Shown here piece by piece: positions 1 through 64,000 of a stretch of DNA of 64,000 nt. Positions within the stretch are counted from its first letter, which is position 1, and the number at the start of each line of letters is the position of its first letter. Below the pieces are notes generated by a model that saw only the letters and a list, made by a program, of their open reading frames with translations, was not told the origin of the DNA and searched no databases. The position numbers were made by a program, and so were the translations under genes. Location of the stretch: positions 275 to 64,274 of the forward strand of contig JBGATS010000001.1 of assembly GCA_044229075.1 (NCBI GenBank), written 5' to 3'. The DNA comes from Minisyncoccia bacterium (GTDB lineage: Bacteria; Patescibacteriota; Minisyncoccia; Phycocordibacterales; UBA1006).

Positions 1-85
1 AATCGCAGTATATCACTTTTTTCCCACCATTTCTAGATCTTTTCAAGATAAAAAGATTTGCTATACTGTATCAAAATTCTTTTAA

Positions 86-1060
86 ATGAAAACACATTAT
101 GTTAGGGTGCTGGCGTTGATATTCGCGTTGGCATTCTCTTGTGCACATGCGCAAGTAAAACCAGGGGTCGGAATTGGAACCGACAATCCGACAGGAGCCC
201 TGCTCCACATTGCTAATCCAGACTCTGTTGCAATGCCGTCGTTACGACTGGATTCAATTCCAAACATTTCACTCTCAACCTTGCGATACTTTCTGGCAGT
301 GGATACAGGTGGCAGGATTGTGGGGAAAGTTTCAGCAGATAGTATAGTAAAGAAGAAGCCAGAAATGGTTCCGGCTAATAATATTTGTTATGGATCAAAT
401 ATCTATTATCCGCTTTATAACAATTCCGATAATCTTTATATTGTAGTTACTAATAGTGCTACTGTTTGTTTTTATTCAGAATCATATGGACTTCAAAGGT
501 GTAGTTTAGATACCTTACTCGGGTATCCTGGTGCAACGTCTCTTAATTTAAGTGGTGCTTGTATTATTAATGGTAATGTTTATTTACTGATTAGAGGATA
601 TGTCTCAAGTATACCTCAAATGAAAGTAATCAAATTACCAATATCATCCTTTAATCATTCGTCAAGGCAAGAAATGATTTTTACAGGTGGAACTCTTGAT
701 GGAACATCATATATTCCCTATATGTCAGGAAATGGTAACTACCTTTATTTTAATTATAATGGCGGTTATGCTGGGAGTAATAATCTGATGGCAAAATACC
801 AAATATCAGGAGGAAATTTGAATAAAGTAACTACCATCACTTTATCAGGCACTATTGCTAGTTATAGTTATTTCCACATAAAAGACGATCAAACAATATG
901 GATATGTGATGTATCAAATCCGTTGAGAGTTTTTGACCAAACAGGGTCACTTATAAAAACATATCTATTTAATTATTACTTGCGAACAAATTCGATAAAT
1001 TGGAATAATACTTTTTATTGGTTAGGGGATGGTTTTTTACAAAAATTAAATATTTTTTAA
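86..1060 (+). CDS. hypothetical secreted protein (N-terminal signal peptide, N/Y/G-rich)
   Basis: ORF with MKTHYVRVLALIFALAFSCAHA signal-like N-terminus; no recognisable domain. Confidence 0.45.
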   Translation: MKTHYVRVLALIFALAFSCAHAQVKPGVGIGTDNPTGALLHIANPDSVAMPSLRLDSIPNISLSTLRYFLAVDTGGRIVGKVSADSIVKKKPEMVPANNICYGSNIYYPLYNNSDNLYIVVTNSATVCFYSESYGLQRCSLDTLLGYPGATSLNLSGACIINGNVYLLIRGYVSSIPQMKVIKLPISSFNHSSRQEMIFTGGTLDGTSYIPYMSGNGNYLYFNYNGGYAGSNNLMAKYQISGGNLNKVTTITLSGTIASYSYFHIKDDQTIWICDVSNPLRVFDQTGSLIKTYLFNYYLRTNSINWNNTFYWLGDGFLQKLNIF

Positions 1061-1066
1061 TCTTAA

Positions 1067-1092
1067 TCCAGGCATTTGCCTGGATTTTTTTA
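1067..1092 (+). terminator. rho-independent terminator (tccaggcatttgcctgga + T-run)
   Basis: perfect hairpin immediately after stop at 1060 followed by TTTTTTT. Confidence 0.6.
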
Positions 1093-1105
1093 TAAAAATT
1101 TCCCA

Positions 1106-1136
1106 AAACAAAAAACCCTTTCGGGTTTTTTGTTTT
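1106..1136. terminator. bidirectional hairpin terminator (aaaaccctttcgggtttt)
   Basis: A-run/hairpin/T-run just downstream of minus-strand gene ending at 1146. Confidence 0.55.
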
Positions 1137-1145
1137 CTTACTAGA

Positions 1146-3050
1146 TTATCGGTTAATTCCGAAGTACCCAGTTTGGTAAGTGTTAGCAGGTGTAAGAACT
1201 TGTTCAGTTGAAGTTCCAGCTGTAAGAGCTGCATCAACGAATGTTCGAATAGCTTCTGCTTGAACACGGAACTGAGCCTGAGCAGTACCAGTAGTTCCAC
1301 TTACAATTACAGTAAGAGTGAAATTACGAGTAGCACCAGAATCAACACGGTATGCAGAACCTTCTACTGGAGCATCATTTGAAGTAAATGTTGCATTAGC
1401 AGCAGTTGCTACAGCAGTACCAGTTGAGTCTTCGATACGGTATGCGATTGACTGAGCAGTAGTTGTAGTAGCTGCTTCAGCTGCAACCTGTGCAAGATAT
1501 ACACTTGAATCAAATGCTTTTACAGCAACTGGAATAGTGTAAGTTCGTGAAAGAACTTCACCGAGTTGGTTTGTAGTAGCAGTTGATGTAGCAGATCCCA
1601 TAGTTACTTGAACTCCTTCTGATCGTAGAGTCATATCAGCACCGTTAAGTGATCCTGTTCGGTTAGATACAGTGTCACCCATAGCATTGTCAAGTTCTAC
1701 AGTCATAGTAGATGAATCAACAGAAGCTTTAACCATGTCTCCATTATCAAGATCTGTTGAAGCAATTCCTGTGTTTTCAATATCATTTAGGTCAGCTTTA
1801 ACTTCGAATTTAACAGTTGCGTTTGATGCAATTGCGTAGTTAAGTTTAGTTGAGTTTCCAAATGTGAATGTTGCAGAAGCTGTTCCAGCTCCAGCAGTAG
1901 GAATTGATTCAGTAGCGAGAAGTGTTCCATTAGCGTAAAGTTTTACTGATTTAACAGCAGCTTCAACGTTTGGAGTTACACCATCAGCAAGACCGATAGT
2001 TGTAGCAACTACAACTGGTACACGTTGTACTTTCATAGCAGCGTTTTCAGCTTTCGCGTCAAATGCAGCAAGGAGTACATCGTTAGTATCAGAAGTGTTA
2101 GAAACTTGAACTGTCTGAGCAAGTGGGTTACTTGATGCAGTAGTTACTTTGAATTTCTGATCAGATGACACTGTTCCAGCTTTTTGAAAGTCCATAGTAG
2201 ACTGCGCAATAGCTGATCCGTAATCACGGTATCGTCCGTTTGGAGATACAGCAGAAACGAAGTTAGCAGTTCCAGATACAGATGTACCTACGTTAACTTT
2301 CCAAGCTTCAGCTGAAGCATCAGTAGAGTCGATAGAAGTGTTTCCAGATACAGCGATCAAGATTTGACCTTTTGCATCACGTGCAACAGTTCCGTTCATA
2401 CCAGTGAATCGATATACGTATACATCGTTAGCATCATCAGAGTATGAAGAAACTGATTTGCGTCCGATTTCTTTTCCATCTAACCATACAGAAATATCAG
2501 ATGCATATCGGATGAATTTTGCATTTGAAAGTCCTGCAGGAGTATTTTGGAATGAAACTACAAGTCCGTCGATTTTTTGATCAGCGTCACGAGCAGTAAC
2601 TTCGAATCCGTAAACAACTTTATCTTTATCTCCTTCCATGATCTTAGTACTGTTGTAAGAACCAAGTTTGTTAACGGAAGTTAAGATACCTTCAGCTCCT
2701 GAAGTTACAGTTGAAGTAGTAGTTGTAGTAGTTGTAGTAGTTGTAGTTCCAGCACAGTGAGCTACCAAAGCAGCTTTTGTCATTGGACCTACCAAACCAT
2801 CAGCTGAAAGAGCTTTTGAAACTTGGAAAGCTTTAACACCTGCCAAAGTTCCAGAACCGAAAACTCCGTCTTCTACTAATGATTGTCCAGCACATGCGTT
2901 AAGGTTCATTTGAAGAGCCTTAGCGTACATACCAGTTGAACCTTTTTTCAAGGTTGTTGTTCCCATATCTTGTGCAGTTGCTGCTGATGCTGTGAAAGCA
3001 AAAGCCATAGCAAACATTGCAAGAGATGAGATAATGAATTTGTTTTTCAT
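1146..3050 (-). CDS. cell-surface protein: signal peptide, peptidoglycan-binding (PG_binding_1-like) domain, poly-Thr linker, large beta-rich repeat body
   Basis: Likely true start MKNKFIISSLAMFAMAFAFTASAATA at 3050 (ORF track extends to 3182). It has an LKKGSTGMYAKALQMNLNACAG...GLVGPMTKAAL motif typical of PG-binding domains, followed by a TTTTTTTTTTTS linker. Confidence 0.6.
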   Translation of the reverse strand: MKNKFIISSLAMFAMAFAFTASAATAQDMGTTTLKKGSTGMYAKALQMNLNACAGQSLVEDGVFGSGTLAGVKAFQVSKALSADGLVGPMTKAALVAHCAGTTTTTTTTTTTSTVTSGAEGILTSVNKLGSYNSTKIMEGDKDKVVYGFEVTARDADQKIDGLVVSFQNTPAGLSNAKFIRYASDISVWLDGKEIGRKSVSSYSDDANDVYVYRFTGMNGTVARDAKGQILIAVSGNTSIDSTDASAEAWKVNVGTSVSGTANFVSAVSPNGRYRDYGSAIAQSTMDFQKAGTVSSDQKFKVTTASSNPLAQTVQVSNTSDTNDVLLAAFDAKAENAAMKVQRVPVVVATTIGLADGVTPNVEAAVKSVKLYANGTLLATESIPTAGAGTASATFTFGNSTKLNYAIASNATVKFEVKADLNDIENTGIASTDLDNGDMVKASVDSSTMTVELDNAMGDTVSNRTGSLNGADMTLRSEGVQVTMGSATSTATTNQLGEVLSRTYTIPVAVKAFDSSVYLAQVAAEAATTTTAQSIAYRIEDSTGTAVATAANATFTSNDAPVEGSAYRVDSGATRNFTLTVIVSGTTGTAQAQFRVQAEAIRTFVDAALTAGTSTEQVLTPANTYQTGYFGINR

Positions 3051-3484
3051 ATCTTGTTTAAATTTATGGTTAACAATTAAAATTATAATTTTAATTACCT
3101 GTATATCCAGTAGTAGTGGATAGTCAGATGATTGTTGTATGCGTACACAGAACGTCGTGTGTACAGAACCAACCAATGTCATCGAGACCGACTAGAGAGT
3201 TTGATTCATGGTGGCATACCCACCCGCGGTAATGATCCTGTTTTATAGGACGATCACTACCGCGTGCGGTGTTCGAGACGATGTCGAGACCATAGTCCGA
3301 ATATGCGGTACAGTATATCATAGAAAAAGAAAAAATGTCTATATTTATAAGAAATAATCTCTCAAGGACATGTTTTTCATTTGTAATGATGCTGACCTCT
3401 ACCCATACAGACGATTCTCGGGGAAAAATCTTACACGGAAACTGTTTTTATAATACCAGATATTCATCTATGTGGAGGGGTCGT

Positions 3485-4441
3485 TTAGCTGTTTTTCATA
3501 GCCAACATATAGACTGCCCATCGCTTTTCACCCTCGCGAGTTAATACGCCATGATGAATGAGTTCCTGTAAATCACGTTGAATAGTTTTTTCGCTACATC
3601 CATTTATATTTTCTGATATGTCTTTTATGGTGACACGACCCTTTGATCGAATGGTTCGCATAATAGCGTCACGGCGGTCTTTTTTATCCTCTCCAGAAGT
3701 AACCGGAGATTTTTTTGAAAGTGAGAAATTTTGGACAAAGAGGTCTTGTGGTTTTTTAACAGAAGATTGTTGTGTATTATGTTGTCCTTCATGATTTGGT
3801 AATGTCTTTTGTTCGCGATTACTCATCTGATGTGTTGATGGTTTTTCCTGAATATCTTTGTCTTTTATTGATTGGTCAATTTTCTGGTGATCTGATTTTT
3901 CTGAATATGTCCGTAATGATGGCGTTTCTGAAAAGAGTTGTTCAATTGAAATTTCTGATCTGTCCGTAATTGGTGCAGTAGCCCGAAATGGATATTCCAC
4001 CTGTCCGATACAATAGGTTTCGATACGATTAGTAAAAAATTCACGAACACGATCAAGTTCCGCTGCGAGGATTTCGTGATTCATGGGCGAGATAATTCCT
4101 GCAGCCGCACACCATTGTTGGTATTGAGCGATCTGTCGCATTCCAGTAGTAATCATTCTGATATCAGACACCGTCGCCTGTTCTGGGTGATATTCTACCT
4201 CATGAATAATAGACATGGTGGTAATTGCCTGTTGTACCCATGACTGTGTGAGGGTCTCATAATCAGTTGCAACCGCGCTAATCATAATGATGGCTTCGGT
4301 AATTTTTCCCATACGGACACTCATATGTGCTAATAATTCTGGTACAGTCGTTATCACAGACTCAACGACAGAGGAAGAATGTGGGAGGTTTTTCATATCA
4401 TGTATGATACAAAAATTACCCAAAAAGTCAAGGACATACAC
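3485..4441 (-). CDS. hypothetical protein with C-terminal DeoR-like winged HTH
   Basis: C-terminal ...RVTIKDISENINGCSEKTIQRDLQELIHHGVLTREG resembles DeoR-type HTH. A Q/S/K-rich disordered linker precedes it. Start may be the internal MKNLPHSS. Confidence 0.4.
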   Translation of the reverse strand: MYVLDFLGNFCIIHDMKNLPHSSSVVESVITTVPELLAHMSVRMGKITEAIIMISAVATDYETLTQSWVQQAITTMSIIHEVEYHPEQATVSDIRMITTGMRQIAQYQQWCAAAGIISPMNHEILAAELDRVREFFTNRIETYCIGQVEYPFRATAPITDRSEISIEQLFSETPSLRTYSEKSDHQKIDQSIKDKDIQEKPSTHQMSNREQKTLPNHEGQHNTQQSSVKKPQDLFVQNFSLSKKSPVTSGEDKKDRRDAIMRTIRSKGRVTIKDISENINGCSEKTIQRDLQELIHHGVLTREGEKRWAVYMLAMKNS

Positions 4442-4609
4442 CAGTTGAAACCATTCATAACAGGTGGTAGATAGTATAAAAACGACATGGAATTATGTAT
4501 CAAGGAAACGCTTAATAATAGGTCGCTTTTATTATGGTGAACAAAGGGTTTATGCTACACTCAATCTATTATTGATTACCAGTGTAATTATTTTCCAACC
4601 TATCTTTTT

Positions 4610-6847
4610 ATGGCAAAAAAAATCCCCGAAAAAAAATCTGACCGTATAAAAAAAGAAGTCCCTGAGACATCAGTAAACCCTCTTTTTCTGAAAATCATTG
4701 GTGCTGCCATCCTCTTTATTCTTGGATTTCTGTTCATTCTCGGAATTATTGGATCGGGTGGGAGTGTTGGCGGGTTTCTCTATACAAAAATCGCACTGGG
4801 ATTGTTCGGTTATCTGGGGATTATTGTTCCTGCGTTATGTATCTATGGATCTCTCCTAATCCTCTTTCCTGAAAAATTCCGTGTCCATTGGAGCGATTGG
4901 GTTACTGGCGTCCTTTTATTATTAATCAGTACTGGGTTATTAGAACTCTTTGTTCCGTCGATGTCACTCGGGGGTGCACTGGGAGGTGTTATAGGACACA
5001 TCTGTTCACAACTCTTTTCTCGTATCGGGGGAATATTTGTCCTTTTTATTTCGGGAATTATTGCAACACTCTTCCTCCTCAGAAATTCATTATCCGTAAC
5101 CGACTGGTTTCACCGTATTGTTGATACAGAAACATACGACGATTCAGAGGATTCCTACTGGGAAGAGGAAGAAGAACCTATCTATGAGGAAGTACCTGTC
5201 CCTGAAAAACCGGAAACACCCTCTGATCACGTATTTGAAATGTCCTTGAAAGAAACTGAAAAGCTTACCAAAGAAAAACCCGCCCCAGAAAAGGATGAAA
5301 CCCCAAACCTCTCGGTAGAGCCGATTCAATTCTCTGACGATTATACATTGCCACCGTTGTCCCTCTTGTCAAAAAGTGCTGGGAAACCGTCTGTAGGCGA
5401 CATCCGTGCCCGTGGTAATGTGATTAAACAAACCCTGGCAAATTTTGGAATCGATGTAGAAATGGACGAAGTTTCTGTTGGACCAACGGTAACACGGTAT
5501 GCAATGAAACCAGCCCAAGGGGTAAAACTGGCGCGTATTGTGGCGTTGAAACAAGATCTCGCGCTCTCACTCGCAGCACATCCGTTACGTATCGAGGCTC
5601 CTATCCCTGGAAAATCATTAGTGGGAATCGAAATTCCTAATATCAACAAATCATCGGTTGGATTGGGAAGTCTATTGGATAGTGATGAATTCCAAAGCTC
5701 ATCTGAACGATTATTGGTAGCACTTGGGAAAGGGGTTACTGGAAAATCCTACTATTATAATATTGCAAAAATGCCCCATCTATTGATTGCAGGTACTACC
5801 GGATCAGGAAAATCAGTAACGGTACACAACCTGATCATGTCGCTCCTCTATCGAAACACTCCTGACGAATTACGGCTGATCATGGTTGATCCAAAACGAG
5901 TAGAACTCACCCTGTATAACGATATTCCCCACTTGCTCACCCCAGTGATCAAGGAACCAAAGAAAGCGGTCCTCGCATTAAAATGGGCAGCAAAAGAAAT
6001 GGAACGACGCTATGACCTCTTGGAACAACATCGTGTTCGCGATATCAAGTCGTACCATGAAAATGTCGTCTACCCTGCATACGCATCAGCTGATGGCGAA
6101 GATGCAGAATCGCTGCCAGAAAAAATGCCGTATATTGTTGTCATTATCGACGAGTTGGCTGATATCATGCAAGCCTATCCACGCGAATTAGAGTCGGCAA
6201 TTGTTCGTCTGGCGCAAATGTCCCGAGCAACAGGAATTCACTTGATATTGAGTACCCAGCGTCCGTCGGTAAACGTTATTACCGGACTCATCAAGGCAAA
6301 CATTCCATCGCGATTAGCACTCCAGGTTGCAAGCCAAATCGATTCGCGAACTATTCTGGATACCCCGGGTGCAGAATCATTGCTGGGACGTGGTGATATG
6401 TTGTTCCAGGGTGCCGATATGTCAAAACCAGAACGTATGCAGGCAGCAAACATTCCCGAGGATGAGATCAAAAACATTGTTGCCTTTATCAAGAAAAAGA
6501 ATCCTCGACTCTCTGATCATATTATTATGAGTGAAACCCTCGAGGATGAAAAATCAATTGTTGGTATTAATTTTGATGATGATGTTGACAATGATGATCC
6601 GTTATATGAAGATGCAAAACGAGCTGTTGTTGAAGCAGGAAAAGCTTCGACCAGTTATTTACAACGAAAGCTCAAGGTTGGTTATTCACGCGCAGCACGG
6701 TTAATCGACCTGTTAGAAGAAAATGGTGTTGTTGGACCAGCAGACGGTGCAAAACCTCGGGAAATACTCTCTGGGAATCGACCTTCCCATACCTCTGAAT
6801 CAGTGTTAGATGATGAGGGATTGTTTGAGTCAAGTGATGAAGTGTAG
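4610..6847 (+). CDS. ftsK: DNA translocase FtsK/SpoIIIE
   Basis: N-terminal TM segments, Walker A GTTGSGKSV, C-terminal gamma winged-helix (YLQRKLKVGYSRAARLIDLLEENGVV). Confidence 0.9.
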   Translation: MAKKIPEKKSDRIKKEVPETSVNPLFLKIIGAAILFILGFLFILGIIGSGGSVGGFLYTKIALGLFGYLGIIVPALCIYGSLLILFPEKFRVHWSDWVTGVLLLLISTGLLELFVPSMSLGGALGGVIGHICSQLFSRIGGIFVLFISGIIATLFLLRNSLSVTDWFHRIVDTETYDDSEDSYWEEEEEPIYEEVPVPEKPETPSDHVFEMSLKETEKLTKEKPAPEKDETPNLSVEPIQFSDDYTLPPLSLLSKSAGKPSVGDIRARGNVIKQTLANFGIDVEMDEVSVGPTVTRYAMKPAQGVKLARIVALKQDLALSLAAHPLRIEAPIPGKSLVGIEIPNINKSSVGLGSLLDSDEFQSSSERLLVALGKGVTGKSYYYNIAKMPHLLIAGTTGSGKSVTVHNLIMSLLYRNTPDELRLIMVDPKRVELTLYNDIPHLLTPVIKEPKKAVLALKWAAKEMERRYDLLEQHRVRDIKSYHENVVYPAYASADGEDAESLPEKMPYIVVIIDELADIMQAYPRELESAIVRLAQMSRATGIHLILSTQRPSVNVITGLIKANIPSRLALQVASQIDSRTILDTPGAESLLGRGDMLFQGADMSKPERMQAANIPEDEIKNIVAFIKKKNPRLSDHIIMSETLEDEKSIVGINFDDDVDNDDPLYEDAKRAVVEAGKASTSYLQRKLKVGYSRAARLIDLLEENGVVGPADGAKPREILSGNRPSHTSESVLDDEGLFESSDEV

Positions 6848-6894
6848 TATACTATTACCAAGAATAATCGTGAGCAAAAAAACGTGTTTTATTT

Positions 6895-7287
6895 ATGCAA
6901 AAAAAATCTCACAAAAAAGTCTTCTACGCCCTGATTCCAGGAATGATTCTCTTGGCTGGTTTTATTGTGAGTCGTATTGTCCCTATTATTCGAGGATCCC
7001 ATATCACTCTGGACACCAATTTCCAAGGAGCCGAGATTACGCAACCAGATATTGTGTTGTCAGGAACTGTTTCTGATACGAAAAAATTTTCTCTCAATGG
7101 AACACCTATCCCCCTCTCTCCTGATGGAACTTTTTCTCAAAAGGTACTCCTCCAACCTGGTTATAATATGATTACTTTTGACACTACGGATACCCTGGGT
7201 AAAGAAAAGAAAGAAAGTTATGCGCTCCTCTTACAAGAAACAGATACAGGAACCTTTGCATTGTCAAGTATCCCGAATCAGAATTAA
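6895..7287 (+). CDS. hypothetical membrane-anchored protein
   Basis: single N-terminal TM helix; followed by hairpin terminator. Confidence 0.4.
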   Translation: MQKKSHKKVFYALIPGMILLAGFIVSRIVPIIRGSHITLDTNFQGAEITQPDIVLSGTVSDTKKFSLNGTPIPLSPDGTFSQKVLLQPGYNMITFDTTDTLGKEKKESYALLLQETDTGTFALSSIPNQN

Positions 7288-7312
7288 GCACGTTACTGCG
7301 TGCTTTTTTGAT
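7286..7312 (+). terminator. rho-independent terminator (aagcacgttactgcgtgctttttt)
   Basis: hairpin + T-run directly after stop. Confidence 0.6.
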
Positions 7313-7342
7313 AACAAAAATACTTGACTTTATAAGTGTAAT

Positions 7343-7627
7343 ATGCTACAATTAATTCATAAAATTAAAAATATGGCAGAAAAAATAGGTATTACCTTTA
7401 ATTTGAAACCAAATATCGCAGTAACGGTTTCACTGACTCGAGGTGCGTATGATCTTTTGGAACAAATAAAACCTTCAGGATTATTAAGTACTCCAAAACA
7501 AGCAACCCTTGGAGAAGACCACAATATGCAACTCTTGATTGAAAAATCGTTAGTTGAGAAAGTAAAAGGGGCAAAAAATACTTTTTACCAATTAACTACA
7601 TTTGGTAAAAAATTAGTTAATTATTAA
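7343..7627 (+). CDS. hypothetical small protein
   Basis: 94-aa ORF followed by hairpin terminator 7638-7672. Confidence 0.35.
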
Positions 7628-7637
7628 AAATATTTCC

Positions 7638-7672
7638 TCAAGAGGGTACCCTACTCTTTTGAGGTTTTTTAT
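7638..7672 (+). terminator. rho-independent terminator (cctcaagag...ctcttttgagg + T6)
   Basis: hairpin followed by TTTTTT. Confidence 0.55.
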
Positions 7673-7712
7673 TACTTCCCTGTTTTTAAATTACTTGGTA
7701 TACTTTATTCAT

Positions 7713-8813
7713 ATGCCTAAAAAAGTAACAAAACCAAAAAAAGAAAGTGGTGGTGATTTGGATGGAACATTAAAAATGATCCAGACGAAATTCGGTGAGG
7801 GTGCAATTATGAAATTAGGAGACGCCCCAAAGGTTGATATCGGAGTGGTGCCAACTGGGTCAATCGGGTTAGACGCAGCGCTGGGTATCGGAGGTCTTCC
7901 TCGTGGACGTGTTATCGAAATTTTTGGACCGGAATCATCTGGTAAAACAACATTAACACTCCATGTGATTGCAGAAGCACAAAAAAACGGTGGTATTTGT
8001 GCATTCATCGATGCAGAACACGCACTGGATCCAGAATATGCGAAAAAACTTGGTGTGAATATTAACGAATTACTCATTTCACAACCAGATACGGGTGAAC
8101 AAGCACTCGAAATTTGTGAAGCATTGGTTCGTTCTGGAAAAATCGATGTGGTGGTAGTAGACTCGGTAGCGGCACTCACCCCAAAAGATGAAATCGAGGG
8201 TGATATGGGTGCGCACCATGTGGGAAAACAGGCGCGATTAATGTCTCAAGCTCTCCGCAAATTAACTGCGATTTCAAGTAAAAGTAAAACGGCGATTATC
8301 TTTATCAACCAGATCCGTATGCAGATCGGCGTGATGTTTGGGAACCCAGAAACCACCCCAGGTGGAAAAGCGTTGAAATTCTATTCGTCAGTACGATTGG
8401 ATATCCGAAAAACTGCGCAGATCAAAAAAGGAGAAGATGTCGTCGGTGCACGAACAAAAGTAAAAGTAGTGAAAAACAAAGTTGCCGCACCGTTCAAAGT
8501 AACCGAATTCGATATTATCTATAACGAGGGAATTTCCATGGAAGGCGAGATGCTCGCACTCGGTGAAAAATTTGGCATCATTGGAAAATCGGGAGCAAGC
8601 TTCAGTTATATGGAAAAAGGTAAAGATGGCAAAGAAGAGAAAATATCTCTTGGTCGAGGATATGACGCAACGCGTCAGTTCCTCCGAACAAAAGAAGGAA
8701 AACAAATTCGTGATAAAATCTTGAAAGAAATTACTACACGAATCAAAAATGATGGATTATCGTTTACTGCATCTCCATCTGAATCTGATGAAGGAGCCGA
8801 GTCTGAAGAATAA
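7713..8813 (+). CDS. recA: recombinase RecA
   Basis: [20 protein letters not shown] Walker A and [18 protein letters not shown] match RecA; start placed at the MPKK ATG (7713) rather than the upstream ORF-track ATG. Confidence 0.93.
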
Positions 8814-8816
8814 TAA

Positions 8817-8846
8817 AAAACCGCAATTGCGGTTTTTTATTATTTA
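8817..8846 (+). terminator. rho-independent terminator (aaaaaccgcaattgcggtttttt)
   Basis: perfect hairpin + T-run after recA stop. Confidence 0.7.
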
Positions 8847-9028
8847 TTAATTTTATTTAGAATCCAATCTTTAACAGTTATTTTTTTATACCCACCCGCA
8901 CAAGAGCCCTCCACAAAACCGCAATTAGGATAAAAAACGTACTCTCCTTTTATAAAAGGTACTTTAAAAACAAAATATGCTATAGCAAAGACTGCGGTCA
9001 AGGTAAAGAATTGTTTTTTGTATTTCAT
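8840..9028 (-). CDS. hypothetical small membrane/secreted protein (62 aa, 3 Cys)
   Basis: hydrophobic N-terminus; weak. Confidence 0.25.
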   Translation of the reverse strand: MKYKKQFFTLTAVFAIAYFVFKVPFIKGEYVFYPNCGFVEGSCAGGYKKITVKDWILNKINK

Positions 9029-9105
9029 ATATATCTATTATATCACAAGAAGTGAATCACAACTAATACAATTACATGTCTGTTTCTATATTATTGATCA
9101 ATTGG

Positions 9106-9690
9106 TTAGTTCTTCTCCACTCGTTCATAATATTCACCTGTATCCGTGTTCACACGGACAACATCACCTTCATTGATAAACAATGGTACGGTGATTTCTG
9201 TTCCATTTTCCAGAACGACTACCTTTGATGCACCTTGTGCGGTATTCCCTTTTACTGCTGGCGCTGCCTCTTTTACTTTCAAATCCATTTTTACCGGAAT
9301 CGCAAGTCCAATGATTTGTTCGTTATCGTCGTCGTCAGTAAACACTACAGCGTTGTAGGTACCATTTGGAAGAATCCATTTTACCGTATCACCCAATGTA
9401 TCACGGGAAATAGTAAATCGATCTGCAGGCTTGCCATCATAATGGAACCAATATTCCCCTTTTGATTCAAAAATGAATTTTACAGGAAGTTTCCGCATGT
9501 CTGCCTCGTCAACCTTATCAGTTGCCTGAAATGATACTTCGACCACACGTCCCGTGATCAGGTTACGCAATTTTGTTGCGTTTACCGGTTTGCGCATTTG
9601 TTTACGAAACACGTGCGAAGTCAACACTTCATACGGTTCGTCATCATGGATAATATATTTTCTTGGGACAATTTCGTTATAATCGAGCAT
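9106..9690 (-). CDS. efp: elongation factor P
   Basis: KYIIHDDEPYEVL...KLRNLITGRVVEVSF...KVVVLENGTEITVPLFINEGD matches EF-P OB domains; start placed at MLDYNE (9690). Confidence 0.85.
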   Translation of the reverse strand: MLDYNEIVPRKYIIHDDEPYEVLTSHVFRKQMRKPVNATKLRNLITGRVVEVSFQATDKVDEADMRKLPVKFIFESKGEYWFHYDGKPADRFTISRDTLGDTVKWILPNGTYNAVVFTDDDDNEQIIGLAIPVKMDLKVKEAAPAVKGNTAQGASKVVVLENGTEITVPLFINEGDVVRVNTDTGEYYERVEKN

Positions 9691-9712
9691 ACAATTAGAA
9701 AGAGAAAATATG

Positions 9713-9793
9713 TGAGGTTTGAAAATCTGAGTACCTGCCGGAGCCTGACAAGGCGTGAGGTCGCTTGCGCTACGCAAGATTTGAAAACCTCAT
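9713..9793 (-). promoter_or_regulatory. 81-nt compound stem-loop in efp 5' leader (16-nt imperfect inverted repeat tgaggtttgaaaatct / agatttgaaaacctca enclosing GC-rich sub-hairpins)
   Basis: inverted repeat seen directly; sits between efp start and upstream terminator. Confidence 0.35.
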
Positions 9794-9861
9794 GTATTTT
9801 CCTTAACATGTTAATTTTTAATAATACCTTCTATCCTACCTTTTTTTCATTTTTTTTCAAG

Positions 9862-9891
9862 TAAAAAAGCCGTGCAAGGTTGCACGGCTTC
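9862..9891 (-). terminator. rho-independent terminator (agccgtgcaaggttgcacggct + T-run on minus strand)
   Basis: hairpin just downstream of minus-strand gene ending 9913. Confidence 0.65.
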
Positions 9892-9912
9892 TATTCCAGA
9901 AAACGAGACTTT

Positions 9913-11757
9913 CTACTGCAAAAGTATCTTCTGCGTAAAAATTCCGTCTTCGTTTTTAATGGTTAAAAAATAAATACCTTTCATATTCCCAGAAATATCT
10001 ATCTGATTCATTAAAGAATTTTGATAGATAATTTTTCCGGAAACATCAGTGACTGTAATTACTCCATTTTTTACGCCATCAATGGTAATAAAACCGTTTG
10101 ATGGGTTAGGGAAAACGGAAACACCCTCTAATCCTGTGGAGTTATTACGTACACCCGTAACAGTAATATTACGCGTATAATCACGAGCATAATTCGATGA
10201 CCCGTAATTATTCGTAATATTTGCAATCACTCGGTAATTTCCATTTGGGAAATTTGGGAGCGACACCTGTGTTTCATACAACTCAAACCCTACAGAAATG
10301 AGCGTGTCATACACAGACATTCCGGTTTGCATATTGATTACACGAACCTGAATCGTTGGTGCAGAACATCCACCGTGACCAGCTAATTGCATAACCGGTA
10401 TCGATGAAACCTGCATTCCGTCCCCTGGGAACGAAAATGCCACCGTAGGTGTGGTTCCTGTAACCGTCTGAATTGCCAACATAGATGATTTCCTTACGGA
10501 ATCATCCTTTGAAATACCTACCATAGAAATATAGTATGTATTCCCAGTGCTGGGAATTGACAGGTCTAGTGTTCCAGACTGATAATTTGCCATAATCATC
10601 AATCGTGACCATAACGTATCAGTTATAGTGTTCACCGTGTTTCCGCCCAGGATATACACCCGGGAAGTATCACCCGATACTGGGATTACGGAAACCCCAC
10701 CAATAGTCACCCGACCACAATTCGCAACCGGCGAGCTGCCAACCCACGAAATTGCAGGCGGAGCCGTTTTTGGCTTACGATTAGTTCTGAATACAAATCG
10801 AACAGAATCGCGGCCAACACTGTTATACGCAACAATTTCTGCTGTGTACTGCGTGTTCTGAACGAGATTCGTATGACGAAAATAATTCATCAGATTTGCG
10901 TTTACCGACTGTGTTGGCACCGTTGTAATCAATGTTGTTCCAGCAGAATCGAGTAGTCGGATAAAAACCCAATTACTATCCGTATTACCCTTGGTAACAC
11001 GCGTAATAATTTGAACCGTATCAACACCAACATTAATTGTTGGTGTATTCACCGTTGGTTTTGTGCCGCTTAATGGCGTTCCGTAATAGAATGAAGACAC
11101 TGTTGCGGGCATACCATTGGCTGGTAATAACCGAACCTGAATTTTGTGTGAAACAGTACTCAGGTTTGAAATTACCAGTGTATCAGTAAAACTACTAAAC
11201 ACACCGGATAACACATCAGTTTCAGATTGATATACCCAACCATTTCCTGTATAGGAAACCTGGTTAGCATACGCAACAAGATTTGATGTTGAGCCATTTG
11301 TGTTTCCTACAACAATTAATCGTAGCCCGCCAACAACCGGCTGAACAGTTACCGAAGTAATCGTACCTGATGCAGGCGTTGCGGTTGTGGTGAAATAATA
11401 TCCAGCTGCCGTAGTCTGGATTAAACTACTATCACCATATGATTTGTACAATTTGAATTCATAATAATACGTAGTAGACGGATTTAATGAATCCAAGGTA
11501 AACATCACGGGCACAGGATTAGTAAATCCAGTACCGATAACAACGATTGAATCATCTGGCACAAAATTCATGCTGGATGTTTTTTTCATCACTACAATTT
11601 TGTAATGAGCGCCAACTGCTCCGTAGAAATGGGCTAACACCTGTGCGGTACGGTCAGAAACCTGACCAGCACCGGTTGGGTTGGCGATGATGCTTTGAGC
11701 AAAACTGGTAACCACACTTCCAAGTGTAATTACCAAAAACAGTAACATTTTTTTCAT
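9913..11757 (-). CDS. secreted surface protein with FN3/Ig-like repeats and a C-terminal ~75-aa domain resembling the T9SS sorting domain (Por_Secre_tail)
   Basis: signal peptide MKKMLLFLVITLGSVVTSFAQS; C-terminus VSVFPNPSNGFITIDG...VTDVSGKIIYQNSL...GIYFLTIKNEDGIFTQKILLQ fits FPNP...YF..K CTD pattern. Confidence 0.55.
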   Translation of the reverse strand: MKKMLLFLVITLGSVVTSFAQSIIANPTGAGQVSDRTAQVLAHFYGAVGAHYKIVVMKKTSSMNFVPDDSIVVIGTGFTNPVPVMFTLDSLNPSTTYYYEFKLYKSYGDSSLIQTTAAGYYFTTTATPASGTITSVTVQPVVGGLRLIVVGNTNGSTSNLVAYANQVSYTGNGWVYQSETDVLSGVFSSFTDTLVISNLSTVSHKIQVRLLPANGMPATVSSFYYGTPLSGTKPTVNTPTINVGVDTVQIITRVTKGNTDSNWVFIRLLDSAGTTLITTVPTQSVNANLMNYFRHTNLVQNTQYTAEIVAYNSVGRDSVRFVFRTNRKPKTAPPAISWVGSSPVANCGRVTIGGVSVIPVSGDTSRVYILGGNTVNTITDTLWSRLMIMANYQSGTLDLSIPSTGNTYYISMVGISKDDSVRKSSMLAIQTVTGTTPTVAFSFPGDGMQVSSIPVMQLAGHGGCSAPTIQVRVINMQTGMSVYDTLISVGFELYETQVSLPNFPNGNYRVIANITNNYGSSNYARDYTRNITVTGVRNNSTGLEGVSVFPNPSNGFITIDGVKNGVITVTDVSGKIIYQNSLMNQIDISGNMKGIYFLTIKNEDGIFTQKILLQ

Positions 11758-11828
11758 TATTTTTAATTTTATTTAGTTTACAATATTTTTAACAGTCTAG
11801 CATAATTATTCATATATGTCAAATATTT

Positions 11829-12893
11829 TTGATTGTAAAGCGTGGTATACTACAAATTATGAAAAATACGTTATTACATAAGACTTATTTAATACTGATG
11901 ATTGCTGGGCTATCTATTGCAACACTCGTCATTGGGAAATCAATTCTAATCCCGTTGGCATTGGGGTTATTTCTTGCCTTGTCACTATCTCCATTAGTGG
12001 AAAAACTCTCCACCTGGAAAATACCAAAAGTCCCTTCGATCATTGTAGCTTTTCTGTGTACATTTATTATTATTGGCAGTATTGTTACTACGATTGGATT
12101 TGCAATTGGAGATTTTGCAGAAAAACTTCCTAACTATCAACAATCTATTCAAGTCAACGTCGCGGCAACAAAAAAAATTATCTTTGAAAAGCTTCCCTTG
12201 ATTGATCAAACGTTTATTGATTCAAATTTCTCATCAGATCAACTATCATCACTAGGTGTGGGTGCAGCAAAAAACATTGTATCTGCAACTACCAATATTG
12301 GGGCAACACTTGGGTTAACGTTGGTAATTACTTTTCTCTTATTACTCTACCGTAATCGCATGCGGAAATTTTCTCGAATGATCACCGATGAAGCAATGGG
12401 TGACCATGTCAGTGTTATTGTTCGTAAGTCCTTCTCGGTAATTCCTCGCTATCTTGGGGGGATGATGGTCGTAATTGTGATCATGACAATCTTGAATACG
12501 TTTGGATTTATGATTATTGGGACACCCAGTCCACTCTTCTGGGGGATGATGGTATCAATCTTGAATGTTGTCCCCTACGTTGGCCCTGCAATTGGGTTTG
12601 GGGCTGCTGCATTGTTCTCGTTATTAGTAGCAGGTCCTACTACCGCACTCTTGGCTATGGGAATGTTCCTTGTAATCCAGTTCATTGATAATAATTTGTT
12701 GACTCCACTGATTGCTGGAAGTCAGATTAATATCAATCCGTTAGCTGCCATCATTTCATTGGTTGTCTGGGGAATGATCTGGGGAATTGTTGGGATGATT
12801 TTGGCACTTCCCCTCTTGGGTCTCATGAAAATTATTTGCGATGAAATACCAGAACTTCGGCCGATCGGCTATTTGATTGGCGATAAAGAATAG
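11829..12893 (+). CDS. AI-2E family transporter (PerM/UPF0118)
   Basis: 8 TM topology and conserved VVPYVGP...GF motif characteristic of AI-2E family. Confidence 0.7.
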   Translation: MIVKRGILQIMKNTLLHKTYLILMIAGLSIATLVIGKSILIPLALGLFLALSLSPLVEKLSTWKIPKVPSIIVAFLCTFIIIGSIVTTIGFAIGDFAEKLPNYQQSIQVNVAATKKIIFEKLPLIDQTFIDSNFSSDQLSSLGVGAAKNIVSATTNIGATLGLTLVITFLLLLYRNRMRKFSRMITDEAMGDHVSVIVRKSFSVIPRYLGGMMVVIVIMTILNTFGFMIIGTPSPLFWGMMVSILNVVPYVGPAIGFGAAALFSLLVAGPTTALLAMGMFLVIQFIDNNLLTPLIAGSQININPLAAIISLVVWGMIWGIVGMILALPLLGLMKIICDEIPELRPIGYLIGDKE

Positions 12894-12961
12894 GGTATAC
12901 TATTTCTAATCGAATCACCTCTGGTACGATTATCATCATTATTTGTTAATTTTAAATTATT

Positions 12962-13645
12962 ATGTCTACACATCAAACATTTTTTGAAAAATACGCAACA
13001 CCTCTGTCTATTATTGTTGCGGGTGCATTGGTTGGGGTTGGAATCTGGCTCGGAAAAACTGGGCCAAACCAAAAGCCAAATCCTCAAAACCAAAACACAG
13101 AATCAGCGATTGACTTGAAAAAAGTTGTAAAAGGGGTTAACCAAAAATCTCTCGAGTCATGTATCGCAAATCAAGAAACAAAAGCAAAAGTTGAACGTGA
13201 TATCAAACTCGCAGCAGAAGCAAATATGCAAGGAACTCCTCATATGGTAGTTCTGGTAAAACAGGGTGATAAGACTGTTCAAGCAGTGCTTCCTGGTGCT
13301 CAACCAAAAGAAACTATCGAACAAGTCATTGCAACTATTGCTGACTATGCGGATACTACAGTACCTGCACAAGTAATCACCCCAGAAGACTATGTTCAGG
13401 GTGATCCTGCTACTGCGCCAGCAACTATTGTAGAATATTCTGATATTGACTGCCCGTTCTGTAAACGACTCCATCCTACCCTCCAAGCATTAGTTGATGA
13501 AGGAAAAATTGCGTGGGTATATCGTCATTCACCAATTCCACAACTTCATCCGGATGCCTATACCAAGGCAATCACTGCGGAGTGTGTAGGGAAATTGGGT
13601 GGTGTAGATGCATTTTGGAAATATCTGGAAGCAACAACAAAATAA
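12962..13645 (+). CDS. membrane-anchored DsbA-like thiol:disulfide oxidoreductase
   Basis: N-terminal TM, CPFC (CxxC) active site in thioredoxin-fold context. Confidence 0.7.
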   Translation: MSTHQTFFEKYATPLSIIVAGALVGVGIWLGKTGPNQKPNPQNQNTESAIDLKKVVKGVNQKSLESCIANQETKAKVERDIKLAAEANMQGTPHMVVLVKQGDKTVQAVLPGAQPKETIEQVIATIADYADTTVPAQVITPEDYVQGDPATAPATIVEYSDIDCPFCKRLHPTLQALVDEGKIAWVYRHSPIPQLHPDAYTKAITAECVGKLGGVDAFWKYLEATTK

Positions 13646-13659
13646 AAAATTTATTCAAA

Positions 13660-13690
13660 ATAACCTTAATATCACTAAGGTTATTTTTTA
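13660..13690 (+). terminator. rho-independent terminator (aaccttaatatcactaaggtt + T-run)
   Basis: hairpin + TTTTTT after stop. Confidence 0.6.
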
Positions 13691-13868
13691 TCGAGAAAAT
13701 GATTCTATAACAAAAAAACCGCGATCACCATATCAGAACTATGTGCACCACTGTGTGATGAAAATAGTTCTGATATGATAACCCGGTCTCCGACATCCAT
13801 AACTACAGGACAGGATCGGAAAGAACCTCGCGGTCTTACCGGATACAGTAGCACACTCATCGCTGGTG

Positions 13869-16406
13869 TCACTCTTTCGCAACAAGTTTTTCTATGGTGT
13901 TTCGTATATCCCGTAATTGAGATGCTACACCGATATTCGGACGGCGTGATTGGTGATCTTCCAATTTTTGTAAATCACGAACAATCTGCTCTACCTCATC
14001 ATGTACCCGATACCTGCGGTTGGCAGGTACCCATTCGGTGATGTGATGTTTACGCATGAGTTCAATAATCATTTCTTTTACCTCTGCAATTTTTACACGG
14101 ATTCCTGTTTCTGGATCACGGAGCTGTTCCTGCTCCAAGAGACGCAAGTAATCAACCAATACTTCCAATTCCCGTGCAGGGAGCGCGTGATCAATCGGTA
14201 ATTCAGCTGTTCCTGCAGGCATTACGGAAAAGTCATGTACCCATTCCTGCCAATCATTTGCGGTTTCTGTGGGTTGTGATTGATTCTGTAACAAATCTGC
14301 CAATGGGGGTACCTGACTGTGTTTTTCTACTACAGAGACAGGTTGTGGCTCTGGTGCAGGTGGAGGTAGTGGTCGCTCTTTTCGTTCTGGAATAGGGATC
14401 GTCTTGATACCTTGCGGTTGATCTTGTATTGGTGATACTGTGGGTGGTACTGAGTTTCCTATAGCAGATTGTGTCTGTATTTCTTGAATTTGTTTTGGGA
14501 TTGATTGGATGAGCTCTTCCAAATGATGCACCTCGTCATTGGTTGCATATCGAGAAAGATCAGGGACAGGTTGTGGTGGTACCGAAACAGAAATAACCGG
14601 CGGTGCAGCGTTGTAGTAATTCTGTGTTGATGGTGCCTGAACAGTATCCTGAACTGTGTTAAAAGATTCTGGCGCTACTGTGAATACACCCTGTGCCCAT
14701 CCCTCGGGAAGATCTTCTGCCATATCGACGGTGCCTTGGACTTCCTCGATACTGGTAATTCCTGACAAGATTTTCGCAACCCCATCTTCTACCATGGTGA
14801 ATATTCCTTGCCGTTGTGCAGCATGTTTGATCTGACGTTCGGTGGGATTATTGGCGATAATTTCTGCCAGATGATCATCCACCAGGATCGCCTCGAAGAG
14901 CCCCACACGCCCCTTGTATCCAATATGGTCACAGGCATCACATCCGACAGACTCATACACAGTCAGTGGTCCAGTGCTCGTAATATCCATATAGGAATAA
15001 TCTTTTCCGGTGAGTTCGGCATTTTTAATAATTGCACGAAAGAGCCGGTCTTCTGTTTCTGAGAGAATGTGTATCTGCTTACAGTCATTACACAATCGTC
15101 GCACCATTCGTTGTGCCATGGTGACCGTCAACGCATCCGGGAGGATTTTCGGATTCACCCCAAGTTCTGTCAAACGTGGAATTGCCCCTGCAGCATTGTT
15201 GGTGTGGAGTGTCGATAATACCAAGTGACCCGTCAGCGATGCATTGATAGCAGTACTCGCGGTTTCCTTGTCACGAATTTCTCCGACCATGATCACGTCG
15301 GGATCCTGACGCAGTGCCGCGCGGAGTCCCGAACTAAAATCGTACCCCTTTTCATGATCTACCTGTGTCTGGGTAATTCCTGGCAAGTGGTATTCGATAG
15401 GGTCCTCGATCGTAAGGATTTTAATTTCTGGGGTATATACTTTTTTCAAGATAGAATACAGGGTGGTCGTCTTTCCCGATCCTGTTGGACCGGTGGTGAT
15501 AATCATCCCGTTGGGTTTTTCGATTTCTTTTTGGAGTACCTCGAGAAATTTCACCGGGAATCCAAGTTTTTCAAAATCTACCGTGAGTCCCTCTGGATTC
15601 AAAATACGCATCACGATTGATTCACCATAGGGTCCCGGGATGAGTGAGGTACGAATCTCGATCTCGGTACCTTTGTATACAATCGTAAAACGACCGTCCT
15701 GCGCAGTTTCGGTACTCGTTAATTTCATCTCTGAAAGTAGTTTGATACGTGAATTGATATTCTTGTAAATATCAAGCGGAAATTCTACAATATCCTGTAA
15801 CACTCCATCCTGTCGGAATCGCAACCGTGCAAATTCCTCTGCTGCCTCGATATGCACGTCGGAAGATTTTGTACCGATCGCAGTACCGAAAATAATCTCC
15901 ATGAGTTTCGAAATTTTGTGATTTTCACCAGAATGCACCATCGTGAGGAATGCTTCACGAATATCGCTATTACTATGAACCATGGCCGCAAGTCGTTGGA
16001 GTTCTTCATCAGAGATATCCAATAATCCAGCTCGCGCGCGTAATGCCCCACTGACATCTGCATAGCGTGCCCATGCTTTTTCCAAACTTCGTTTTGAAAC
16101 GAGAAACAACTGTATCACAAACCCTTTTGTTTCCAATAAGTCGATTTGTTCAATAGTTTCCGGTGCTGTTGGGGATAGAACTGCTACATTAATTTTTTTT
16201 CCTACCATCGCAAAAACTGCCATTTGGGCATTACGAGAAACTTCCTCGGTGAGCAAGAGAAGTGCATCAGCATTGATACCAATTCCTGATAGGTCAACAT
16301 AACCAATACCGTAATCATCAGAGAGCGCCTTTACTGCAGATTCCTCTTGTCGGGCATGAATCTCTGCAAGTTTCTTATTTTGTTCTTCATCATGAAAGAC
16401 AGTCAT
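13869..16406 (-). CDS. pilB: type IV pilus assembly ATPase PilB/GspE with ~300-aa Pro/Gln-rich C-terminal extension
   Basis: N-terminal GspII domain, Walker A GPTGSGKTTTLYS, tetracysteine CNDC...CDAC motif; extension after the ATPase core has no recognisable domain. Confidence 0.85.
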   Translation of the reverse strand: MTVFHDEEQNKKLAEIHARQEESAVKALSDDYGIGYVDLSGIGINADALLLLTEEVSRNAQMAVFAMVGKKINVAVLSPTAPETIEQIDLLETKGFVIQLFLVSKRSLEKAWARYADVSGALRARAGLLDISDEELQRLAAMVHSNSDIREAFLTMVHSGENHKISKLMEIIFGTAIGTKSSDVHIEAAEEFARLRFRQDGVLQDIVEFPLDIYKNINSRIKLLSEMKLTSTETAQDGRFTIVYKGTEIEIRTSLIPGPYGESIVMRILNPEGLTVDFEKLGFPVKFLEVLQKEIEKPNGMIITTGPTGSGKTTTLYSILKKVYTPEIKILTIEDPIEYHLPGITQTQVDHEKGYDFSSGLRAALRQDPDVIMVGEIRDKETASTAINASLTGHLVLSTLHTNNAAGAIPRLTELGVNPKILPDALTVTMAQRMVRRLCNDCKQIHILSETEDRLFRAIIKNAELTGKDYSYMDITSTGPLTVYESVGCDACDHIGYKGRVGLFEAILVDDHLAEIIANNPTERQIKHAAQRQGIFTMVEDGVAKILSGITSIEEVQGTVDMAEDLPEGWAQGVFTVAPESFNTVQDTVQAPSTQNYYNAAPPVISVSVPPQPVPDLSRYATNDEVHHLEELIQSIPKQIQEIQTQSAIGNSVPPTVSPIQDQPQGIKTIPIPERKERPLPPPAPEPQPVSVVEKHSQVPPLADLLQNQSQPTETANDWQEWVHDFSVMPAGTAELPIDHALPARELEVLVDYLRLLEQEQLRDPETGIRVKIAEVKEMIIELMRKHHITEWVPANRRYRVHDEVEQIVRDLQKLEDHQSRRPNIGVASQLRDIRNTIEKLVAKE

Positions 16407-16686
16407 GCTGCCTCTAGTATAGCACGAAAAAATATTTGTTGTTATATTTTTATACTAAAAATCCCGTCACATCCTTCAAAAAATTTTAATGAGTATTACA
16501 ATGATACACTCTCAGTATTACAACGATGCCAGAAACTTTTGCGAAATAAAATTTTTTGAAGGATTAAACAAAAAAATAGTTTGCCATTCTGGAATTGAAA
16601 AATCCTTCCCGAAGGAAGGATTTTTCAATTCTGTGATTGAGCTCTCCGCCAGCTGGCGGATGGCAAGTCAATCTCATTCAAACACA

Positions 16687-16843
16687 GAAATCTCAAAGAC
16701 ATCTTTTCCACCCACAGGGGAGCAGAAATTGAGGAAAGGAGCAAGGAGGAACCCAGACATCATCTGTACTCAGCAGAAGCACCAGATAGTCCTACCCGCA
16801 AACCCCAGGAAGACCGCGAGATCCCGATCCCTTTGAGATTTCT
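16687..16843. repeat. 157-bp GC-rich element bounded by perfect 13-bp inverted repeats (agaaatctcaaag / ctttgagatttct); MITE-like or structured RNA
   Basis: IR seen directly; local GC well above flanks; only a spurious 115-aa ORF overlaps. Confidence 0.35.
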
Positions 16844-17010
16844 ATGTTCAAAAACAATTTCGTAACTTATTCAAGTATATCATATTTATATTTTTCTGTC
16901 AAGCGTTTTGTGCCTTGTTCGAAAAAATATAAAAAGCAACACGAATTCATAAGATATCATCTTTCGATAACTCTGACAATATACACCAACCAAAAAATAA
17001 CACAAGTGCG

Positions 17011-17053
17011 ATTTTGTCCAGTTTTCACCAAGTTATCCACATGGTTTTTCCAC
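17011..17053 (+). promoter_or_regulatory. cluster of four tandem DnaA-box-like 9-mers (TTTTGTCCA, GTTTTCACC, TTATCCACA, TTTTCCACA) next to a long AT-rich tract
   Basis: one perfect TTATCCACA consensus plus 3 near-matches in same orientation; 16850-17010 extremely AT-rich. Confidence 0.3.
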
Positions 17054-17103
17054 ATGTCAAATGTATGAAAATACGTTTATTTATAAAGGTATTTTGGTAA
17101 TTC

Positions 17104-17138
17104 AGGGGGGGCGCCTGCGGCGCCCCCCCTTTTTTTTT
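17104..17138 (+). terminator. strong rho-independent terminator (ggggggcgcctgcggcgcccccc + T9)
   Basis: 11-bp GC stem + TTTTTTTTT on plus strand with no annotated plus-strand gene upstream: implies unannotated transcript. Confidence 0.7.
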
Positions 17139-17263
17139 CATTTTTGAATTTTCCAAATCACCTGTTTTATACAATAACTATTTTCTATGATGAGCACAAT
17201 ACTAGTTATTGAGACTCTTTTTTAAAACTCTTTTTATAAACCATACCCAAAAACTTCATTCCT

Positions 17264-18268
17264 GTGGTATACTCGACCTATATGATACGTGATGGAAAAA
17301 TTGAACGATCGCTGGATGCAAATTTACGCCCGCATTCATGGGCAGAATATATTGGCCAGGAATCGATTAAAAAGAATCTCGATATTTTGATCCGTGCTGC
17401 AGAAAACCGTGCGCAAGTTGCGGAACATATCCTGTTCTATGGCCCACCAGGGTTAGGGAAAACAACCCTCGCCCATCTGATCGCAAAAGAAACAGGTCGC
17501 GCGATGAAAATCACCAGTGGTCCCGCCATTGAAAAGGTGGGCGACCTGGCGAGCATTCTGACCAACGTTCAACCAGGCGATATTGTGTTCATCGATGAAA
17601 TTCATCGCTTGAATAAAATGATTGAGGAAATCCTCTACCCTGCTATGGAATCCGGTGTTCTGGATATTATTATCGGAAAAGGACCGAGCGCACGAACCCT
17701 GCAATTAGAACTTCCACCATTCACCCTGATTGCAGCAACAACACGTCCCAGCCTGATGTCGTCACCGTTGCGATCGCGATTTTCAGGAGGAAGTTTCAAA
17801 ATGGAATTCTATACTGATCCAGAAATGGCACGCATTATTAAACAATCCGCAGAAAAATTGGGTGTTACCATTACCGATGATGCCCTCCATAATATTGCAA
17901 CCCGATGCCGCAAAACACCCCGAACCGCCAACCATTATCTGAAACGTATTCGTGATTATGCAGAGGTACATAACATCACCACTATCGACAGTCATGTTGT
18001 TGATCAGGCGCTCGACCTGATGGGAATCGATACGGTCGGACTGACACCATCTGATCGGTTGTTACTGATTACCCTGATCGAAAAATTCGACGGTGGACCG
18101 GTGGGAGTCAAGACGCTCGCTGCAGCAACAGGCGAGGAAGAAGATACGATCGAGGAAGTGATCGAACCATATCTGATCCAGACAGGATTACTCGAAAAAA
18201 CACCACGTGGACGCATGGCGACTGAAAAAGCATACACACATTTAGGGTTTGAATATGTGAAGGAATAA
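17264..18268 (+). CDS. ruvB: Holliday junction branch migration helicase RuvB
   Basis: AAA+ Walker A GPPGLGKTTLAHLIA, Walker B DIVFIDEIHRL, C-terminal winged helix. Confidence 0.95.
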   Translation: MVYSTYMIRDGKIERSLDANLRPHSWAEYIGQESIKKNLDILIRAAENRAQVAEHILFYGPPGLGKTTLAHLIAKETGRAMKITSGPAIEKVGDLASILTNVQPGDIVFIDEIHRLNKMIEEILYPAMESGVLDIIIGKGPSARTLQLELPPFTLIAATTRPSLMSSPLRSRFSGGSFKMEFYTDPEMARIIKQSAEKLGVTITDDALHNIATRCRKTPRTANHYLKRIRDYAEVHNITTIDSHVVDQALDLMGIDTVGLTPSDRLLLITLIEKFDGGPVGVKTLAAATGEEEDTIEEVIEPYLIQTGLLEKTPRGRMATEKAYTHLGFEYVKE

Positions 18269-18338
18269 AAAAGATAATTTGTATAAAAAAATTTCCCCAA
18301 TCAATTTGATTGGGGAATTATTTAGTTTTTGAATTAAA

Positions 18339-19166
18339 TTATAATTTTTCCCATCTCTCTTTTTTCTGGTCTAATTTTTTAACTTGAATGTTAAAATTTA
18401 AAGAGCCTGGGTTGAGAGCATTTACTGCGTCAGTATATTCTTTCCATGCAACATCTTTTTCATCCTTTCTTTGTCTCTCCTCCTCTTCTGTTTTCATCCT
18501 TAAGATCTCTCTTTTTTCAAAACCAGCTAGGTCTAATTTTTGAATAATTGAATTAGAGTCTAATTCTGATAAAAAAACAATTTCATTAGAAATGAGGTCC
18601 AGTTTTAAACCTCTATCAATTCTGGTCCAGATCTCAATAGTTCCGTAGAACACTTTGTTTTTAGAATCAAAACTTGCCTTTAGTTCTGCATTAATTTTAT
18701 TATAGAATGAATCTTTATTAGAAATATTCATTTGCTTTGCATAAAAATCTGTGAATTGTTGATTATCTCTAATAATCCAATTATACGTTTTGATGCCTGT
18801 ACTGTCGATAGAAAACTTTAGTTCTGAAGTTTCACTTATAAAATCAATTATTTTTTTATTTGATTCATACTTAAAATTAAAATCTTCACCGTCATCTTTA
18901 ATCCAATGCAAAATTGAAAAGTGGGAAAAAAATTTTAGCTTTTTTTGTTCCTTTTTAATTGATTCGGCTTGTTCATGGAATTTTTTAATACATTTAAATT
19001 TTTCATCACCTTCTAATTTACTAATATAACTTTTTTCAAGGATATAAAAATATCTTTGATAATGAATATCAGATAAAGCCAAATAATAAAAGGTCATGCA
19101 GAAAGAGTAAGTACCTACTACAATAATAGAAGTAAGCAGAATTCCGAGAAAATTAATTTTTTTCAT
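18339..19166 (-). CDS. hypothetical membrane-anchored K/E-rich protein
   Basis: start placed at MKKINFLGILLTSIIVVG (TM helix); very AT-rich, no domain recognised. Confidence 0.4.
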   Translation of the reverse strand: MKKINFLGILLTSIIVVGTYSFCMTFYYLALSDIHYQRYFYILEKSYISKLEGDEKFKCIKKFHEQAESIKKEQKKLKFFSHFSILHWIKDDGEDFNFKYESNKKIIDFISETSELKFSIDSTGIKTYNWIIRDNQQFTDFYAKQMNISNKDSFYNKINAELKASFDSKNKVFYGTIEIWTRIDRGLKLDLISNEIVFLSELDSNSIIQKLDLAGFEKREILRMKTEEEERQRKDEKDVAWKEYTDAVNALNPGSLNFNIQVKKLDQKKERWEKL

Positions 19167-19352
19167 GATTATAATTGTTTTAGTTACCAAAATCTCCATT
19201 TCTGATAGAACCTTTGGTAACCAAAACAATATTTGACAACGTACTTTCTTGATACTATTTTATCATATTTAGTATTTTTGTCAAGCGATTTTATACCTTA
19301 ATTTATAAAGACTTCTACAAAAAACCACCTTTTGGTGGATTTTTTGTAGGAA

Positions 19353-19952
19353 TTATTTTCCTCCTTTTCGACGAACACGAGCTTTCTTTTTCTCGTCTTC
19401 CTTTTTCAATGGGAATCCAAGATATTCAAAGAATGCGAGTGCTTCTGGTCGTGTTTTTGCCGTAGTTACTACGGTAATAGACATACCGAACACGTTTACG
19501 ATTTCCTCGTCACCTGTCTCTGGGAAAATGGTGTGTTCCTTGATTCCGATAGACATGTTGCCCAGTTCATTCGCAGACGATCGAGTAATTCCTCGGAAGT
19601 CTTTTGTTCGTGGGAGCGCAATGTGTACTAATTTATCAAGAAATTCGTACATACGCGCACCACGCAATGTTACCACCAATCCCACAGGATCACCTGCACG
19701 GATTTTGAATGATGCGATTGATTGTTTTGCCCCACGGATTGCTGGTTTTTGACCAGTAATTTTGAGCAAACGATCCGCAACAAAGGTGTTTTTATTACGA
19801 TCACGTTTCATCCCTGAACCAGTTCCTACTGATACGATTACCTTTTGGATGCGTGGTGCAGCCAGACGGTTCGTGTATCCAAACTGTTCTTTCAAGACTG
19901 TAAATGATGCTTCTTGTTTTTGTTTTATTGGTTGCATAATAGTCGTATTCAT
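19353..19952 (-). CDS. rplE: 50S ribosomal protein L5
   Basis: RLLKITGQKPAIRGAKQSIASFKIRAGDPVG... matches L5. Confidence 0.9.
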   Translation of the reverse strand: MNTTIMQPIKQKQEASFTVLKEQFGYTNRLAAPRIQKVIVSVGTGSGMKRDRNKNTFVADRLLKITGQKPAIRGAKQSIASFKIRAGDPVGLVVTLRGARMYEFLDKLVHIALPRTKDFRGITRSSANELGNMSIGIKEHTIFPETGDEEIVNVFGMSITVVTTAKTRPEALAFFEYLGFPLKKEDEKKKARVRRKGGK

Positions 19953-19985
19953 TTCTTATTACTCTGTATAAGAAATGATAATGTA

Positions 19986-20291
19986 TTAAGCAATATCTTT
20001 TCCACTTTTTCGTGCAACACGAACTTTCTTGTTCCCTTCTACACGAGTACCAACACGAGTTGGTTTTCCTGACGATGGATCAATCAGTGCAACACTTGAA
20101 ATATGGATAGGATAAGCTTTTTCGACCAACGTATGTTTTTCACCACGCATGCGAGCTTTTACCACATGTTTTTTGATGTTTACTCCTGCAACGATTACTT
20201 TTTGTTCGGTGCGAAGTACTTTTTCGATGGCACCTTTGGCACCCTTGTGTGATCCAGACAGGACCATCACGATATCTCCTTTTTTAATCAT
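19986..20291 (-). CDS. rplX: 50S ribosomal protein L24
   Basis: MIKKGDIVMVLSGSHKGAKG KOW motif. Confidence 0.9.
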   Translation of the reverse strand: MIKKGDIVMVLSGSHKGAKGAIEKVLRTEQKVIVAGVNIKKHVVKARMRGEKHTLVEKAYPIHISSVALIDPSSGKPTRVGTRVEGNKKVRVARKSGKDIA

Positions 20292-20305
20292 ACGAGTTTT
20301 TTAAA

Positions 20306-20677
20306 TTAGAGAACCTCTGGAGCAAGGGATACAATTTTTTGATACCCCTGTTCAGCGAGTTCCCGTGGAATAGGACCAAAGATACGACCTCCTTTTGGTT
20401 CTTTTGTTTTCTTGTCGAGGATAACTACTGCGTTATCATCGAATCGAATATAAGAACCGTCTTTTCGACGTAGTGCAGCACACTGGCGAACTACCACTGC
20501 GCGCAATACATCTTTTTTCTTAACTGATTTTCGTGGTTCAGCTGCTTTTACCGAGAGTACCACCACGTCACCTACGAATGCGTAGCGACGGTGTGAACCT
20601 CCGAGGATTTTAAACACGCGTGCCTTTTTTGCACCAGTGTTATCAGCGATGACCACATTTGTTCCAACTTGAATCAT
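20306..20677 (-). CDS. rplN: 50S ribosomal protein L14
   Basis: [21 protein letters not shown]... Confidence 0.92.
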
Positions 20678-20682
20678 ATCGG

Positions 20683-20928
20683 TTAGGCGGCAGTCACCAC
20701 TTCAAAATGTTTATCTTTTGAAAGTGGTCGACATTCGCGAATAGTTACTGCATCTCCGACCTTGTAATTGTTGGTTGCATCATGGGCCTTGTATCGTTTC
20801 GAAATTTTTTGGAATTTCTGATACTTTGGATGTTTTACAAATCGTTGTACTAATACAACAATTGTTTTATCCATCTTGTCAGAAACGACAGTCCCACGAA
20901 GGGTTTTTGGGTTGTTTGTTGTTTGCAT
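20683..20928 (-). CDS. rpsQ: 30S ribosomal protein S17
   Basis: [28 protein letters not shown]... Confidence 0.9.
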
Positions 20929-20937
20929 AATTTAGAT

Positions 20938-20966
20938 ATGAATAAAAATCTGAGATTTTTATTCAT
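20938..20966 (-). promoter_or_regulatory. 12-bp-stem hairpin (atgaataaaaat / atttttattcat) occupying the 45-nt rplP-rpsQ spacer where rpmC (L29) normally sits
   Basis: seen in sequence; no room for an L29 ORF. Confidence 0.3.
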
Positions 20967-20973
20967 GTATTGA

Positions 20974-21396
20974 TTACATGTCGTCTCGACTGATGGTTCG
21001 TGCGGTGATTGGCAATTTACATGCTGCTTTTCGCAACGCCTCTCGGGCAACTGCCTCTGATACGCCATCAACTTCAAAGATGATTCGACCTGGTTCTACC
21101 TCGAAACAATACGCTTTGAGATCTCCTTTTCCTTTACCCATACCTACCTCTGCAGCTTTTGCAGTGATGGGACGATCCGGGAAAATACGAATCCAATAAC
21201 GTCCTGTTTTACCGAGGGTTCGTGAAACTACCTTTCGGGCAGCTTCGATTTGATTAGAAAATACACGTGACCCAGCTAATGATCGCAGACCGAATGATCC
21301 GAATTGAAGCTTGGTTCCTCGTGTTGCCACCTTCTTGGAAAGATCTTTACGATCGGTTTGCCATTTGCGGTGTTTTACTTTTTTTGGAAATAACAT
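20974..21396 (-). CDS. rplP: 50S ribosomal protein L16
   Basis: MLFPKKVKHRKWQ... Confidence 0.92.
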   Translation of the reverse strand: MLFPKKVKHRKWQTDRKDLSKKVATRGTKLQFGSFGLRSLAGSRVFSNQIEAARKVVSRTLGKTGRYWIRIFPDRPITAKAAEVGMGKGKGDLKAYCFEVEPGRIIFEVDGVSEAVAREALRKAACKLPITARTISRDDM

Positions 21397-21423
21397 AGAT
21401 TCACAACAGAAAAATCTGCGAGA

Positions 21424-22095
21424 TTAGTTTTTTGTAGTAGCTTGGTCACGCATGTCTCCTTTATAGATCCATACCTTGATTCCAATACCACCGTAGGTCA
21501 TGCGGGCAGTGTCAGTACCAAAATCAATGTCTCCTCGCATAAACTGCAAAGGAATTCCACCGAGTTTGATTTCTTCACGCCGTGCCATATCAGCACCACC
21601 TAATCGACCTGATAATACGATTTTTGCACCTTTTACGCCGCGAGCTGCCATGATTTTTTCAATGGTTTGCTTCATAACACGACGAAATACGATTCGTTTT
21701 TCGAGTTGCTCTGCAATCATGTAAGCAACGATTTTTGCATCTGCGTCTGGGTTGCGTACCTCAACAATATCAATGGCAATTTGTTCGTTCAAGGCAATCC
21801 CTGATCGTTTTGCAAATTTGATGATGTCTTTTTTCAAGGTATCAACACCTTCACCTGATCGCCCGATCACCATTCCTGGACGAGCTGTAGTAATAACAAT
21901 TTTTGCTGTTTTTGAATTTCGTTCAAATTCAATACTTGAAATATATGCGGTGCGTAATTTTTTCTCGAGATATTCTCGGATCATGACGTCAGCACGCAAT
22001 GTTTCGCGATATTCTTTTCCAGAACGAAACCATCGAGATTTCCATCCACGGATGAGTGGTAATCGATGTGCATACGGGTGTACAATTTTTGACAT
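21424..22095 (-). CDS. rpsC: 30S ribosomal protein S3
   Basis: KH domain + S3 C-terminal domain. Confidence 0.92.
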   Translation of the reverse strand: MSKIVHPYAHRLPLIRGWKSRWFRSGKEYRETLRADVMIREYLEKKLRTAYISSIEFERNSKTAKIVITTARPGMVIGRSGEGVDTLKKDIIKFAKRSGIALNEQIAIDIVEVRNPDADAKIVAYMIAEQLEKRIVFRRVMKQTIEKIMAARGVKGAKIVLSGRLGGADMARREEIKLGGIPLQFMRGDIDFGTDTARMTYGGIGIKVWIYKGDMRDQATTKN

Positions 22096-22100
22096 AGAAT

Positions 22101-22463
22101 TTATGCGAGTTTCTTGTAACGAGCTTTGTGGTTTGGTTTTCCAGCCACAAGAACAATAGTTACAATACTGGTTCGTTTATTGATACGGTGTGCTCGACCA
22201 CGTGACACAGGGCGAATTCGTTTCAAGGTTGGACCCTTGGTAACAGAAACTTCTGATACAAAGAGTTTATCAGCTGATACCTTGAAATTATGCTGTGCAT
22301 TAGCAACTGCGCTGGCTAATAATTTATGAAACATACCTGTTGCACGTTTTGTGGTAAAGGTAAGCGCGTTTTCTGCATCAGCGACAGATTTTCCTCGGAT
22401 AAGATCAGCAATGAGCCGAACTTTTCGAGGACTCTGTCGATAGTTTTTTAGATAGGCTTTCAT
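22101..22463 (-). CDS. rplV: 50S ribosomal protein L22
   Basis: MKAYLKNYRQSPRKVRLIADLIRGKSV... Confidence 0.9.
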   Translation of the reverse strand: MKAYLKNYRQSPRKVRLIADLIRGKSVADAENALTFTTKRATGMFHKLLASAVANAQHNFKVSADKLFVSEVSVTKGPTLKRIRPVSRGRAHRINKRTSIVTIVLVAGKPNHKARYKKLA

Positions 22464-22465
22464 AC

Positions 22466-22822
22466 TTATTTTTTCTTGGCACCTGTTTTTGAGGCAGATG
22501 AAGCACTAGCAGCTTTAGCGGCTGCGATTTCAGCCTGCTTTTTCTTCTGATCAAGTTCTTTTTGCATTTTACCTCCGTGACGGTGGAAGGTTTTGGTAGG
22601 AGAAAATTCTCCTAATCGGTGACCAACCATATCCTCGGAAACGAGTACTTCGATGTGTTTTTTACCATTGTGAACACCGAAGGTAAATCCGATCATTTCC
22701 GGAGCAATCATAGACGCACGCGCCCATGTTTTAATAACCCCTGTTTCCAGAGGTTTTTTACCTTCGATTTTTTTCATCAATTTTACATCGACATACGGAC
22801 CTTTATATACAGATCGTGACAT
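22466..22822 (-). CDS. rpsS: 30S ribosomal protein S19 with ~30-aa Lys/Ala-rich C-terminal extension
   Basis: [12 protein letters not shown]... core plus [26 protein letters not shown] tail. Confidence 0.9.
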
Positions 22823-23173
22823 ATGAATGTGATTTGTGAATTAAATACTCCACCTGATTAACTACTAATCAGACGAAGGTAGCCTTGAAATAAAAAAATT
22901 CTGTAAAATGTTTATTTTCGTTCTCGAGTACGAACCCGCAGTTCACGAAGTGAACGTGAGGGACGCTTGCGGTTACGCAGAGAAAGAAAATAAATATTTG
23001 GAAGAATCTATTGTTTTCCAACTCCTTTGAAATGATCAAAGGGCGTGAAGATGATACTAATACAGCGTGAGAGTGCCATATCTGTATCATTTCTTCGGGC
23101 CGATAATAATAATATTATCTGCCTCAAGGGGATTGAGGAGACCCTGAATATACTACTTATATAAGGGTTTTTG

Positions 23174-23779
23174 TCAAGAAATAGCCCCTACACTCCTCAT
23201 CATCTGTGTCTCATCAAGAATTTTCTTGATCAAAGAAATTACTGATTTTTTATTATGCGCTACATATTCAAAGGTTTTACTCGAACTCTGTAATACCTCG
23301 TCTGTCCAATCAGAATTCCAATAACCCAAAATCCCCAATATACGCAACTGTACTACCAGTGTCATTATTTCCACATCACTATCAGAATCTACTGAGAGAA
23401 CATATTGAAAATAGGTACAAAAAGTAGAAAAAACATCAGGAAGAGGTATTCCGCTGGGAACCAAACGCTGCACTAATCCATATGATTGCTGTATACATCT
23501 CGTTCGAAATGGGGAAATTTTGATCAATGCCTGGTACACCGACTGCCACTGACCCACGCCGGTACATCGATAGTATTGTTTTCCAGCAACACAATCAATA
23601 ATACACCATGCATATCGGAATATATGATTGCGATGCTTGTTGACTATTTTCTTTACTCCTTGGATATGTACATATACCCTCCCCAGATCTCTGGTGAAAC
23701 ATTCTGCAATCACCGATTCCTCGCCATCAGGGAAGAGGTTCATAATAATTGCATCTGTAGTAATAATAGCGTATGCCAT
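23174..23779 (-). CDS. recO: DNA repair protein RecO-like
   Basis: N-terminal OB-fold pattern (AIITTDAIIMNLFPDGEESVIAECFTRDLGRVYV...) and LRILGILGYW resemble RecO; moderate. Confidence 0.5.
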   Translation of the reverse strand: MAYAIITTDAIIMNLFPDGEESVIAECFTRDLGRVYVHIQGVKKIVNKHRNHIFRYAWCIIDCVAGKQYYRCTGVGQWQSVYQALIKISPFRTRCIQQSYGLVQRLVPSGIPLPDVFSTFCTYFQYVLSVDSDSDVEIMTLVVQLRILGILGYWNSDWTDEVLQSSSKTFEYVAHNKKSVISLIKKILDETQMMRSVGAIS

Positions 23780-23810
23780 AATTCCCCAAGTCTACCATGT
23801 TCCCTGGTAC

Positions 23811-23838
23811 AAAAAAAGCACATGGGTGCTTATTTTTT
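23811..23838. terminator. bidirectional hairpin terminator (aagcacatgggtgctt flanked by A- and T-runs)
   Basis: seen in sequence. Confidence 0.55.
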
Positions 23839-23943
23839 GGTGGTCTTTTTTGGTTTTTTCACCTCTTTTTTTTGGCTATTATTTCCCTTTGCCATACATG
23901 ATTATATGAATTAGACTTGTAATATATGTAGTATAACATGTTT

Positions 23944-25197
23944 TTACAAGATGCAAGCACTCTTCCCTGCCACATATCCTGTCGTCCAACATAACTGTAA
24001 TCCGTATCCACCAGATGGACGATTAATATTCAAGAGATCGCCTGTAATATACAGATTATTAATCTTTTTTGATCGCATGGTCTTTGTATCAACCTCGGAC
24101 AAATGTATCCCACCGTCGGCAACCACTGCGCGATCAAATCCCATCAGTCCTGTAATCGTCACAGAAAGTGCTTTCAGCAACCGAACAATCTGTTTTCGTT
24201 CATCCTTTGTAACGCTGTGGACTTTTTTTGTAAAATCAATTTCGGGAAATAATAGTTCAAGTACAGACCCAGTTCCTGTTGGAACAAGTTCCTTGAACAC
24301 AGTTCGCAGGTTTTTATTTTTATTCGCATCAAATAATTCAATAACATCTTTCTCAAATATTCCAATGTCTTTACTTGGAAATAAATCAATGATCGCGGTA
24401 ACTGACCCAGAATAAAACAGATCGGAAACTTTACTTGCACTGTTCAAAATCGTCGGACCTGAGAGTCCAAAATGTGTGAACATGATTCTTCCTGTTTTTG
24501 AAAACTGTTTTTTACCGTCGAGTAAAAAGGTAATCCTTGCATCTGTGATCGTGATACCTGCCAATTTGTGAACCCATTCATCAGACACAGCAAGTGGCAC
24601 AATCGACGGTGTTGGGTCCTTTACGGTGTGACCGAGTTCTTTCAAGAATAAAAATCCATCACCGGTTGATCCTGTTTCCGGATGTGATAATCCACCTGTT
24701 GCGAGAATATAAGATGTTCCAGTAATAATTCCCTTTGTTGTTTCAACGCCAGTGATTAATTTTCCATCACGAAGTAATTTCTTCACGCTTGTTTGAGTTT
24801 TCACTTCCACGCCCAACTTTTCGATTTCATCTTTTAATAAGTTCGTCACGTCAGTTGCCTTTTCAGTTTTTGGAAATGTGCGCTTCAATGCCTGCACAAC
24901 CAACGGCATTCCGCGCGATTCAAAAAAATCAAACGTATCCTGTACGGAAAACTGGGAAAACGGCGAATGCAAAAATGGCACTGCATCACCATACACAGTC
25001 AATAATTTTTTCGTATCAAATTCTGCGTTCGTGATATTACACCGTCCGCCACCAGTAATATCCAACTTTTTCCCAAGTGATTTATTTTTCTCGAGTATTA
25101 CCACGCTTTTCCCAAGTTCTGCAGCAGAAATAGCAGCCATCATCCCTGATGCGCCGCCTCCGATTATTACTATGTCGAATTGTTTTGGTTGGTTCAT
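23944..25197 (-). CDS. HI0933/BaiN-family FAD-dependent flavoprotein (aminoacetone oxidase family)
   Basis: N-terminal Rossmann FDIVIIGGGASGMMAAISAA and GGGRCNITN motif typical of HI0933-like family. Confidence 0.8.
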   Translation of the reverse strand: MNQPKQFDIVIIGGGASGMMAAISAAELGKSVVILEKNKSLGKKLDITGGGRCNITNAEFDTKKLLTVYGDAVPFLHSPFSQFSVQDTFDFFESRGMPLVVQALKRTFPKTEKATDVTNLLKDEIEKLGVEVKTQTSVKKLLRDGKLITGVETTKGIITGTSYILATGGLSHPETGSTGDGFLFLKELGHTVKDPTPSIVPLAVSDEWVHKLAGITITDARITFLLDGKKQFSKTGRIMFTHFGLSGPTILNSASKVSDLFYSGSVTAIIDLFPSKDIGIFEKDVIELFDANKNKNLRTVFKELVPTGTGSVLELLFPEIDFTKKVHSVTKDERKQIVRLLKALSVTITGLMGFDRAVVADGGIHLSEVDTKTMRSKKINNLYITGDLLNINRPSGGYGLQLCWTTGYVAGKSACIL

Positions 25198-25235
25198 AAG
25201 TAGAGAATAGCATATTAGTTATATTTTGTGTTCAA

Positions 25236-25262
25236 AATAAAAAACCGCTCACGCGGTTTTAC
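25236..25262 (-). terminator. rho-independent terminator (aaaaccgctcacgcggtttt)
   Basis: hairpin overlapping ABC-F stop with T-run on minus strand. Confidence 0.6.
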
Positions 25263-26761
25263 TTATCCAAATCCAGTGTCTCATCAATGCGAATCTGCTC
25301 CACAAATTCAGGGACGTGGGAAACCAAAATCATCGCGCCCTGATAGTTCGACAAGGCTTTTGCAATAATCGGTAGGTGGCGGAAATTGATGTGGTTCGTT
25401 GGTTCATCCAGAATCAGAAGTCCTGGGCGCTGCAATACCAATCGCGCAAACGCAACTAATCCTTTCTGCCCTTCCGATAATGCACCGATGCGTGTGCGAA
25501 CAATTTCGCCTGTGATCAAAAAACCTGATGCAACAGATCGCATGAATTCTTCATCAAGCTTTGCGCCAGTTGATGTCAGCGCCTCGGCAAGTGATTCATA
25601 AACAGTATGATCAAAGTTTAGTGTCGAGAAATCCTGTCGGTAATATCCAACACGAACACCATCATGAATCTGCACACCTTCCGTTTCACCTTTTGCAAGT
25701 GTTTCCAGTAATGTTGATTTTCCAATTCCGTTGGGACCTTTCAACTGTAAATGATTGTTTCGCTTCAGCACAATGCTTGCCTTTTTATTTACGATCTTAT
25801 GATTTTTCATGATCGTAAAATTATTGATCGTAATCACCGGGCCAATCAAGTCGTCTTGTACTGGAATCTCGAATTTACGGATTGTTTTATCTTCGCGACG
25901 TACATCAACAATTTCTTCTTCGAGTTCTTCTGCTTTTTCACGCATCTGTTTTGCAACAAGTCGCATCTGTCCACCCTTGAATGCAAACTTATTGGCCTTT
26001 TCTTTTTTGGCAAGAATCTCTTTTTGCAACAATGCATTTTTACGGTTTTCTGCTTCTACTCGTGCAGTGATTTGTTTTACTACGTCAAAATAATTTCCAA
26101 CATAGTTCTCAATCTTTTTAGAAAATACATCCAGATACAATACGCCATCCGTAAACGAATTCAAAAATTCCGCATCATGGGAAATAACCATAACTGTGTT
26201 GGGATAAGACTTAATAAAGTCTTTCAAGTGTTCGATTCCTGCATGATCCAAATTATTTGTTGGCTCGTCGAGTAGTAGAAGGTCTGGATCTTGAATCAAT
26301 GCTGAAGCAAGCAATAATCGCGCCTGCTGTCCACCTGAAAAAGATTTCATCAATCGGTCGTGAACTTTTTCGTGACCAATCAAGTGAACCACTTCCAATA
26401 CGTCATCAATCTTTGGATCGATATCATACACTGGTTTATCAAAACATTTTTGAAAAAACTCTCGAACGGTCAGATCAAGCTGATCGCGAGGAATCACCTG
26501 ACGACTAATAGCAACACGAACACCACGAACAATGTTAATCTTTCCATCCTCTGGTTGCAGCGTTCCCGTAAGTAATCCAAATAACGTAGATTTTCCAGCT
26601 CCATTTTGTCCCATGAGTGTAATTTTCAGTCCACGACGAATCGCAAAACTCACCTCTTTGAGGATTGGTTTGTTTGCGCCATATTCAAATGACACATCTT
26701 CAAATCGTGCGATAATTTCATCTTTTGCCATAATGTGCTGACTGTACCTTATTTTCGACAA
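25259..26761 (-). CDS. ABC-F family ATPase (two ABC domains; translation-factor/ribosome-protection type)
   Basis: two Walker A motifs (GQNGAGKST, GPNGIGKST), two LSGG signatures, charged linker between domains, no TM domain. Confidence 0.85.
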   Translation of the reverse strand: MSKIRYSQHIMAKDEIIARFEDVSFEYGANKPILKEVSFAIRRGLKITLMGQNGAGKSTLFGLLTGTLQPEDGKINIVRGVRVAISRQVIPRDQLDLTVREFFQKCFDKPVYDIDPKIDDVLEVVHLIGHEKVHDRLMKSFSGGQQARLLLASALIQDPDLLLLDEPTNNLDHAGIEHLKDFIKSYPNTVMVISHDAEFLNSFTDGVLYLDVFSKKIENYVGNYFDVVKQITARVEAENRKNALLQKEILAKKEKANKFAFKGGQMRLVAKQMREKAEELEEEIVDVRREDKTIRKFEIPVQDDLIGPVITINNFTIMKNHKIVNKKASIVLKRNNHLQLKGPNGIGKSTLLETLAKGETEGVQIHDGVRVGYYRQDFSTLNFDHTVYESLAEALTSTGAKLDEEFMRSVASGFLITGEIVRTRIGALSEGQKGLVAFARLVLQRPGLLILDEPTNHINFRHLPIIAKALSNYQGAMILVSHVPEFVEQIRIDETLDLDK

Positions 26762-26780
26762 ATTGGAAAGAAAACAAAAA

Positions 26781-26847
26781 GTTTTTTATCAAGGATTTTG
26801 AGAATGTGGTGTGGGGTTTTAAAAGTAAAAAATAGAAACAAAAAAGG
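26781..26847 (+). repeat. copy 1 of ~67-bp repeat (ttttttatcaaggattttga..atgt.gtgtgg..ttttaaaagtaaaaaatagaaacaaaaaa), immediately followed by hairpin terminator
   Basis: ~88% identical to 30104-30170; same orientation. Confidence 0.6.
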
Positions 26848-26868
26848 CGGCATATGCCGCCTGTTTAT
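26840..26868. terminator. bidirectional terminator (ggcggcatatgccgcc)
   Basis: perfect 7-bp GC stem flanked by A-run and T-run. Confidence 0.65.
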
Positions 26869-27525
26869 TTAAAACTCTTTTATTGTTTTAAAATACAAAC
26901 CCAAGAAATAAAAAGTTTTTTGTATTATCTTTTTTTTCCCTGGGTACTCCTTGCCTTTAGTATATCTGCCGTAACGATTCTCATAACCAGAAGCTTCATA
27001 ATAAATTACTTTAATACTATGTATAAAATCTTCTAACCTGTCAGTGATTACATATTCAATCTTATAGTAAAATGGATCAACGTTACTAAATTTTACAGAC
27101 ATACGATTTTTATCTGCGTACATTATCCCTGCATGATCGAGGTTATCATTGCCGAAAATATCTTTATCACCCATATAATCAAGATACCCGAAGTAATCAA
27201 TCAATTTTCTAAAATCTGAATAATTTTTTTGGTTATTCTTTTTGATATCGTCGTCTTCGATAATAATTTCTTCTTTGTTCCAAAAAATTATAGACTTGGA
27301 AAGTTTATCACTTTCCTTTTTCTTTTCTCGATCTCGATCTTTTTTGTCTTGTTTTTTTGTTTTTTTGTCTTGTTCTTCTTTTTGTTTAATAATTTTTTCT
27401 TCAAAGGTTTTCTTTTCAAAAATAATTTCTTCGGTTGGTTCATTTTTGATTACCGCTATCATTAGTTTTTTATTAAAAAATAATCTTTTTTCTTTAATTT
27501 CAGATTCAGTTAAATAATTTCCCAT
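26869..27525 (-). CDS. hypothetical K/E/D-rich low-complexity protein
   Basis: 218-aa ORF, no recognisable domain. Confidence 0.4.
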   Translation of the reverse strand: MGNYLTESEIKEKRLFFNKKLMIAVIKNEPTEEIIFEKKTFEEKIIKQKEEQDKKTKKQDKKDRDREKKKESDKLSKSIIFWNKEEIIIEDDDIKKNNQKNYSDFRKLIDYFGYLDYMGDKDIFGNDNLDHAGIMYADKNRMSVKFSNVDPFYYKIEYVITDRLEDFIHSIKVIYYEASGYENRYGRYTKGKEYPGKKKIIQKTFYFLGLYFKTIKEF

Positions 27526-27586
27526 TTTTTTAAATTTTAATGTTTGGTCCTCATTATAAACAAAAACAACCCCTTGTCAAGGTGAT

Positions 27587-28393
27587 CTAATTTAATAAAT
27601 TCGTAAACAAACTCACCACTGTCACCGGTCCAACACCGCCTGGAACAGGTGTTATAAACGAAGATTTTTCAGCACAACTTGGATCTATATCACCTGCTAG
27701 TTTTCCACTACTCTCGCTCGTTCCTGCATCAATTAATATCACACCGTCTTTTACCATGTCCGGTTTGATCATGTGTGGAACTCCAACACCTGAAATAATA
27801 ATGTCTGCATTTAATAATTTTTCAGATCGTTCGATTGAACTTGTATCTTTATCAATGATCGAAAATGAAATATTTTCACGTGACAACAACATTCCGACAG
27901 GTTCGCCTACCAATTTTCCATTTCCAACAATCAAAATATTTTTATCTGTAATTGAAATATTTATCGATTTCAAAATTTCATACACTGCACCAGCAACAGG
28001 TGGAATCATATTTGATGTTTTGTTTTGATATGATTGCTTTGCCTGATCTGAGAGAACATCAATATCTTTTTCAACGGGAACACTGTTGATTATTTTTTCT
28101 GTATTCATGCCACCTGGTAATGGTAATTGAACAACTATTCCATCAAAATTTTGTTCGGCGATTTCTTGAATATTTTTTAAAGCATTATCAGTAGAAATTT
28201 CATTTGCATAATGAAATAATTTTGTCTCTATTCCAATCCGTTCCGCAACTCGTGATTTGATACTAATGAATTGCAGACTTGCCGGATCATTTCCAAACAA
28301 TACAAAAGCAACCGATTTTCTCGGTTCCATTTCTAATTTTTGTTTCAAATCTTGTTCGAGATGTTTTGCAAGTTGTGTTCCGTTGACAATCAT
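27587..28393 (-). CDS. folD: bifunctional methylenetetrahydrofolate dehydrogenase/cyclohydrolase FolD
   Basis: LIVGNGKLVGEPVGMLL, GGVGPVTVVSL motifs. Confidence 0.9.
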   Translation of the reverse strand: MIVNGTQLAKHLEQDLKQKLEMEPRKSVAFVLFGNDPASLQFISIKSRVAERIGIETKLFHYANEISTDNALKNIQEIAEQNFDGIVVQLPLPGGMNTEKIINSVPVEKDIDVLSDQAKQSYQNKTSNMIPPVAGAVYEILKSINISITDKNILIVGNGKLVGEPVGMLLSRENISFSIIDKDTSSIERSEKLLNADIIISGVGVPHMIKPDMVKDGVILIDAGTSESSGKLAGDIDPSCAEKSSFITPVPGGVGPVTVVSLFTNLLN

Positions 28394-28603
28394 AGACTGG
28401 TTTGTATTGTTCCCTCTCCTGATTCAGGAGAGGGTTAGGGTGAGGTCGTTGTATTCCTGCTGTCATCCTGGCGGATGCCAGGATCTTGAGATACCGGATC
28501 ACCACGTAGGCGATTGAGACAATCGAGTCCGGGATGACAATAAATACAAACGACCTCATCCGGCGTTCCGCCACCTTCTCCTAATTTAGGAGAAGGAAAT
28601 GCA
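28394..28603 (-). promoter_or_regulatory. GC-rich structured intergenic leader between glyA and folD (three perfect hairpins plus 9-bp long-range pairing gaggtcgtt/aacgacctc); riboswitch/attenuator candidate
   Basis: hairpins ccctctcctg-attc-caggagaggg, tcctggc-ggat-gccagga, ccttctcct-aattt-aggagaagg seen directly. Confidence 0.35.
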
Positions 28604-29785
28604 CTACCCCATTTCGCTTCTTAAAATCATATCAATATCTCGCGCAATTTTTATCATATCTTTTTCCTTTTTCCCGCGAGTCGTTTCTGCAGCGGTTCCA
28701 ATGCGGATTCCAGACGGATCGACAGGACTACGCTCGTCAAACGGAATCGTGTTTTTGTTTACGATGATATTATTTTTCTCGAGTATGTCGCTCGCGGTTT
28801 TACCTGAAATTCCCTTTCCATTCATCCATGTATCAACCAAAATCAAATGTGAATCCGTTCCACCTGATACCAATCGCCAACCTAGTTTCTGAAGTTCACT
28901 TGAAAGTGCCAGTGCATTTTTCACAACCTGTTGTGCGTATTTTTTAAATGCAGGCTGTGCAGCTTCATAAAGCGCAACCGCAACAGCTGCAATCTGATTC
29001 ATGTGTGGACCACCCTGGAGTCCTGGAAAGACTGCACGATCAATTTTTTCATGTATTTTGCGGTCATCGATTCTTGAAAAGATAAGCGCGCTGCGTGGGC
29101 CGCGCAATGTCTTGTGAACGGTTGTCATCACGGTGTCAGCATAATCAAACGGACTTGGATATACACCACCTGCAACCAGTCCTGCAACATGCGACATGTC
29201 GATATGCAAATGCGCATTAACTTTATCTGCAATTTTCCGAAACTGTTTCCAGTCAACAATACGTGGATATGCCGTAAAACCTGCAACGATCAAATCTGGT
29301 TTTTCTTGCAATGCAATATCTTGTAAATTCTTGTAATTCAAGACTTCTGTTTTTTTGTCCACTCCATAGGGAATTTGCTTCCACCATTTTCCGGTGACCG
29401 ATGCCTTGAATCCGTGTGTCAAATGTCCACCGTGATCCAAACTCATTCCCATAATTTTTGAACCGTATGGAAGTAGTGCAGTGTAGACAGCAAGGTTTGC
29501 TGGTGAACCAGAAAGTCCCTGAATATTCACTGCCCATTTTTTCGGATCAAGATTAAAAAGTTTTAACGCGCGTTCCTTTGTCAAATTCTCGAGTTCATCA
29601 ACAAATTCATTTCCACCGTAATAACGATGTGCAGGATAGCCTTCGGCATATTTATTGGTCAGCTCCGACCCAAGCGCTTTTAATACATCATCTGATACAT
29701 AGTTTTCAGATGCTACCAAATTAATCACCTTTTTCTGGCGTTTTTTCTCATTAATAAGAATTTTCTCGACTTTTTTATCTTTCAT
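28604..29785 (-). CDS. glyA: serine hydroxymethyltransferase
   Basis: full-length SHMT with PLP-lysine context (TTVHKTLRGPRS). Confidence 0.95.
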   Translation of the reverse strand: MKDKKVEKILINEKKRQKKVINLVASENYVSDDVLKALGSELTNKYAEGYPAHRYYGGNEFVDELENLTKERALKLFNLDPKKWAVNIQGLSGSPANLAVYTALLPYGSKIMGMSLDHGGHLTHGFKASVTGKWWKQIPYGVDKKTEVLNYKNLQDIALQEKPDLIVAGFTAYPRIVDWKQFRKIADKVNAHLHIDMSHVAGLVAGGVYPSPFDYADTVMTTVHKTLRGPRSALIFSRIDDRKIHEKIDRAVFPGLQGGPHMNQIAAVAVALYEAAQPAFKKYAQQVVKNALALSSELQKLGWRLVSGGTDSHLILVDTWMNGKGISGKTASDILEKNNIIVNKNTIPFDERSPVDPSGIRIGTAAETTRGKKEKDMIKIARDIDMILRSEMG

Positions 29786-29846
29786 ACACGGAGCATAGCA
29801 GAAAATTATATTTTTAGAAAATAGTTATTTTGAGTATACTTACACT

Positions 29847-30209
29847 ATGAAAACCTTTTCCCAAAAAGTCATCGAGCTCGCACTATCAATTCCATCTGGT
29901 CGCGTAGTCACCTATGGCACGCTGGCACATCGCGCAGGTGGTGGAACCATGGCATCACAAAGTATCACTAACATCCTAGGTAAGGCATATATGGCAGGTG
30001 TAAAAGATATTCCCTGGCACCGTATCGTGTATGCAGGTGGAAAAATTTGGATTGATGATGCGCATCGCACAGAACGGATGAAATTATCGAGAAAAATGGA
30101 AAATTTTTTATCAAGGATTTTGATGATGTCGTGTGGAATTTTAAAAGTAAAAAATAGAAACAAAAAAAGCGATCTCCTGAGGAATCGCTTTTTGAAATTA
30201 ATGAAATGA
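29847..30209 (+). CDS. alkyltransferase-like protein (MGMT-family DNA-binding domain with active-site Cys replaced by Trp: PWHRIV)
   Basis: VVTYGTLAHRAGGG...PWHRIV matches ATL proteins (PCHR to PWHR); the C-terminal ~35 aa is read-through into the 67-bp repeat. Confidence 0.7.
   Translation: MKTFSQKVIELALSIPSGRVVTYGTLAHRAGGGTMASQSITNILGKAYMAGVKDIPWHRIVYAGGKIWIDDAHRTERMKLSRKMENFLSRILMMSCGILKVKNRNKKSDLLRNRFLKLMK
30104..30170 (+). repeat. copy 2 of ~67-bp repeat, followed by hairpin terminator
   Basis: aligned by eye to 26781-26847. Confidence 0.6.
30166..30194 (+). terminator. rho-independent terminator (agcgatctcctgaggaatcgct + T5)
   Basis: seen in sequence. Confidence 0.6.
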
Positions 30210-30659
30210 AATTTGCTCATTAGTAGGGTCTTCTAATTCCCCTTCTAATAGCATAATTACATCGAGCACCTCCTGAGGTATTTCTCTACGATGACACGCA
30301 ATATAGTGAATACAGAGACTGTTTGTGACCACACGTCCAGCAGTTTTATTGCACTCTTTACTATTGAAAAAATCTCGAGGATTTTCATGCACCATTACTG
30401 ATGACTCTTCTGAATTTATTTTCAAGAGATAATCTGCATTACTACTGTGAGCCCCGCAAAAACATGTATGCCAACCCCTTGTAACAACACCCTCAGCAAA
30501 CTCTGCATTGACACCATGAGAATAATTACTACCTCCCATTGCAATAGCTTGGTTAAAAGCACCTGTAATTTTCTTGGTATACTGATCGATTATAGGACCA
30601 GTGCAAGGTTTTTGAGGTTCCATAAAAAGTAAGAAACCTAAATTATTATTTGTAGCCAT
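30198..30659 (-). CDS. hypothetical Cys/His-rich protein (possible metal-binding)
   Basis: 11 Cys/His in 153 aa incl. HTCFCGAHS; no family assigned. Confidence 0.4.
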   Translation of the reverse strand: MATNNNLGFLLFMEPQKPCTGPIIDQYTKKITGAFNQAIAMGGSNYSHGVNAEFAEGVVTRGWHTCFCGAHSSNADYLLKINSEESSVMVHENPRDFFNSKECNKTAGRVVTNSLCIHYIACHRREIPQEVLDVIMLLEGELEDPTNEQISFH

Positions 30660-30733
30660 ATTTTTAATTATTTATATACATAATACATAAAAAACACCTC
30701 TTGTCAAGGTGGTTTTTATATTTGTGATTTATT

Positions 30734-33700
30734 TTATTTCTTCTCTACTGTATTCCCTTCACTGTTCCAAATAATACTTTCTGCACCAACAGTCGTTAAT
30801 AACTCTTTTTGAAGTTCACTATTTGCAAACCATGCTGGTTCTGCAATTTCAAGATAAACGGTTACACGATCACTTGGCATCAGGTTTGCATCTTTTCGCA
30901 TATCCTGGATTGTGCGGACCATGTCACGCATATCGCCTTCGTTACGCAAATCATCGGTGATTTCTGTATCCAGTTCAACCGTTCCCTGTTCCAAAGAGTC
31001 TTTTACCAGAATTTCTTTTATATTCAACTCGTCTTTAATGATATCAAGATAATCATTTGGTAGGTTTAATTCTGAAACTGAGAGTTTTGAAAGGGGTTGG
31101 CGAACTTTAACGTTTGCTTTTTGTCGTGCTTCCAGTCCGAGTGTTACGATATCACGAACTGACTGCATATATGAGATTACATTTTTAAAATCATATTCTG
31201 CATCACGGCGATCAATCCACCATCCTAAATGTACTGACTCTGGGTCGCGTTGCCATTTCACCTTTTGCCAAATCTCTTCGGTAATGAAAGGTGTGAAAGG
31301 TGCCATTGTCAGAGATAGGTTTCTCAAAATTAACTGCGTTGTTCGTAATGCCTTTTTTCGATCCATTTCATCATTTGATTTAAACCGATCTCGCGATCGT
31401 CTAATATACCAAGTTGATAATTCATTGATAAAATCTCGAATTGCTCGTGCCGGCATTAATACATCGTATTCATCCAACCCTTGCGACACAGTTCTAGAAA
31501 GTATATCCAGCTGAGCAAGTATCCAAGTGTCTAATACATTGGTTGGATTAATATATGGATTATATTCATCTTCATCCAGACTTTCGTCTGTTTTATACAT
31601 CTCATAAAAACTCACCACATTCAACAATGGATTAAAGACTTTTTTCTTTACCTCATCCAATGACTTTTCATCAAAGTTTTTGGTTTCACCTGGCTGGTTT
31701 ACACTGTAGAACCAGAATCGTGCGACATCTGCGCCAAATTTTTCGAATACTTCCCATGGTGAGACAATATTCCCTTTTGATTTTGACATCTTTGTTCCGT
31801 CTGCCGCCATCAACAATCCTAAACAAATTACGTTTTTGTAGTTATTGGTCGGTTCATCGTTGAGCAAGTTTGCAATCGCGTGCATCGTATAAAACCATCC
31901 GCGTGTTTGGTCGACTCCTTCTGAAATGTAATCTGCTGGCAACGGCTTAAAATCTACCGGCTCGCCTAACTTGTGAGACTGTGCATACGCCATCGCTCCG
32001 GAATCGAACCATACATCCATGATTGCAGATGTGCGTGTTAATTTTTCACCATCAAGCTCGAGTTCAATCTGGTCGATATATGGTTTATGAAAATCAAGTT
32101 CGTAGTTTTCATTATGCGGAAGTGGTGTGAAATCAAGTTCGCGGATTTCTGCATTAATAAACGGATATTCTTTCGGAGGGTTTTTTAAAAGAGTTTCAAA
32201 AGTAAATCCTTCACTTGCAAGAACTAACGCACGAGCTGATGAATTATGACCAACAATTAAGATATTTTTACCTTGATATTTTAGATCTATTTCATGTAAA
32301 AACTCTCCGCATCGTTTAATTACATCCTGATATGATTCACCTCCTTCTGCTTTATAGGTATATCTATTTGGTGAAACATTTCGCATTTTCAAATATTCAT
32401 CAAGGTTTTTTTCTTGATATTCGTCTCCTACCTGCCATTCAATTATACGTGAATCGGTAATAATATTTTCTGGATTATATCCGATTGTCTCTGCAACAAT
32501 TTTTGCAGTTTCTTGAGTTCTTAAAATTGGAGACGCAATAATAATATCAACTTTGGTTGATTTTAATTGCTCTGCAGATTTTATTACCTGCTCTTTTCCT
32601 TCGTCGGTTAAATGATTATTTGGGTCACCTTTAAAATCCCAAACGTTTTTTATATTACTGTGTGCCTGACCATGTCGCATTAATAAATATTTATTCCCAG
32701 ATTTCTTTGAATATTTTTTAATATCATCAATCGAGCCAACCACGACACGTTTTGATCCGTCTGCAGTTTCCCACACCGGAATTGGTGTTCCCCAGTATCG
32801 TTCACGTGAAATTGCCCAATCCTTGATTCCGTCGAGCCATTCACCAAAACGTCCTTCCTTTATATGATCTGGTTCCCAGTTGATATTTTCATTTGCCTTT
32901 AAGAGTTTTTCTCGTAATGAAGACATTCGGAAATACCATGAACCACGTGCGTAATACAATAATGGAGTGTTGCATCGCCAACAATGCGGATAACTGTGCG
33001 CGTAGTTTTCTTTTTTGAATAACAAATTGCGTGCTGTCAGATCATTAATGATATCAATCGCAAGTGTTGGTTTTCCTGATTCATCAGATTCTTTTACATA
33101 GCGACCTGATAGTTTAATCGTGTCAGTATCACAACCATTAACATACTTTCCTTCCTCGTTCACAACGTGGAATTTTGGAAGATTATGTTTTGTTCCAAGC
33201 TCAAAGTCATCAGCTCCATACATGGGTGCAATATGCACAATTCCTGTTCCATCCGTTGTTGTTACAAAATCTGCTGCATACACCTGGAATGCATTTTCAA
33301 GTTTTGATTTCTGATCTGCTGGAAGCAAATCTGACAGAAATGGATAGAGTGGTTCGTATTTGAGACCAACAAGATCTGAGCCTTTCCGAGAAGGATAACT
33401 TATTGTTGTGCCAGATGCTCGTGCGTAAGTTAAATATGTTCCTATCTCATTAAAAAGAGAGTGTTTATTATCTCGAGATGCTTCAAAAATGTCTTCTGAG
33501 ATTAGAAGGGTTACGCCATTATAGTTCCATTGTTTATATTTAACATCTGCCCCAACAGCAAGCGCAACATTCCCTGGAAGTGTCCACGGTGTCGTCGTCC
33601 ACGCCATGATATATGTATTGTCATCCACCACAAAGTCACCAATTTTCTGATCTTTTTCAACTTTAAACTTCACATACGCCGTTACATCCTTTATATCCTG

Positions 33701-34348
33701 ATACGCGCCTGGTTGGTTCAATTCATGACTCGATAAAGCAGTTCCACATCGCGGACACCACGGCAGAATCTTAAAATCTTTGTACATTAAATCATTCCCT
33801 GCTGCATCCTTTCGTTCAGAAATTTTCTTTGCCACACCCCACAATGCCTCGATATAACTGTTTTCATACGTCACATACGGATTCTGCATATCGAGCCAAT
33901 AACCCATACGGTCGGTCAATGCTTCCCATTCGTGTTTATATTCCCAAACACTTTCTTTACATTTTTTGTTGTATGCAGCCACGCCATAGACTTCGATTTC
34001 CTTTTTTGATTTTAATCCAAGCGCTTTTTCAACTTGTAATTCTACTGGCAATCCGTGTGTATCCCAACCAGCCTTTCGTTTTACGTTAAAGCCGCGCATT
34101 GTTTTGTAACGCGGAATGATATCCTTGAATGATCGTGCGCCGACATGGTGAATTCCAGGGCGACCGTTTGCGGTTGGTGGACCTTCGAAAAATATGAAGT
34201 CACCTTGTGTTGATTCTTTTGCAAGGGTTTTTTCAAAAATCTGATTGTCTTTCCAGAACTGCAAAATAGCCTCTTCGCAAGCTGCAGTTTCAGATTTTTC
34301 CAGATTCTCTGGGATAAAGTTTTTTGGGTTTGGGTTCATAGTTGACAA
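30734..34348 (-). CDS. ileS: isoleucyl-tRNA synthetase with an internal histidine-phosphatase (PGAM/RHG-type) domain insertion
   Basis: HIGH-region PTANGRPGIHHV, WTTTPWTLPGNVALAV, KMSKS all present. An extra ~230 aa lies between PIPVWE and MDVWFDSG and contains LLMRHGQAHSN...IIASPILRTQETA...LIVGHNSSARAL. TTG start at 34348; first ATG at 34339. Confidence 0.88.
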   Translation of the reverse strand: MSTMNPNPKNFIPENLEKSETAACEEAILQFWKDNQIFEKTLAKESTQGDFIFFEGPPTANGRPGIHHVGARSFKDIIPRYKTMRGFNVKRKAGWDTHGLPVELQVEKALGLKSKKEIEVYGVAAYNKKCKESVWEYKHEWEALTDRMGYWLDMQNPYVTYENSYIEALWGVAKKISERKDAAGNDLMYKDFKILPWCPRCGTALSSHELNQPGAYQDIKDVTAYVKFKVEKDQKIGDFVVDDNTYIMAWTTTPWTLPGNVALAVGADVKYKQWNYNGVTLLISEDIFEASRDNKHSLFNEIGTYLTYARASGTTISYPSRKGSDLVGLKYEPLYPFLSDLLPADQKSKLENAFQVYAADFVTTTDGTGIVHIAPMYGADDFELGTKHNLPKFHVVNEEGKYVNGCDTDTIKLSGRYVKESDESGKPTLAIDIINDLTARNLLFKKENYAHSYPHCWRCNTPLLYYARGSWYFRMSSLREKLLKANENINWEPDHIKEGRFGEWLDGIKDWAISRERYWGTPIPVWETADGSKRVVVGSIDDIKKYSKKSGNKYLLMRHGQAHSNIKNVWDFKGDPNNHLTDEGKEQVIKSAEQLKSTKVDIIIASPILRTQETAKIVAETIGYNPENIITDSRIIEWQVGDEYQEKNLDEYLKMRNVSPNRYTYKAEGGESYQDVIKRCGEFLHEIDLKYQGKNILIVGHNSSARALVLASEGFTFETLLKNPPKEYPFINAEIRELDFTPLPHNENYELDFHKPYIDQIELELDGEKLTRTSAIMDVWFDSGAMAYAQSHKLGEPVDFKPLPADYISEGVDQTRGWFYTMHAIANLLNDEPTNNYKNVICLGLLMAADGTKMSKSKGNIVSPWEVFEKFGADVARFWFYSVNQPGETKNFDEKSLDEVKKKVFNPLLNVVSFYEMYKTDESLDEDEYNPYINPTNVLDTWILAQLDILSRTVSQGLDEYDVLMPARAIRDFINELSTWYIRRSRDRFKSNDEMDRKKALRTTQLILRNLSLTMAPFTPFITEEIWQKVKWQRDPESVHLGWWIDRRDAEYDFKNVISYMQSVRDIVTLGLEARQKANVKVRQPLSKLSVSELNLPNDYLDIIKDELNIKEILVKDSLEQGTVELDTEITDDLRNEGDMRDMVRTIQDMRKDANLMPSDRVTVYLEIAEPAWFANSELQKELLTTVGAESIIWNSEGNTVEKK

Positions 34349-34402
34349 TTTTGGTAAATTATGGATAATAATGAGTAAATATTTTTAACAATTAAATTAA
34401 TG
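34315..34402. repeat. direct repeat A (~88 bp; ileS promoter/5' end) duplicated at 35621-35712
   Basis: near-identical stretches taaagttttttgggtttgggttcatagttgacaa...ttatggataataatgagtaaatattttt at both sites. Confidence 0.7.
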
Positions 34403-34408
34403 TAGATT

Positions 34409-34765
34409 ATGATTACAACTAAAGTATTAGAGGATGCGTGCAACGGTATAAACTTGGATATTTTTCTAGAAAAAATTCAGGGTAAAAAATTAAAATTATC
34501 AAATGATTACAGTATTGTACTAGAACGTTTCCAAAGTTTTGGTGGGACTAATGATGAAATACAAATTAAATCAAAAATTTTATTTGCTCAAGTAGGTATA
34601 ATTTTTGAAGAAAAATCACAACCTTCACTCAGAGCAATACATCGCATTACAAATGAAAAGGTTGTATTACAATTAAGAGATGTTCAGGAGAGATGTTTTT
34701 ATATTTGCAATTCAATGTATTTTGCTAAGTTAATTAAACAAAAAACTATACGATTAGTTAAATAA
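34409..34765 (+). CDS. hypothetical protein (118 aa) inside inserted module
   Basis: ORF with own hairpin terminator 34793-34819. Confidence 0.35.
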   Translation: MITTKVLEDACNGINLDIFLEKIQGKKLKLSNDYSIVLERFQSFGGTNDEIQIKSKILFAQVGIIFEEKSQPSLRAIHRITNEKVVLQLRDVQERCFYICNSMYFAKLIKQKTIRLVK

Positions 34766-34792
34766 ACAAAAAACTCTTCATTACGCACAATT

Positions 34793-34819
34793 AAAGTATT
34801 CCTACGGGAATGCTTTTTT
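34793..34819 (+). terminator. rho-independent terminator (agtattcc-tacg-ggaatgct + T5)
   Basis: seen in sequence. Confidence 0.5.
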
Positions 34820-35654
34820 ATTGTAATCGTTTATTACTAGTCTTGCTTCCTACTTGCTTTTTCATAATTTTTTTAATATCTGGCTCCGCGGGTAATTTTT
34901 CTGGAATAATACCTCGTGACAAGAGGGCTTTTCGAGTTGTTTGAGAATTCTCGAGAACTTCACGAACAAGTCTTTCTTTACCAGAAATATTTTTTGTTTT
35001 AATATTATGATCAGTCATGGCAAGTGCAAAATCCTTTGCACGAAGCTCCACATCGCTATCAAAATCTGCAAGTGGTCTATTGTTTGGGATTTTCTTTTTT
35101 GCTTTTAGTTGTCGTGTTGTTAATCCACCATACAGCGCCTGTATGTGTTTATCTTTGAATCCTGCAAAATCTACTGATGTATTAATTCCTCGAGTATATA
35201 CCGTACCTCTAATATTCTTTTCTGTATCGGCAAGTTTTTTTCGTGAAGCAATTCTCTTATGCTCATATTCTGCAATTTGTAGCAATTCTTGTTTACGTGT
35301 TTGGGTGGCAAAATACATTTGTGCTTCAGCGATTTCAGGTTTTCGTGGATCGCCGTTTTGAGCAATAAGGTAACATGCGTAACGTGTTAAAAGAATATCA
35401 TCAACGGGACGCTTTGCTTTTGAACCTATGGCGACCATTTTGTCGGCGCCGACAAAATGGTCCGCACTATTTATATTTTGTGTGTCACAAGAATTCTTTG
35501 CACGAATAATTGCATCAGAAAATTTTCTCCATTCCTTATAACCAAGTAATGGGTGGAGTTCACGTGCAGACCAATACTCAAAATTATCTATTGTTTTTTT
35601 AATAGATTCCAGATGGTGTATAAAGTTTTTTGGGTTTGGGTTCATAGTTGACAA
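34818..35654 (-). CDS. DinD-like (DNA-damage-inducible protein D family) protein carrying a duplicated IleRS N-terminus
   Basis: EYWSARELHPLLGYKEWRKF resembles the DinD family's conserved N-terminal region (recalled from memory, not searched). The first 12 codons, MSTMNPNPKNFI, are identical to those of ileS. Confidence 0.5.
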   Translation of the reverse strand: MSTMNPNPKNFIHHLESIKKTIDNFEYWSARELHPLLGYKEWRKFSDAIIRAKNSCDTQNINSADHFVGADKMVAIGSKAKRPVDDILLTRYACYLIAQNGDPRKPEIAEAQMYFATQTRKQELLQIAEYEHKRIASRKKLADTEKNIRGTVYTRGINTSVDFAGFKDKHIQALYGGLTTRQLKAKKKIPNNRPLADFDSDVELRAKDFALAMTDHNIKTKNISGKERLVREVLENSQTTRKALLSRGIIPEKLPAEPDIKKIMKKQVGSKTSNKRLQ

Positions 35655-35712
35655 CTTGGATTAATTATGGATAATAATGAGTAAATATTTTTTAAATCTT
35701 TAAATTAAAAAT
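35621..35712. repeat. direct repeat B (copy of ileS promoter/5' end)
   Basis: see repeat A. Confidence 0.7.
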
Positions 35713-35713
35713 T

Positions 35714-35905
35714 ATGGGAATAAAAACGTTATTGTGGATTATTATTGCAATTCTTTGGATAGGAATTGGAGCAATAATATTAAAGGTTGAAATCGAAAGT
35801 GAAACCTTGGAATGTTTAATAAGAAACAAACCGCGACCTAAATCTATGCTGATTTCAAGACTAACAGCTATATTAATGTGGCCAATTGCACCTTTTCTAT
35901 CGTAG
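35714..35905 (+). CDS. hypothetical small membrane protein (63 aa)
   Basis: two hydrophobic helices. Confidence 0.3.
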   Translation: MGIKTLLWIIIAILWIGIGAIILKVEIESETLECLIRNKPRPKSMLISRLTAILMWPIAPFLS

Positions 35906-36050
35906 AACTTTAACTAACAAAAAACTCGTCTTCGCTCACGACTAAAAGTCATGTGCAAGGACGAGTTTTTCTTATCCGAACATTTGTAAAATGTTTTAGG
36001 ACAAAAATTCGTGGTACCACCTTGGTTTATTATACTCCTCCGTCCTTTGG

Positions 36051-36223
36051 ACACCCCCTCTACAAGAGGAGGAAGTTGCAGACATTGGTTCGATGACTCC
36101 TCTTGTAGAGAAGCTCCGCAAAGCAGTGAAGAGTATAACCTTGTTACAGCTATTACGGGCATACCCGTTGGGGTCTAGTTTCTGGGGCCGGGAAAAATGC
36201 GAAGCATTTTTCCCGGCCTTTTG
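36051..36223 (+). promoter_or_regulatory. structured GC-rich leader: 14-bp perfect stem (ctctacaagaggag/ctcctcttgtagag, 25-nt loop), small hairpin, then strong terminator ggccgggaaaaatgc-gaa-gcatttttcccggcc + T4 (36186-36223)
   Basis: seen directly; upstream of small membrane protein gene 36354-36590; attenuator/riboswitch-like arrangement. Confidence 0.4.
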
Positions 36224-36353
36224 ATTTCTTCCCAAGGCTCTGGAATGATGAGTTCCGTCTTCGCCATATACCATCATAGTATCATACCTCGTTATCCAGT
36301 GCAACGATTATCGAAAACTTTTCTTTTTATCAAAATACGTTATACTGTATCCG

Positions 36354-36590
36354 ATGACAGAAACACTTTGGAATTTTATAGAATGGTATGGAACCATTGC
36401 AATATTGGGTGCTTTTGGATTGGCGATGTTCGGCGTGTTTCAATGGGAGAGTAACGTGTTCATGGTATTGAATCTCTCTGGGGCGCTCGCATTAGTAATT
36501 TCTGGACTCTTCAAGCGTTCATGGCACAACGTGGTGTTCTATTTGATCTGGGGAGCAATCACCGCAATACAGTATTTTAATCTTTTCTAA
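36354..36590 (+). CDS. hypothetical small 2-TM membrane protein
   Basis: 78-aa ORF. Confidence 0.35.
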   Translation: MTETLWNFIEWYGTIAILGAFGLAMFGVFQWESNVFMVLNLSGALALVISGLFKRSWHNVVFYLIWGAITAIQYFNLF

Positions 36591-36619
36591 AAAACACACA
36601 GGTGTCCTGTGTGTTTTTG

Positions 36620-37750
36620 TTAATGTACATGATGTGCATGAACGTGTTCATCATCAGCAAGTGGTTTTCCGCGTGTTTTCTTGAAAAAAATAACTGCCAA
36701 CCATGTTGATAATGGTACGGTCATCATAAGACCTATTGACCCGAGTACGGTACGAATAATTTCTGAGGCAAAAATCTCTGAGTTTATCGTTTGACCAAAC
36801 GATGTAGTGCCGCCAGATGTGTAGAATAACAAGAGTGGTAATGCAACTCCAACATACGCCAATACAAGTGTGTTCACTAATGCAGAAACATGTTCTTTTC
36901 CTACTCGTAATGCTCGTGTAAAAATCTCTTTTGAGGAAAGATGTCCTGCTGCTGCATATAATTCACGAACAACAGCAACTTGGGTGACTGAAATATCGTC
37001 CAAAACTCCCAACATTCCGATAATAATACTCGCCAAAAATATTCCTACAAAATCAAGTGATCCTCCGGTATTAAAATTCAAATACACTGCTTCATGACTC
37101 GAAAAACCTGTCATACGGGACACAATAGTGACCATTCTTGCAAAAATACTGGTCACCGCAACCGATATTAATGTACTCCCAAATGCAATCCATGAAATCC
37201 TGTTCCATCCATGCGTAATTACAATCGCACAAAACAAAACAATCGAACCAACAAATACCGTTACCAACACAGGTGGATATCCTGCCAAGAGCATTGGGAG
37301 TAAGAGAAAAATAATTGCAAGAATCGAGAGCGTTAAACTTATAAGAGATCGCAACCCTTGCATTTTCCCTAACAAGAGTACTGCCAGAATAAATAGTATA
37401 ACCAGCCCAATCAATGCAGGTCTGCGTTCAAAATCCGAAACCGCAAAAAGTGTCGTCCCAGATTCATTGGTATGATACTGCCCCCAGAAACGATCTCCAA
37501 CCTGCATAGGCGAAACATCATTAATAATGGTAACGACTTGGTTGTCGAATATCCCAGAAGTGATTCGCGCACTTATTTCTTGAACCATTATCGCTGTAGT
37601 TGCATTGGGAAAGGTTTCCTGTTTTTGTCCGACAATTTTTTCCACTCGTGCATTGAATGTTCCTTGATTATCGGTAATCATGGCTGCCTCCTGTGCAAAT
37701 ACTGGAACACCTATCAAACAACAAAAAATAAATATGAGTATTTTTTTCAT
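36620..37750 (-). CDS. YibE/F-family membrane protein with His-rich C-terminal tail
   Basis: signal peptide + extracytoplasmic domain + multi-TM region typical of YibE/F; HVHAHHVH tail. Confidence 0.55.
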   Translation of the reverse strand: MKKILIFIFCCLIGVPVFAQEAAMITDNQGTFNARVEKIVGQKQETFPNATTAIMVQEISARITSGIFDNQVVTIINDVSPMQVGDRFWGQYHTNESGTTLFAVSDFERRPALIGLVILFILAVLLLGKMQGLRSLISLTLSILAIIFLLLPMLLAGYPPVLVTVFVGSIVLFCAIVITHGWNRISWIAFGSTLISVAVTSIFARMVTIVSRMTGFSSHEAVYLNFNTGGSLDFVGIFLASIIIGMLGVLDDISVTQVAVVRELYAAAGHLSSKEIFTRALRVGKEHVSALVNTLVLAYVGVALPLLLFYTSGGTTSFGQTINSEIFASEIIRTVLGSIGLMMTVPLSTWLAVIFFKKTRGKPLADDEHVHAHHVH

Positions 37751-37793
37751 AGAAATTTACTGTATCATGAAAAACATACAAAAAGAAGCCTTG

Positions 37794-38444
37794 TTATAGA
37801 CCTCTCGATGGAATAGTTTTTGATTTCTTTTTCTTGTGCAAAAAAATCCAAAAAACCGTACATACCACAATCATGATAATGCCAATTTTTTCCAAAACAT
37901 CGATACCACCTGAAACAGTATTCCCAACCAACCAACCAACCAACCCAAGTGCAGTTGCTCGAATAAAAACTCCAACAAACGACAAGACCATATATTTTAC
38001 AATATTCATTTCCACAATTCCTCCATAGATAGCAAACGCAATTGATGGAAATAGGGGAACTGCTCGCAAGAGGGTGAAAATAATTTCATCGTATCGGGAG
38101 TTTTGTAACCGAGCTTCTAACTTATTAATATCTTCATGACTCACCCCAATCCATGATCCGTATCGATCAATAATACGCAGTCCGAAAAAACGAGACGCCC
38201 ATACGTATGGTAATGACCCAAGGGAAACCCCCAATGCGGATGCAAATGGAACTTTCCACAGAAATTCAAAAAATGTTGCAAGAGAAAATGGAACTCCAAG
38301 AAACAAAATAGTCCCTGCAGCTCCCTGAACAATCGATGACGGAATCACCGAAATGAGTTCTTCTAATAACGACGCCCCGAAAACACCCAAAAATCCGTGG
38401 GCACTGATCCATGATTGTGCGATAGTAATAATTGATTCCATCAT
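37794..38444 (-). CDS. DedA/SNARE-associated family membrane protein
   Basis: topology and RAVPLFPSIAFAIYGG motif resemble DedA. Confidence 0.5.
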   Translation of the reverse strand: MMESIITIAQSWISAHGFLGVFGASLLEELISVIPSSIVQGAAGTILFLGVPFSLATFFEFLWKVPFASALGVSLGSLPYVWASRFFGLRIIDRYGSWIGVSHEDINKLEARLQNSRYDEIIFTLLRAVPLFPSIAFAIYGGIVEMNIVKYMVLSFVGVFIRATALGLVGWLVGNTVSGGIDVLEKIGIIMIVVCTVFWIFLHKKKKSKTIPSRGL

Positions 38445-38447
38445 ATA

Positions 38448-38807
38448 TTAAAAATGTGTAGAAACCTTACTGGCCAGGATAAAATCATTTTCCGAGAGAC
38501 CCCCAATCGAATGGGTCCACAGATCAAGTGTTACTCGATTATAAAAAATCTGTATATCGGGATGATGCCCCTCTGTTTCTGCAAGTTCTGCAACCTGATT
38601 CACCCATACTATTGCCGCACGGAAATCGGGAAAGAGTCGTTCCAATGAAATCCTGGTACCAACATCGTTCATTGTCCACCCCGTGAGAACTTCCTGATTT
38701 TCGTTGAGGTATTTTTTTGCTTCAGGATACGATAATGGCTGTAGTGTATTATCTTCACAAGGAATGCATTTTTTTTCGGAAAGTTTCATGCGACGAGTAT
38801 ACCACAA
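38448..38807 (-). CDS. phhB: pterin-4a-carbinolamine dehydratase
   Basis: EGHHPDIQIFYNRVTLDLWTHSIGGLSENDFILASK signature. Confidence 0.75.
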   Translation of the reverse strand: MWYTRRMKLSEKKCIPCEDNTLQPLSYPEAKKYLNENQEVLTGWTMNDVGTRISLERLFPDFRAAIVWVNQVAELAETEGHHPDIQIFYNRVTLDLWTHSIGGLSENDFILASKVSTHF

Positions 38808-38863
38808 AAGGTAATGACTATGAAGATTATGAGCGAGTGTTTGATTAGATTGTATTATGGAAC

Positions 38864-38890
38864 AAAAAATACCCCTTGGGTATTTTTTGT
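38864..38890. terminator. bidirectional terminator (aaaatacccc-tt-gggtatttt)
   Basis: hairpin with flanking A/T runs 55 bp upstream of phhB start; ends a minus-strand transcript coming from 38895-39220. Confidence 0.5.
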
Positions 38891-39220
38891 TTGTATCTCT
38901 ATTGTACCAAGTCCGAACCTATCTCCAAAATCGTAATCACTAGCATTCCCCGCGCATTACGCACCTCTGTGCGAAGCGCAGGGATTTCCAAGAATGAAAA
39001 GTGCGGGAGAACACTAAATGCAAATGTCGACTCGGTTTTTTGATTACAGGAAGTTTTTTTCTTTTTTTGGTGGACGAGCTAAAATAAAACCGCCTATTTT
39101 AAATAGTCGGTTTATGCGAGACCCTGCTTCCTCTGGGCTCTCCATTTCATTATGATAAAACGGGGACAAAATCAATACTCATGTCGATGACAATTCCTCA
39201 AGAGTGTGAGATTCATACTA

Positions 39221-39577
39221 CTACCGCAAATATCCGTTCGGAATAATATCCATAACTCTACAAGGGAAAAGTGTTACCTCTTTTACTTGTTCATCAAGAA
39301 TAAACCCAACAAGAATTTCTTGTGCTTGAACGAATTTTGCGTCAACGGTATGAATGAATGCTCGGTCGGCAGGACGAACAGCTATACTCACTCGTTTGGA
39401 AATAAGTTCCGAAGGGTCGTCTTTCTTTACGATAACCAGCTGTGCTTTTTGGTTATTTTCAGACATTACAACCTCTTGCTTAAACAGTATTTCGCAAGTA
39501 TCTATTGGAAGTATTATTGTTTCTTCTGAGATTTGAGTGAACATCACATGTTCTTTACCAATGTCTATTGTATGCAT
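39221..39577 (-). CDS. hypothetical protein
   Basis: 118-aa ORF. Confidence 0.35.
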   Translation of the reverse strand: MHTIDIGKEHVMFTQISEETIILPIDTCEILFKQEVVMSENNQKAQLVIVKKDDPSELISKRVSIAVRPADRAFIHTVDAKFVQAQEILVGFILDEQVKEVTLFPCRVMDIIPNGYLR

Positions 39578-39690
39578 AATGTACGATTTTTTGTTTGGAC
39601 ATATTATATCATATACAATTTATTTGTCAAACAAAAAACAGGGTGAAGAACCTGTTTTTTGAAATTTAAATTAGAGCTTATACATTAGCA

Positions 39691-40896
39691 TTACTCTTTC
39701 TCTTCTTTTTTCTCAAAATTCTTTCGTAATTTCATTGCAAAATCACCATCGGAATTTTTTAATACCCCTAAAGACTGTGCGTGCTGTATACCACTACTAA
39801 GTGGTAGTAATACTTTTTGTCTTGGGTTTATTCCTTGTTTATCTAACTTGTTGTGTCTATCAAAAATAATAGCAGTTTTTTCATCAATTGGTGATACATC
39901 ATTCAAATCATCTGCAACAAACTCTGGTTCGATATCTAATTCTGATTTTATTTTTTCAGATAAAATTATTGTAGGAAATAATAATTTTATCTTTTCTTCT
40001 TTAATTGCATCATCTATATAACCCTCTATTGTTTTACCTTCTCTAATGGCATATTCTTTGCTGTTGTCTTTAAATTCATCACTCCTATAATAGTTAACAT
40101 TTCTTGTTTTTTCAAGCAAGGCATCTAATTTTATCATTTTTTCTTTTAAAAAATCACTCTCTAGGAAATTTTTAGCTTTGTTTATTATTTCTTCTTTTTG
40201 ATCTACTGGAATATTATTATACATGTCTTCAATAGAGTATTTACTTGTCACATCACCTACATGATCTCCAATATTTGAAATAGCCAAAACGACACGGTTT
40301 ACTTCTGGAACCTGATCTTTAATAAGAGATACTACTTCCCCAGCGTCTACATCATCAAAAAGTCTTTTAAATTCATTACCTCGTTGTAATGAATTTGCAA
40401 CAACAGAATCAAGCTGACTTATTTCTATTCCTTTGTTTTTAAGAATATCGTTTAAAGTACCTCTCAAGTCAACTTCTCCATTGTCAGAATTTTTAAAATT
40501 AGTATTCTCTGGAAAATCATCTTCTGTTAGTTTTTTGTATCCAAATACAGCATTATAACAAGTATTATCAAGAGTAACTTTCGAATCTGAATGTTCTAAA
40601 ATCTCGTTCAAAATAACTTTTGCATTTGGCTCTTCTCCTGCTTGGAAAAGTGGTTCTATGTCTGGAAACATTTTATTATAAAGTGCATTTCCACGAAAAA
40701 TTGGGTAATATTCAAGCTCACCAAGTTTCTCTTTGTTTTCTCGATTTTCGTGATGAGCTCTTTTTGCTTCTTGATATTCTTCAGTCTGTTGCGCTTCTTC
40801 TAAAGTCTCCTGTGCTTTTTCAGGATCAGTTTTGCGAATCTCTTTTAAATCTTTCGCGAGGTTATCACGATATTCTTTTGCATTAAAATTTTCCAT
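39691..40896 (-). CDS. hypothetical acidic protein (~400 aa)
   Basis: start placed at MENFNAKEY; C8/G8 homopolymer 50 nt upstream. Confidence 0.45.
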   Translation of the reverse strand: MENFNAKEYRDNLAKDLKEIRKTDPEKAQETLEEAQQTEEYQEAKRAHHENRENKEKLGELEYYPIFRGNALYNKMFPDIEPLFQAGEEPNAKVILNEILEHSDSKVTLDNTCYNAVFGYKKLTEDDFPENTNFKNSDNGEVDLRGTLNDILKNKGIEISQLDSVVANSLQRGNEFKRLFDDVDAGEVVSLIKDQVPEVNRVVLAISNIGDHVGDVTSKYSIEDMYNNIPVDQKEEIINKAKNFLESDFLKEKMIKLDALLEKTRNVNYYRSDEFKDNSKEYAIREGKTIEGYIDDAIKEEKIKLLFPTIILSEKIKSELDIEPEFVADDLNDVSPIDEKTAIIFDRHNKLDKQGINPRQKVLLPLSSGIQHAQSLGVLKNSDGDFAMKLRKNFEKKEEKE

Positions 40897-41930
40897 ATAG
40901 TTTTTGTATAAAAAGTTAATAATAAAGTGGAGAGACAATACCATTTTACCCCCCCCCCGATACAAAGTCAATGTTATATTTTCCTTGCTATTTTTATCTA
41001 TTTTGTCAATATTCGGCAAAATCGGGGCAACCGGGAGTGGTCGCGCATTCGACACGCCCACGTATTGGCTCATTCAGAGCCTCTTAGTTCTGTTTTTGTG
41101 CGCGAGAGAGGACTTGGTCACACATAATTTTTCTGACGAAAAATTTGCTCGACCCTGCCTCGCGGCGTTCGCCTTTTCGCTTTCGCTCAAAACTCACGCA
41201 ACGCTCCAACTTTCAAGTCCTCACGTACGCAATGCAGGTTGCGTACTTCTCTAAACAAGTATACTAAAAACAGCGAAATAATCGCTGTTTTTAGTATATA
41301 GTGCCGGTACAGGAACTCAGCTTGAACTCCTCAATTCATTAGAATATATGCTCAATATGGATAAAAAGCTATCAGAATTTAGCGTATCTCTTACAGAAAT
41401 ATATGAAGGTAAGCATACAGTAAGTACACTACATATCCCTAACCTTATTTTATAGATCTTCATATTGTTCTGTATTTACACAACAATATACATATCTTGT
41501 AAATAGTTAGAAAAAAGAGTATACTTAACCATATGAACAAGAAAGATAATCTCTCTGAACTGGTCCAAATAGTGCAGGATCAGAAAAAGCCAGAACCTAA
41601 AAATGATACTCGTGTAATTACCAATGACGGGACCGTGGTTATTTTGGATACAAAATCTCCAAAAACTACATAGTTGTGTATCTACAGCATAATCTGTGTT
41701 TTTACCTCCTTAATTCCTTTGTTTTACAATGTATACGGGTAGTTGTATCTTGAACGTAGTGAAAGGTACCATACCCCAGGGAAAACGATTAAAAAGTTAC
41801 CGAAGTTTATTTCCTAAAATATCCATACATAGTAACTAAAAATTGAAAATATAGACCACACTTCGTGTAAAAATACACTTCAAAAAACTCTATTTTCTGA
41901 TATACTTTGAAGGTAAAATTTAATAAAAAA

Positions 41931-42104
41931 GACCTAACCCCTAGAAGTCATTTTAGGATATGGTCGCAAATCCAATCACGAATAAAGAACTCCTCGTCAG
42001 AGTTCCGTGATTGGTCGTGCAAGGAAACTTGTGCGGAGCCTATGGCTCGCTTCTGATGGGGAGCTTTTTGTTACCCAAATGAAGTTTAAATCCAATCACA
42101 TTTT
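41931..42104 (+). promoter_or_regulatory. conserved structured 5' leader, copy A (paralogous to 63250-63448)
   Basis: Shared gacctaacccc...tatggYgcaaatcc-X-aaaaa(c)ctcctcgtc.g.agt.c-X'-gg...ggaaac...ggggag...aaaYcc-X-ttttATGAAT. Segment X covaries between copies (aatcacg here, gctaaagtg in copy B). Confidence 0.5.
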
Positions 42105-42593
42105 ATGAATTCATTTTTTACATTTCTCCTATTAATTTCTGTAATAGGTTTCATTATTGGCTTAATTAAGCCGACGTTACTAAAACTACACTCTAGAAAA
42201 CAATCGGCTACTATTTTTGGTATAGCAATTATAATCCTTTTTATACTTGTTGGTGCAACAGCTAAAAAAGTACCGGTCCCTGTTGTTGTAGAAGAAGTAC
42301 CCAAGGTGACAGAAACTAAACCAGCTGAAACTGTAACCAGCACTACCACACCAAATACAACCAATCGTGAAAGTATCCTTGCCCTCCTAAAAACCACTGC
42401 AAAAGCAAAATGGGGAGACAATTACCAAATGGTGAAATACGAATATGATAATCAAGTAGAAGCGTATGACTGGGTTATAGCACAAACTGCGTACCCAGAT
42501 ATTATGACTACCGCAAAAAGTAAGTGGGGTAATAATTATCAGATGGTGAAGTATGAGTATGAGAACCAAGTGAAAGCATTTAAAAGTTTATAA
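42105..42593 (+). CDS. hypothetical membrane-anchored protein with Thr/Pro-rich linker and two KWGDNYQMVKYEY repeats
   Basis: N-terminal TM, internal tandem repeat. Confidence 0.45.
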   Translation: MNSFFTFLLLISVIGFIIGLIKPTLLKLHSRKQSATIFGIAIIILFILVGATAKKVPVPVVVEEVPKVTETKPAETVTSTTTPNTTNRESILALLKTTAKAKWGDNYQMVKYEYDNQVEAYDWVIAQTAYPDIMTTAKSKWGNNYQMVKYEYENQVKAFKSL

Positions 42594-42646
42594 ATAAAAA
42601 TAGCCACCTCAATTATGGGTGGCTATAATTTTTGAACATAATTCTA

Positions 42647-43135
42647 CTAAACTTCTTGCGGTGTTAATGCGATAAGTAGCGTGTTTGCCATCTTGATACC
42701 ATCGTCAGTATTTCTGAAAAACAATACGTCATCCGTAATATCCAACCAACCAACAAGTTTTTCATTTCTTAGTGGTTTACCTGAGACGATATCATTTAAG
42801 CCAGAATACTCACCGTGACCATCGTGATTAGGCGTCGTCCAGCTTTTAATTTTTTCAATATACTCATCTTTCTCAGATTTAGATATAAGTACTAAAAAGG
42901 TGGCACCACAAATTTCTTCAGTAAACAGCTCTTTATCTTTTTTATGAAAAATATTTTGAAGAGATTTAGGGATGGATCCAAATTCATATTCAGAAGCTCC
43001 CATATAATCAAAATCAACTATTTTTAGTAATTCTTTTTTTCCTTCGTTATTAAGTCCACGAAGAGGAGCAATACTGCCAAACGGATTTTCAAAACCTTTA
43101 GGAGGCATAAGTCTTTGAAGAAGATTTTTTCTCAT
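42647..43135 (-). CDS. hypothetical protein
   Basis: 162-aa ORF. Confidence 0.4.
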   Translation of the reverse strand: MRKNLLQRLMPPKGFENPFGSIAPLRGLNNEGKKELLKIVDFDYMGASEYEFGSIPKSLQNIFHKKDKELFTEEICGATFLVLISKSEKDEYIEKIKSWTTPNHDGHGEYSGLNDIVSGKPLRNEKLVGWLDITDDVLFFRNTDDGIKMANTLLIALTPQEV

Positions 43136-43266
43136 TTTTATTAATTTTTAATTTTATGAAATTTAAATATATATTAGCACGAAATAAATATAAAGTCAAC
43201 ACCATTTCATAAATTAAGCTTAGTATTTATATTCAAAAAATATCCCAAAAATGCTAAACTACCCGT

Positions 43267-44901
43267 ATGGAAAGCAATATAACCGTACAAGACCTTGCTA
43301 AACTCTTTCGTTCAGATATTGAACACAATGAAGCAACTCCTCAAACACTCAAATACGTAGTATATCTCCGTAAATCTACCGAAGAAAAAGGTAAGCAAAT
43401 CCGCTCTATTCCCGATCAAAAGAAAGAGTGTCTTGAATATGCAAAACGAGAAGGAATTAATGTTAAAGATATTGTCGTAGAAACACGATCCGCAAAAGAA
43501 AGTGGTACTCGTCCCTATTTTAAAAAAATGCTAGAGGATTTAAAAACTGGTAAATACAATGCAATCCTTGCGTGGCACCCCGATAGACTAGCTCGTAATA
43601 TGAAAGACGCGGGTGAGATTATAGATTTTTTAGATAGAGACTATATCCGTGATATGAAATTTGTCAGCTTTACCTTTTCAAATGACACGAGTGGTAAACT
43701 CTTACTCGGTATTACATTTGCAATGTCTAAAGAATACTCGGACAAGCTTTCTGATAACGTAACGCGTGGTAATACTCGAAAAATGGAAGAAGGTAAAATA
43801 GTAAGTTTTATTCCCAAAGGATATTACAAAGATAGCCGTGATTTTCCAAGACCAGACGGTGTGGCTTTTGAAGTTATTTCAAACGCCTTTCGTATGCGAC
43901 TAGAGGGTGAAACTATGGAAAGTATCGCGAAGAGTTTAAATACACAAGCACTACTCGTAAATAAAACTGCTGAAAATAAACTTGGAGTATATCGTAAACA
44001 GCAAGTAATGCGAATGTTAGAAAATCCATTTTATGCAGGTGTCTATTTACACGGAGAGAAAATAGAGATACTTGGTAATGGTTATGATTTCAAACCAATA
44101 ATTACCCCCGAAGAATATTTACTCATAAACAAGAAAACCGGAGAAAAGTCAGGTAAACTCAAACGGGTACTCCGTTTCTTTAAAAAAGAAGGAGTAAAAG
44201 CAGATCTATTACGCCAGTGTGTTTTATGTGCAGAATGTGGACACACTATGTCAGCTGGTATTATGACCAAAAAGACAAACAAAGGTATAGAGAATAGATT
44301 TCACTATCGGTGCGATCAGAAAGACTGTATATCGAGAAACAAGAATGTACGACCAAGTATCATAATTAGTTACGTAGCTGATTATATAGAAACTCACTTT
44401 AGTCCAAGTAGGGCAAAATGGGAGCATTATCAAGTAGAAGCCAAGAAAGACTTCGCACTACTCAAAAGTCGTCTTGTAGGTGAACTAACAGCTCTCACAG
44501 CCCATAAAACGGACCTTACAAACGGTATGACTGATACAAGACTAGAGTTACGTCGCTTAATAGAAGAAAATGGTAATGAGGAGCTACGAAAAGACTATGA
44601 AGTAGATTATATGAAAATGAGTAATGAACTTAAAGAGGTGGATCTTTTAATAACAGAATGTAAAGAAAAAACAAAAGAAAACCTTAAACTTCTGGACCAA
44701 ACAGAGTTTCTTGAACTTATGCAAAATCTCCCTAATTTTATTAGGAATACAAGAGATATGAAAGTTCTCGACGAAATCATTAGAAAAATCTTCTTGAACT
44801 TCACCGTAAACCAAAAAGGAGTAATAAGCTCAACACTTAATACTCCTTTCGATATGGTTTTAGGACCAAAAGTCCCATATAGTGCGCGAGAGAGGACTTG
44901 A
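43267..44901 (+). CDS. large serine recombinase (resolvase-domain + recombinase + zinc-ribbon)
   Basis: The YLRKSTEE catalytic-serine context and the resolvase N-domain match large serine recombinases. The C-terminal Cys pairs (CVLCAECGH...CDQKDC) fit a zinc-ribbon. It is paralogous to the 53397-54752 gene. Confidence 0.85.
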   Translation: MESNITVQDLAKLFRSDIEHNEATPQTLKYVVYLRKSTEEKGKQIRSIPDQKKECLEYAKREGINVKDIVVETRSAKESGTRPYFKKMLEDLKTGKYNAILAWHPDRLARNMKDAGEIIDFLDRDYIRDMKFVSFTFSNDTSGKLLLGITFAMSKEYSDKLSDNVTRGNTRKMEEGKIVSFIPKGYYKDSRDFPRPDGVAFEVISNAFRMRLEGETMESIAKSLNTQALLVNKTAENKLGVYRKQQVMRMLENPFYAGVYLHGEKIEILGNGYDFKPIITPEEYLLINKKTGEKSGKLKRVLRFFKKEGVKADLLRQCVLCAECGHTMSAGIMTKKTNKGIENRFHYRCDQKDCISRNKNVRPSIIISYVADYIETHFSPSRAKWEHYQVEAKKDFALLKSRLVGELTALTAHKTDLTNGMTDTRLELRRLIEENGNEELRKDYEVDYMKMSNELKEVDLLITECKEKTKENLKLLDQTEFLELMQNLPNFIRNTRDMKVLDEIIRKIFLNFTVNQKGVISSTLNTPFDMVLGPKVPYSARERT

Positions 44902-44965
44902 ACCTCCACCCCGTTGCCAGGACTACCACCTCAAGGTAGCTTGTCTACCAGTTTCAACACTCGCG
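44882..44965 (-). tRNA. tRNA-Leu (anticodon GAG), class II long variable arm
   Basis: Cloverleaf folded by hand: GCGCGAG acceptor, anticodon loop UUGAGGU, T-arm GGAGGTTCAAGTCCTCT. Confidence 0.8.
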
Positions 44966-45017
44966 CAATGAAGCCCAGTATACTGGGATTTATTTTTTTG
45001 TAAAGAAAAACTGCATT

Positions 45018-45467
45018 TTATGCAGTAGTTTCTGGAGTTTCTTCGATTACTTCGTCCATCATTTCTGATGCTGGTACAACCAGATCGTTTGATGATGAAA
45101 AGAAATCTTTGAAATTACGCATCTTGCGGCGGATCGCCTTGGTAACTTTATCTCGGATAAAGTATAATTTCGCACGGCGAACTTTTGCACGACGGATAAT
45201 ATCAATTTTTTCTATAGTTGGACTATAGAGTGGGAAAATTCTTTCCACCCCAACACCGTGAGAGATTTTGCGAACGGTGAATGTCGCACCTGCTTCTGTT
45301 CCATGTTTTCGAGCAATAACGAGACCTTCGAACATCTGTGTTCGAGTCTTGCCTTTTTCGACAATTTTTACATGGACGCGTACAGTATCTCCAACACGGA
45401 GATCCATCTCCTTGCGTACTGCAAGGGCTGCAGGAATGAATTGTGTATTTGTAATAACGGTATTCAT
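45018..45467 (-). CDS. rplS: 50S ribosomal protein L19 with ~30-aa acidic C-terminal extension
   Basis: start placed at MNTVITNTQ; [25 protein letters not shown] core. Confidence 0.85.
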
Positions 45468-45800
45468 AGCTGTGTGATTAAATAATAACCTGGTGACATT
45501 AGCATGGAATGGAAAAATAATCAAGTCGGTAGAAAAATCAACTCTGAAACAAAAAAAGACTGTACGAACACAGTCTTCAAATTTTAAACGTTTATAATAC
45601 TTAGTCCTTTCCAGGTCCGCCAAGAGTGTAAATATCACTCTCCTCTTGTTGTTCTGTTTTTCTAAACTCTTTTGCACATCTTTCAAGATTTTCTATGAGA
45701 AACTTGAGAAATTTTAAAGATTTTTCTTTTTCAGGAAATAGTTTTTCTATTTTTCTGGATAAATCAACTTTTTCTTTTGCCATATTATTTTTCTTTTAAT

Positions 45801-46553
45801 TTACACCGTATTAATATGTTTGTCAATTACTTGTTGAAAATCTGGTGGGAGCGGTGCCTCAACAGTAACTAACTCTTTGTCCAGATCTCTGAAGGTAATT
45901 TTGCGCGCATGGAGCGCCACTCGATCAAAATCGAGGAGTCCGACTGTTTTTGGTGAATACAATCCATCACTCAGAATGGGTCGCTGAATTGATTTCATAT
46001 GAACCCGTAATTGATGCGTTCGTCCTGTTTCTGGGAATAATGATACCATCGAGTATTTATTCCCGATATCATCGGTAAATTTCTTGTTCGTCATGTAACG
46101 AGTAACCGCAGGTCGCATCATACCACGCGCGCCACGACCAGTAGTCCACAATCGAATATCTTTTGGGTGGCGACCAATCGGTTCATTAATCATTCCACGA
46201 TCGTCTGTCCAACCTGACACAATCGCAACATATTCTTTTTTTATTGTGTGATCTTGAAACTGCTTTTTCAAGTGTTCATAGGATTCCTGTGTTTTTGCAA
46301 TAATCATTACGCCCGATGTTTCTCGATCTAATCGATGCACAATACCTGGACGATCAATGGTGACCTGTTCACCTTTATACTCTATTGATAACGGTTCCCC
46401 AACACCGGTAATTTCTGGGTATTGTTCCAAGATCCAGTCACACAACGAATATTCCTCGCGTTTCCCATCTGGATGCACTACCAAACCTGCTGGTTTATTA
46501 ATCACCAGAATGTCTGTAGTATCCAGAAGGATTTGAGGGCTGGGTTTTTCCAT
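45801..46553 (-). CDS. RluA-family pseudouridine synthase
   Basis: HRLDRETSGVMIIAKT catalytic Asp motif. Confidence 0.85.
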   Translation of the reverse strand: MEKPSPQILLDTTDILVINKPAGLVVHPDGKREEYSLCDWILEQYPEITGVGEPLSIEYKGEQVTIDRPGIVHRLDRETSGVMIIAKTQESYEHLKKQFQDHTIKKEYVAIVSGWTDDRGMINEPIGRHPKDIRLWTTGRGARGMMRPAVTRYMTNKKFTDDIGNKYSMVSLFPETGRTHQLRVHMKSIQRPILSDGLYSPKTVGLLDFDRVALHARKITFRDLDKELVTVEAPLPPDFQQVIDKHINTV

Positions 46554-46628
46554 AATGTAAAGTATGCATGAAAATAATTTTTTTACAAAAAAATAGTATA
46601 TTAATACTATTTTTTAGAATATATCTTA

Positions 46629-47990
46629 TCAAAGTGGTTTTTCTAGTTTTGAAAAATCTACTAATAATTCATTAAGTCGGTTACTAACAGGATCAGTAGT
46701 ATTATCTTCTAATAAATTTTTAATCTCTGGATATTTCCAGGAAAGTTCTGTTAACGAATTAATCATTGCGTCATATCGACGAAATACACTGTTTTGGGAA
46801 TTTTCGGCAAATTCAGAAAGAATACGACATTGATGAATAATTTGTTTCATTATCTTTAATTTTTGAGGATTTTTATAAAATGTTTCAAATAATTCTATAT
46901 TTTCTGAATTTTGTAATATTAACACTAACTCTTTTACGTCTTCCAACTGAAAACATATTAATATTTTTGGAACAATAAATTCGCTCAATAAATTTCCTTG
47001 GTAATCCATACCATATTTTATCTTTGTTTTGTATCCCTGTTGAATAGAGGAAAGTAGTCCAAAAAACTTTTGACGAAATTCCTCACTTTCAAGACCGCGA
47101 AAAGTTACGTCAATTCCAAGCCCAAGAAAATCACTCGATTCATCATGTTTTACAATTTCTAACGTACTATCAACCCCACGCTTTATATCGTCAAATTCTG
47201 AAGCGAGATTCATTTTAACCTCGTCACCAAAACATTTTACTTGATCAATAAGAAAAACCAACGCTCGTTCTGTTAATGTTGCAATTTTCTTTGCCTGTTC
47301 AAGTTTTCTCTGCTGATCTTTTTCTGGATGTTGTTTTTGGGTGAATAACTCTTTGGTTTTTTGAAGACTCTCGAAATCCTGTTTTGCCTCTTCTTCGCCG
47401 TTTTTCAACAATCCTCTCTCTGCAAATTTTGTGTAATATTCTAGACTTCCAGTATTGTTAATTGATTCTAGAAAACTAGTTTTCTTGTACAATCTTTCGA
47501 GTTCCTCTTGATTTTTAAAAATATTAGCTTTTGCAATTTCTTCATCCAAAAGGTTTGCTTCTATGATCTTTAATTGGTCTTGGCTAATTTCTGCTTGCTG
47601 TATTCCACTTAATTGAAAATATTCAGTTTTTACTTCTTGGAACACTTTTTCTACTTTTTGTTTCTTTTCTTTAATTGGTTCAGTAATAATTCCTGCGTTT
47701 CTGAGGGTGTCAATCACTTCTTCTGTATGTGCAGCTGGGTGTAGTTTTTTTATAATACCTGATATATATTCTGAAAGTTTTATAATGTTTTCTGGTGTAT
47801 CAAAAAAAGAAAAGTTGTTCATTTGTCCGGTCACGATGTATTTTTCAAAAAATTTCTTCGCAGCGAGCCACGAACTGGATGACGCTGTATCAGCGAAAAA
47901 ATTATGCGCATTCTCGATATCTTTATCAGAAAAAATATTTTGCGCGACCGACTTGTTGTTAAAAGGGTTTAAAAAATTTGAAGATAACAT
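46629..47990 (-). CDS. hypothetical protein (453 aa, helical/acidic)
   Basis: long ORF, no domain recognised. Confidence 0.45.
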   Translation of the reverse strand: MLSSNFLNPFNNKSVAQNIFSDKDIENAHNFFADTASSSSWLAAKKFFEKYIVTGQMNNFSFFDTPENIIKLSEYISGIIKKLHPAAHTEEVIDTLRNAGIITEPIKEKKQKVEKVFQEVKTEYFQLSGIQQAEISQDQLKIIEANLLDEEIAKANIFKNQEELERLYKKTSFLESINNTGSLEYYTKFAERGLLKNGEEEAKQDFESLQKTKELFTQKQHPEKDQQRKLEQAKKIATLTERALVFLIDQVKCFGDEVKMNLASEFDDIKRGVDSTLEIVKHDESSDFLGLGIDVTFRGLESEEFRQKFFGLLSSIQQGYKTKIKYGMDYQGNLLSEFIVPKILICFQLEDVKELVLILQNSENIELFETFYKNPQKLKIMKQIIHQCRILSEFAENSQNSVFRRYDAMINSLTELSWKYPEIKNLLEDNTTDPVSNRLNELLVDFSKLEKPL

Positions 47991-48055
47991 ATATTGTAAT
48001 TATATCACCTTTCAATTTTTTGTCATCCATGGTATGGTTCCATTATTGTTACCCT

Positions 48056-48127
48056 CTCCCTGTAGTTCAATGGATAGAACAGGAGACTTCTAAGCTCTTA
48101 ATAGAGGTTCGATTCCTCTCGGGGGGA
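48056..48127 (+). tRNA. tRNA-Arg (anticodon TCT)
   Basis: hand-folded cloverleaf: acceptor CTCCCTG/CGGGGGG, anticodon loop CUUCUAA, T-arm AGAGGTTCGATTCCTCT. Confidence 0.7.
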
Positions 48128-48177
48128 CTTTACTTGCAATTTCTGTGTTTTTTGCTAATATGATTATTATACCAATT

Positions 48178-48250
48178 GCGGGATTAGCTCAGTTGGTAGA
48201 GCAACTCATTTACACTGAGAAGGTCGGGGGTTCGAGTCCCTCATCCCGCA
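48178..48250 (+). tRNA. tRNA-Val (anticodon TAC)
   Basis: GCGGGAT acceptor, D-arm GCTCAGTTGGTAGAGC, anticodon loop TTTACAC, T-arm GGGGGTTCGAGTCCCTC. Confidence 0.85.
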
Positions 48251-48450
48251 CAAAACAGTATGTCTGGACGCGATAGCGTTCAGGCATTTTGTTTTGTCGC
48301 AAGGGGTAGGGACGAGAAAAACGGAGGCGGTTTACGAAATTTCGAAGTATGAGAAATTTTGTCGCCGAGTTGGGGTCGCGAGTCAAAAATCAATGAGCTC
48401 GCGAATATGATTTTTGAGACTTGTGACCGAGTCTCTCATCCCGCACAAAA
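48251..48450 (+). repeat. ~200-bp tRNA-Val-flanking mini-element ending in 23-bp copy of tRNA-Val 3' end (cgagtctctcatcccgcacaaaa)
   Basis: internal ~140 nt homologous to the element after tRNA-Ser (shared gcggtttacgaaatt.cga...gagaattttgtcgc motif; 9-bp IR near right end). Confidence 0.55.
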
Positions 48451-48476
48451 TAAAAAACCACCCAGGTGGTTTTTTA
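48451..48476. terminator. bidirectional terminator (aaccacccaggtggtt + T-run)
   Basis: seen in sequence. Confidence 0.6.
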
Positions 48477-48890
48477 TTTATTCTTAACCTCTTCCAATAT
48501 CTTGAAAATTTTATCCAGCTTATCATCCTCGATCCGTGCGAGCCTGATTTGGAGTTCTTCGATTTCTTGTTTTGCGGCAATATTAGTTTCAAAATCTGCC
48601 TGTGCCTGGGCACGATCACGATCAGATTGTCGGTTTTGAGACATCATGATAATTGGTGCCGCATATGCTGCCTGCGTTGAAAAAAGTAAATTCAAGAGAA
48701 TAAACGGAAACGGATCCCAATGCTGCATAATGCCGATCACGTTCAATGTCATCCATACCGCAACAATTATTGTCTGAATAATAATAAATTTCCATGAACC
48801 CATTCCCGACGCTACCGCATCTGCCAAACATTCACCAAAAGTTCGTTCATCAATGTATTTTTTATGCCAATTTTTTTTACGAGTTTCCAT
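48474..48890 (-). CDS. DUF1003-like membrane protein
   Basis: 2 TM helices followed by charged coiled-coil tail; family assignment from memory, moderate. Confidence 0.45.
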   Translation of the reverse strand: METRKKNWHKKYIDERTFGECLADAVASGMGSWKFIIIQTIIVAVWMTLNVIGIMQHWDPFPFILLNLLFSTQAAYAAPIIMMSQNRQSDRDRAQAQADFETNIAAKQEIEELQIRLARIEDDKLDKIFKILEEVKNK

Positions 48891-48893
48891 AAT

Positions 48894-49982
48894 TTATTCA
48901 AGAAGATATGCGAGCGCAGTGCTCATTACGGGTAAATACAGAGGAAGTTCCTCTGCAGGAATCTGGATAATTATTTCATCATCCATTAATTCCGTAGGAA
49001 TAACATCAATTGGGGTGACCATACTTCCAGAACGAATACCGAGATATTGCGCAATTCCAGGAATACTTGCACCGATCCCATAGAGGTACCACTGATTTGG
49101 TGCCCCGTGATAAAATGGATGGTTGTACACTTTTGAAGAACAGCTTTCAATTGCTTGATGTAGTCCTGTTACTAATGGTTGGAGTGTATCTCTGAGTGCG
49201 TGTAAAATTAATGGGTCGGGATGTGTTTGGAGTACTCCATAATGAGTAATAATTTTCTGTGCCTCGCGCAACGGTATTGAAAGTTTTTCTTGAAGTGTCT
49301 GCAGAAGTTGTTCGCTCCCTATTTGACACCAGGACGATGCGATAATTTTACCAGAACGGATAACGCTGATTTGTGTGTCTCGCCCTGCAATTGCAATCGT
49401 TCCGTACAGAGCTCCTTGATTCATGTATTGTGCAACTCGATGAATAGCAAAACTGGTTATATCAATATGTCCGATCGTAAATCCAGCAGACTCGAGTATT
49501 TCTGGAAAAAATCGAAACTGATCTGGGTGCGCCACTGATACGTGAATATGATACCCTTCATCTGATTCTTGGATTACTTCATAATCACTGATGATGTCGC
49601 TGGCAGTAAACTGTGGGTGGCTCTGGATTACTTTTTGCAAATATAACTCAATAATTTTTTGGAGTGAGTTCTGATTGGTAGTAGTTCCTGTTTTTATCAC
49701 TGTGTGTGGCATTACGGTATGGAACACGGTAATGTATCGATCAGGAATAACAAGGTGGATATTAGTAAACCTATGTTTTTTTCGCAAACCACGCAATCGT
49801 TGAATAATAATTGGGTCAACCATGATTCTCTCGTCCTGGGTTATAAATTGATCGGCAATACGTTCACTAAAAAATTGCTTCACGGTTATATCGGTTCCCT
49901 TTTTTGATACATGAAAAAAACGCAATGTTCGATCGTCGAACATACATGCAACAGAATCACGAACAGGATGTAAAAATGACAT
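48894..49982 (-). CDS. PilM-like actin-fold protein (type IV pilus assembly)
   Basis: C-terminal LYGIGASIPGIAQYLGIRSG resembles PilM/FtsA-fold terminus; moderate. Confidence 0.45.
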   Translation of the reverse strand: MSFLHPVRDSVACMFDDRTLRFFHVSKKGTDITVKQFFSERIADQFITQDERIMVDPIIIQRLRGLRKKHRFTNIHLVIPDRYITVFHTVMPHTVIKTGTTTNQNSLQKIIELYLQKVIQSHPQFTASDIISDYEVIQESDEGYHIHVSVAHPDQFRFFPEILESAGFTIGHIDITSFAIHRVAQYMNQGALYGTIAIAGRDTQISVIRSGKIIASSWCQIGSEQLLQTLQEKLSIPLREAQKIITHYGVLQTHPDPLILHALRDTLQPLVTGLHQAIESCSSKVYNHPFYHGAPNQWYLYGIGASIPGIAQYLGIRSGSMVTPIDVIPTELMDDEIIIQIPAEELPLYLPVMSTALAYLLE

Positions 49983-50093
49983 ATTGAATACAGTATATCA
50001 CTGGTTTCATTGTTTTCCAAGTGAATACTCAATTTTTTCCAAACACTTGACAAAAAAAGAGAACTGGGTAATATACCGATCAAACAATATCAT

Positions 50094-50402
50094 ATGGTGG
50101 AAGTCTTAATTATTGGGTGTATTGGCACAGTCTCAGCCTGTGTGCACACTATTGCCCAAAATATTGAAAAAGAAATAATTTTAGTTCGTCTCGAAAAAGA
50201 GCCAGTTGGAATTGAAACTTCAAGAGAAAAAAGTTTGGTAATCACAAGATTACCAAATGTTATCATTTCTGAGATTGTTTACGATCTTAAAAAAGAAGTT
50301 TTTATAAAATTAAAAAATATTTTTTCACAGATTAAAATTGCAGCACTATCTTCAAGATCGCTACTAAACTTAATCTATAAAAAATATAGACACCCACCAT
50401 AG
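50094..50402 (+). CDS. hypothetical small protein
   Basis: preceded by TTGACA-17-TAATAT promoter-like sequence at 50048-50082. Confidence 0.3.
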   Translation: MVEVLIIGCIGTVSACVHTIAQNIEKEIILVRLEKEPVGIETSREKSLVITRLPNVIISEIVYDLKKEVFIKLKNIFSQIKIAALSSRSLLNLIYKKYRHPP

Positions 50403-50466
50403 TTGGGTTAGGTAAAATTTTAAATTTATAAAGACTGAAAACCTCTTTCGAAAGAAAGAGGGTTTT

Positions 50467-50838
50467 TTATCGAACAGCACTTCCTGGGGCAACAGGAGAT
50501 TCTGGGACCAGAAATATTGGCGCTCCGTCACCTACCGCCAATAACATTCCATGACTTTCCAATCCTCGAATGGTGCGTGGTTCCAGGTTCACGATATAGA
50601 GAACTTGTTTACCAATGAGTTCCTGGTAACCAGGGTAATATTCCCGGATACCTGACAAGATCTGTCGTACTGGAACAATGGTTCCATCGGGTAGTTCAAG
50701 ATCTTGAGTCTTTAACTCCTCGGTAAATTGGATCAAGAATTTCAAAAGCTTGTCAGCGCCTTCTATTTCTTCGACATGGCGTATTATTCCAATACGGATG
50801 TCCATTTTTTTAAATTCATCATAGGTTACATATTCCAT
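50467..50838 (-). CDS. tRNA-binding domain protein (CsaA/EMAP-like OB fold)
   Basis: IGKQVLYIVNLEPRTIRGLESHGMLLA pattern. Confidence 0.6.
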   Translation of the reverse strand: MEYVTYDEFKKMDIRIGIIRHVEEIEGADKLLKFLIQFTEELKTQDLELPDGTIVPVRQILSGIREYYPGYQELIGKQVLYIVNLEPRTIRGLESHGMLLAVGDGAPIFLVPESPVAPGSAVR

Positions 50839-50870
50839 AGACTATCTATAGCATGAAATAAAAAAAAATT

Positions 50871-51296
50871 CTATTGATGTCTCTCTAAAAAACGCTGGAG
50901 AATGCTTGCAGCTGCTTGTGCGTCAATTGATGTTGTAGAAGTTTTTTTCGTCCTCTGTCGAGATATTGGTTTTTCAATACTTTTTGTAAAATCTAAACTT
51001 TTCAAGAAATGCGAGGTGAATCGTTCGTCTTCCAACGAAACAGTCACACCTGATAGTTTCTGAAGCTCCTCTACGAATGCGTCAATATCATCCATAATTC
51101 CATTGCGGGCACCTGATGTGGTGAGTGACTTTCCTACCACAATTCCTGTGATTGATTCTGTGGCAATGATCGAGAGGATATTCGAAAAGAGCGCGCGATC
51201 ATTTTCAAGTACTTGTTTTGGAAATGCAATCACCCCTTGTTCATCAGAAACAGCAATACCAACGCGTTTTGATCCATAATCAATTCCCATGTATTT
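50871..51296 (-). CDS. ruvX: Holliday junction resolvase-like RuvX/YqgF
   Basis: MKYMGIDYGSKRVGIAVSD RNase H-fold motif. Confidence 0.8.
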   Translation of the reverse strand, partial: KYMGIDYGSKRVGIAVSDEQGVIAFPKQVLENDRALFSNILSIIATESITGIVVGKSLTTSGARNGIMDDIDAFVEELQKLSGVTVSLEDERFTSHFLKSLDFTKSIEKPISRQRTKKTSTTSIDAQAAASILQRFLERHQ

Positions 51297-51397
51297 CATA
51301 TTTTTTATACTACCATGTTTACTCATGATTTTCCAACCAACCTCTTGTCTTTTCTCGGAAATCTGATAGAGTAAAGAAGCTTCGAGAGAAGACGCTT

Positions 51398-51482
51398 GGA
51401 GGCGTGGATGAGTGGTTTAAATCAACAGTCTTGAAAACTGTCGACTCGAAAGGGTCCGTGAGTTCGAATCTCACCGCCTCCG
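51398..51482 (+). tRNA. tRNA-Ser (anticodon TGA), class II
   Basis: GGAGGCG acceptor, anticodon loop CTTGAAA, long variable arm, T-arm GTGAGTTCGAATCTCAC. Confidence 0.85.
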
Positions 51483-51683
51483 CTATAACATAATGAACCC
51501 AGCACGAAAGTGTTGGGTGATTTATGTTACCGGAAAGGCGTGAGATGAGAAAAGAGCGAAGCGGTTTACGAAATTCGAGGAACGAGAATTTTGTCGCGAG
51601 CGGCGGGGCCGAGCGAGTGAGATATTTTATGAGCGAAGCGAAATAAAATATCCACGAGGGTGGCCGAATCTCACCGCCTCCGC
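51483..51683 (+). repeat. ~200-bp tRNA-Ser-flanking mini-element ending in 18-bp copy of tRNA-Ser 3' end (gaatctcaccgcctccgc)
   Basis: homologous to element after tRNA-Val. Confidence 0.55.
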
Positions 51684-51785
51684 ATTGACAACCTGGTAGA
51701 TACATGACCCATGTACCTATGAAAGTTGTACGACCCACAAAGGTTGAGCACTAAACAAAAAGAGCGACTATTGTCGCTCTTTTTG

Positions 51786-52640
51786 TCATCGAACCTCTTT
51801 CAAGAAATCATTTCCATCTTCTATTTTTCCAGTGATAGGTTTTGAAGAAATCCACATTAATTCAAATTGAGTGGAAAGCATTTCTACTAATTCTTTACTT
51901 TCAATAATGAAACCGAATGCCTCTTTCTTTGACGAGATAAAAGCAACCTTTTTTCCATAAATCCAGTAGCCCATAAAGAAAGATATATTTTTGGGAGCAA
52001 TGCGAATCTCTCTTAAAAACTCTTTACCAAACCCAAGGTAGGGATGTTTTTTAATATCTAATTTTTGAGATTCAGGCCATATAGCTCTAGTATATATTTT
52101 TCTTTGAATTCGTTCTTTATTGAGATCTCGAAAAAAAGATTCCGATAAAATATCAACCATAGATTTTATAGGCCAATACGCTTTTGTCTCAATATCACGA
52201 TACAGCATCATATCTTTCAAAATCTGCTTGAGACCTTCTTTACCTTCAAAAAGTTGAAAACGTGGATTACTTGCTGATCCATGAATAGCTATTTGTTCGT
52301 AGAGATCTGCGATCTGATTTTTGCCAGCTTCAAGATCTTTAATTTTTTCACTAAATAATTTCTCTATTTTTTCTTTCGAGCACGCATGGAATGTTTTGAC
52401 ACCATTCTTTTGTGATTCAGTAACTAGCCCTATATCTTTTAGTTTTCTCACAAACCCATACAAAGAGGGACGCGAAAGTCCCGTCTTCTTTGCAAGATTG
52501 CCTGCTGTTTGCTCACCTTGCTCAATAAGAAAAACAAATGTTTTTATCTCATCCTCGCGTAAGCCGAATTGTACGAGTATTTTTTCGATCATGAGTGGAT
52601 GGTAGCAAAATATGTCATTGTTGTCAAGACTGTACAACAA
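51786..52640 (-). CDS. TrmB-family transcriptional regulator
   Basis: N-terminal wHTH (LIEQGEQTAGNLAKKTGLSRPSLYGFVRKLKDIGLV) + C-terminal effector domain. Confidence 0.55.
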   Translation of the reverse strand: MLYSLDNNDIFCYHPLMIEKILVQFGLREDEIKTFVFLIEQGEQTAGNLAKKTGLSRPSLYGFVRKLKDIGLVTESQKNGVKTFHACSKEKIEKLFSEKIKDLEAGKNQIADLYEQIAIHGSASNPRFQLFEGKEGLKQILKDMMLYRDIETKAYWPIKSMVDILSESFFRDLNKERIQRKIYTRAIWPESQKLDIKKHPYLGFGKEFLREIRIAPKNISFFMGYWIYGKKVAFISSKKEAFGFIIESKELVEMLSTQFELMWISSKPITGKIEDGNDFLKEVR

Positions 52641-52709
52641 TATTTACATATTATCTGTATCGACTATAGTTAAATTAAATTTTTCTTTTAACAAAAAAAT
52701 GATTTTATT

Positions 52710-53363
52710 ATGCAAAAGATTCAATCACATGACTGGATTATTCTTCCTGGTGGGAAGAATGCAATCCTTAGATTTCCGTTTCATGGGGAACTAAAACAAT
52801 TAGGTACTCCAACTACTGGTTCGTACCGCTTGGCCACTCACGTAGAAGTCCTTGTTGTAGCCACTTCTCCGTATCCTTGGGGATTCATGCCTGAAAACAC
52901 GAATCCGACAAAGATTTGGAAAGAAAAAAGGATCGGCTATGGTGGACTTGTGCATTCTGCATGGTTCATCTTACAAAGTGATGAGCGTATCGGTGGAGCA
53001 CCAAATGTTCCTGAGGTAGGTCCAGGTGCGATGCGTCACTATCTCCTAACTTCAGGTGGTATTGATAATTCTCATCAACTCAACGACAACGAAGGATATG
53101 CAGTTGTTTGGGAAGATATTCCTGCTTGTAATGACCAGGTATATAGAACCATTCATGCTCATGTTTCAAAACATGTTACCGCAGATCGTGGCGGGGTTGT
53201 TATCTCACCCGTACAAAAAGAAACTGATATAATTCATGTTGGTTTCACTGGTAGATGTATGACCTGCCCAAATCCTGAAAGGATTTCAGTCAACGCATTG
53301 AAAGATGCTTGCTCGAAATTTTCTATTGAACTACATCCTGATTGGAAAGATTGGGTTTTGTAA
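52710..53363 (+). CDS. hypothetical protein with NifU/Nfu-like C-terminal CxxC motif
   Basis: GFTGRCMTCPNPERISVNALKDA resembles the Nfu C-terminal domain (pattern recalled from memory); N-terminal part unknown. Confidence 0.35.
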   Translation: MQKIQSHDWIILPGGKNAILRFPFHGELKQLGTPTTGSYRLATHVEVLVVATSPYPWGFMPENTNPTKIWKEKRIGYGGLVHSAWFILQSDERIGGAPNVPEVGPGAMRHYLLTSGGIDNSHQLNDNEGYAVVWEDIPACNDQVYRTIHAHVSKHVTADRGGVVISPVQKETDIIHVGFTGRCMTCPNPERISVNALKDACSKFSIELHPDWKDWVL

Positions 53364-53396
53364 AATGAAACCGACTTATATTAATAGGTCGGTTTT

Positions 53397-54752
53397 TTAC
53401 TTTAATAAAGTTATTTTCTTCTCTTTCAGTATCAACCTACTCCTTAAATGTCCCATAAGTTCACGCTTTTCAAGTGGTGTACCTTCTCGCAATACATACT
53501 TAGCATACTCTCTGGTATTCACATCATCCTCGTTGATGCTGTATTTTGGTGTACCTTTTGTTGCTAGTCTTTGTAGTCTATTGAATCGCTTTATTTCTTC
53601 CTCGAGCTTCATTCGCATACCTAACTCATTAATACTCACTTTATCTATGACCTTGAATAGTTCCTCGATAAGTTCCTCCTCTCGTATGTATTTGTTCTTA
53701 CAATTTCTATCTTTTGCCTTAGAGCATGAGTAGTAGATATATTTTGCATTGGTTCCATCTTTGAGCAACTTGTATTTTTCTTGAGCTGTTATACCTGACT
53801 GGCACATTCCGCATGTAAATAATTTCGTAAAGGCAAACTCTCGATTTTCTCGAACAATTTTATCTCGCTTTAGATGTTCTTGTGCTTTTTTAAACAACTC
53901 TTCATCAATTATTGGCTCATGACTTCCTTGGTACCAATTACCGCTATTTTTAGGATATTCGAATGGTCCATAATATATCGGCATATCAAATATACGATAA
54001 ACCCCTGAGAGTGTCAGGGGTTTGTTTCCTCGAGTATAAAAATTTAACTCAAATCGCAACCAGTTGTATACCTTGCGACCACTCCAATTTTCATAGGCAA
54101 CCTTTTCAAACATTTTTTTGATTATTGGGGCTCGCTCTGGATCAATGGCGAGCTGACATTTTCGATCCATAATTTTCTGGTTGAGATATCCAAGTGGTGC
54201 CATTCCAGGCCAGAGACCCATTTCTACTCGTGTACGAAGTCCGCGCTTCACATTGATACCTCGGTTATCGTTCTCAAGTTTTGCTTGCGATCCGAGAATC
54301 ATTAGGAGAAATTTCTCATTTGGATTATTTGAAAACGTCTGTCCGAAAGTTCGTATTTGGAGGAGTTTACCTGCATCCATCAGGTCTACGATTTTTCCTA
54401 GATCTCCGGCGTTTCTGGAAATACGATCTGGTGCCCATGTCAGAATCGCATTATATTTACCATCTCGAATTTCCTCTACGATTTCATTAAATACGGGTCG
54501 TTGTCCAGTTTCTTTTGCGCTGTGACTTTCTCGTTTCATAGCTACAATCTCTAGTCCTTCACGTTCGGCGAGTGCAAGCATTTCATTAATTTGAGAGTCT
54601 ATTGAAAGTACCTGTCTCTCCTCAGACTCTGTCGACTTTCTTGCATAAAGGCAATATTTCGCCTTTATTATATTTTGCTCTACTGGGGCTATTTCATAGC
54701 CATTTGGTGCATTTATTTTCATACACCTAACTAATGCCGCAGGACGTCCCAT
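53397..54752 (-). CDS. large serine recombinase (paralog of 43267-44901)
   Basis: YARKSTESEERQV...DRISRN catalytic domain, recombinase domain, C-terminal Cys cluster. Confidence 0.85.
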   Translation of the reverse strand: MGRPAALVRCMKINAPNGYEIAPVEQNIIKAKYCLYARKSTESEERQVLSIDSQINEMLALAEREGLEIVAMKRESHSAKETGQRPVFNEIVEEIRDGKYNAILTWAPDRISRNAGDLGKIVDLMDAGKLLQIRTFGQTFSNNPNEKFLLMILGSQAKLENDNRGINVKRGLRTRVEMGLWPGMAPLGYLNQKIMDRKCQLAIDPERAPIIKKMFEKVAYENWSGRKVYNWLRFELNFYTRGNKPLTLSGVYRIFDMPIYYGPFEYPKNSGNWYQGSHEPIIDEELFKKAQEHLKRDKIVRENREFAFTKLFTCGMCQSGITAQEKYKLLKDGTNAKYIYYSCSKAKDRNCKNKYIREEELIEELFKVIDKVSINELGMRMKLEEEIKRFNRLQRLATKGTPKYSINEDDVNTREYAKYVLREGTPLEKRELMGHLRSRLILKEKKITLLK

Positions 54753-54793
54753 AAGTCTAGGTTCTTTGAAAAATAACTGTTGGTAACTAAATA

Positions 54794-55426
54794 TTGCAAA
54801 AGCTTGCTTTTATTTTAAAAGTGCAGTATACTCTTTACATGCAAAAGAAATTGAGTCAATTAGCAACCATAGTTTCAGGGTACACATTCCGTGGATCTAT
54901 AGAAAACGACCCAAATGGAGATATTTTTGTGCTCCAAGCTAAAAATATACAAACGAGTCGAGATATTGAGGATGTATTTGATTTTACAACAATTTCAGAT
55001 AAGTCTTTAAGAAATCCCTACTTCCTCCAATACAATGACATCTTGCTTGTTTCTAGAGGGTCAGGACTGGGTTCATTCAGATCTGCAGTTTTTATATCAA
55101 ACGAACCAAACGTGATGCCATCATCTTCAGTCCATGTAATACGAATTCATGATGTCACAGTCCTCCCTAAATATATATCGCTTTATCTCAACTCAGAAGT
55201 CGGACAAAAAGCATTATCTCAAATAGTTACAGGCGCTTCCTATATACAAAGTATCCTCGTAAAGAATCTAATAGATTTTGAAATTCTTATACCCCCGATC
55301 CATATACAAAAATCTATTATCTCACTACACGAAAATATTACAGACCAAGAACGGATACTAAAAAGAAAACAGGAACTACAAAAAAACATTATCAATGCAT
55401 CGTTTACTAACCTAATTAATAACTAA
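54794..55426 (+). CDS. hsdS: type I RM specificity subunit, half-size (single TRD)
   Basis: 210 aa with one TRD + conserved helical region; directly abuts hsdM. Confidence 0.65.
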   Translation: MQKLAFILKVQYTLYMQKKLSQLATIVSGYTFRGSIENDPNGDIFVLQAKNIQTSRDIEDVFDFTTISDKSLRNPYFLQYNDILLVSRGSGLGSFRSAVFISNEPNVMPSSSVHVIRIHDVTVLPKYISLYLNSEVGQKALSQIVTGASYIQSILVKNLIDFEILIPPIHIQKSIISLHENITDQERILKRKQELQKNIINASFTNLINN

Positions 55427-55427
55427 T

Positions 55428-56939
55428 ATGACTAATCAAAAATACACACAAGAAGACTTAAACAAAATCCTCTGGCAAGCAGCGGATTCTTCTCGCATAC
55501 AAGTTGACGCAGGTGTTTACAAAGACTACGTACTTGCAATGCTTTTCTTTAAATATCTTAGCGACCTTTCAAAAAAGAAACGAAATGAATACAAAGAACG
55601 TTTTGGTAATGATGAAAAACGTACTGAAGAAAAAATGAAGCTTGATCGCTTCTATCTTCCTCCAAAGTCTTCTTTTGATTATATCTATTCTATCCTCGAA
55701 CAAGACAATCTTGGTGAAGAAATAAACAAAGCACTTCATCGTATTGAAGATGCCAACAAGGAAAAACTTGATGGTGTATTTTCTGTAGACTTCAATTCTG
55801 AATCAACTTTAGGAAAACTTGCAGAGCGAAACAAAATGCTCCGTCATCTAGTACAAGACTTTGCAAAAATGGATCTCTCGGATGTAAATGACGATATTAT
55901 TGGTAATTCATATATGTACATGATTGAGCGCTTTGGAGCCGATGCAGGCAAAAAAGCAGGAGAATTTTTCACTGTGCGTAACGTTGCTCATCTTGTAGCA
56001 AGACTAGCTGAACCAAAAGTAGGTGCACGTATTTGTGATCCATGTTGTGGTTCTGGAGGACTACTACTGCTTGCAGGTGAAGAAGTAGAAAAACAAGGTT
56101 CAAAAAACTATGCTCTTTACGGTCAAGAATCTACAGGATCAACCTACCAACTCGCTCGTATGAACATGTTCCTCCATGGAAAAGACTCTGCACGACTTGA
56201 ATGGGGCGACACATTAAATAATCCTCTTCTTGTAGAAAATGATCACTTAATGAAGTTCGACACCATTGTTGCCAATCCTCCGTTTTCTCTTAAAAAATGG
56301 GGTGCTGAACATGCAGAGGCTGATAAGTATAAACGCTTCTTGCGTGGTGTTCCACCAAAAGACAAAGGTGACTTTGCTTTTATTACTCATATGGTAGAGA
56401 CACTTAAACCAAAGACTGGTCGCATGGCAGTAGTTGTTCCTCATGGTGTTCTCTTCCGTGGAGGAGCAGAAGGAAAAATCCGTGAGCAACTTCTTAAAGA
56501 GAATATCGTTGAAGCTGTTATCGGACTTCCTGCAGGGTTGTTCCAAACAACTGGTATTCCTGTAGCAATTCTTATACTTGATCGCTCACGAGAAAAAGGA
56601 GGAGAAAATGAAAACAAAAAAGATGTATTCTTTATCGAAGCATCAAAAGAGTTCAAATCTAACAAAGCGCAAAATATTCTTACTGATGAAAATATCGAGA
56701 AGATTTATTCTACTTACAAAACTCGTAAGGATGTAGAAAAATTTGCTCGTAAAGTAAGCCTTAAAGAAATTGAGGAAAATGATTTCAATCTCAACATCAC
56801 TCGTTATGTAGATACATTCACAGAAGAAGCTCCTGTAGATATCAAAGCAAATTTGAAAGAGCTTGCTGAGCTTGAACCACAGCTAGAGAAGCTTGAGAAA
56901 CAAATGGTCGTATATCTAAAGGAGCTAGGAATTAAATAA
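55428..56939 (+). CDS. hsdM: type I RM N6-adenine DNA methyltransferase subunit
   Basis: NPPF motif (IVANPPFSLKKW), AdoMet motif I DPCCGSGG. Confidence 0.9.
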   Translation: MTNQKYTQEDLNKILWQAADSSRIQVDAGVYKDYVLAMLFFKYLSDLSKKKRNEYKERFGNDEKRTEEKMKLDRFYLPPKSSFDYIYSILEQDNLGEEINKALHRIEDANKEKLDGVFSVDFNSESTLGKLAERNKMLRHLVQDFAKMDLSDVNDDIIGNSYMYMIERFGADAGKKAGEFFTVRNVAHLVARLAEPKVGARICDPCCGSGGLLLLAGEEVEKQGSKNYALYGQESTGSTYQLARMNMFLHGKDSARLEWGDTLNNPLLVENDHLMKFDTIVANPPFSLKKWGAEHAEADKYKRFLRGVPPKDKGDFAFITHMVETLKPKTGRMAVVVPHGVLFRGGAEGKIREQLLKENIVEAVIGLPAGLFQTTGIPVAILILDRSREKGGENENKKDVFFIEASKEFKSNKAQNILTDENIEKIYSTYKTRKDVEKFARKVSLKEIEENDFNLNITRYVDTFTEEAPVDIKANLKELAELEPQLEKLEKQMVVYLKELGIK

Positions 56940-56943
56940 ATAT

Positions 56944-58071
56944 ATGAAAAACTTTGATTATAAAATTGTAGAACAAAAGTACCCTGACAGTTTAAGCCAG
57001 AATGGTTTTGATTTGATATTTAAAAATCCAGATCATGGGGCTTTAAATTTTTCGGAAATCGAAGCAGAATTTGTTGAATATTATGATATGTTTTTTGAAT
57101 TAGAAAAACTTGATTACAAAAATTCTCTATATCAGGAAGAAATTAATAACGTAGATAGAATAAGAAACGAACTAATAAATATATTTAACCAAATACAACA
57201 ATTTTCTATATCTGTACCAAACCCAACTCATGTTAAACAAAATATAATTAATCAGTTTAGAGATCAGATAAATAGAAATTCAAAACCTATAGAAGATTTC
57301 ATTTTAAAAATTAAATCAAAGAAATTCTTTGATTCTTCTGAAGGATCTAAAGCATTTGAAGAGATTCAAAAAGAAAAAGATTTAATTATTATCGAAAAAA
57401 ATAAGATTGAAAAAATTTCAGAGGAAATTGAAAGATATAGAGATGAATTAAAAGAGAAAATTAAAAACACTCAATTTGAAAAAATAGTTCAAACAGAGAG
57501 AACTAGCGGCGAACTAGAGTCAGCATCATTCTTTGAAGAGCAATCCTTAATTCATAAATTAAACGCTGATCAAATTGAAAATGAATTAGGGTGGCTACAA
57601 AAAAGAACAAAATTTGAAAAATATATTTACTGGCTTTTAGGGATTAGTGCGGGATTATTTTTGCTTAGTTTTGTTTTCTTAGTTATCTGGGGTGGCGTAA
57701 ATGAAGATGTACAAATTATTGATGCGATTAAGGTATGGGAAGCGTTCTGGGATATAAGAGCTGGACTTTTTATTCTTTCTTTGCTTTCTATTTTTTACAC
57801 GGGTTTATATTTTGCTACTAAAAATTATTCAAGAGAAAAAGACTTTGAGTATCAAAATAAGAATAAATCAAATATAGTAAAAAGTGTTGGATTATTTTCA
57901 TCTGGATCATCTGATCAAATTAGGCAGAATATTTATGAGATTGCCGCACGAACAATCTTTTCTGCCTACTCATCGTTTAATGAAGTAGATAAAAATCAAA
58001 ATTCTCAAATAAATCTTTCAGCTTCAACCGCTGACATAACTAAAAAGATTACATCAGCACATGAAAACTAA
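56944..58071 (+). CDS. RM-embedded hypothetical protein: ~220-aa coiled-coil N-domain + two C-terminal TM helices
   Basis: It is translationally coupled, 4 nt after the hsdM stop and overlapping the hsdS start by 11 nt. TM helices at YIYWLLGISAGLFLLSFVFLVIWGG and AGLFILSLLSIFYTGLYFA. Confidence 0.5.
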   Translation: MKNFDYKIVEQKYPDSLSQNGFDLIFKNPDHGALNFSEIEAEFVEYYDMFFELEKLDYKNSLYQEEINNVDRIRNELINIFNQIQQFSISVPNPTHVKQNIINQFRDQINRNSKPIEDFILKIKSKKFFDSSEGSKAFEEIQKEKDLIIIEKNKIEKISEEIERYRDELKEKIKNTQFEKIVQTERTSGELESASFFEEQSLIHKLNADQIENELGWLQKRTKFEKYIYWLLGISAGLFLLSFVFLVIWGGVNEDVQIIDAIKVWEAFWDIRAGLFILSLLSIFYTGLYFATKNYSREKDFEYQNKNKSNIVKSVGLFSSGSSDQIRQNIYEIAARTIFSAYSSFNEVDKNQNSQINLSASTADITKKITSAHEN

Positions 58072-59242
58072 TCAACCACAAAAAAATATTTCTTCAGATT
58101 GGCAACAAGTAAAGCTTGGTGCGGTTTGTGATATTTCAGCTGGCGGTACACCATCTACTGACATTTTAGAATATTGGGAAAATGGAAGTATTCCTTGGGC
58201 AAATTCTGCAGAGATAAATAAAAGAGATATTTATAAAACTAATAATTTTATTACACAAAGTGGTTTAGATAATTCATCTGCAAAAATTGTCCCAGAAAAT
58301 AGTGTTTTAATTGCACTTGCAGGACAGGGTTCCACTCGTGGTAAGGTTGCAGTTAATAAAATACCTTTATCAACAAATCAGTCTCTTGCTTTTTTTGTGC
58401 CTAAAAAAGATGTTGATTACCGATTTTTAAGATCAGTTCTTGAAATGAGATATCAAGAATTAAGATCTATTTCTACAGGTGATGGCGGTCGCGGTGGTTT
58501 AAATTTACAAATATTAAAATCACTAAAGATAAAACTCCCACCTCTCCCTGAACAAAACCGGATAGTTTCAGTCCTTGAAACTTGGGATAAATCTATTGAG
58601 AAACTCGCACGGAAAATTGAAGTAAAAAAACAAATCAAGAAAGCTTTGATGGATCAATATGTCTACAAAAGGAAAGATTCAACTGAGTATTTTATTGATA
58701 GTTTATTCGAACTCGGAAGGGGGCGTGTTATCGCTAGGGGTGAGATAGAAAATAATCCCGGTATATATCCTGTTTATTCTTCTCAGACATCAAATAGTGG
58801 AATATTCGGGAACATTTCTACATATGATTTTGAGGGTGAATATCTTACTTGGACAACTGACGGTGCTAATGCTGGGAGGGTTTTTTACAGAACTGGAAAG
58901 TTTAATTGTACGAATGTCTGTGGTACAGCAAAACTGAAAAAAGATTTAAAGGTTAATTTATATTTTGTCTATTCATATTTGAACTACATAACAAAGAATT
59001 ATGTTTCTTATGTTGGTAACCCCAAACTGATGAACGGTGTTTTTGGGAAAATTCAAATCAAACTACCAGATATCGAAGAGCAGGATAAAATTAGTAAAAT
59101 TTTAATTGTCTCAGACAAAGAAATAACCGAACTCGAAAAGAAATTATCCATTATCAGAGAACAGAAACGTTATCTCCTCAACAATTTAATCACTGGCACA
59201 ATTCGTACACCAGATACATTATCAACCAATAAACTCATATAA
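58061..59242 (+). CDS. hsdS: type I RM specificity subunit (two TRDs)
   Basis: 393 aa, duplicated TRD + conserved coiled-coil spacer architecture. Confidence 0.85.
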   Translation: MKTNQPQKNISSDWQQVKLGAVCDISAGGTPSTDILEYWENGSIPWANSAEINKRDIYKTNNFITQSGLDNSSAKIVPENSVLIALAGQGSTRGKVAVNKIPLSTNQSLAFFVPKKDVDYRFLRSVLEMRYQELRSISTGDGGRGGLNLQILKSLKIKLPPLPEQNRIVSVLETWDKSIEKLARKIEVKKQIKKALMDQYVYKRKDSTEYFIDSLFELGRGRVIARGEIENNPGIYPVYSSQTSNSGIFGNISTYDFEGEYLTWTTDGANAGRVFYRTGKFNCTNVCGTAKLKKDLKVNLYFVYSYLNYITKNYVSYVGNPKLMNGVFGKIQIKLPDIEEQDKISKILIVSDKEITELEKKLSIIREQKRYLLNNLITGTIRTPDTLSTNKLI

Positions 59243-59246
59243 ATAT

Positions 59247-62200
59247 ATGTTAGAAAAAGTAAATTTTGATGAAGCACGACAGTCACAGCTCCCATTCATA
59301 GAGCTTCTCTTGAACATGGGCTATACATATATTCCTGCAGAGGAAGCACTACGACAACGCGGTGGTGATACTTCTAATTTCATTCTCGCTGACATAGCGA
59401 CTGAAAAGTTGATGGAAATAAATGGTTATGAGGTTGGTGGGACTGAATACAAATTCAGTGAGAAAGACGTACGAGATGCTATCGATGAATTAGAGCATAT
59501 CCAATATGAAGGACTCATTGATACTGCACAAAAGATCTACAACACCATCATGCCAACAAGCGGCGGTAAGACTGTTAAGGTAAATCATGGCGGTAAAAAA
59601 GTATCAAAGAATTTCAAATTCATTGATTTTGAAAACCCAAAAAATAATTCATTCCACGTAACTGCTGAGTTCGTCGCTAGTGGTAAGCAAAATATTCGTC
59701 CAGATATTGTATGTTTTGTGAATGGTATTCCTTTCGTAGTTATTGAAAACAAGAAGTCAGGTGTTGCTGTTGTAGAAGCACTTAACCAGATGAACCGCAA
59801 TCAAGGTCCTGAGTATTGTCCAAAACTATATACCTACACACAGCTTCTTGTTGGTACAAATGGTAAAGATTTACAATACGGCACAACTGGTACACCAAAC
59901 AAGTTCTATGCTGTGTGGAAAGAGAAAGGCACAGACGAAGACGTATTGAATGGAGAAATATCTAAACTCATACAAAAAGAAATAGATGCTACTACTTACT
60001 CGGAAATTTTACAGGATCTCAACGGATACACAGATGGTCACAAACAAAGAACAGACCGCCTTCCTACTGAACAAGACCGAGGAGTGTTTTCACTTTTTGA
60101 ACCTGTGAGACTTCTTGATCTTACAAAGAACTATATTCTCTTTGATGCAGGAGTAAAGAAACTTTCTCGCTATCAACAATACTTTGCTATCCATAAAATG
60201 CTCAAGCGTGTTGAAGAGGAAGAAACTACCGAACAAGGTATCACTCGCCGAAAGGGTGGGCTTGTTTGGCATACGCAAGGATCTGGTAAATCACTAACGA
60301 TGGTGATGTTTGTTAAGGCTCTCATTGAAGATCCTCATATCCTTAACCCTCGTGTGATTATTGTTACTGACCGTCGAGATTTGGATAAACAAATCAAAGA
60401 CACATTCAAGAACTGTAACCTAAAAAAGGAAGTTATTCAGGCTACAAGTGGTCAAAACCTCATTGATCTTATTAAAGAGAAAAATCTAGCAGTTATTACT
60501 ACTCTGGTACAAAAGTTTGAATCAGCTGCAAAAAAGAGTGCTGGGTTTGTTGATACTGATGAAAATATTTTCGTACTTATCGACGAAGCTCACCGAAGTC
60601 AGAATGGTGTCGCCAACTTTGAAATGGGTCGCATTATTCCGAATGCATCTTATATCGGATTCACAGGTACTCCACTCATGAAGGATGAGAAAGAAAGTTG
60701 GAGAAAGTTTGGAGGATATATCGATAAATATACTATTGATGACGCTTTAGCCGACAACATAATCCTGCCTCTTATCTATGAAGGTCGCTATGTTGATCTT
60801 ATTCAAAATGCTGAGCAAATCGATCGTCATGTTGAGCGTATCACTGAAGGTTTGAACGAAAAACAAAAAAAAGAATTACAACGTTATATTGGAAGTAAGA
60901 TCATTAAAGACAATCCTCAGCGTATTGTTGAGATTGCGTATGATATTGAAAAACACTTCATGTCTAACTTCCAAGACACAGGGCTTAAGGCACAAATTGT
61001 TGCCCCATCAAAATACTCTGCTATTTTATTCCAGAAGTTTTTTGAAACACGAGGGAAAATAAGAACTGCCGTCATTATCTCTGATGAGCATGAGGATGGT
61101 GATGAAGAAAACCTTCATAAAAAAGAAGTGGTTGCTTACCTAGAAGGTGTCCGAAAAAACCATAGTAGCGTCGATAAGTATGAGAAAGATGTTGTTGAAA
61201 GTTTCAAGTATAACGATGATGGAATCGAAGTCATCATTGTTTGTGACAAACTACTCACGGGTTTTGATGCACCTAGAAATACCGTCCTATATCTTGCTAA
61301 AGACTTACGCGATCATAATCTTTTGCAGGCTATCGCTCGTGTAAACCGTTTGTTTGAGAATAAGAAAGAAAAACCAAAGACTGCTGGCTACATAATGGAC
61401 TACTCAGAGAATGCTAAGAATATCGATACTGCGATGAAGCTCTTTGGTAACTATGATGAGAATGATGTAAAAGGCACTCTTATTGATGTTGCAGAAAAGA
61501 TTCAAGAACTTGAGCAAAGTTATTCTCTTGTTCACGATATTTTTAAGGAAGTCAAAGGATCATCTGATGATGAGGTATATTTACAGTTCCTTTCTGATCA
61601 ACCAAAGCGAGAAACGTTCTACAAAACCCTCAATGCTTTCATTAAGAATCTAAGTGAATGTTTTGTATTGCAGGACTTTGTTCATGAGTTCAAACATCTT
61701 GATTTGTACAAGCGTGAACTCAAGAAATTTGCTGAACTTCGTAAGGCAGCTAGTTTGCAATATGCAGACCGTGTTGATCTATTAGAATACAAACAATCAC
61801 TTGTTAATATTCTCGATAAATATGTTGATGCTCGTGGAGTTGAACTTCTTACAAAACAAGTAAACATTACCGACCGAAAACTTTTTGAGGAAGCTGTCGA
61901 GAATCTCGGATCTGATAAATCAAAAGCTGAAGCTATCGCTGCACAAACTCAAAAAACTATCACTGAAAAACTTGATACTGATCCTGAGTTTTACGAAAAG
62001 TTTTCTAAAAAGATTTCTGAGATTCTTGAAAAAATGAGGCTCGGTAAGCTTGCCGATGTTGAAGCATTAAAACAAATGAAGTTAATTCGAGATGATGTTG
62101 TAAATAAGAAAGATGAAAGCCTTCCAGGAAAAATTGACTCACAAAAAGGATCGGATGTCTTTTATCGTAACTTACGAACACAATTCGATAGTCTAAAACT

Positions 62201-62438
62201 TAACGAAGAAGTATATATATCTATCATTCTTGATATCTTTACTATCATAAAAAATGAAGCAATTGTGGATTGGTATAAGAATATGGATGTTAAGCGTAAG
62301 ATGCGAAATAGTATAGACGATTATCTTTATGATGTTGTTAAAGGTGAAAAAGGTCTCGAAATAGATAATGATCAGATAAAAAGTATTATTGATAGTGTGA
62401 TGGTATTAGCAGAGAATAACTTTGATTTATTTATCTAA
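59247..62438 (+). CDS. hsdR: type I RM restriction endonuclease/helicase subunit
   Basis: helicase motifs TQGSGKSLTM, DEAH box LIDEAHRSQ, N-terminal nuclease domain. Confidence 0.9.
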   Translation: MLEKVNFDEARQSQLPFIELLLNMGYTYIPAEEALRQRGGDTSNFILADIATEKLMEINGYEVGGTEYKFSEKDVRDAIDELEHIQYEGLIDTAQKIYNTIMPTSGGKTVKVNHGGKKVSKNFKFIDFENPKNNSFHVTAEFVASGKQNIRPDIVCFVNGIPFVVIENKKSGVAVVEALNQMNRNQGPEYCPKLYTYTQLLVGTNGKDLQYGTTGTPNKFYAVWKEKGTDEDVLNGEISKLIQKEIDATTYSEILQDLNGYTDGHKQRTDRLPTEQDRGVFSLFEPVRLLDLTKNYILFDAGVKKLSRYQQYFAIHKMLKRVEEEETTEQGITRRKGGLVWHTQGSGKSLTMVMFVKALIEDPHILNPRVIIVTDRRDLDKQIKDTFKNCNLKKEVIQATSGQNLIDLIKEKNLAVITTLVQKFESAAKKSAGFVDTDENIFVLIDEAHRSQNGVANFEMGRIIPNASYIGFTGTPLMKDEKESWRKFGGYIDKYTIDDALADNIILPLIYEGRYVDLIQNAEQIDRHVERITEGLNEKQKKELQRYIGSKIIKDNPQRIVEIAYDIEKHFMSNFQDTGLKAQIVAPSKYSAILFQKFFETRGKIRTAVIISDEHEDGDEENLHKKEVVAYLEGVRKNHSSVDKYEKDVVESFKYNDDGIEVIIVCDKLLTGFDAPRNTVLYLAKDLRDHNLLQAIARVNRLFENKKEKPKTAGYIMDYSENAKNIDTAMKLFGNYDENDVKGTLIDVAEKIQELEQSYSLVHDIFKEVKGSSDDEVYLQFLSDQPKRETFYKTLNAFIKNLSECFVLQDFVHEFKHLDLYKRELKKFAELRKAASLQYADRVDLLEYKQSLVNILDKYVDARGVELLTKQVNITDRKLFEEAVENLGSDKSKAEAIAAQTQKTITEKLDTDPEFYEKFSKKISEILEKMRLGKLADVEALKQMKLIRDDVVNKKDESLPGKIDSQKGSDVFYRNLRTQFDSLKLNEEVYISIILDIFTIIKNEAIVDWYKNMDVKRKMRNSIDDYLYDVVKGEKGLEIDNDQIKSIIDSVMVLAENNFDLFI

Positions 62439-62443
62439 ATTAT

Positions 62444-63151
62444 ATGAAAGAATTCATATTTGGAACATTTGTATATGAATATCAACTTATAAAACAAGAT
62501 CGTAAAACACTGTCTCTCACTGTCACGCCAGACTTACGTATTGTTCTTAAGTGTCCAGTACAAACTGATAATGAAAGAATAGAAACTTTTTTACAGAAAA
62601 AGTGGTTCTGGTTGGAAAAACAACTTTCGTTCTTTAAAAAATATCAACGGAAGATTTATGAGAAAGAATATATTTCAGGAGAAGGATATTTATATCTTGG
62701 TAGGCAATACAAACTAATTGTACGACGCGGGAAAGAAGATCTTGTTTCATTAACAAGAGGACTTTTAACGATTTACACCACAAAAGAGGTCTCAAATAGT
62801 CACCATAATAAAAAACTTATAGACTCCTGGTTCGAAGCAAAAACAGAAAGTGTTTTCCAGGATAGATTTAGGGAAATGTTAGGTAAGTTCGAATACAAAA
62901 ATACACCTATTCTTGCTATTCGAGAAATGAAAAAGCGTTGGGGTAGTTTTCTTAATAAGGATAAAATATTACTTAATCCAAAACTTATTCATACACCAAA
63001 AGAATGCATTGATTATGTTATTGTTCATGAACTATGTCACCTAAAGTATAAAAATCATAACTCCAATTTTTGGAAACTTTTAGAAGAGAAACACCCTAGG
63101 TGGGAAAAGGTTAAAGATAAACTTGAAACTATTGGTGCCAGCACCTGTTAA
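62444..63151 (+). CDS. YgjP/DUF45-like metal-dependent hydrolase (HExxH)
   Basis: VIVHELCHLKYKNH zinc-binding motif. This family commonly neighbours type I hsdR genes (association recalled from memory, not searched). Confidence 0.7.
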   Translation: MKEFIFGTFVYEYQLIKQDRKTLSLTVTPDLRIVLKCPVQTDNERIETFLQKKWFWLEKQLSFFKKYQRKIYEKEYISGEGYLYLGRQYKLIVRRGKEDLVSLTRGLLTIYTTKEVSNSHHNKKLIDSWFEAKTESVFQDRFREMLGKFEYKNTPILAIREMKKRWGSFLNKDKILLNPKLIHTPKECIDYVIVHELCHLKYKNHNSNFWKLLEEKHPRWEKVKDKLETIGASTC

Positions 63152-63249
63152 AACTGTTGGTAAATTCACTACACAACGTCTTAAAGTTAAGCTAAAGTAC
63201 CCAAGTACCTCCTTTTGAGGTATAATATCTTCGACATCTGAATAAAGTC

Positions 63250-63448
63250 GACCTAACCCCTAAAAAACCTTGTTTTCTAGGGTATGGCGCAAATCCGCTA
63301 AAGTGTAAAAACCTCCTCGTCTGGAGTCACTTTAGTGGTCATGTCTGGAAACGGATATGGGTAGAGTAATCTACCATAACAGGCGGGGAGATTTTTGCTA
63401 TCTCCGATCTGTTTTTATCATAAAGCAAAACAAAACCGCTAAAGTTTT
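63250..63448 (+). promoter_or_regulatory. conserved structured 5' leader, copy B (paralogous to 41931-42104)
   Basis: see copy A; includes hairpin ggagat-ttttgct-atctcc followed by T-rich run; preceded by TATAAT at 63221. Confidence 0.5.
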
Positions 63449-63838
63449 ATGAATAAATATTTAACCTATATTATAGGTATTTCCTGTATAGTTATTACAG
63501 GAGCAGTAGCATATTATTTCTTTTCATATTTGCCTAGTAAAAATGCATTACTCGGACAGAAAGAATGTCGAAATATGGCACTCAATAAATTTGAAAAAGA
63601 TCAGTCTGGCACTTCAGAACCTGAGTTTGTTTTTGATGAGAAAGGAAGATGTTTGTACAAGTTGGTAGAAGTTCATTCTTCTGAAGGCATATCAGTTATA
63701 ATGTTTTACATAATTGATTTGTACACTAACCAACAAGTTGCTGGATATACCGAAACTTACAAAGATGGAAACAAAACAACATTAGGCAATCAGTCTATTT
63801 TTGATTCTATAGATAAGAAATATTTTAAAGAGCAATAA
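63449..63838 (+). CDS. hypothetical membrane-anchored small protein
   Basis: N-terminal TM; followed by hairpin terminator aaccacgctttgtgcgtggtt. Confidence 0.4.
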   Translation: MNKYLTYIIGISCIVITGAVAYYFFSYLPSKNALLGQKECRNMALNKFEKDQSGTSEPEFVFDEKGRCLYKLVEVHSSEGISVIMFYIIDLYTNQQVAGYTETYKDGNKTTLGNQSIFDSIDKKYFKEQ

Positions 63839-63868
63839 AACCACGCTTTGTGCGTGGTTTTATTGCTA
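63839..63868 (+). terminator. rho-independent terminator
   Basis: aaccacgc-tttgt-gcgtggtt + T-run. Confidence 0.55.
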
Positions 63869-64000
63869 GGCGTTTTCTGAATCCTGCTTCTTGTTCCTTT
63901 CGTTTATGATTTCTGAGAATTTTCCACTGCGGACCATCTCAACCAGATCCTCAACTTCTTCTGGTAGTATTTCACCATCACGTATTGCACTTTTAATGTC

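What the first reader, a model, noticed from the sequence alone, without database searches (positions are those of the whole stretch)
31980..32670. IleRS carrying an internal histidine-phosphatase (PGAM/RHG) domain
Between the conserved IleRS blocks ...GTPIPVWE... and ...MDVWFDSG..., class I IleRS normally has ~60-70 aa. This gene has ~290 aa there. The extra region contains a complete histidine-phosphatase domain: RHG motif LLMRHGQAHSN, central IIASPILRTQETA, and second His in LIVGHNSSARAL. The reading frame is continuous, with canonical HIGH, editing (WTTTPWTLPGN) and KMSKS elements on either side. An aaRS fused in-line with a phosphatase domain is unusual and could act on an aminoacyl-adenylate/tRNA terminal phosphate or carry a moonlighting function.
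Basis: partly seen in the sequence, partly recalled or inferred. Interest (0 to 1): 0.72.

Follow-up and report, generated by a model that had tools for sequence, protein, structure and literature searches.

The report
Phosphatase domain nested inside isoleucyl-tRNA synthetase
The isoleucyl-tRNA synthetase gene of this candidate-phyla-radiation (CPR) bacterium really does carry a complete, apparently active histidine-phosphatase domain spliced into its catalytic core; relatives keep the same phosphatase either inside the synthetase or as the gene next to it, which points to an unreported working partnership whose substrate is still unknown.

Summary
The ORF at 30734-34348 (-) is a type-2 IleRS (TIGR00392, 837 bits). 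A 200-aa segment (aa 548-747, nt 32108-32707) replaces a 4-residue loop of the Zn-knuckle between WGTPIPVW and DVWFDSG. The segment matches Pfam His_Phos_1 at E=1.3e-30.

It is not an assembly artefact. More than 115 independent full-length clusters (51-100% identity, contigs up to 442 kb) share the architecture, and the catalytic R-H-R-E/D-H set is kept in 143 of 145 domains examined. AlphaFold folds the whole protein confidently (pLDDT 90.5, pTM 0.85).

New findings:
- The closest free-standing relatives of the insert lie between argS and an insert-less ileS.
- Other lineages carry two tandem inserts, inserts in other IleRS loops, or 2-4 copies in ValRS. One case is fused to a TsaC/YrdC domain.
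- 60 non-CPR IleRS2 loci have no such gene within 4 kb.

The domain resembles small-molecule phosphatases (PspA, GpgP, PhoE). It fails the phosphoglycerate mutase tests.

Best reading: an active phosphomonoesterase functionally tied to the synthetase. The substrate is undetermined. I found no description in the searchable literature, so I rate it a new variant of a known kind.

The parts
30734..34348 (-). ileS: type-2 isoleucyl-tRNA synthetase ORF, 1204 codons from TTG (probable ATG start at 34339), stop at 30734-30736
   Evidence: ORF; TIGR00392 836.6 bits, cutoff 621.4; best PDB matches are IleRS2 8c8w and 1ile; the AF2 model matches IleRS2 structures
32708..34348 (-). N-terminal part of IleRS (aa 1-547): first half of the Rossmann fold, CP1 editing domain, up to the first half of the Zn-knuckle loop (…WGTPIPVWETADGSKRVVVGSIDDIKKY)
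   Evidence: tRNA-synt_1, aa 28-550; aligns to 8c8w residues 12-478
32108..32707 (-). Inserted segment, aa 548-747 (about 200 aa): complete histidine-phosphatase domain plus short linkers. It replaces a 4-residue loop of IleRS2.
   Evidence: query 543/744 in trimmed numbering correspond to 8c8w 478/483; segment length 266 aa against 68-86 aa; pLDDT 92-97 across the insert
32183..32686 (-). Pfam His_Phos_1 (PF00300) match, aa 555-722
   Evidence: E=1.3e-30, 107 bits
32672..32677 (-). R558-H559 of the RHG motif (predicted nucleophilic His)
   Evidence: coordinates; invariant in 109 full-length homologues and in 143/145 domains
32519..32521 (-). R610 (second phosphate-binding Arg, SPILRTQET)
   Evidence: invariant
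32438..32440 (-). E637 (predicted proton donor)
   Evidence: E in 143 of 145 domains, D in the other 2
32246..32248 (-). H701 (second catalytic His, IVGHNS)
   Evidence: invariant
30737..32107 (-). C-terminal part of IleRS (aa 748-1204): ELDFHKPYID…DVWFDSG, DQTRGWF, KMSKS, anticodon-binding domain, type-2 C-terminal domain (DUF5915)
   Evidence: Anticodon_1 aa 940-1088, DUF5915 aa 1122-1198
34145..34156 (-). GIHH (aa 65-68): non-canonical [A/G]XHH version of the class I HIGH motif
   Evidence: position; preprint 10.64898/2026.02.03.703510 for the variant
31778..31792 (-). KMSKS motif (aa 853-857)
33581..33601 (-). WTTTPWT editing-domain motif (aa 250-256)
   Evidence: invariant in the alignment

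Best explanation
What is shown:
- The gene encodes a functional-looking type-2 IleRS.
- A whole histidine-phosphatase (branch 1) protein has been inserted in frame into its Zn-knuckle loop. This loop is probably CP3. It lies in the second half of the Rossmann fold, about 30 residues before the DVWFDSG pocket motif and about 100 residues before KMSKS.
- The insert is well folded and keeps the full catalytic set: R558, H559 (nucleophile), R610, E637 (acid) and H701.
- The same phosphatase family is genetically tied to class Ia synthetases across the CPR. It occurs as the gene between argS and ileS, as one or two domains in this loop, in other IleRS loops, in ValRS, and once fused to TsaC/YrdC.

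What is inferred:
- The domain is an active phosphomonoesterase that works through a phospho-His559 intermediate. It is not a mutase.
- It operates in physical association with the synthetase: covalently here, and probably as a complex where it is a separate basic protein.
- I commit to a 'substrate/product clearing' role in the charging cycle, that is, removal of a terminal phosphate from a nucleotide-type ligand that the synthetase binds.
- My ranked candidate substrates are (i) a 2'/3'-(pyro)phosphorylated tRNA A76 end that blocks aminoacylation; (ii) AMP or another mononucleotide; (iii) PPi.
- The substrate itself is not determined.
For: - **Domain identity and integrity:**. AF2 gives pLDDT 90.5 and pTM 0.85 for the whole protein, with the insert at 92-97.
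- **Catalytic residues:** invariant in 109 full-length homologues and in 143/145 domains, including tandem, free-standing, ValRS-embedded and TsaC-fused copies. This holds although the domain evolves about twice as fast as the IleRS body (Kimura distance 1.30 against 0.61).
- **Real and widespread:** more than 115 clusters of 1130-1231 aa on contigs up to 442 kb, and 20 species-representative genomes found in a partial GTDB scan.
- **Genetic coupling:** four of the five closest free-standing clusters whose context I looked up (P0246, P0247, P0248, P0250; 36-38% identity to the insert) lie between argS and an insert-less ileS. They abut or overlap neighbouring genes in L083, L084 and L089. In L085/L086 the phosphatase abuts argS and a 349-aa ORF separates it from ileS.
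- **Control:** 60 non-CPR IleRS2 loci have no His_Phos within about 4 kb.
- **Restricted hosts:** in an exhaustive search, the top 150 relatives are either free-standing or sit in an IleRS/ValRS body, with one TsaC fusion. No other host protein appears.
- **Recurrent insertion:** at least four loops are used, and the homologous loop is used in ValRS.
- **Interleaved arrangements:** adjacent-gene and inserted arrangements are mixed within one clade supported at 100%.
- **Charge:** free-standing copies are basic (median pI 9.5, n=13) and embedded copies are acidic (median pI 5.4, n=131). This fits a need for electrostatic docking only when the phosphatase is untethered.
- **Precedent:** phosphorylated tRNA 3' ends that block charging in a tRNA-specific way are known from toxSAS enzymes (PMC11559606; 10.1101/2021.04.30.441581).
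Against: - No biochemical data exist for any member.
- Use of several different loops suggests that tethering matters more than precise geometry, which weakens a strict channelling model.
- The embedded domain is acidic, has a normal 'cap' region, and is structurally closest to metabolite phosphatases (PspA, GpgP, PhoE). It does not resemble known RNA-end or protein phosphatases.
- Peribacteria carry double inserts yet have a separate inorganic pyrophosphatase (PMC4736985), which argues against simple PPase replacement.
- Gene fusion or adjacency proves a functional link only statistically.
- The TsaC fusion rests on a single 3.7-kb contig.
Confidence: 0.5

Rival explanations
1. Metabolic hitchhiker. 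The domain is an ordinary housekeeping small-molecule phosphatase (for example phosphoserine, sugar-phosphate or phosphoglycerate-type). In these tiny genomes it has been fused to, or placed beside, an essential constitutively expressed gene purely for co-expression. It has no mechanistic connection to tRNA charging.
For: The best sequence and structure neighbours are metabolite phosphatases or small dPGMs: 1fzt, 4ij5 and 1h2e; 4ij6, 4qih, 6s2q and 1h2e at TM about 0.7; NCBIfam dPGM_arch, CobC and PspA as top sub-threshold hits. More distant relatives such as P0335 sit in ordinary metabolic neighbourhoods. A different hydrolase (Ser_hydrolase) is also found inserted in a CPR IleRS (P0393), which suggests these synthetases tolerate passenger domains.
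Against: Hosts among the 150 closest relatives are restricted to IleRS, ValRS and one TsaC. Insertion into the catalytic core of the same enzyme family has happened repeatedly and independently. The argS-phosphatase-ileS order is conserved. The shift in charge between free and embedded forms is unexplained by this reading. A nested insertion into an essential enzyme is a costly route to co-expression compared with a terminal fusion or an operon.
Confidence: 0.27
2. Regulatory protein phosphatase. The domain removes phosphate from phospho-His/Ser/Thr/Tyr on IleRS itself or on a partner, for example reversing inhibitory phosphorylation near the KMSKS region by a toxin kinase. Protein phosphatases exist in this superfamily (SixA, PGAM5, Sts-1).
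For: From my own knowledge, the superfamily includes protein phosphatases, and HipA-type kinases are known to inactivate class I synthetases. Tethering to the target would fit the observed use of several loops.
Against: There is no specific similarity to SixA, which did not appear among the window insert's top hits. The domain has a full-size cap region typical of small-molecule enzymes. No kinase was seen in any of the neighbourhoods examined.
Confidence: 0.07
3. Catalytically irrelevant structural insert. The fold is kept only as a spacer, a tRNA-binding surface or a dimerisation module.
For: The Zn ligands of the host loop are lost in the window protein and in 110/119 close relatives, so the insert may have taken over a structural role. 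Tandem copies could mimic the dimers common in this family.
Against: The five catalytic residues are invariant over 143/145 copies, while the rest of the domain diverges to about 30-40% identity. Only one of about 30 extra domains examined has lost the acid residue (P0370 domain 1).
Confidence: 0.03
4. Assembly or gene-calling artefact: a chimeric contig that joins a phosphatase gene into ileS.
For: None, beyond the fact that reads could not be inspected. GC content is slightly lower in the insert (0.32-0.35 against about 0.38-0.44).
Against: The same junctions occur in more than 115 independent clusters from NCBI, JGI, ENA and Logan assemblies and in 20 GTDB species representatives. The frame is continuous. 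The AF2 model is confident through both linkers.
Confidence: 0.01

Closest known systems
Bacterial type-2 IleRS (IleRS2): Priestia megaterium 8C8U-8C8W, Thermus thermophilus 1ILE
   Same: The domain order is the same: Rossmann/HUP fold, CP1 editing domain, KMSKS, anticodon-binding domain and type-2 C-terminal domain. The HIGH motif is the [A/G]XHH variant. Sequence match E=2e-205; fold match E about 3e-76, TMt 0.75-0.78.
   Different: No solved IleRS has anything in this loop; 4 residues in 8c8w correspond to 200 here. The window protein has also lost the CxxC…CxC zinc ligands that flank the loop.
NCBIfam NF040702 'ileS_w_GNAT' (IleRS carrying an N-acetyltransferase domain)
   Same: It is another bacterial IleRS that has acquired an extra enzymatic domain, so it is a precedent for enzyme-in-synthetase architectures.
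   Different: The added fold and chemistry differ. The window protein scores 289 bits against a cutoff of 1999, so it is not a member. I did not examine where the GNAT domain sits.
Small-molecule histidine phosphatases of branch 1: PspA phosphoserine phosphatase (4IJ5/6), glucosyl-3-phosphoglycerate phosphatase Rv2419c (4QIH), PhoE/YhfR (1H2E)
   Same: Same fold (TM about 0.7, 20-26% identity), same catalytic R-H-R-E-H set, and similar size (about 190-210 aa) with a cap region.
   Different: Those are free-standing metabolic enzymes. None reaches its family cutoff with the window insert (PspA 59 against 350; CobC 69 against 163). The IleRS-linked clade has its own conserved N-terminal (K/R)xGN(K/R)Y-MRHGQA motif and C-terminal AEIREL motif.
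Bifunctional RNase H/acid phosphatase (Rv2228c type, NCBIfam NF005567)
   Same: A branch-1 histidine phosphatase covalently joined to a nucleic-acid enzyme. It is a sub-threshold hit (73.8 bits).
   Different: It is a terminal fusion, not a nested insertion, and the partner enzyme differs. The score is below the cutoff of 326.
Cofactor-dependent phosphoglycerate mutase (dPGM, for example S. pombe 1FZT)
   Same: It is the best single PDB sequence hit (E=1e-10) and shares the RHG…N and H motifs.
   Different: All dPGM equivalog models are far below cutoff (81 against 225; 55 against 316). The dPGM 'E-R-x-Y-G' substrate-binding segment reads E-W-Q-V-G here (alignment) and is not conserved in the family consensus.

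Membership tests
Isoleucyl-tRNA synthetase (TIGR00392), type 2 | Full-length profile score above the curated cutoff | tested here: met
   836.6 bits against 621.4; ValRS models are below their cutoffs
Isoleucyl-tRNA synthetase (TIGR00392), type 2 | Class I signature motifs (HIGH-type and KMSKS) and the CP1 editing motif | tested here: met
   GIHH at aa 65-68 (the [A/G]XHH variant), KMSKS at aa 853-857, WTTTPWT at aa 250-256; all invariant or nearly so in 109 homologues
Isoleucyl-tRNA synthetase (TIGR00392), type 2 | Type-2 C-terminal organisation (no C-terminal zinc-binding domain; ARD-type/DUF5915 domain) | tested here: met
   Anticodon_1 plus DUF5915; best structures are IleRS2 8c8v and 8c8w
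Isoleucyl-tRNA synthetase (TIGR00392), type 2 | Ile-specific aminoacylation and editing activity | not testable with these tools
   Needs an enzyme assay
Histidine phosphatase superfamily, branch 1 (PF00300) | Profile score above the gathering threshold | tested here: met
   107 bits against 21.7, E=1.3e-30
Histidine phosphatase superfamily, branch 1 (PF00300) | Catalytic core: RHG His nucleophile, two Arg, second His, acidic proton donor | tested here: met
   R558, H559, R610, E637, H701; conserved in 143/145 related domains
Histidine phosphatase superfamily, branch 1 (PF00300) | Alpha/beta fold of the family | tested here: met
   AF2 domain model pLDDT 82.9; Foldseek TM 0.67-0.73 to 4ij6, 4qih, 6s2q and 1h2e
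Histidine phosphatase superfamily, branch 1 (PF00300) | Phosphomonoesterase activity through a phospho-His intermediate | not testable with these tools
   Needs an assay of wild type against H559A
2,3-BPG-dependent phosphoglycerate mutase (dPGM) | Equivalog profile score above cutoff | tested here: not met
   dPGM_arch 81.3 against 225; PRK01295 55.4 against 316; PRK01112 42.7 against 320
2,3-BPG-dependent phosphoglycerate mutase (dPGM) | Mutase-specific substrate-binding residues after the catalytic Glu (E-R-x-Y-G; residue roles recalled from the literature) | tested here: not met
   Alignment to 1fzt: 'NERYYGD' against 'IEWQVGD'; family consensus 'ExxxGxFxGK'
Alpha-ribazole phosphatase CobC / phosphoserine phosphatase PspA / SixA | Equivalog profile score above cutoff | tested here: not met
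   CobC 69.2 against 162.9; PspA 59.1 against 350; SixA not among the window insert's hits
IleRS with GNAT domain (NF040702) | Profile score above cutoff / presence of a GNAT domain | tested here: not met
   288.9 against 1999; no acetyltransferase domain in Pfam

The most novel reading that the evidence does not exclude
The phosphatase is a synthetase-tethered tRNA 3'-end repair enzyme. It would strip 2'/3'-phosphate or pyrophosphate groups from A76 of tRNA-Ile (and of tRNA-Val in the ValRS versions) at the moment of charging. Such groups are installed by toxSAS-type toxins, or left by ribonucleases. This would give CPR bacteria a built-in countermeasure against tRNA-end-targeting toxins or host defences. 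It would be a new functional class of aaRS accessory domain, alongside editing domains.
Probability: 0.12. Interest if true: 0.9.

Novelty: new variant of a known kind. Interest (0 to 1): 0.68.

Why it matters
Aminoacyl-tRNA synthetases are among the best-studied enzymes. Their known accessory modules are editing, tRNA-binding or, in eukaryotes, signalling domains.

A catalytically intact phosphatase nested in the catalytic core would be a new kind of accessory activity for the charging step. Three features point to strong selection for keeping this chemistry physically next to the synthetase: it has been re-inserted at several loops of IleRS and ValRS, it occurs in one to four copies, and in sister lineages it is replaced by an operon-encoded free protein.

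Ten full-text literature searches found no description of it. A 2026 preprint that surveyed 96,219 IleRS sequences does not mention a phosphatase.

The question is directly testable with one recombinant protein and an H559A control. The answer could reveal either a new tRNA-quality-control or repair step, or an unusual way in which ultra-small genomes package enzymes.

Tried and rejected
- **Assembly chimera:** rejected, because many independent assemblies share the junctions.
- **Split or fragmented ileS:** short 'partial' hits on long contigs (P0011, P0023) turned out to be frameshift-fragmented gene calls. EF-Tu was fragmented in the same contig.
- **Phosphoglycerate mutase identity:** rejected (see the membership tests).
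- **Inorganic pyrophosphatase replacement:** weakened. Peribacteria have a PPase yet carry double inserts (L019).
- **Selfish or intein-like mobile insert:** considered because of the multi-site, multi-copy pattern. No intein or endonuclease domains were found, and the catalytic residues are under strong constraint.
- **Polarity of evolution (fusion or fission):** bootstrapped neighbour-joining trees of the IleRS body nest the adjacent-gene lineages inside insert-bearing ones. Monophyly of either state was 0/200, and the joint clade was supported 200/200. Two taxon samplings gave different deep orders, and no maximum-likelihood software was available, so polarity is left open. Differential loss after a duplicative insertion is an alternative. 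None of the complete or near-complete insert-bearing loci L003-L021 had an additional upstream copy.
- **Body-to-domain distance correlation:** weak (r=0.27), probably because domain distances are saturated. It is uninformative.
- **Geometry of the phosphatase pocket relative to the synthetic site:** not obtainable, because the tools return no coordinates.
- **AFDB fold search:** unavailable.
- **Literature:** ten searches found nothing that links this phosphatase family to IleRS or ValRS.
Full report
**1. Observation**

The region lies inside a single 1204-codon ORF, 30734-34348 on the minus strand. Pfam finds tRNA-synt_1 on both sides of a His_Phos_1 match at aa 555-722 (E=1.3e-30), followed by Anticodon_1 and DUF5915. 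NCBIfam scores it as ileS, 836.6 bits against a cutoff of 621.4. A 100%-identical 1201-aa protein on a 107,750-bp contig (source listed as NCBI), P0121, starts at the ATG of codon 4.

Against solved structures the protein aligns to Priestia megaterium IleRS2 (8c8w) and T. thermophilus IleRS (1ile) in two blocks. Query residue 543 pairs with 8c8w residue 478, and query residue 744 with 8c8w residue 483, in numbering that starts at codon 5. So about 200 residues (ORF aa 548-747, nt 32108-32707) replace a 4-residue loop.

The WGTPIPVW-to-DVWFDSG distance is 266 aa. It is 67-149 aa (median 86) in 53 non-CPR IleRS2 and 68-78 aa in insert-less CPR relatives. The host loop is the small CxxC…CxC zinc knuckle. 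Going by the order of domains given in PMC11685878, this is probably CP3. The window protein has lost the cysteines.

Its coordinates are slightly shifted, its 'about 290 aa' is an overestimate, and 'canonical HIGH' is actually GIHH. GIHH is the [A/G]XHH variant described for IleRS2 (preprint 10.64898/2026.02.03.703510).

**2. Not an artefact, and not a one-off**

A search with the full-length protein returned more than 115 clusters (at 90% identity) of 1130-1231 aa. They have the same Pfam architecture at 51-100% identity, lie on contigs up to 442 kb, and come from NCBI, JGI, ENA and Logan. Where named, they are Patescibacteria, Nomurabacteria, Pacebacteria or Minisyncoccia. A search with the insert plus its flanks found more distant examples (33-50% identity) named Uhrbacteria, Niyogibacteria, Nealsonbacteria, Sungbacteria and Colwellbacteria.

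A partial scan of GTDB species representatives gave 20 insert-bearing loci, including Yanofskybacteria, Spechtbacterales and Peregrinibacteria. Apparent 'partial' genes on long contigs were frameshift-fragmented calls.

**3. The domain looks active**

In an alignment of 109 full-length homologues the invariant columns inside the insert are R, H (of RHG), S, R, T (of SPxxRxxET), E and H. Over 145 domains the catalytic set R-H-R-E/D-H is kept in 143, and the two exceptions are truncated by contig gaps. This holds although the domain diverges about twice as fast as the IleRS body.

AlphaFold2 on the 109-sequence alignment gives pLDDT 90.5 and pTM 0.85, with the insert and both linkers at high confidence. 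The whole model matches IleRS2 structures, none of which has the insert.

A domain-only model (pLDDT 82.9) is closest to these enzymes, all at TM about 0.7 and 20-26% identity:
- PspA phosphoserine phosphatase
- Rv2419c glucosyl-3-phosphoglycerate phosphatase
- a mycobacterial hydrolase
- PhoE
- the small S. pombe PGM

All specific NCBIfam equivalogs (dPGM, CobC, PspA) are far below their cutoffs. The mutase-type E-R-x-Y-G segment is E-W-Q-V-G here. I therefore read the domain as a generic phosphomonoesterase, not a mutase.

**4. The key new evidence: genetic coupling to the synthetase**

The closest free-standing relatives of the insert are about 190 aa long and 35-43% identical to it. Their gene neighbourhoods are:

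| Cluster | Locus | Arrangement |
|---|---|---|
| P0247 | L084 | argS, phosphatase, ileS (938 aa) with a 1-nt gap |
| P0250 | L089 | argS, phosphatase, ileS |
| P0246 | L085/L086 | argS, phosphatase, one ORF, ileS |
| P0248 | L083 | two tandem phosphatase genes overlapping ileS |
| P0253 (more distant) | L087/L088 | not next to ileS |
| P0335 (more distant) | L092/L093 | not next to ileS |

Those ileS genes keep a normal 68-78-aa zinc knuckle. In an insert-bearing relative, argS directly precedes ileS (L001).

With an HMM built from the insert, 60 non-CPR IleRS2 loci showed no such gene within about 4 kb. Peregrinibacteria/Peribacteria IleRS (L019 and L021, 1472 and 1487 aa) carry two tandem domains in the same loop.

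An exhaustive search of 1.84 billion cluster representatives with the insert gave 778 hits at E<=1e-10. Among the best 150:
- 104 sit in IleRS-like bodies (95 with a single domain, 8 with two, 1 with three)
- 41 are short free-standing proteins
- 3 are free tandem doubles
- of the remaining two, P0313 is an IleRS fragment and P0309 is a Sua5/YrdC (TsaC)-His_Phos fusion

Some of the IleRS-like hosts carry further variations:
- Inserts occur in other loops: after DVWFDSG, before the anticodon-binding domain, and after the …SWYF strand (P0311, P0321, P0340).
- P0393 combines a Ser_hydrolase insert with a His_Phos insert.
- P0370 is a ValRS (849 bits against a cutoff of 704) with two domains, one in the loop homologous to the window's. 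P0264 is a ValRS fragment with three to four domains.
- P0370 and P0311 are intact ORFs inside their contigs.
- All these extra copies keep R-H-R-E-H, except for one Glu-to-Ala change.

**5. Evolution**

In bootstrapped neighbour-joining trees of the IleRS body, rooted with non-CPR IleRS2, the CPR sequences form a clade (75-77%). The adjacent-gene lineages fall inside a 200/200-supported clade that also contains insert-bearing sequences. Neither state is monophyletic (0/200). Free-standing domains form a group nested among embedded ones, and the two L083 genes are recent duplicates of each other.

The module has therefore switched between 'beside' and 'inside' more than once, or was duplicated and then differentially lost. 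The polarity is unresolved.

**6. Mechanism**

Shown: an intact IleRS2, an intact folded histidine-phosphatase catalytic core, and a lineage-wide genetic linkage restricted to class Ia synthetases (plus one TsaC).

Inferred: the domain is a phospho-His559-forming phosphomonoesterase acting in association with the synthetase. Free-standing copies are basic (median pI 9.5) while embedded copies are acidic (median pI 5.4). This fits a docking requirement that disappears once the domain is tethered.

The hosts share adenylate-forming chemistry and tRNA-linked function. I therefore favour clearing of a terminal phosphate from a nucleotide-type ligand. Candidates are a (pyro)phosphorylated tRNA A76 end (precedent in toxSAS toxins), then AMP or another mononucleotide, then PPi. 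PPi is weakened as a candidate by the separate PPase of Peribacteria.

The main rival is a metabolic passenger enzyme. The substrate cannot be decided computationally here. The geometry could not be measured because the tools return no coordinates.

**7. Novelty**

The architecture sits unremarked in public databases, annotated as 'class I tRNA ligase family protein' or 'isoleucyl-tRNA synthetase'. Ten full-text searches found no paper linking this phosphatase family to IleRS or ValRS. A 2026 preprint that annotated 96,219 IleRS sequences mentions no phosphatase and no CPR. Enzyme domains appended to synthetases are known, for example the NCBIfam IleRS-GNAT family. I therefore rate this a new variant of a known kind, of clear interest to specialists.

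Noticed in passing
window 34314-34386 and 35620-35692; ORF 34818-35654 (-): A 73-nt direct repeat (95% identical) duplicates the first 12 codons of ileS plus 38 nt upstream. The second copy forms the start (MSTMNPNPKNFI) of a 278-aa Bro-N-domain ORF. This looks like a ~1.3-kb insertion just upstream of ileS that copied its start and promoter region. argS, which precedes ileS in relatives, is absent from the window.
   Followed up: partly
window 34145-34156 (-), aa 65-68: The class I HIGH motif is GIHH, the [A/G]XHH variant reported to give mupirocin hyper-resistance in IleRS2 (preprint 10.64898/2026.02.03.703510).
   Followed up: partly
window ~32708-32770 and ~32030-32107 (-), flanks of the insert: The CxxC…CxC zinc ligands of the host loop are lost in the window protein (…WETADGSK… / …ELELDGEK…) and in 110 of 119 close relatives. 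They are kept in deeper insert-bearing lineages and in insert-less CPR IleRS.
   Followed up: yes
window 32091-32110 and 32130-32149: A 20-nt direct repeat (85% identical) encodes E(I/N)(R/Y)ELDF twice at the C-terminal junction: once at the end of the phosphatase (AEIRELDF) and once at the start of the native IleRS ELDxHKPYID motif. It may be a microhomology relic of the insertion, or it may be chance.
   Followed up: no
P0393 (IleRS, 1394 aa); P0309 / L095 977-2140; P0370 / L090 703-5319; P0264: Other enzyme-in-synthetase architectures in relatives: a Ser_hydrolase (PF06821) domain inserted in an IleRS that also carries His_Phos; a Sua5/YrdC (TsaC)-His_Phos fusion; and ValRS with two to four His_Phos domains.
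   Followed up: partly
L019 and L021 (Peribacteria/Peregrinibacteria ileS, 1472 and 1487 aa); L083 5998-7192: Two tandem phosphatase copies occur both as inserted domains and as adjacent genes. In L019/L021 the native DLHKPYID…CxC half of the knuckle has been replaced.
   Followed up: partly
related loci (domains from A2, L003-L089, P0241-P0252): Embedded phosphatase domains are acidic (median pI 5.4, n=131) and the operon-encoded free ones are basic (median pI 9.5, n=13).
   Followed up: partly
window 43267-44901 (+) with tRNA-Leu 44882-44966 (-); 53397-54752 (-); 55428-62438 (+): There are two large serine recombinases, one overlapping a tRNA-Leu gene, and a complete type I restriction-modification system (HsdM, HsdS, HsdR). 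These suggest one or more integrated elements in the 43-62 kb part of the window.
   Followed up: no
window 39691-41073 (-), 46629-47990 (-), 56944-58071 (+), 86-1060 (+): Four ORFs of 324-460 aa have no Pfam family at E<=1e-5.
   Followed up: no
L018 3208-3211: The Peregrinibacteria-labelled ileS is interrupted by a single in-frame TAG between two otherwise continuous halves. I did not determine whether this is a sequencing error, a pseudogene or recoding.
   Followed up: no

What the first reader, a model, noticed from the sequence alone, without database searches (positions are those of the whole stretch)
34315..35712. 1.3-kb dinD-like module inserted at the ileS 5' end, flanked by ~88-bp duplication that copies the ileS promoter and first 12 codons
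The ~88-bp stretch taaagttttttgggtttgggttcatagttgacaa...ttatggataataatgagtaaatattttt at 34315-34402 recurs ~90% identical at 35621-35712. As a result the DinD-like gene (34818-35654) starts with the same MSTMNPNPKNFI as IleRS and sits behind a copy of the ileS promoter. The intervening segment also carries an opposite-strand 118-aa ORF with its own terminator. This looks like a recent insertion or duplicative capture that places a DNA-damage-inducible-type gene under a housekeeping promoter and N-terminal tag.
Basis: seen in the sequence. Interest (0 to 1): 0.58.

Follow-up and report, generated by a model that had tools for sequence, protein, structure and literature searches.

The report
Old dinD gene borrowing ileS start
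A DNA-damage-type gene (dinD) sits between an isoleucine-sensing RNA switch and the isoleucyl-tRNA synthetase gene, and begins with a copy of that gene's first nine codons; relatives show this is an old arrangement kept uniform by recombination, not a fresh insertion, so it is a neat but fairly ordinary gene-fusion case.

Summary
The repeat is real. Window 34314-34386 and 35620-35692 match at 69/73 nt, and gapped homology runs on to the ATGs of two divergent small ORFs. The 275-aa gene is a true DinD-family member, and its only usable start codon lies inside the repeat.

The "recent insertion behind the ileS promoter" reading is only partly right.
- Empty sites exist, in L144, L139 and L007-L010.
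- The same chimeric dinD (MNPNP[KQ]NFI start) sits next to ileS in at least seven diverged lineages. Synonymous sites are saturated between the deepest of them, and dN/dS is about 0.09. The fusion is therefore old.
- In the sister lineage L001 the two copies are only 78% alike. The window's dinD-side copy resembles ileS-side copies, so its 95% identity reflects recent gene conversion or allele replacement.
- The only strong promoter in the repeat (TTGACA-16-GATAAT) points away from ileS and dinD, toward the small ORFs. It is present only in loci that have such an ORF.

Upstream lies an Ile-specific T-box-like leader with a terminator. dinD is wedged between this leader and ileS, so it is probably co-controlled with ileS.

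Side observations: a covarying 30-bp palindrome inside dinD, a transcriptional T-box with an ultrashort stem I, and a His_Phos domain inserted in IleRS.

The parts
30734..34339 (-). ileS (isoleucyl-tRNA synthetase). The conserved start is ATG 34339, giving a 1201-aa protein. An in-frame TTG at 34348 gives the 1204-aa ORF. The N-terminus is MNPNPKNFIPENLE.
   Evidence: ORF list. Pfam tRNA-synt_1, Anticodon_1 and DUF5915. The MNPNP start is shared by IleRS of relatives both with and without dinD.
34314..34411 (.). Repeat copy A, on the ileS side. It holds ileS codons 1-9 and the whole divergent intergenic region up to the ATG of ORF118.
34342..34369 (+). Sigma-70-type promoter-like site TTGACA-16-GATAAT (11/12 match) pointing toward ORF118. 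Its -35 box lies 3 nt from the ileS ATG.
   Evidence: Promoter scan. Both hexamers are unchanged in the five closest element copies while the spacer varies. TTGACA-16-[G/A/T]ATAAT is present in every locus that has a divergent ORF and absent in loci without one.
34409..34765 (+). ORF118, an orphan 118-aa gene divergent from ileS.
   Evidence: No Pfam, NCBIfam, PADLOC or PHROG hit. One homologue exists (P0122, 64% identity). In L139 it occupies the same slot between the T-box terminator and ileS, and L139 has no dinD.
34758..34795 (.). Decayed copy of the 3' half of the T-box terminator. It is the second direct repeat and pairs with 35909-35946.
   Evidence: Family D2, 74% identity. The equivalent pair in L001 is 84% identical. 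It is orthologous to the real T-box terminator of L139.
34793..34816 (.). Hairpin between the convergent ORF118 and dinD genes. It is a good intrinsic terminator on the + strand and a weak one in the dinD direction.
   Evidence: Terminator scan. Folding gives z = -3.9 on the + strand and z = -1.4 on the minus strand, with no U-tract on the minus strand.
34818..35645 (-). dinD homologue, 275 aa from ATG 35645. Residues 1-9 (MNPNPKNFI) come from the repeat. DinD-family homology starts at residue 11.
   Evidence: Pfam Bro-N. NCBIfam NF008573 at 294 bits, aligned over residues 11-267. PADLOC PDC-S13 at 314 bits. dN/dS is about 0.09. The next in-frame start codon is codon 73.
35433..35462 (.). Perfect 30-bp palindrome inside dinD: GACCATTTTGTCGGC|GCCGACAAAATGGTC. 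It is family-wide, covaries, and has no known function.
35620..35716 (.). Repeat copy B, on the dinD side. It holds dinD codons 1-9 and the intergenic region up to the ATG of ORF63.
   Evidence: Window 35621-35969, which includes it, is 96.3% identical to the single block of the empty-site relative L144.
35648..35675 (+). Second copy of the outward promoter-like site TTGACA-16-GATAAT, pointing toward ORF63.
35714..35905 (+). ORF63, a small predicted membrane protein divergent from dinD.
   Evidence: One homologue exists (P0124, 94% identity). In L144 it lies directly between the T-box terminator and ileS, with no dinD.
35920..35970 (-). T-box terminator hairpin, followed by a U6 tract.
   Evidence: Inverted repeat I3. 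Fold energy is -28.3 kcal/mol with z = -4.5. CUCGUCCUU can pair either with the T-box motif to form the antiterminator or with GACGAG to form the terminator; this was read from the sequences.
35994..36270 (-). T-box-like leader. Stem I is at 36242-36256, with AUC at 36247-36249 in its terminal loop. The T-box motif AAGGUGGUACCACG is at 36010-36023.
   Evidence: Rfam RF00230 covers the full model but scores 26 bits (E = 0.003), below the gathering score of 93. Eleven relatives carry the motif. Stem I covaries, with 0 of 500 shuffles reaching the observed score.

Best explanation
In this Patescibacteria (candidate phyla radiation, CPR) lineage, ileS is preceded by an Ile-specific T-box leader that ends in an intrinsic terminator.

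Long ago a dinD gene became lodged between that leader and ileS. It lost its own first ~11 codons and took over a duplicated copy of the ileS start, meaning the ATG plus about 9 codons. The likely join is at an AATCTGGAA (Asn-Leu-Glu) microhomology. The chimeric gene is kept under purifying selection in many descendant lineages. In some it overlaps ileS in an operon (ATGA stop/start overlap). In others, including this window, a divergent small ORF separates the two genes.

The window's layout is [S_B]-dinD body-[S_A]. Each S block runs from the 3' half of the T-box terminator, through a small reverse ORF and its outward sigma-70 promoter, to ileS-type codons 1-9.

The near-identity of the two promoter/start blocks is secondary. 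The dinD-side block was recently overwritten, either by gene conversion from the ileS side or by homologous replacement with an 'empty-site' allele like that of L144.

The same repeats allow loss of dinD by recombination, and possibly its regain. That would explain why close relatives differ in whether they carry it.

Functionally, dinD and ileS share the same Shine-Dalgarno-less translation start. Both are probably transcribed by read-through from the T-box leader, so DinD would be made when tRNA-Ile is uncharged. E. coli DinD is a LexA-regulated modulator of RecA filaments.

Shown: the anatomy, family membership, conservation, empty sites, promoter orientation and T-box hallmarks.

Inferred: co-transcription, the direction of copying, the junction mechanism, the recombination history and the physiological role.
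For: - Repeat and ORFs.
- DinD membership, with homology starting at residue 11.
- No alternative start before codon 73.
- The same dinD-ileS junction occurs in L001-L005 (95%), the contig carrying P0003 (83%), L006 (76%), L055 (72%), L058 (70%) and L057 (69%).
- 80 more distant DinD loci never have ileS within 5 kb. They start MDKALxQIQQNLESIK, never NPNP.
- IleRS starts MNPNP in clade members with or without dinD.
- dN/dS is about 0.09. dS is 0.28 to L001 and above 2 to L006 and L055.
- The L001 copies are only 78% alike.
- The window's dinD-side block matches ileS-side blocks at 67/72. It matches its positional orthologue in L001 at only 55/72, although the dinD bodies are 91% identical.
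- Empty sites: L007-L010, L139 with the ORF118 homologue, and L144 with ORF63. For L144, window 35621-35969 is 96.3% identical while the ileS 5' end is 91.4% identical (Fisher p = 0.004).
- Outward promoter. It is absent where there is no reverse ORF.
- T-box.
- In L057 and L058, dinD starts about 20-25 nt after the T-box terminator and overlaps ileS.
- The hairpin after dinD is weak in the dinD direction.
- Only 6 of 44 long ORFs have an SD-like motif.
- DinD as a LexA-regulated gene and RecA-filament regulator: PMC6590174, and PMC4457935 citing Uranga et al. 2011.
Against: - There are no transcript data. Read-through from the T-box across two antisense ORFs and the 34793-34816 hairpin is assumed, and weak internal sense promoters cannot be excluded (one search lists a 9/12 site at 35738-35711).
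- The T-box hit is far below Rfam's gathering score (26 vs 93 bits).
- The direction of copying (ileS to dinD) rests on parsimony. The 'NLE' shared at the junction is native to DinD, so some exchange in the opposite direction is possible.
- On the IleRS tree, dinD presence is patchy: present in the window, L001 and L006, absent in L007-L010. Several losses, or several gains by transfer, are required and the data do not distinguish them.
- The two S blocks carry unrelated ORFs, so a simple one-step duplication does not explain everything.
- L144 is a 1-kb contig, and the P0003 contig could not be read as DNA.
Confidence: 0.7

Rival explanations
1. This is a recent insertion or duplicative capture in this genome. 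A 1.3-kb dinD+ORF118 module landed at the ileS 5' end and created an ~90-bp duplication that supplies the ileS promoter and an N-terminal tag.
For: The blocks are 95% identical. Close and more distant relatives have empty sites.
Against: The same junction is present in lineages with saturated synonymous divergence. The sister lineage L001 has the same architecture with copies only 78% identical. The window's dinD-side block is ileS-type, unlike its orthologue in L001. The conserved promoter in the block faces away from dinD and ileS. ORF118 is not part of an incoming module, because it sits next to ileS in the dinD-less L139.
Confidence: 0.07
2. dinD is a horizontally moving, recombinase-free module. 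Its ileS-derived 5' end and the T-box-terminator remnant act as homology arms, so the module can enter or leave the ileS locus of related strains by homologous recombination. On this view the window lineage re-acquired it recently from a relative, into an L144-type empty allele.
For: The layout is S-X-S. The window's S_B region is 96.3% identical to the empty allele of L144, against 91.4% for the ileS 5' end. The dinD-side block is ileS-type. dinD presence is patchy on the IleRS tree. Reverse-ORF cassettes in the slot are unrelated between relatives. L055 has a replaced ileS body behind a conserved 5' end.
Against: DinD divergence tracks IleRS divergence. Window-L001 identity is 91% for dinD and 92% for the ileS 5' end. 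Window-L006 protein identity is 76% for DinD and 75% for IleRS. That fits vertical descent plus losses. No circular or extrachromosomal copy was found and there are no viral relatives. The homology arms are short, about 40-100 nt.
Confidence: 0.2
3. This is an assembly artefact: the duplication is a collapse, expansion or chimeric join in a metagenome-assembled contig.
For: The source is a metagenome-type contig. Repeats of about 100 nt can mislead assemblers.
Against: The copies differ at 4 of 73 positions, clustered in one spacer. The same dinD / small ORF / ileS architecture, with the same two repeats, was assembled independently in a JGI contig and in contigs from four different Logan runs (L001-L005), and also in L006. 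dinD is intact and under purifying selection.
Confidence: 0.02
4. The shared block is conserved only because it is the promoter, with its upstream region, of the small divergent ORFs. On this view the identical N-termini of IleRS and DinD are a by-product of that constraint, not of a duplication.
For: The 73-nt core spans about -62 to +10 of the outward promoter (coordinates). Its hexamers are invariant while the spacer drifts.
Against: IleRS keeps the MNPNPKNF start, and dinD keeps MNPNPQNFI, in loci with no reverse ORF or outward promoter at all (L007, L008, L057). Other DinDs never have this start. Common descent of the two 5' ends is therefore still required.
Confidence: 0.08

Closest known systems
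E. coli DinD (DNA damage-inducible protein D; NCBIfam NF008573; Bro-N domain PF02498)
   Same: It is homologous over its full length: 294 bits against a cutoff of 242, aligned over residues 11-267. The Bro-N domain matches. tblastn finds E. coli dinD at about 38% identity.
   Different: The first ~10 residues are replaced by an ileS-derived start. Here the gene lies downstream of a tRNA-Ile-sensing leader, whereas E. coli dinD is LexA-regulated (PMC6590174). No LexA site was looked for. Function in CPR bacteria is untested.
ileS T-box riboswitches, especially the 'ultrashort stem I' class of Actinobacteria (Sherwood et al. 2015, as reviewed in PMC7583486)
   Same: It has the T-box motif with the UGGUACC bulge and an AUC specifier followed by A. 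Stem I is reduced to a short hairpin lacking the distal tRNA-elbow platform. It lies upstream of ileS.
   Different: Here the expression platform is an intrinsic terminator/antiterminator, not Shine-Dalgarno sequestration. The host is a Patescibacteria lineage. The Rfam score is far below threshold. In several loci a dinD gene and antisense small ORFs lie between the leader and ileS.
Chimeric genes made by duplicating a neighbour's 5' end (segmental duplication or gene fusion), followed by concerted evolution (gene conversion) of the duplicated segments
   Same: The promoter-proximal DNA, start codon and first codons are duplicated and fused to a foreign coding body. Within this genome the copies are more alike than positional orthologues in the sister lineage.
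   Different: The donor is an essential aminoacyl-tRNA synthetase gene under riboswitch control. The duplicated block also carries an outward promoter for unrelated small ORFs. The arrangement persists in two architectures across a clade.
Campbell-type integrations and genomic islands flanked by attL/attR repeats that rebuild the end of the target gene
   Same: The inserted DNA is flanked by direct repeats that include the end of a housekeeping gene. Relatives have empty sites. The repeats can mediate precise loss.
   Different: No integrase, transposase or inverted ends are present. The insert is only ~0.8-1.3 kb. The repeat is fused in frame to the cargo gene.

Membership tests
DinD (NCBIfam NF008573, equivalog) | Whole-protein score at or above the curated cutoff of 242 bits | tested here: met
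   294.4 bits, E = 8.5e-88, residues 11-267 aligned to profile positions 12-276 of 288.
DinD (NCBIfam NF008573, equivalog) | N-terminal Bro-N DNA-binding domain (PF02498) above the gathering score | tested here: met
   36.7 bits against a cutoff of 25.6, residues 22-111.
DinD (NCBIfam NF008573, equivalog) | DNA-damage (LexA) inducibility and RecA-filament modulation, as in E. coli | not testable with these tools
   Known only from the E. coli literature. No expression or biochemical data exist for this lineage.
T-box leader (Rfam RF00230) | Covariance-model score at or above the gathering score of 93 bits | tested here: not met
   26 bits, E = 0.0029, full model span 1-219, with stem I shortened from 75 nt to 6 nt.
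T-box leader (Rfam RF00230) | Conserved T-box sequence with a 7-nt bulge (UGGNACC) inside an antiterminator that competes with a downstream intrinsic terminator | tested here: met
   AAGGUGGUACCACG is present in the window and 10 relatives. CUCGUCCUU can pair either with the T-box motif or with GACGAG followed by a U-run. The terminator folds at -28.3 kcal/mol, z = -4.5.
T-box leader (Rfam RF00230) | Specifier codon matching the regulated gene's amino acid, followed by a purine, presented by stem I | tested here: met
   AUC followed by A is invariant in the stem I loop of 9 sequences. The stem covaries (GGAA:UUCC, AGAG:CUCU, GGAG:CUCC, CCGG:CCGG), and 0 of 500 shuffles reach the observed score.
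T-box leader (Rfam RF00230) | Long stem I with a distal platform (interdigitated T-loops) that binds the tRNA elbow, typical of transcriptional T-boxes | tested here: not met
   Stem I is a 3-4 bp hairpin with a 7-nt loop. The review states this platform is essential in transcriptional T-boxes (PMC7583486).
Transposable element or integrase-mediated island | A transposase or integrase gene, terminal inverted repeats, and a short target-site duplication | tested here: not met
   The only ORFs between the repeats are dinD and ORF118, and neither has a recombinase domain. No terminal inverted repeats were found. The 73-98-nt repeat is far longer than a target-site duplication.
Type II toxin-antitoxin pair (dinD/ORF118) | Two small co-oriented genes in one operon with hits to TA families | tested here: not met
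   The genes are convergent. ORF118 has no hit in Pfam, NCBIfam, PADLOC or PHROGs. ORF118 occurs without dinD in L139.
PADLOC candidate defence system PDC-S13 | Match to the PDC-S13 protein model | tested here: met
   PDLC04919 at 313.8 bits. This is a candidate system, and no defence-island context is visible. Neighbours are housekeeping genes and are syntenic in relatives.

The most novel reading that the evidence does not exclude
The interval between the T-box terminator and the ileS start may be a recombinase-free 'landing pad'. Its conserved flanks are the terminator on one side and, on the other, the ileS start with an outward promoter. These flanks would let related strains swap small-gene cassettes, and the dinD module, by homologous recombination.

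The dinD gene's ileS-derived 5' end would then serve as its homology arm, its translation start and its ticket to tRNA-Ile-dependent expression. That would couple amino-acid starvation to modulation of RecA.
Probability: 0.15. Interest if true: 0.6.

Novelty: new variant of a known kind. Interest (0 to 1): 0.4.

Why it matters
- It is a clean natural example of how an accessory gene becomes wired into the control region of an essential gene. The gene copies the essential gene's start, and recombination between the copies then keeps them alike and makes the accessory gene easy to lose or regain.
- It places a RecA-modulator homologue downstream of a tRNA-Ile sensor in bacteria with tiny genomes. 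That suggests a link between starvation and DNA metabolism, which could be tested.
- The context gave three further leads. The first is a terminator-type T-box that lacks the tRNA-elbow platform thought to be essential for transcriptional T-boxes. The second is a covarying palindrome embedded in dinD genes across phyla. The third is a phosphatase domain inserted in IleRS.

Tried and rejected
- **Exact-protein lookup of the 278-aa TTG-start product** found nothing, because public gene calls use the ATG start (P0001).
- **Phage or mobile origin.** No relative was found in viral contigs, either by protein search or by a degenerate junction pattern. There is no recombinase or TA signature.
- **Metagenome scan with DinD** returned only homologues at 65% identity or less, none of them linked to ileS. 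These were useful as a control but gave no closer relatives.
- **Sense-strand promoter for ileS or dinD inside the repeat.** No conserved candidate was found. There is one 9/12 site at 35738-35711 in copy B only.
- **ORF118 and ORF63 function.** Both are orphans with one homologue each. The small ORFs occupying this slot in relatives are mutually unrelated.
- **LexA box as an explanation for the dinD palindrome.** This could not be checked. The Patescibacteria SOS paper is not held, and a later paper from the same group cites it among direct-repeat LexA motifs.
- **Strand test for the palindrome (RNA vs DNA)** from wobble-type mismatches was inconclusive.
- **Solved structures.** None exists for a DinD relative.
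- **Literature searches** found no description of dinD-ileS linkage, of T-boxes in Patescibacteria, of an IleRS-phosphatase fusion, or of a dinD palindrome in the held library.


Full report
**1. The observation**

The minus strand carries ileS (30734-34348 as an ORF) and a 278-aa ORF (34818-35654). Both begin MSTMNPNPKNFI.

The repeat finder gives one 73-nt direct repeat, 34314-34386 and 35620-35692, at 95% identity. It is made of two exact blocks of 35 and 30 nt, separated by a diverged 8-nt stretch. A gapped alignment carries the similarity on to the ATGs of two plus-strand ORFs, ORF118 (34409) and ORF63 (35714). Both halves of the block occur exactly twice in the window, with none expected by chance.

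The conserved start is the ATG (34339 and 35645), which gives MNPNPKNFI. Public gene calls use it (P0001). Several relatives have no in-frame TTG.

**2. What the genes are**

- **The 275-aa protein** is a full-length DinD. It scores 294 bits on NCBIfam NF008573 (cutoff 242), with the alignment starting at residue 11. It also matches Pfam Bro-N and PADLOC PDC-S13.
- **Its start** depends on the repeat. After the ATG inside the repeat, the next in-frame start is codon 73, inside the Bro-N domain.
- **ORF118 and ORF63** have no family hits. Each has only one homologue in 5.8 billion proteins.
- **IleRS** is a normal class I enzyme, apart from an inserted His_Phos_1 domain.

**3.

Upstream on the ileS strand there is a structured leader.

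- Rfam's T-box model spans it end to end at 35994-36270, but scores only 26 bits (E = 0.003; gathering score 93).
- The hallmarks are nevertheless present:
  - The T-box sequence AAGGUGGUACCACG.
  - An antiterminator whose 3' strand CUCGUCCUU can instead pair with GACGAG to form a -28 kcal/mol terminator followed by U6.
  - A short stem I whose terminal loop reads yUAAUCA or CUCAUCA, that is AUC (Ile) followed by A, in nine relatives. The stem changes by compensatory substitutions, and 0 of 500 shuffles reach the observed score.
- In relatives L007 and L008 the ileS ATG follows this terminator by about 25-40 nt. The leader is therefore the natural control region of ileS.

**4. Relatives**

*(a) The chimeric dinD is old and always next to ileS.*

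- DinD proteins at 95, 83, 76, 72, 70 and 68% identity all start MN(P/Q)NP(K/Q)NFI or a decayed version of it.
- All lie immediately upstream of an IleRS gene that carries the His_Phos insert.
- Two architectures exist:
  - Split: dinD, a small reverse ORF, then ileS. This is seen in the window, L001-L005, L006 and the contig carrying P0003.
  - Operon: the dinD stop overlaps the ileS ATG. This is seen in L055, L057 and L058, and in L057 and L058 dinD starts 20-25 nt after the T-box terminator.
- Eighty DinD loci at 65% identity or less never have ileS within 5 kb. They start MDKALxQIQQNLESIK.
- dinD is under purifying selection, with dN/dS about 0.09. dS is 0.28 to L001 and above 2 to L006 and L055.

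*(b) Empty sites exist.*

- L007-L010 are GTDB species representatives whose IleRS N-terminal region is 70-86% identical to the window's. They have no dinD, yet their IleRS starts MNPNP or MNSNP.
- L139 has the ORF118 homologue between the T-box terminator and ileS.
- L144 is a close relative, with its ileS 5' end 91.4% identical. Its order is T-box terminator, ORF63, block, ileS, and this stretch matches window 35621-35969 at 96.3%.

*(c) Direction of copying.*

MNPNP is shared by all IleRS of the clade, with or without dinD. It is never found in unlinked DinDs. Copying from ileS to dinD is therefore the parsimonious direction.

The two genes share ATCTGGAA (…N/H-L-E) just past the repeat, and NLE is native to DinD. 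This suggests a join at that microhomology, but that is an inference.

**5. Why the copies are 95% identical**

- In L001 the same two blocks are only 78% alike.
- Over 72 aligned nt, the window's dinD-side block matches the window's ileS-side block at 67/72 and L001's ileS-side block at 67/72. It matches its positional orthologue, L001's dinD-side block, at only 55/72. The adjacent dinD bodies are 91% identical.
- Within-genome divergence of 5-7% is below the neutral divergence since the split from L001 (dS 0.28).
- The dinD-side block was therefore recently overwritten by an ileS-type block. This happened either by intragenomic conversion or by replacement with an L144-like allele.
- Allele replacement is favoured by one comparison. 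The S_B region is significantly closer to L144 than the ileS 5' end is: 13 differences in 351 nt against 41 in 477 nt (p = 0.004).
- Recombination between the two blocks would delete dinD and ORF118 and yield exactly the L144 arrangement.

**6. The 'promoter'**

The only strong promoter-like site in the block is TTGACA-16-GATAAT on the plus strand. It occurs in both copies and points at ORF118 and ORF63.

Its hexamers are unchanged in the five closest element copies while the spacer drifts. The TTGACA-16-[G/A/T]ATAAT pattern holds in every locus with a reverse ORF. It is missing from the loci that lack a reverse ORF, although ileS or dinD is still there.

The block is therefore not needed as an ileS promoter.

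The hairpin after dinD is a good terminator only for ORF118. Few genes in the window have a Shine-Dalgarno motif (6 of 44). By eye, many long ORFs have a TATACT-type -10 box a few nt before the ATG. ileS and dinD do not, which is consistent with their being internal to a longer transcript.

**7. Architecture**

Reading in the ileS direction, the order is: T-box, then the terminator 5' half, then [S_B: terminator 3' half, ORF63, promoter block, codons 1-9], then the dinD body and hairpin, then [S_A: decayed terminator 3' half, ORF118, promoter block, codons 1-9], then the rest of ileS.

This S-X-S form is what duplication-insertion or Campbell-type recombination leaves behind. However, the two S blocks now hold unrelated ORFs, and relatives hold yet other ORFs in the same slot. 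The slot has evidently been reshuffled repeatedly.

**8. Verdict**

The feature is real. It is a new variant of a known kind of event: a chimeric gene made by duplicating a neighbour's 5' end, then maintained by gene conversion and subject to presence/absence polymorphism.

It is not a recent insertion. It does not copy a demonstrated ileS promoter. It is not an assembly artefact, because independent assemblies share the same architecture.

The likely consequence is T-box-dependent co-expression of DinD with IleRS. That is an inference and needs transcript data.

**9. Side findings**

*(i) A 30-bp perfect palindrome inside dinD (35433-35462).*

- It is unique in the window.
- It is conserved at the same gene position in most of 74 distinct DinD loci.
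- Arm positions 3-13 are Watson-Crick in 54-61 of 61 sequences. The covariation score is 0.165, against 0.032 ± 0.004 in shuffles.
- The compensatory changes alter amino acids, for example GTC/GAC, GCC/GGC, ACC/GGT and CGC/GCG.
- In 22 loci the same palindrome is read in a different frame, giving HFLPAPAKS instead of HFVGADKMV, within a length-variable loop of the Bro-N domain.
- Weaker versions exist in Bernardetia, Zymomonas, Streptococcus and E. coli dinD.
- In L055 the internal site has decayed, but a copy lies 70 nt upstream of dinD.
- Selection here acts on the nucleic acid. The function is unknown.

*(ii) The T-box.* It combines an ultrashort stem I with a terminator. The review literature treats this combination as unexpected.

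*(iii) The His_Phos_1 insertion in IleRS.* It is widespread in these lineages.

Noticed in passing
window 35433-35462 (inside dinD); also L001, L006, L057-L138 and L145-L148 at the homologous gene position; L055 about 2969-2998 (upstream of dinD): There is a perfect 30-bp palindrome, GACCATTTTGTCGGC|GCCGACAAAATGGTC, in the dinD coding region. It is conserved across DinD genes of many Patescibacteria, and in weaker form in Bacteroidota, Alphaproteobacteria, Streptococcus and E. coli. Compensatory changes alter amino acids, and one class of loci reads the same palindrome in a different frame. The covariation score is 0.165 vs 0.032 in shuffles. Selection is on the nucleic acid. Whether it is an operator, a hairpin or a recombination site is unknown. 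No description was found in the held literature.
   Followed up: partly
window 35920-36270 (minus strand); relatives L001, L006-L010, L013, L055, L139, L144: This is an Ile-specific T-box-like leader. Stem I is only a 3-4 bp hairpin that presents AUC+A in its terminal loop ('ultrashort', with no tRNA-elbow platform), yet it is paired with a classical antiterminator/terminator. Ultrashort stem I is described for translational T-boxes of Actinobacteria, and the platform is considered essential in transcriptional ones (PMC7583486). The Rfam score is only 26 bits (gathering score 93), so such leaders are missed by standard annotation.
   Followed up: partly
window 32183-32686 (aa 555-722 of the IleRS ORF, minus strand): A histidine-phosphatase domain (PF00300, His_Phos_1, E = 1e-30) is inserted in the middle of the IleRS catalytic domain. 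The same insertion is present in L001, L006, L007, L010, L012-L014, L055 and L139. It is absent in a Microgenomates IleRS (L017). No paper on it was found.
   Followed up: partly
L055 3876-7283: The L055 IleRS body is only about 42-45% identical to all other clade members, and has a eukaryote-like PPFATGLPHYGH motif. It nevertheless keeps the clade's N-terminus (MNPNLKSPNAENEEKVLQFW) and the dinD-ileS overlap. This suggests the ileS body was replaced by recombination just inside the 5' end.
   Followed up: no
window-wide gene starts, e.g. upstream of the ATGs at 7713, 11859, 17282 and 54839: Only 6 of 44 long ORFs have a Shine-Dalgarno-like motif. Many have a TGnTATACT-type -10 box ending about 6-9 nt before the ATG, which points to widespread leaderless mRNAs. 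ileS and dinD lack such a box.
   Followed up: no
window 41931-42048 and 63250-63375 (+): There are two copies of the LOOT RNA motif (RF03000, 73 and 76 bits), above the gathering score.
   Followed up: no
L001 about 1373-1465; L144 about 820-960: Palindrome-rich insertions (…GTCATTCCGGACTTGATCCGGAAT…, …GATCCTGATTTTCATCAGGATGAC…) sit inside the antiterminator loop of the T-box in L001 and L144. The window lacks them. They look like small mobile inverted-repeat elements tolerated within the riboswitch.
   Followed up: no
the slot between the T-box terminator and ileS/dinD in the window, L001, L006, L009, L010, L055, L139 and L144: This slot holds a different small reverse ORF in almost every relative: TM peptides of 43-70 aa, a 117-aa and a 118-aa protein with CxxCxGxG motifs, and the ORF118 family. 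They are mutually unrelated by BLASTP. In the loci examined, each is preceded by the same TTGACA-16-[G/A/T]ATAAT promoter-like site.
   Followed up: partly

What the first reader, a model, noticed from the sequence alone, without database searches (positions are those of the whole stretch)
41098..44901. Compact 3.8-kb integrative element at tRNA-Leu(GAG) with overlapping large serine recombinase
The 19-bp direct repeats gtgcgcgagagaggacttg lie at 41098-41116 and at the tRNA-Leu 3' end. The recombinase ORF overlaps the tRNA by 20 nt on the opposite strand. A near-palindrome aattttt-ctgacg-aaaaatt sits just inside the left repeat. Cargo is minimal: one copy of the conserved leader RNA + repeat-containing membrane protein, one hypothetical, and a possible 47-aa ORF at 41533-41676 (MNKKDNLSELVQ...). 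Elements whose tRNA-end duplication is paired with a serine rather than tyrosine recombinase are less common.
Basis: partly seen in the sequence, partly recalled or inferred. Interest (0 to 1): 0.5.

Follow-up and report, generated by a model that had tools for sequence, protein, structure and literature searches.

The report
Small tRNA-targeting serine-integrase mobile element
A 3.6-kb mobile element sits at the 3' end of a leucine tRNA gene in a Patescibacteria genome, and its serine integrase gene is cut by integration so that its last ~49 codons end up at the element's far end; about 100 related loci share the overlap with a tRNA gene and I found no description of this group.

Summary
The stated features are all present: the 19-bp repeats, tRNA-Leu(GAG), a 544-aa large serine recombinase (LSR) overlapping the tRNA by 20 nt, and the palindrome. 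The boundaries are wrong.

- **Empty sites.** Four closely related strains lack the recombinase and cargo but keep both 19-bp repeats and the ~185 bp between them. The repeats therefore belong to an older miniature insertion.
- **Real insert.** It is 3581 bp, from 41296/41304 to 44877/44885. It is flanked by ATATAGTGC, with crossover inside GTG(C) at the tRNA discriminator.
- **Site architecture.** The T-loop motif CTTGAAC lies GTG+12 nt in the tRNA arm and GTG+17 nt in the element arm. I recall this 5-bp offset as typical of LSR attB versus attP. It recurs in three other elements.
- **Split gene.** attP lies inside the LSR gene. Integration detaches 49 conserved codons (dN/dS 0.14) to the far end, next to a conserved 46-aa ORF. 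One related contig carries the unsplit 577-aa form.
- **Family trait.** The LSR stop codon lies inside an antisense tRNA in 100 of 176 related loci, covering 27 isoacceptors.
- **LOOT RNA.** This orphan Rfam family (RF03000) travels inside these elements.

I rate it a new variant of a known kind. No circular junction was found for this element itself.

The parts
41098..41300 (-). Older tRNA-3'-end 'module', not part of the LSR element. It comprises the distal 19-bp copy of the tRNA-Leu 3' end (41098-41116), the palindrome (41127-41146), an internal inverted T-arm piece, and a 17-bp-stem terminator hairpin (41260-41298).
   Evidence: It is present, directly abutting tRNA-Leu, in the empty-site strains L001, L002, L004 and L005. 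The RNA fold has z = -5.6. The terminator hairpin was found. There is no Rfam match.
41296..41304 (+). attL core, ATATAGTGC. The crossover is narrowed to GTG(C), 41301-41304.
   Evidence: L002 positions 3195-3203 align to both 41304-41296 and 44885-44877. The ATACT/ATATA polymorphism in L001 and L091 restricts the shared core to GTG.
41301..41327 (+). P-type half-site of element origin. It reads GTG, then 17 nt, then CTTGAAC (41321-41327), and is an imperfect mimic of a tRNA 3' end.
   Evidence: The same GTG+17 spacing occurs in L007, L009 and L010, and also in L088 by hand count on the sequence printed.
41305..41455 (+). Detached 3' end of the recombinase gene: 49 codons plus the stop. It reads in frame with 43267-44885 once the element is circularised (GTGTQLELLNSLEYML...IPNLIL*).
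   Evidence: The reconstructed ORF is 589 aa. L007 has a homologous peptide at the same place (tblastn E = 6e-9). Eight such peptides align. dN/dS is 0.14 against L091.
41533..41673 (+). Conserved small ORF of 46 aa with an NDGTVV motif. It is a candidate directionality factor or regulator.
   Evidence: Homologues sit just after the detached LSR end in L007, L009, L010, L041 and L089, and just after the full-length LSR in L088. Against L091 there are no non-synonymous changes, with dS = 0.11.
41931..42072 (+). LOOT RNA (RF03000) followed by a conserved terminator-like hairpin. It is the 5' leader of the next gene.
   Evidence: LOOT lies inside related LSR elements. It is always 55-73 nt upstream of a gene for a small protein with a hydrophobic, apparently membrane-spanning segment, judged by eye.
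42105..42593 (+). Cargo gene: a 162-aa protein with a hydrophobic N-terminal region and two KWG(D/N)NYQMVKYEY repeats.
   Evidence: There is no Pfam or PADLOC match, and only weak PHROG matches to the N-terminus. A terminator follows at 42600-42626.
42647..43135 (-). Cargo gene: a 162-aa orphan protein, transcribed divergently from the recombinase.
   Evidence: Only 2 clusters were found among 5.8 billion proteins. No Pfam, PADLOC or PHROG match. In L091 this gene lies outside the element.
43267..44901 (+). Large serine recombinase in its integrated, C-terminally truncated form (544 aa). The last four codons and the stop come from the antisense tRNA.
   Evidence: Pfam Resolvase 1.2e-23 and Recombinase 1.6e-11; Zn_ribbon_recom at 20.8 bits falls below its 25.3-bit cut-off. 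S37 and four cysteines are invariant across 24 homologues. dN/dS is 0.086.
44877..44885 (+). attR core, ATATAGTGC.
44882..44966 (-). tRNA-Leu(GAG), the target. The B-type half-site reads GTG (44882-44884), then 12 nt, then CTTGAAC (44897-44903, the T-loop).

Best explanation
Window 41305-44881, plus one copy of the core ATATAGTGC, is a 3.58-kb integrative element moved by its own large serine recombinase (LSR).

**Shown**
- The element is present or absent among strains that are 93-98% identical in the flanks, with a junction precise to the base.
- The junction lies at the discriminator end of tRNA-Leu(GAG), so the whole mature tRNA stays of host origin.
- Both arms carry the T-loop motif CTTGAAC, 12 nt from GTG in the tRNA arm and 17 nt in the element arm.
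- The LSR reading frame continues across the circular junction into 49 conserved codons at the far end of the integrated element.
- The 19-bp repeats belong to an older ~200-bp insertion that is also present in empty-site strains.

**Inferred**
- The LSR dimer binds the tRNA acceptor/T-arm as the attB half-site. It exchanges strands at a GT or TG dinucleotide.
- Only the excised circle encodes the full-length 589-aa enzyme. The integrated copy makes a truncated enzyme with a junk tail read from the antisense tRNA.
- This swap, possibly together with the adjacent 46-aa ORF, biases the direction of recombination.
- Read-through from the tRNA, which loses its terminator on integration, may act as antisense RNA against the LSR message.
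- LOOT RNA and its downstream small-protein gene are a conserved payload of unknown role.
For: **Empty sites and junction**
- L001, L002, L004 and L005 are empty sites, and L002 and L005 show a 9-nt double alignment at the junction.
- An identical integrated copy comes from another sample (L092), and a 94%-identical variant from a third (L091).

**Recombinase and its sites**
- LSR domains and catalytic residues are present.
- GTG+12 versus GTG+17 spacing holds in all four elements with both ends known.
- The attP arms are nearly identical in the sibling element L190, although its LSR is only 75% identical.

**Split gene**
- The extension is homologous in eight elements and under purifying selection.
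- In L088 the 577-aa LSR, the extension and the small ORF are contiguous. That contig has a 30-nt terminal overlap, as expected of a circle.

**Family trait**
- The LSR stop lies inside an antisense tRNA in 100 of 176 related loci. Among near-full-length matches with a stop on the contig, the figure is 68 of 76.
Against: - No circular (attP) junction of this particular element was found. The JGI scan gave 0 hits, and no cluster member has the 589-aa form.
- The circularity of L088 rests only on a 30-nt terminal overlap.
- The left arms (P_L and B_L) show only weak dyad symmetry with the right arms.
- The 9-bp core alone would not be significant. The boundaries rest on the strain comparison.
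- The AlphaFold model of the extension is low-confidence, with pLDDT below 45.
- The right junction of L091 joins to an unidentified sequence rather than the tRNA.
- No activity has been measured.
Confidence: 0.85

Rival explanations
1. One reading: a 3.8-kb element (41098-44901) whose attL and attR are the 19-bp tRNA-end repeats, in the style of a classical tRNA island.
For: The repeats are exact and non-random. They bracket the recombinase and cargo.
Against: Four strains keep both repeats and the 185 bp between them while lacking all of 41305-44881. The same kind of repeat sits 120-200 nt downstream of tRNA-Val and tRNA-Ser in this window, and of other Patescibacteria tRNAs, with no recombinase between the copies.
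Confidence: 0.04
2. The insert is ancestral and immobile. On this view the relatives lost it by deletion between the 9-bp repeats, and the recombinase is a fossil or has been domesticated.
For: No excised form of this exact element was found.
Against: - The breakpoints fall exactly at the predicted LSR crossover, with an attP-type arm on the element side.
- The LSR, the detached C-terminal codons and the small ORF are all under purifying selection.
- The same element occupies the site in a strain with a different island behind it (L091).
- A sibling element sits at another tRNA-Leu in the same sample (L190).
- A related element exists in the attP configuration (L088).
Confidence: 0.07
3. The ~200-bp module and the LSR element form one composite system. 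On this view the module is a non-autonomous partner or a required landing pad, and the same LSR mobilises it.
For: The element's host-side arm is the module's terminator hairpin. Modules and LSR elements co-occur at tRNA 3' ends in these genomes.
Against: - The module's identity block starts in the T-loop and runs 15-23 nt. I recall that pattern as typical of tyrosine integrases.
- The distal copy lacks the P-type GTG+17 CTTGAAC spacing.
- Most modules have no LSR nearby.
- L007's host-side arm is an ordinary terminator, with no module evident in the sequence read there.
Confidence: 0.04

Closest known systems
Phage and ICE large serine integrases (phiC31, Bxb1, A118/LI, TP901-1, SPbeta SprA)
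   Same: - Catalytic domain, recombinase domain and zinc ribbon with an inserted coiled coil.
- A very short shared core.
- An outer motif 5 bp farther from the centre in attP than in attB. That this offset is typical of the family is from my memory of published LI integrase-attP structural work, which I did not re-read here.
   Different: - The target is the 3' end of a tRNA gene. Mageeney et al. 2020 (PMC7192596) found only 14 such cases among 297 serine integrases and called them previously unreported.
- attP lies inside the integrase ORF.
- The elements are 2.6-8.4 kb and carry no phage or conjugation genes.
SSV1-type integrases of archaeal fuselloviruses
   Same: attP lies within the integrase gene, the target is a tRNA gene, and integration partitions the gene. 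This is from my own knowledge; the review PMC8371274 appeared but I did not read it.
   Different: SSV1 uses a tyrosine recombinase, is an archaeal virus, and integration splits the gene into two large parts. Here only the last ~45 codons are exchanged, and all catalytic and DNA-binding domains stay intact.
Tycheposons of Prochlorococcus (Hackl et al., bioRxiv 10.1101/2020.12.28.424599)
   Same: - Small cargo-carrying elements specific for tRNA genes.
- Successive integrations push older elements away from the tRNA and build variable islands.
- A minority (27 of 937) carry a large serine recombinase.
   Different: - Most tycheposons use tyrosine recombinases with partial-tRNA direct repeats, and many carry replication genes.
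- They occur in a different phylum.
- No split integrase or LOOT RNA is mentioned in the passages I read.
LOOT RNA motif (Rfam RF03000)
   Same: Both window copies score well above the gathering threshold, at 73.4 and 76.1 bits against 46.4.
   Different: Rfam files LOOT as an sRNA, and I found no functional description of it. Here it is a 5' leader of small-protein genes and lies inside LSR elements.
Integrase-less att-flanked remnants (CIME-like elements), as a reading of the 19-bp-repeat module
   Same: A short segment flanked by direct repeats of the tRNA 3' part, with no recombinase gene. The restored tRNA has its own terminator.
   Different: The modules are only 120-200 bp and recur at many tRNAs with shared internal motifs. 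No parent element has been identified. The comparison is from memory and was not tested.

Membership tests
Large serine recombinase (serine integrase) | N-terminal resolvase catalytic domain with the nucleophilic serine | tested here: met
   PF00239 matches at 1.2e-23. Y33, R35, S37, Q44 and R82 are invariant in 24 homologues.
Large serine recombinase (serine integrase) | C-terminal recombinase domain plus a zinc ribbon with an inserted coiled coil | tested here: met
   PF07508 matches at 1.6e-11. PF13408 scores 20.8 bits, below its 25.3-bit cut-off, but C321, C324, C349 and C354 are invariant. The AF2 model of homologue P0045 shows beta ribbons and long helices at 379-464.
Large serine recombinase (serine integrase) | Short crossover core, with attP half-sites longer than attB half-sites | tested here: met
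   The core is narrowed to GTG(C). CT[TC]GAAC lies at GTG+12 in the tRNA arm and GTG+17 in the element arm in all four elements with both ends known.
Large serine recombinase (serine integrase) | Catalyses attP x attB recombination | not testable with these tools
   This needs an in vitro or in vivo recombination assay.
Integrative genetic element (attL, attR, own integrase) | Precise presence/absence polymorphism at a defined site | tested here: met
   The site is empty in L001, L002, L004 and L005, and occupied in the window, L092 and L091.
Integrative genetic element (attL, attR, own integrase) | Excised circular form | tested here: inconclusive
   No such form was found for this element. 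The related L088 has the attP configuration and a 30-nt terminal overlap.
Classical tRNA island bounded by tRNA-3'-end direct repeats | The direct repeats mark the ends of the inserted DNA | tested here: not met
   Both repeats persist in strains without the insert.
Classical tRNA island bounded by tRNA-3'-end direct repeats | A tyrosine integrase is encoded next to the tRNA | tested here: not met
   The only recombinase is a serine recombinase.
SSV1-type split integrase | attP lies inside the integrase ORF, so integration partitions the gene | tested here: met
SSV1-type split integrase | Tyrosine recombinase fold | tested here: not met
   The protein is a serine recombinase.
LOOT RNA (RF03000) | Covariance-model score above Rfam's gathering threshold | tested here: met
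   73.4 bits against a threshold of 46.4.

The most novel reading that the evidence does not exclude
Patescibacteria may carry a large, undescribed clade of very small integrative elements whose serine integrase reads tRNA acceptor/T-arms as attB.

- Because attP lies inside its own gene, the integrase has one C-terminus before integration and another after. This would be a built-in directionality switch, possibly working with the adjacent ~46-aa protein.
- LOOT RNA would be a functional part of these elements.
- The ~200-bp tRNA-end modules would be a second kind of miniature insertion. They rebuild the tRNA end, strand older elements behind them and create a fresh attB.
Probability: 0.3. Interest if true: 0.8.

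Novelty: new variant of a known kind. Interest (0 to 1): 0.6.

Why it matters
- **tRNA targeting.** Serine integrases have been regarded as rarely, if ever, targeting tRNA genes (PMC7192596). Here a whole clade does so, against 27 isoacceptors. The readable rule is a T-loop motif at a fixed distance from the crossover.
- **Split gene.** An integrase whose own C-terminus is swapped by integration offers a simple, testable route to directionality control.
- **Genetic tools.** The elements are tiny (2.6-8.4 kb), their att sites can be defined to about 50 bp, and they are native to Patescibacteria. As far as I know that phylum has very few genetic tools, so these elements could serve as integration vectors.
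- **LOOT RNA.** The link gives an orphan RNA family a genomic context in which it can be studied.

Tried and rejected
- **attP junction search.** An exact search for GTCCCATATAGTGCCGGTACAG in JGI metagenome contigs gave 0 hits.
- **Look-up of the LSR.** An exact look-up of the 544-aa LSR in the contig index found nothing. I reached related strains through the L19 protein, the small ORF and the cargo ORF instead.
- **Cluster members.** Members of the LSR's cluster include no 589-aa form. P0123 and P0124 are integrated forms.
- **Circular contigs.** No terminal overlaps were found among the 176 genome, metagenome and viral loci.
- **Cargo function.** Pfam, PADLOC and PHROGs gave no function. The 162-aa minus-strand ORF is an orphan, so I did not model it.
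- **Extension structure.** The AlphaFold model of a full-length homologue gave a confident LSR body but pLDDT below 45 for the extension, so I ran no fold search.
- **Module.** An Rfam scan at a permissive E-value found nothing. A MAFFT alignment of 12 modules shows only patchy motifs, so I built no covariance model.
- **Misplaced recombinase.** The ORF 23944-25197, which I first took for the second recombinase, is an HI0933-like flavoprotein.
- **Module as LSR extension.** An open frame of about 55 codons continues from the left 19-bp repeat in the LSR's frame. It bears no resemblance to the conserved extension, so I rejected it.
- **Literature.** Five searches and the papers read found nothing on tRNA-targeting LSR elements in Patescibacteria. 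The Weinberg 2017 main text says nothing on LOOT, and its supplements are not held.
Full report
**1. The observation**

The 19-mer GTGCGCGAGAGAGGACTTG occurs exactly twice in the window, at 41098-41116 and 44882-44900. It never occurred in shuffled sequence. ARAGORN places tRNA-Leu(GAG) at 44882-44966 on the minus strand, so the right copy is the tRNA's 3' end.

The ORF 43267-44901 encodes 544 aa with Resolvase, Recombinase and zinc-ribbon domains, which makes it a large serine recombinase (LSR). Its stop codon at 44899-44901 lies 20 nt inside the tRNA on the opposite strand. The palindrome at 41127-41146 and the small ORF are also present. The ORF is 46 aa (41533-41673), not 47. The 'leader RNA' is Rfam family LOOT, RF03000.

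**2. The repeats are not the element's ends**

The ribosomal protein L19 encoded next to the tRNA occurs unchanged on five Logan contigs from related strains. In four of them (L001, L002, L004, L005), tRNA-Leu is followed directly by the sequence that lies at 41300-41117 in the window. The second copy of the 19-mer follows that. The recombinase and cargo are absent.

- **Double alignment.** L002 aligns to window 48090-44877 and then to 41304-41095. Nine query bases align to both places, and L005 shows the same.
- **Size of the insert.** The DNA that is present or absent is 3581 bp, bounded by ATATAGTGC at 41296-41304 and 44877-44885.
- **Status of the repeats.** The 19-bp repeats, the ~185 bp between them and the palindrome pre-date the element.
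- **Occupied sites.** The same element, 100% identical over 3 kb, is integrated in another sample (L092). A 94%-identical variant occupies the same site in a third (L091).

**3. Where and how it recombines**

L001 and L091 carry ATACT where the window has ATATA. In L091 the two junctions share only GTG. This places strand exchange at a GT or TG dinucleotide at the tRNA's discriminator position, so the whole mature tRNA remains host DNA.

- **tRNA arm.** The T-loop motif CTTGAAC begins 12 nt after GTG.
- **Element arm at attL.** The same motif begins 17 nt after GTG.
- **Other elements.** The same 12 versus 17 spacing holds in L007 (tRNA-Leu CAA), L009 and L010. The attP of L088 also shows GTG+17, by my hand count on the sequence printed.

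I recall a 5-bp outward shift of the outer motif in attP as a feature of serine-integrase sites, from published structural work on LI integrase that I did not re-read here. The sibling element L190 has an LSR only 75% identical, yet its attP arms differ from the window's at about two positions. That points to constraint on the site.

**4. The recombinase gene is split by integration**

Joining 44885 to 41305, as in a circle, extends the ORF from 544 to 589 aa.

- **Conservation of the extension.** L007 has an in-frame homologue at its far end, and both peptides end in IPNLI[LY]* (tblastn E = 6e-9). Extension peptides from eight elements in different Patescibacteria lineages align, with a shared LEL...(E/K)(F/W)N pattern.
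- **Selection (window versus L091).** dN/dS is 0.086 for the LSR and 0.14 for the extension. The 46-aa ORF has no non-synonymous change, with dS = 0.11.
- **Layout in integrated elements.** The order is attL, extension, small ORF, cargo, truncated LSR, attR/tRNA.
- **Unsplit form.** In the Logan contig L088 the 577-aa LSR, its extension and the small ORF are contiguous. The contig ends repeat 30 nt, as a k=31 assembler leaves on a circle.

I infer that only the excised form encodes the full-length enzyme. The integrated form ends in a few codons read from the antisense tRNA. AlphaFold gives a normal LSR body for the full-length homologue but no confident model for the extension.

**5. The overlap is a family trait**

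The LSR has 928 relatives at E < 1e-10. Most of the listed ones are about 540-560 aa, and those that carry a source name are from Patescibacteria. Their C-termini read like antisense tRNA ends (ERT*, GGT*, RTRT...).

| Set of loci | LSR stop inside an antisense tRNA |
|---|---|
| All 176 loci from genomes, metagenomes and IMG/VR | 100 |
| Near-full-length matches whose stop is on the contig (76 loci) | 68 |

The targets cover 27 isoacceptors. The literature I could search does not describe this. Mageeney et al. 2020 state that serine-integrase use of t(m)RNA genes was previously unreported and rare, at 14 of 297. Tycheposons include a few LSR-bearing members.

**6. Cargo**

LOOT RNA has a promoter-like site at 41879-41906 and is followed by a terminator-like hairpin at 42049-42064. 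It sits 56 nt upstream of a 162-aa protein that has a hydrophobic N-terminal region and two repeats.

- **LOOT in relatives.** It lies inside the LSR elements of L007, L009, L010 and L088.
- **LOOT position.** An nhmmer profile found 22 copies. Every copy in an LSR-centred locus lies 0.2-3.7 kb upstream of the LSR start.
- **Downstream gene.** LOOT is always followed within 55-73 nt by a small protein gene. By eye, each product has a hydrophobic, apparently membrane-spanning segment.
- **Other cargo.** The 162-aa minus-strand ORF is an orphan. Relatives carry an AAA_15/AAA_21 ATPase (L088) or a weak Abi_C match (L089).

**7. What the 19-bp repeats are**

The same arrangement follows tRNA-Val and tRNA-Ser in this window, and several tRNAs in other Patescibacteria. 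The order of parts is:

1. a terminator hairpin;
2. an antisense T-arm-like piece;
3. GC-rich motifs;
4. a hairpin;
5. GTGACC followed by a 15-23-nt copy of the tRNA's 3' part, starting in the T-loop;
6. often a second terminator.

This looks like a miniature insertion into the T-loop that brings a replacement 3' end. Beyond the distal copy the strains differ completely, and L091 holds there a remnant of an LSR element lacking its LSR. A plausible history is that older elements sat at the original tRNA end, the module later rebuilt that end, and the present element then took the new site. This history is speculative.

**8. Verdict**

The finding is a real, probably active, compact integrative element with corrected boundaries. 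It is a new variant of a known kind: a serine integrase that targets tRNA ends and whose gene spans its own attP.

The main gaps are the lack of an excised form of this exact element and the lack of any functional test.

Noticed in passing
window 48178-48450 (tRNA-Val) and 51398-51683 (tRNA-Ser); also L009, L018, L042, L054, L127, L152: About 10 of 223 tRNAs in the fetched loci (12-15 before tandem-tRNA cases are removed), including three of the four in this window, are followed by a 120-200-nt module. Each module ends in a 15-23-nt copy of the tRNA's 3' part and shares internal motifs such as GGGGTCGCGA and GTGACC. They look like miniature T-loop insertions, and no parent element is known.
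   Followed up: partly
window 38889-41092: The segment between the distal 19-bp repeat and the Pterin_4a gene differs in every strain. The window has a 460-aa and a 118-aa ORF. L001 has a PPDK_N gene and a 198-aa ORF. L091 has a copy of the element's 162-aa cargo gene with its promoter region but no LSR. This looks like an island of stranded older elements.
   Followed up: partly
window 53397-63838: A second, shorter LSR (451 aa, 53397-54752, minus strand) lies next to a type I restriction-modification system (hsdS fragment, hsdM, hsdS, hsdR, 54794-62438) and a YgjP peptidase. A second LOOT RNA (63250-63375) with its small-protein gene (63449-63838) follows. This may be a larger LOOT-bearing element, but it does not abut a tRNA.
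   Followed up: partly
L091 8760-8804: In this strain the LSR end joins to TCTCTATTGTACCAAGTTAGAACC rather than to tRNA-Leu. The motif spacing is close to the attP type, so this may be a tandem second element or a rearrangement. The contig ends there.
   Followed up: partly
L190 1-2958: A 2.9-kb sibling element from the same sample as L092 holds only the extension, the small ORF, one 168-aa gene and an LSR (75% identical), with no LOOT. It sits at a tRNA gene whose 3' 27 nt match tRNA-Leu(GAG) but whose body differs, apparently another tRNA-Leu.
   Followed up: partly
L088 118-1821; L089 1232-2404: Related LSR elements carry an AAA_15/AAA_21 ATPase and a protein with a weak Abi_C match. This suggests that some of these elements ferry defence genes.
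   Followed up: no
window 40950-40959: A run of ten C (ten G on the coding strand) lies in the 5' region of the 460-aa ORF, upstream of its more likely start at 40897. It could be a phase-variable tract.
   Followed up: no
window 47911-47945 and 56667-56701: A 35-nt inverted repeat, 89% complementary, links the start of the 453-aa ORF with the 3' part of hsdM.
   Followed up: no
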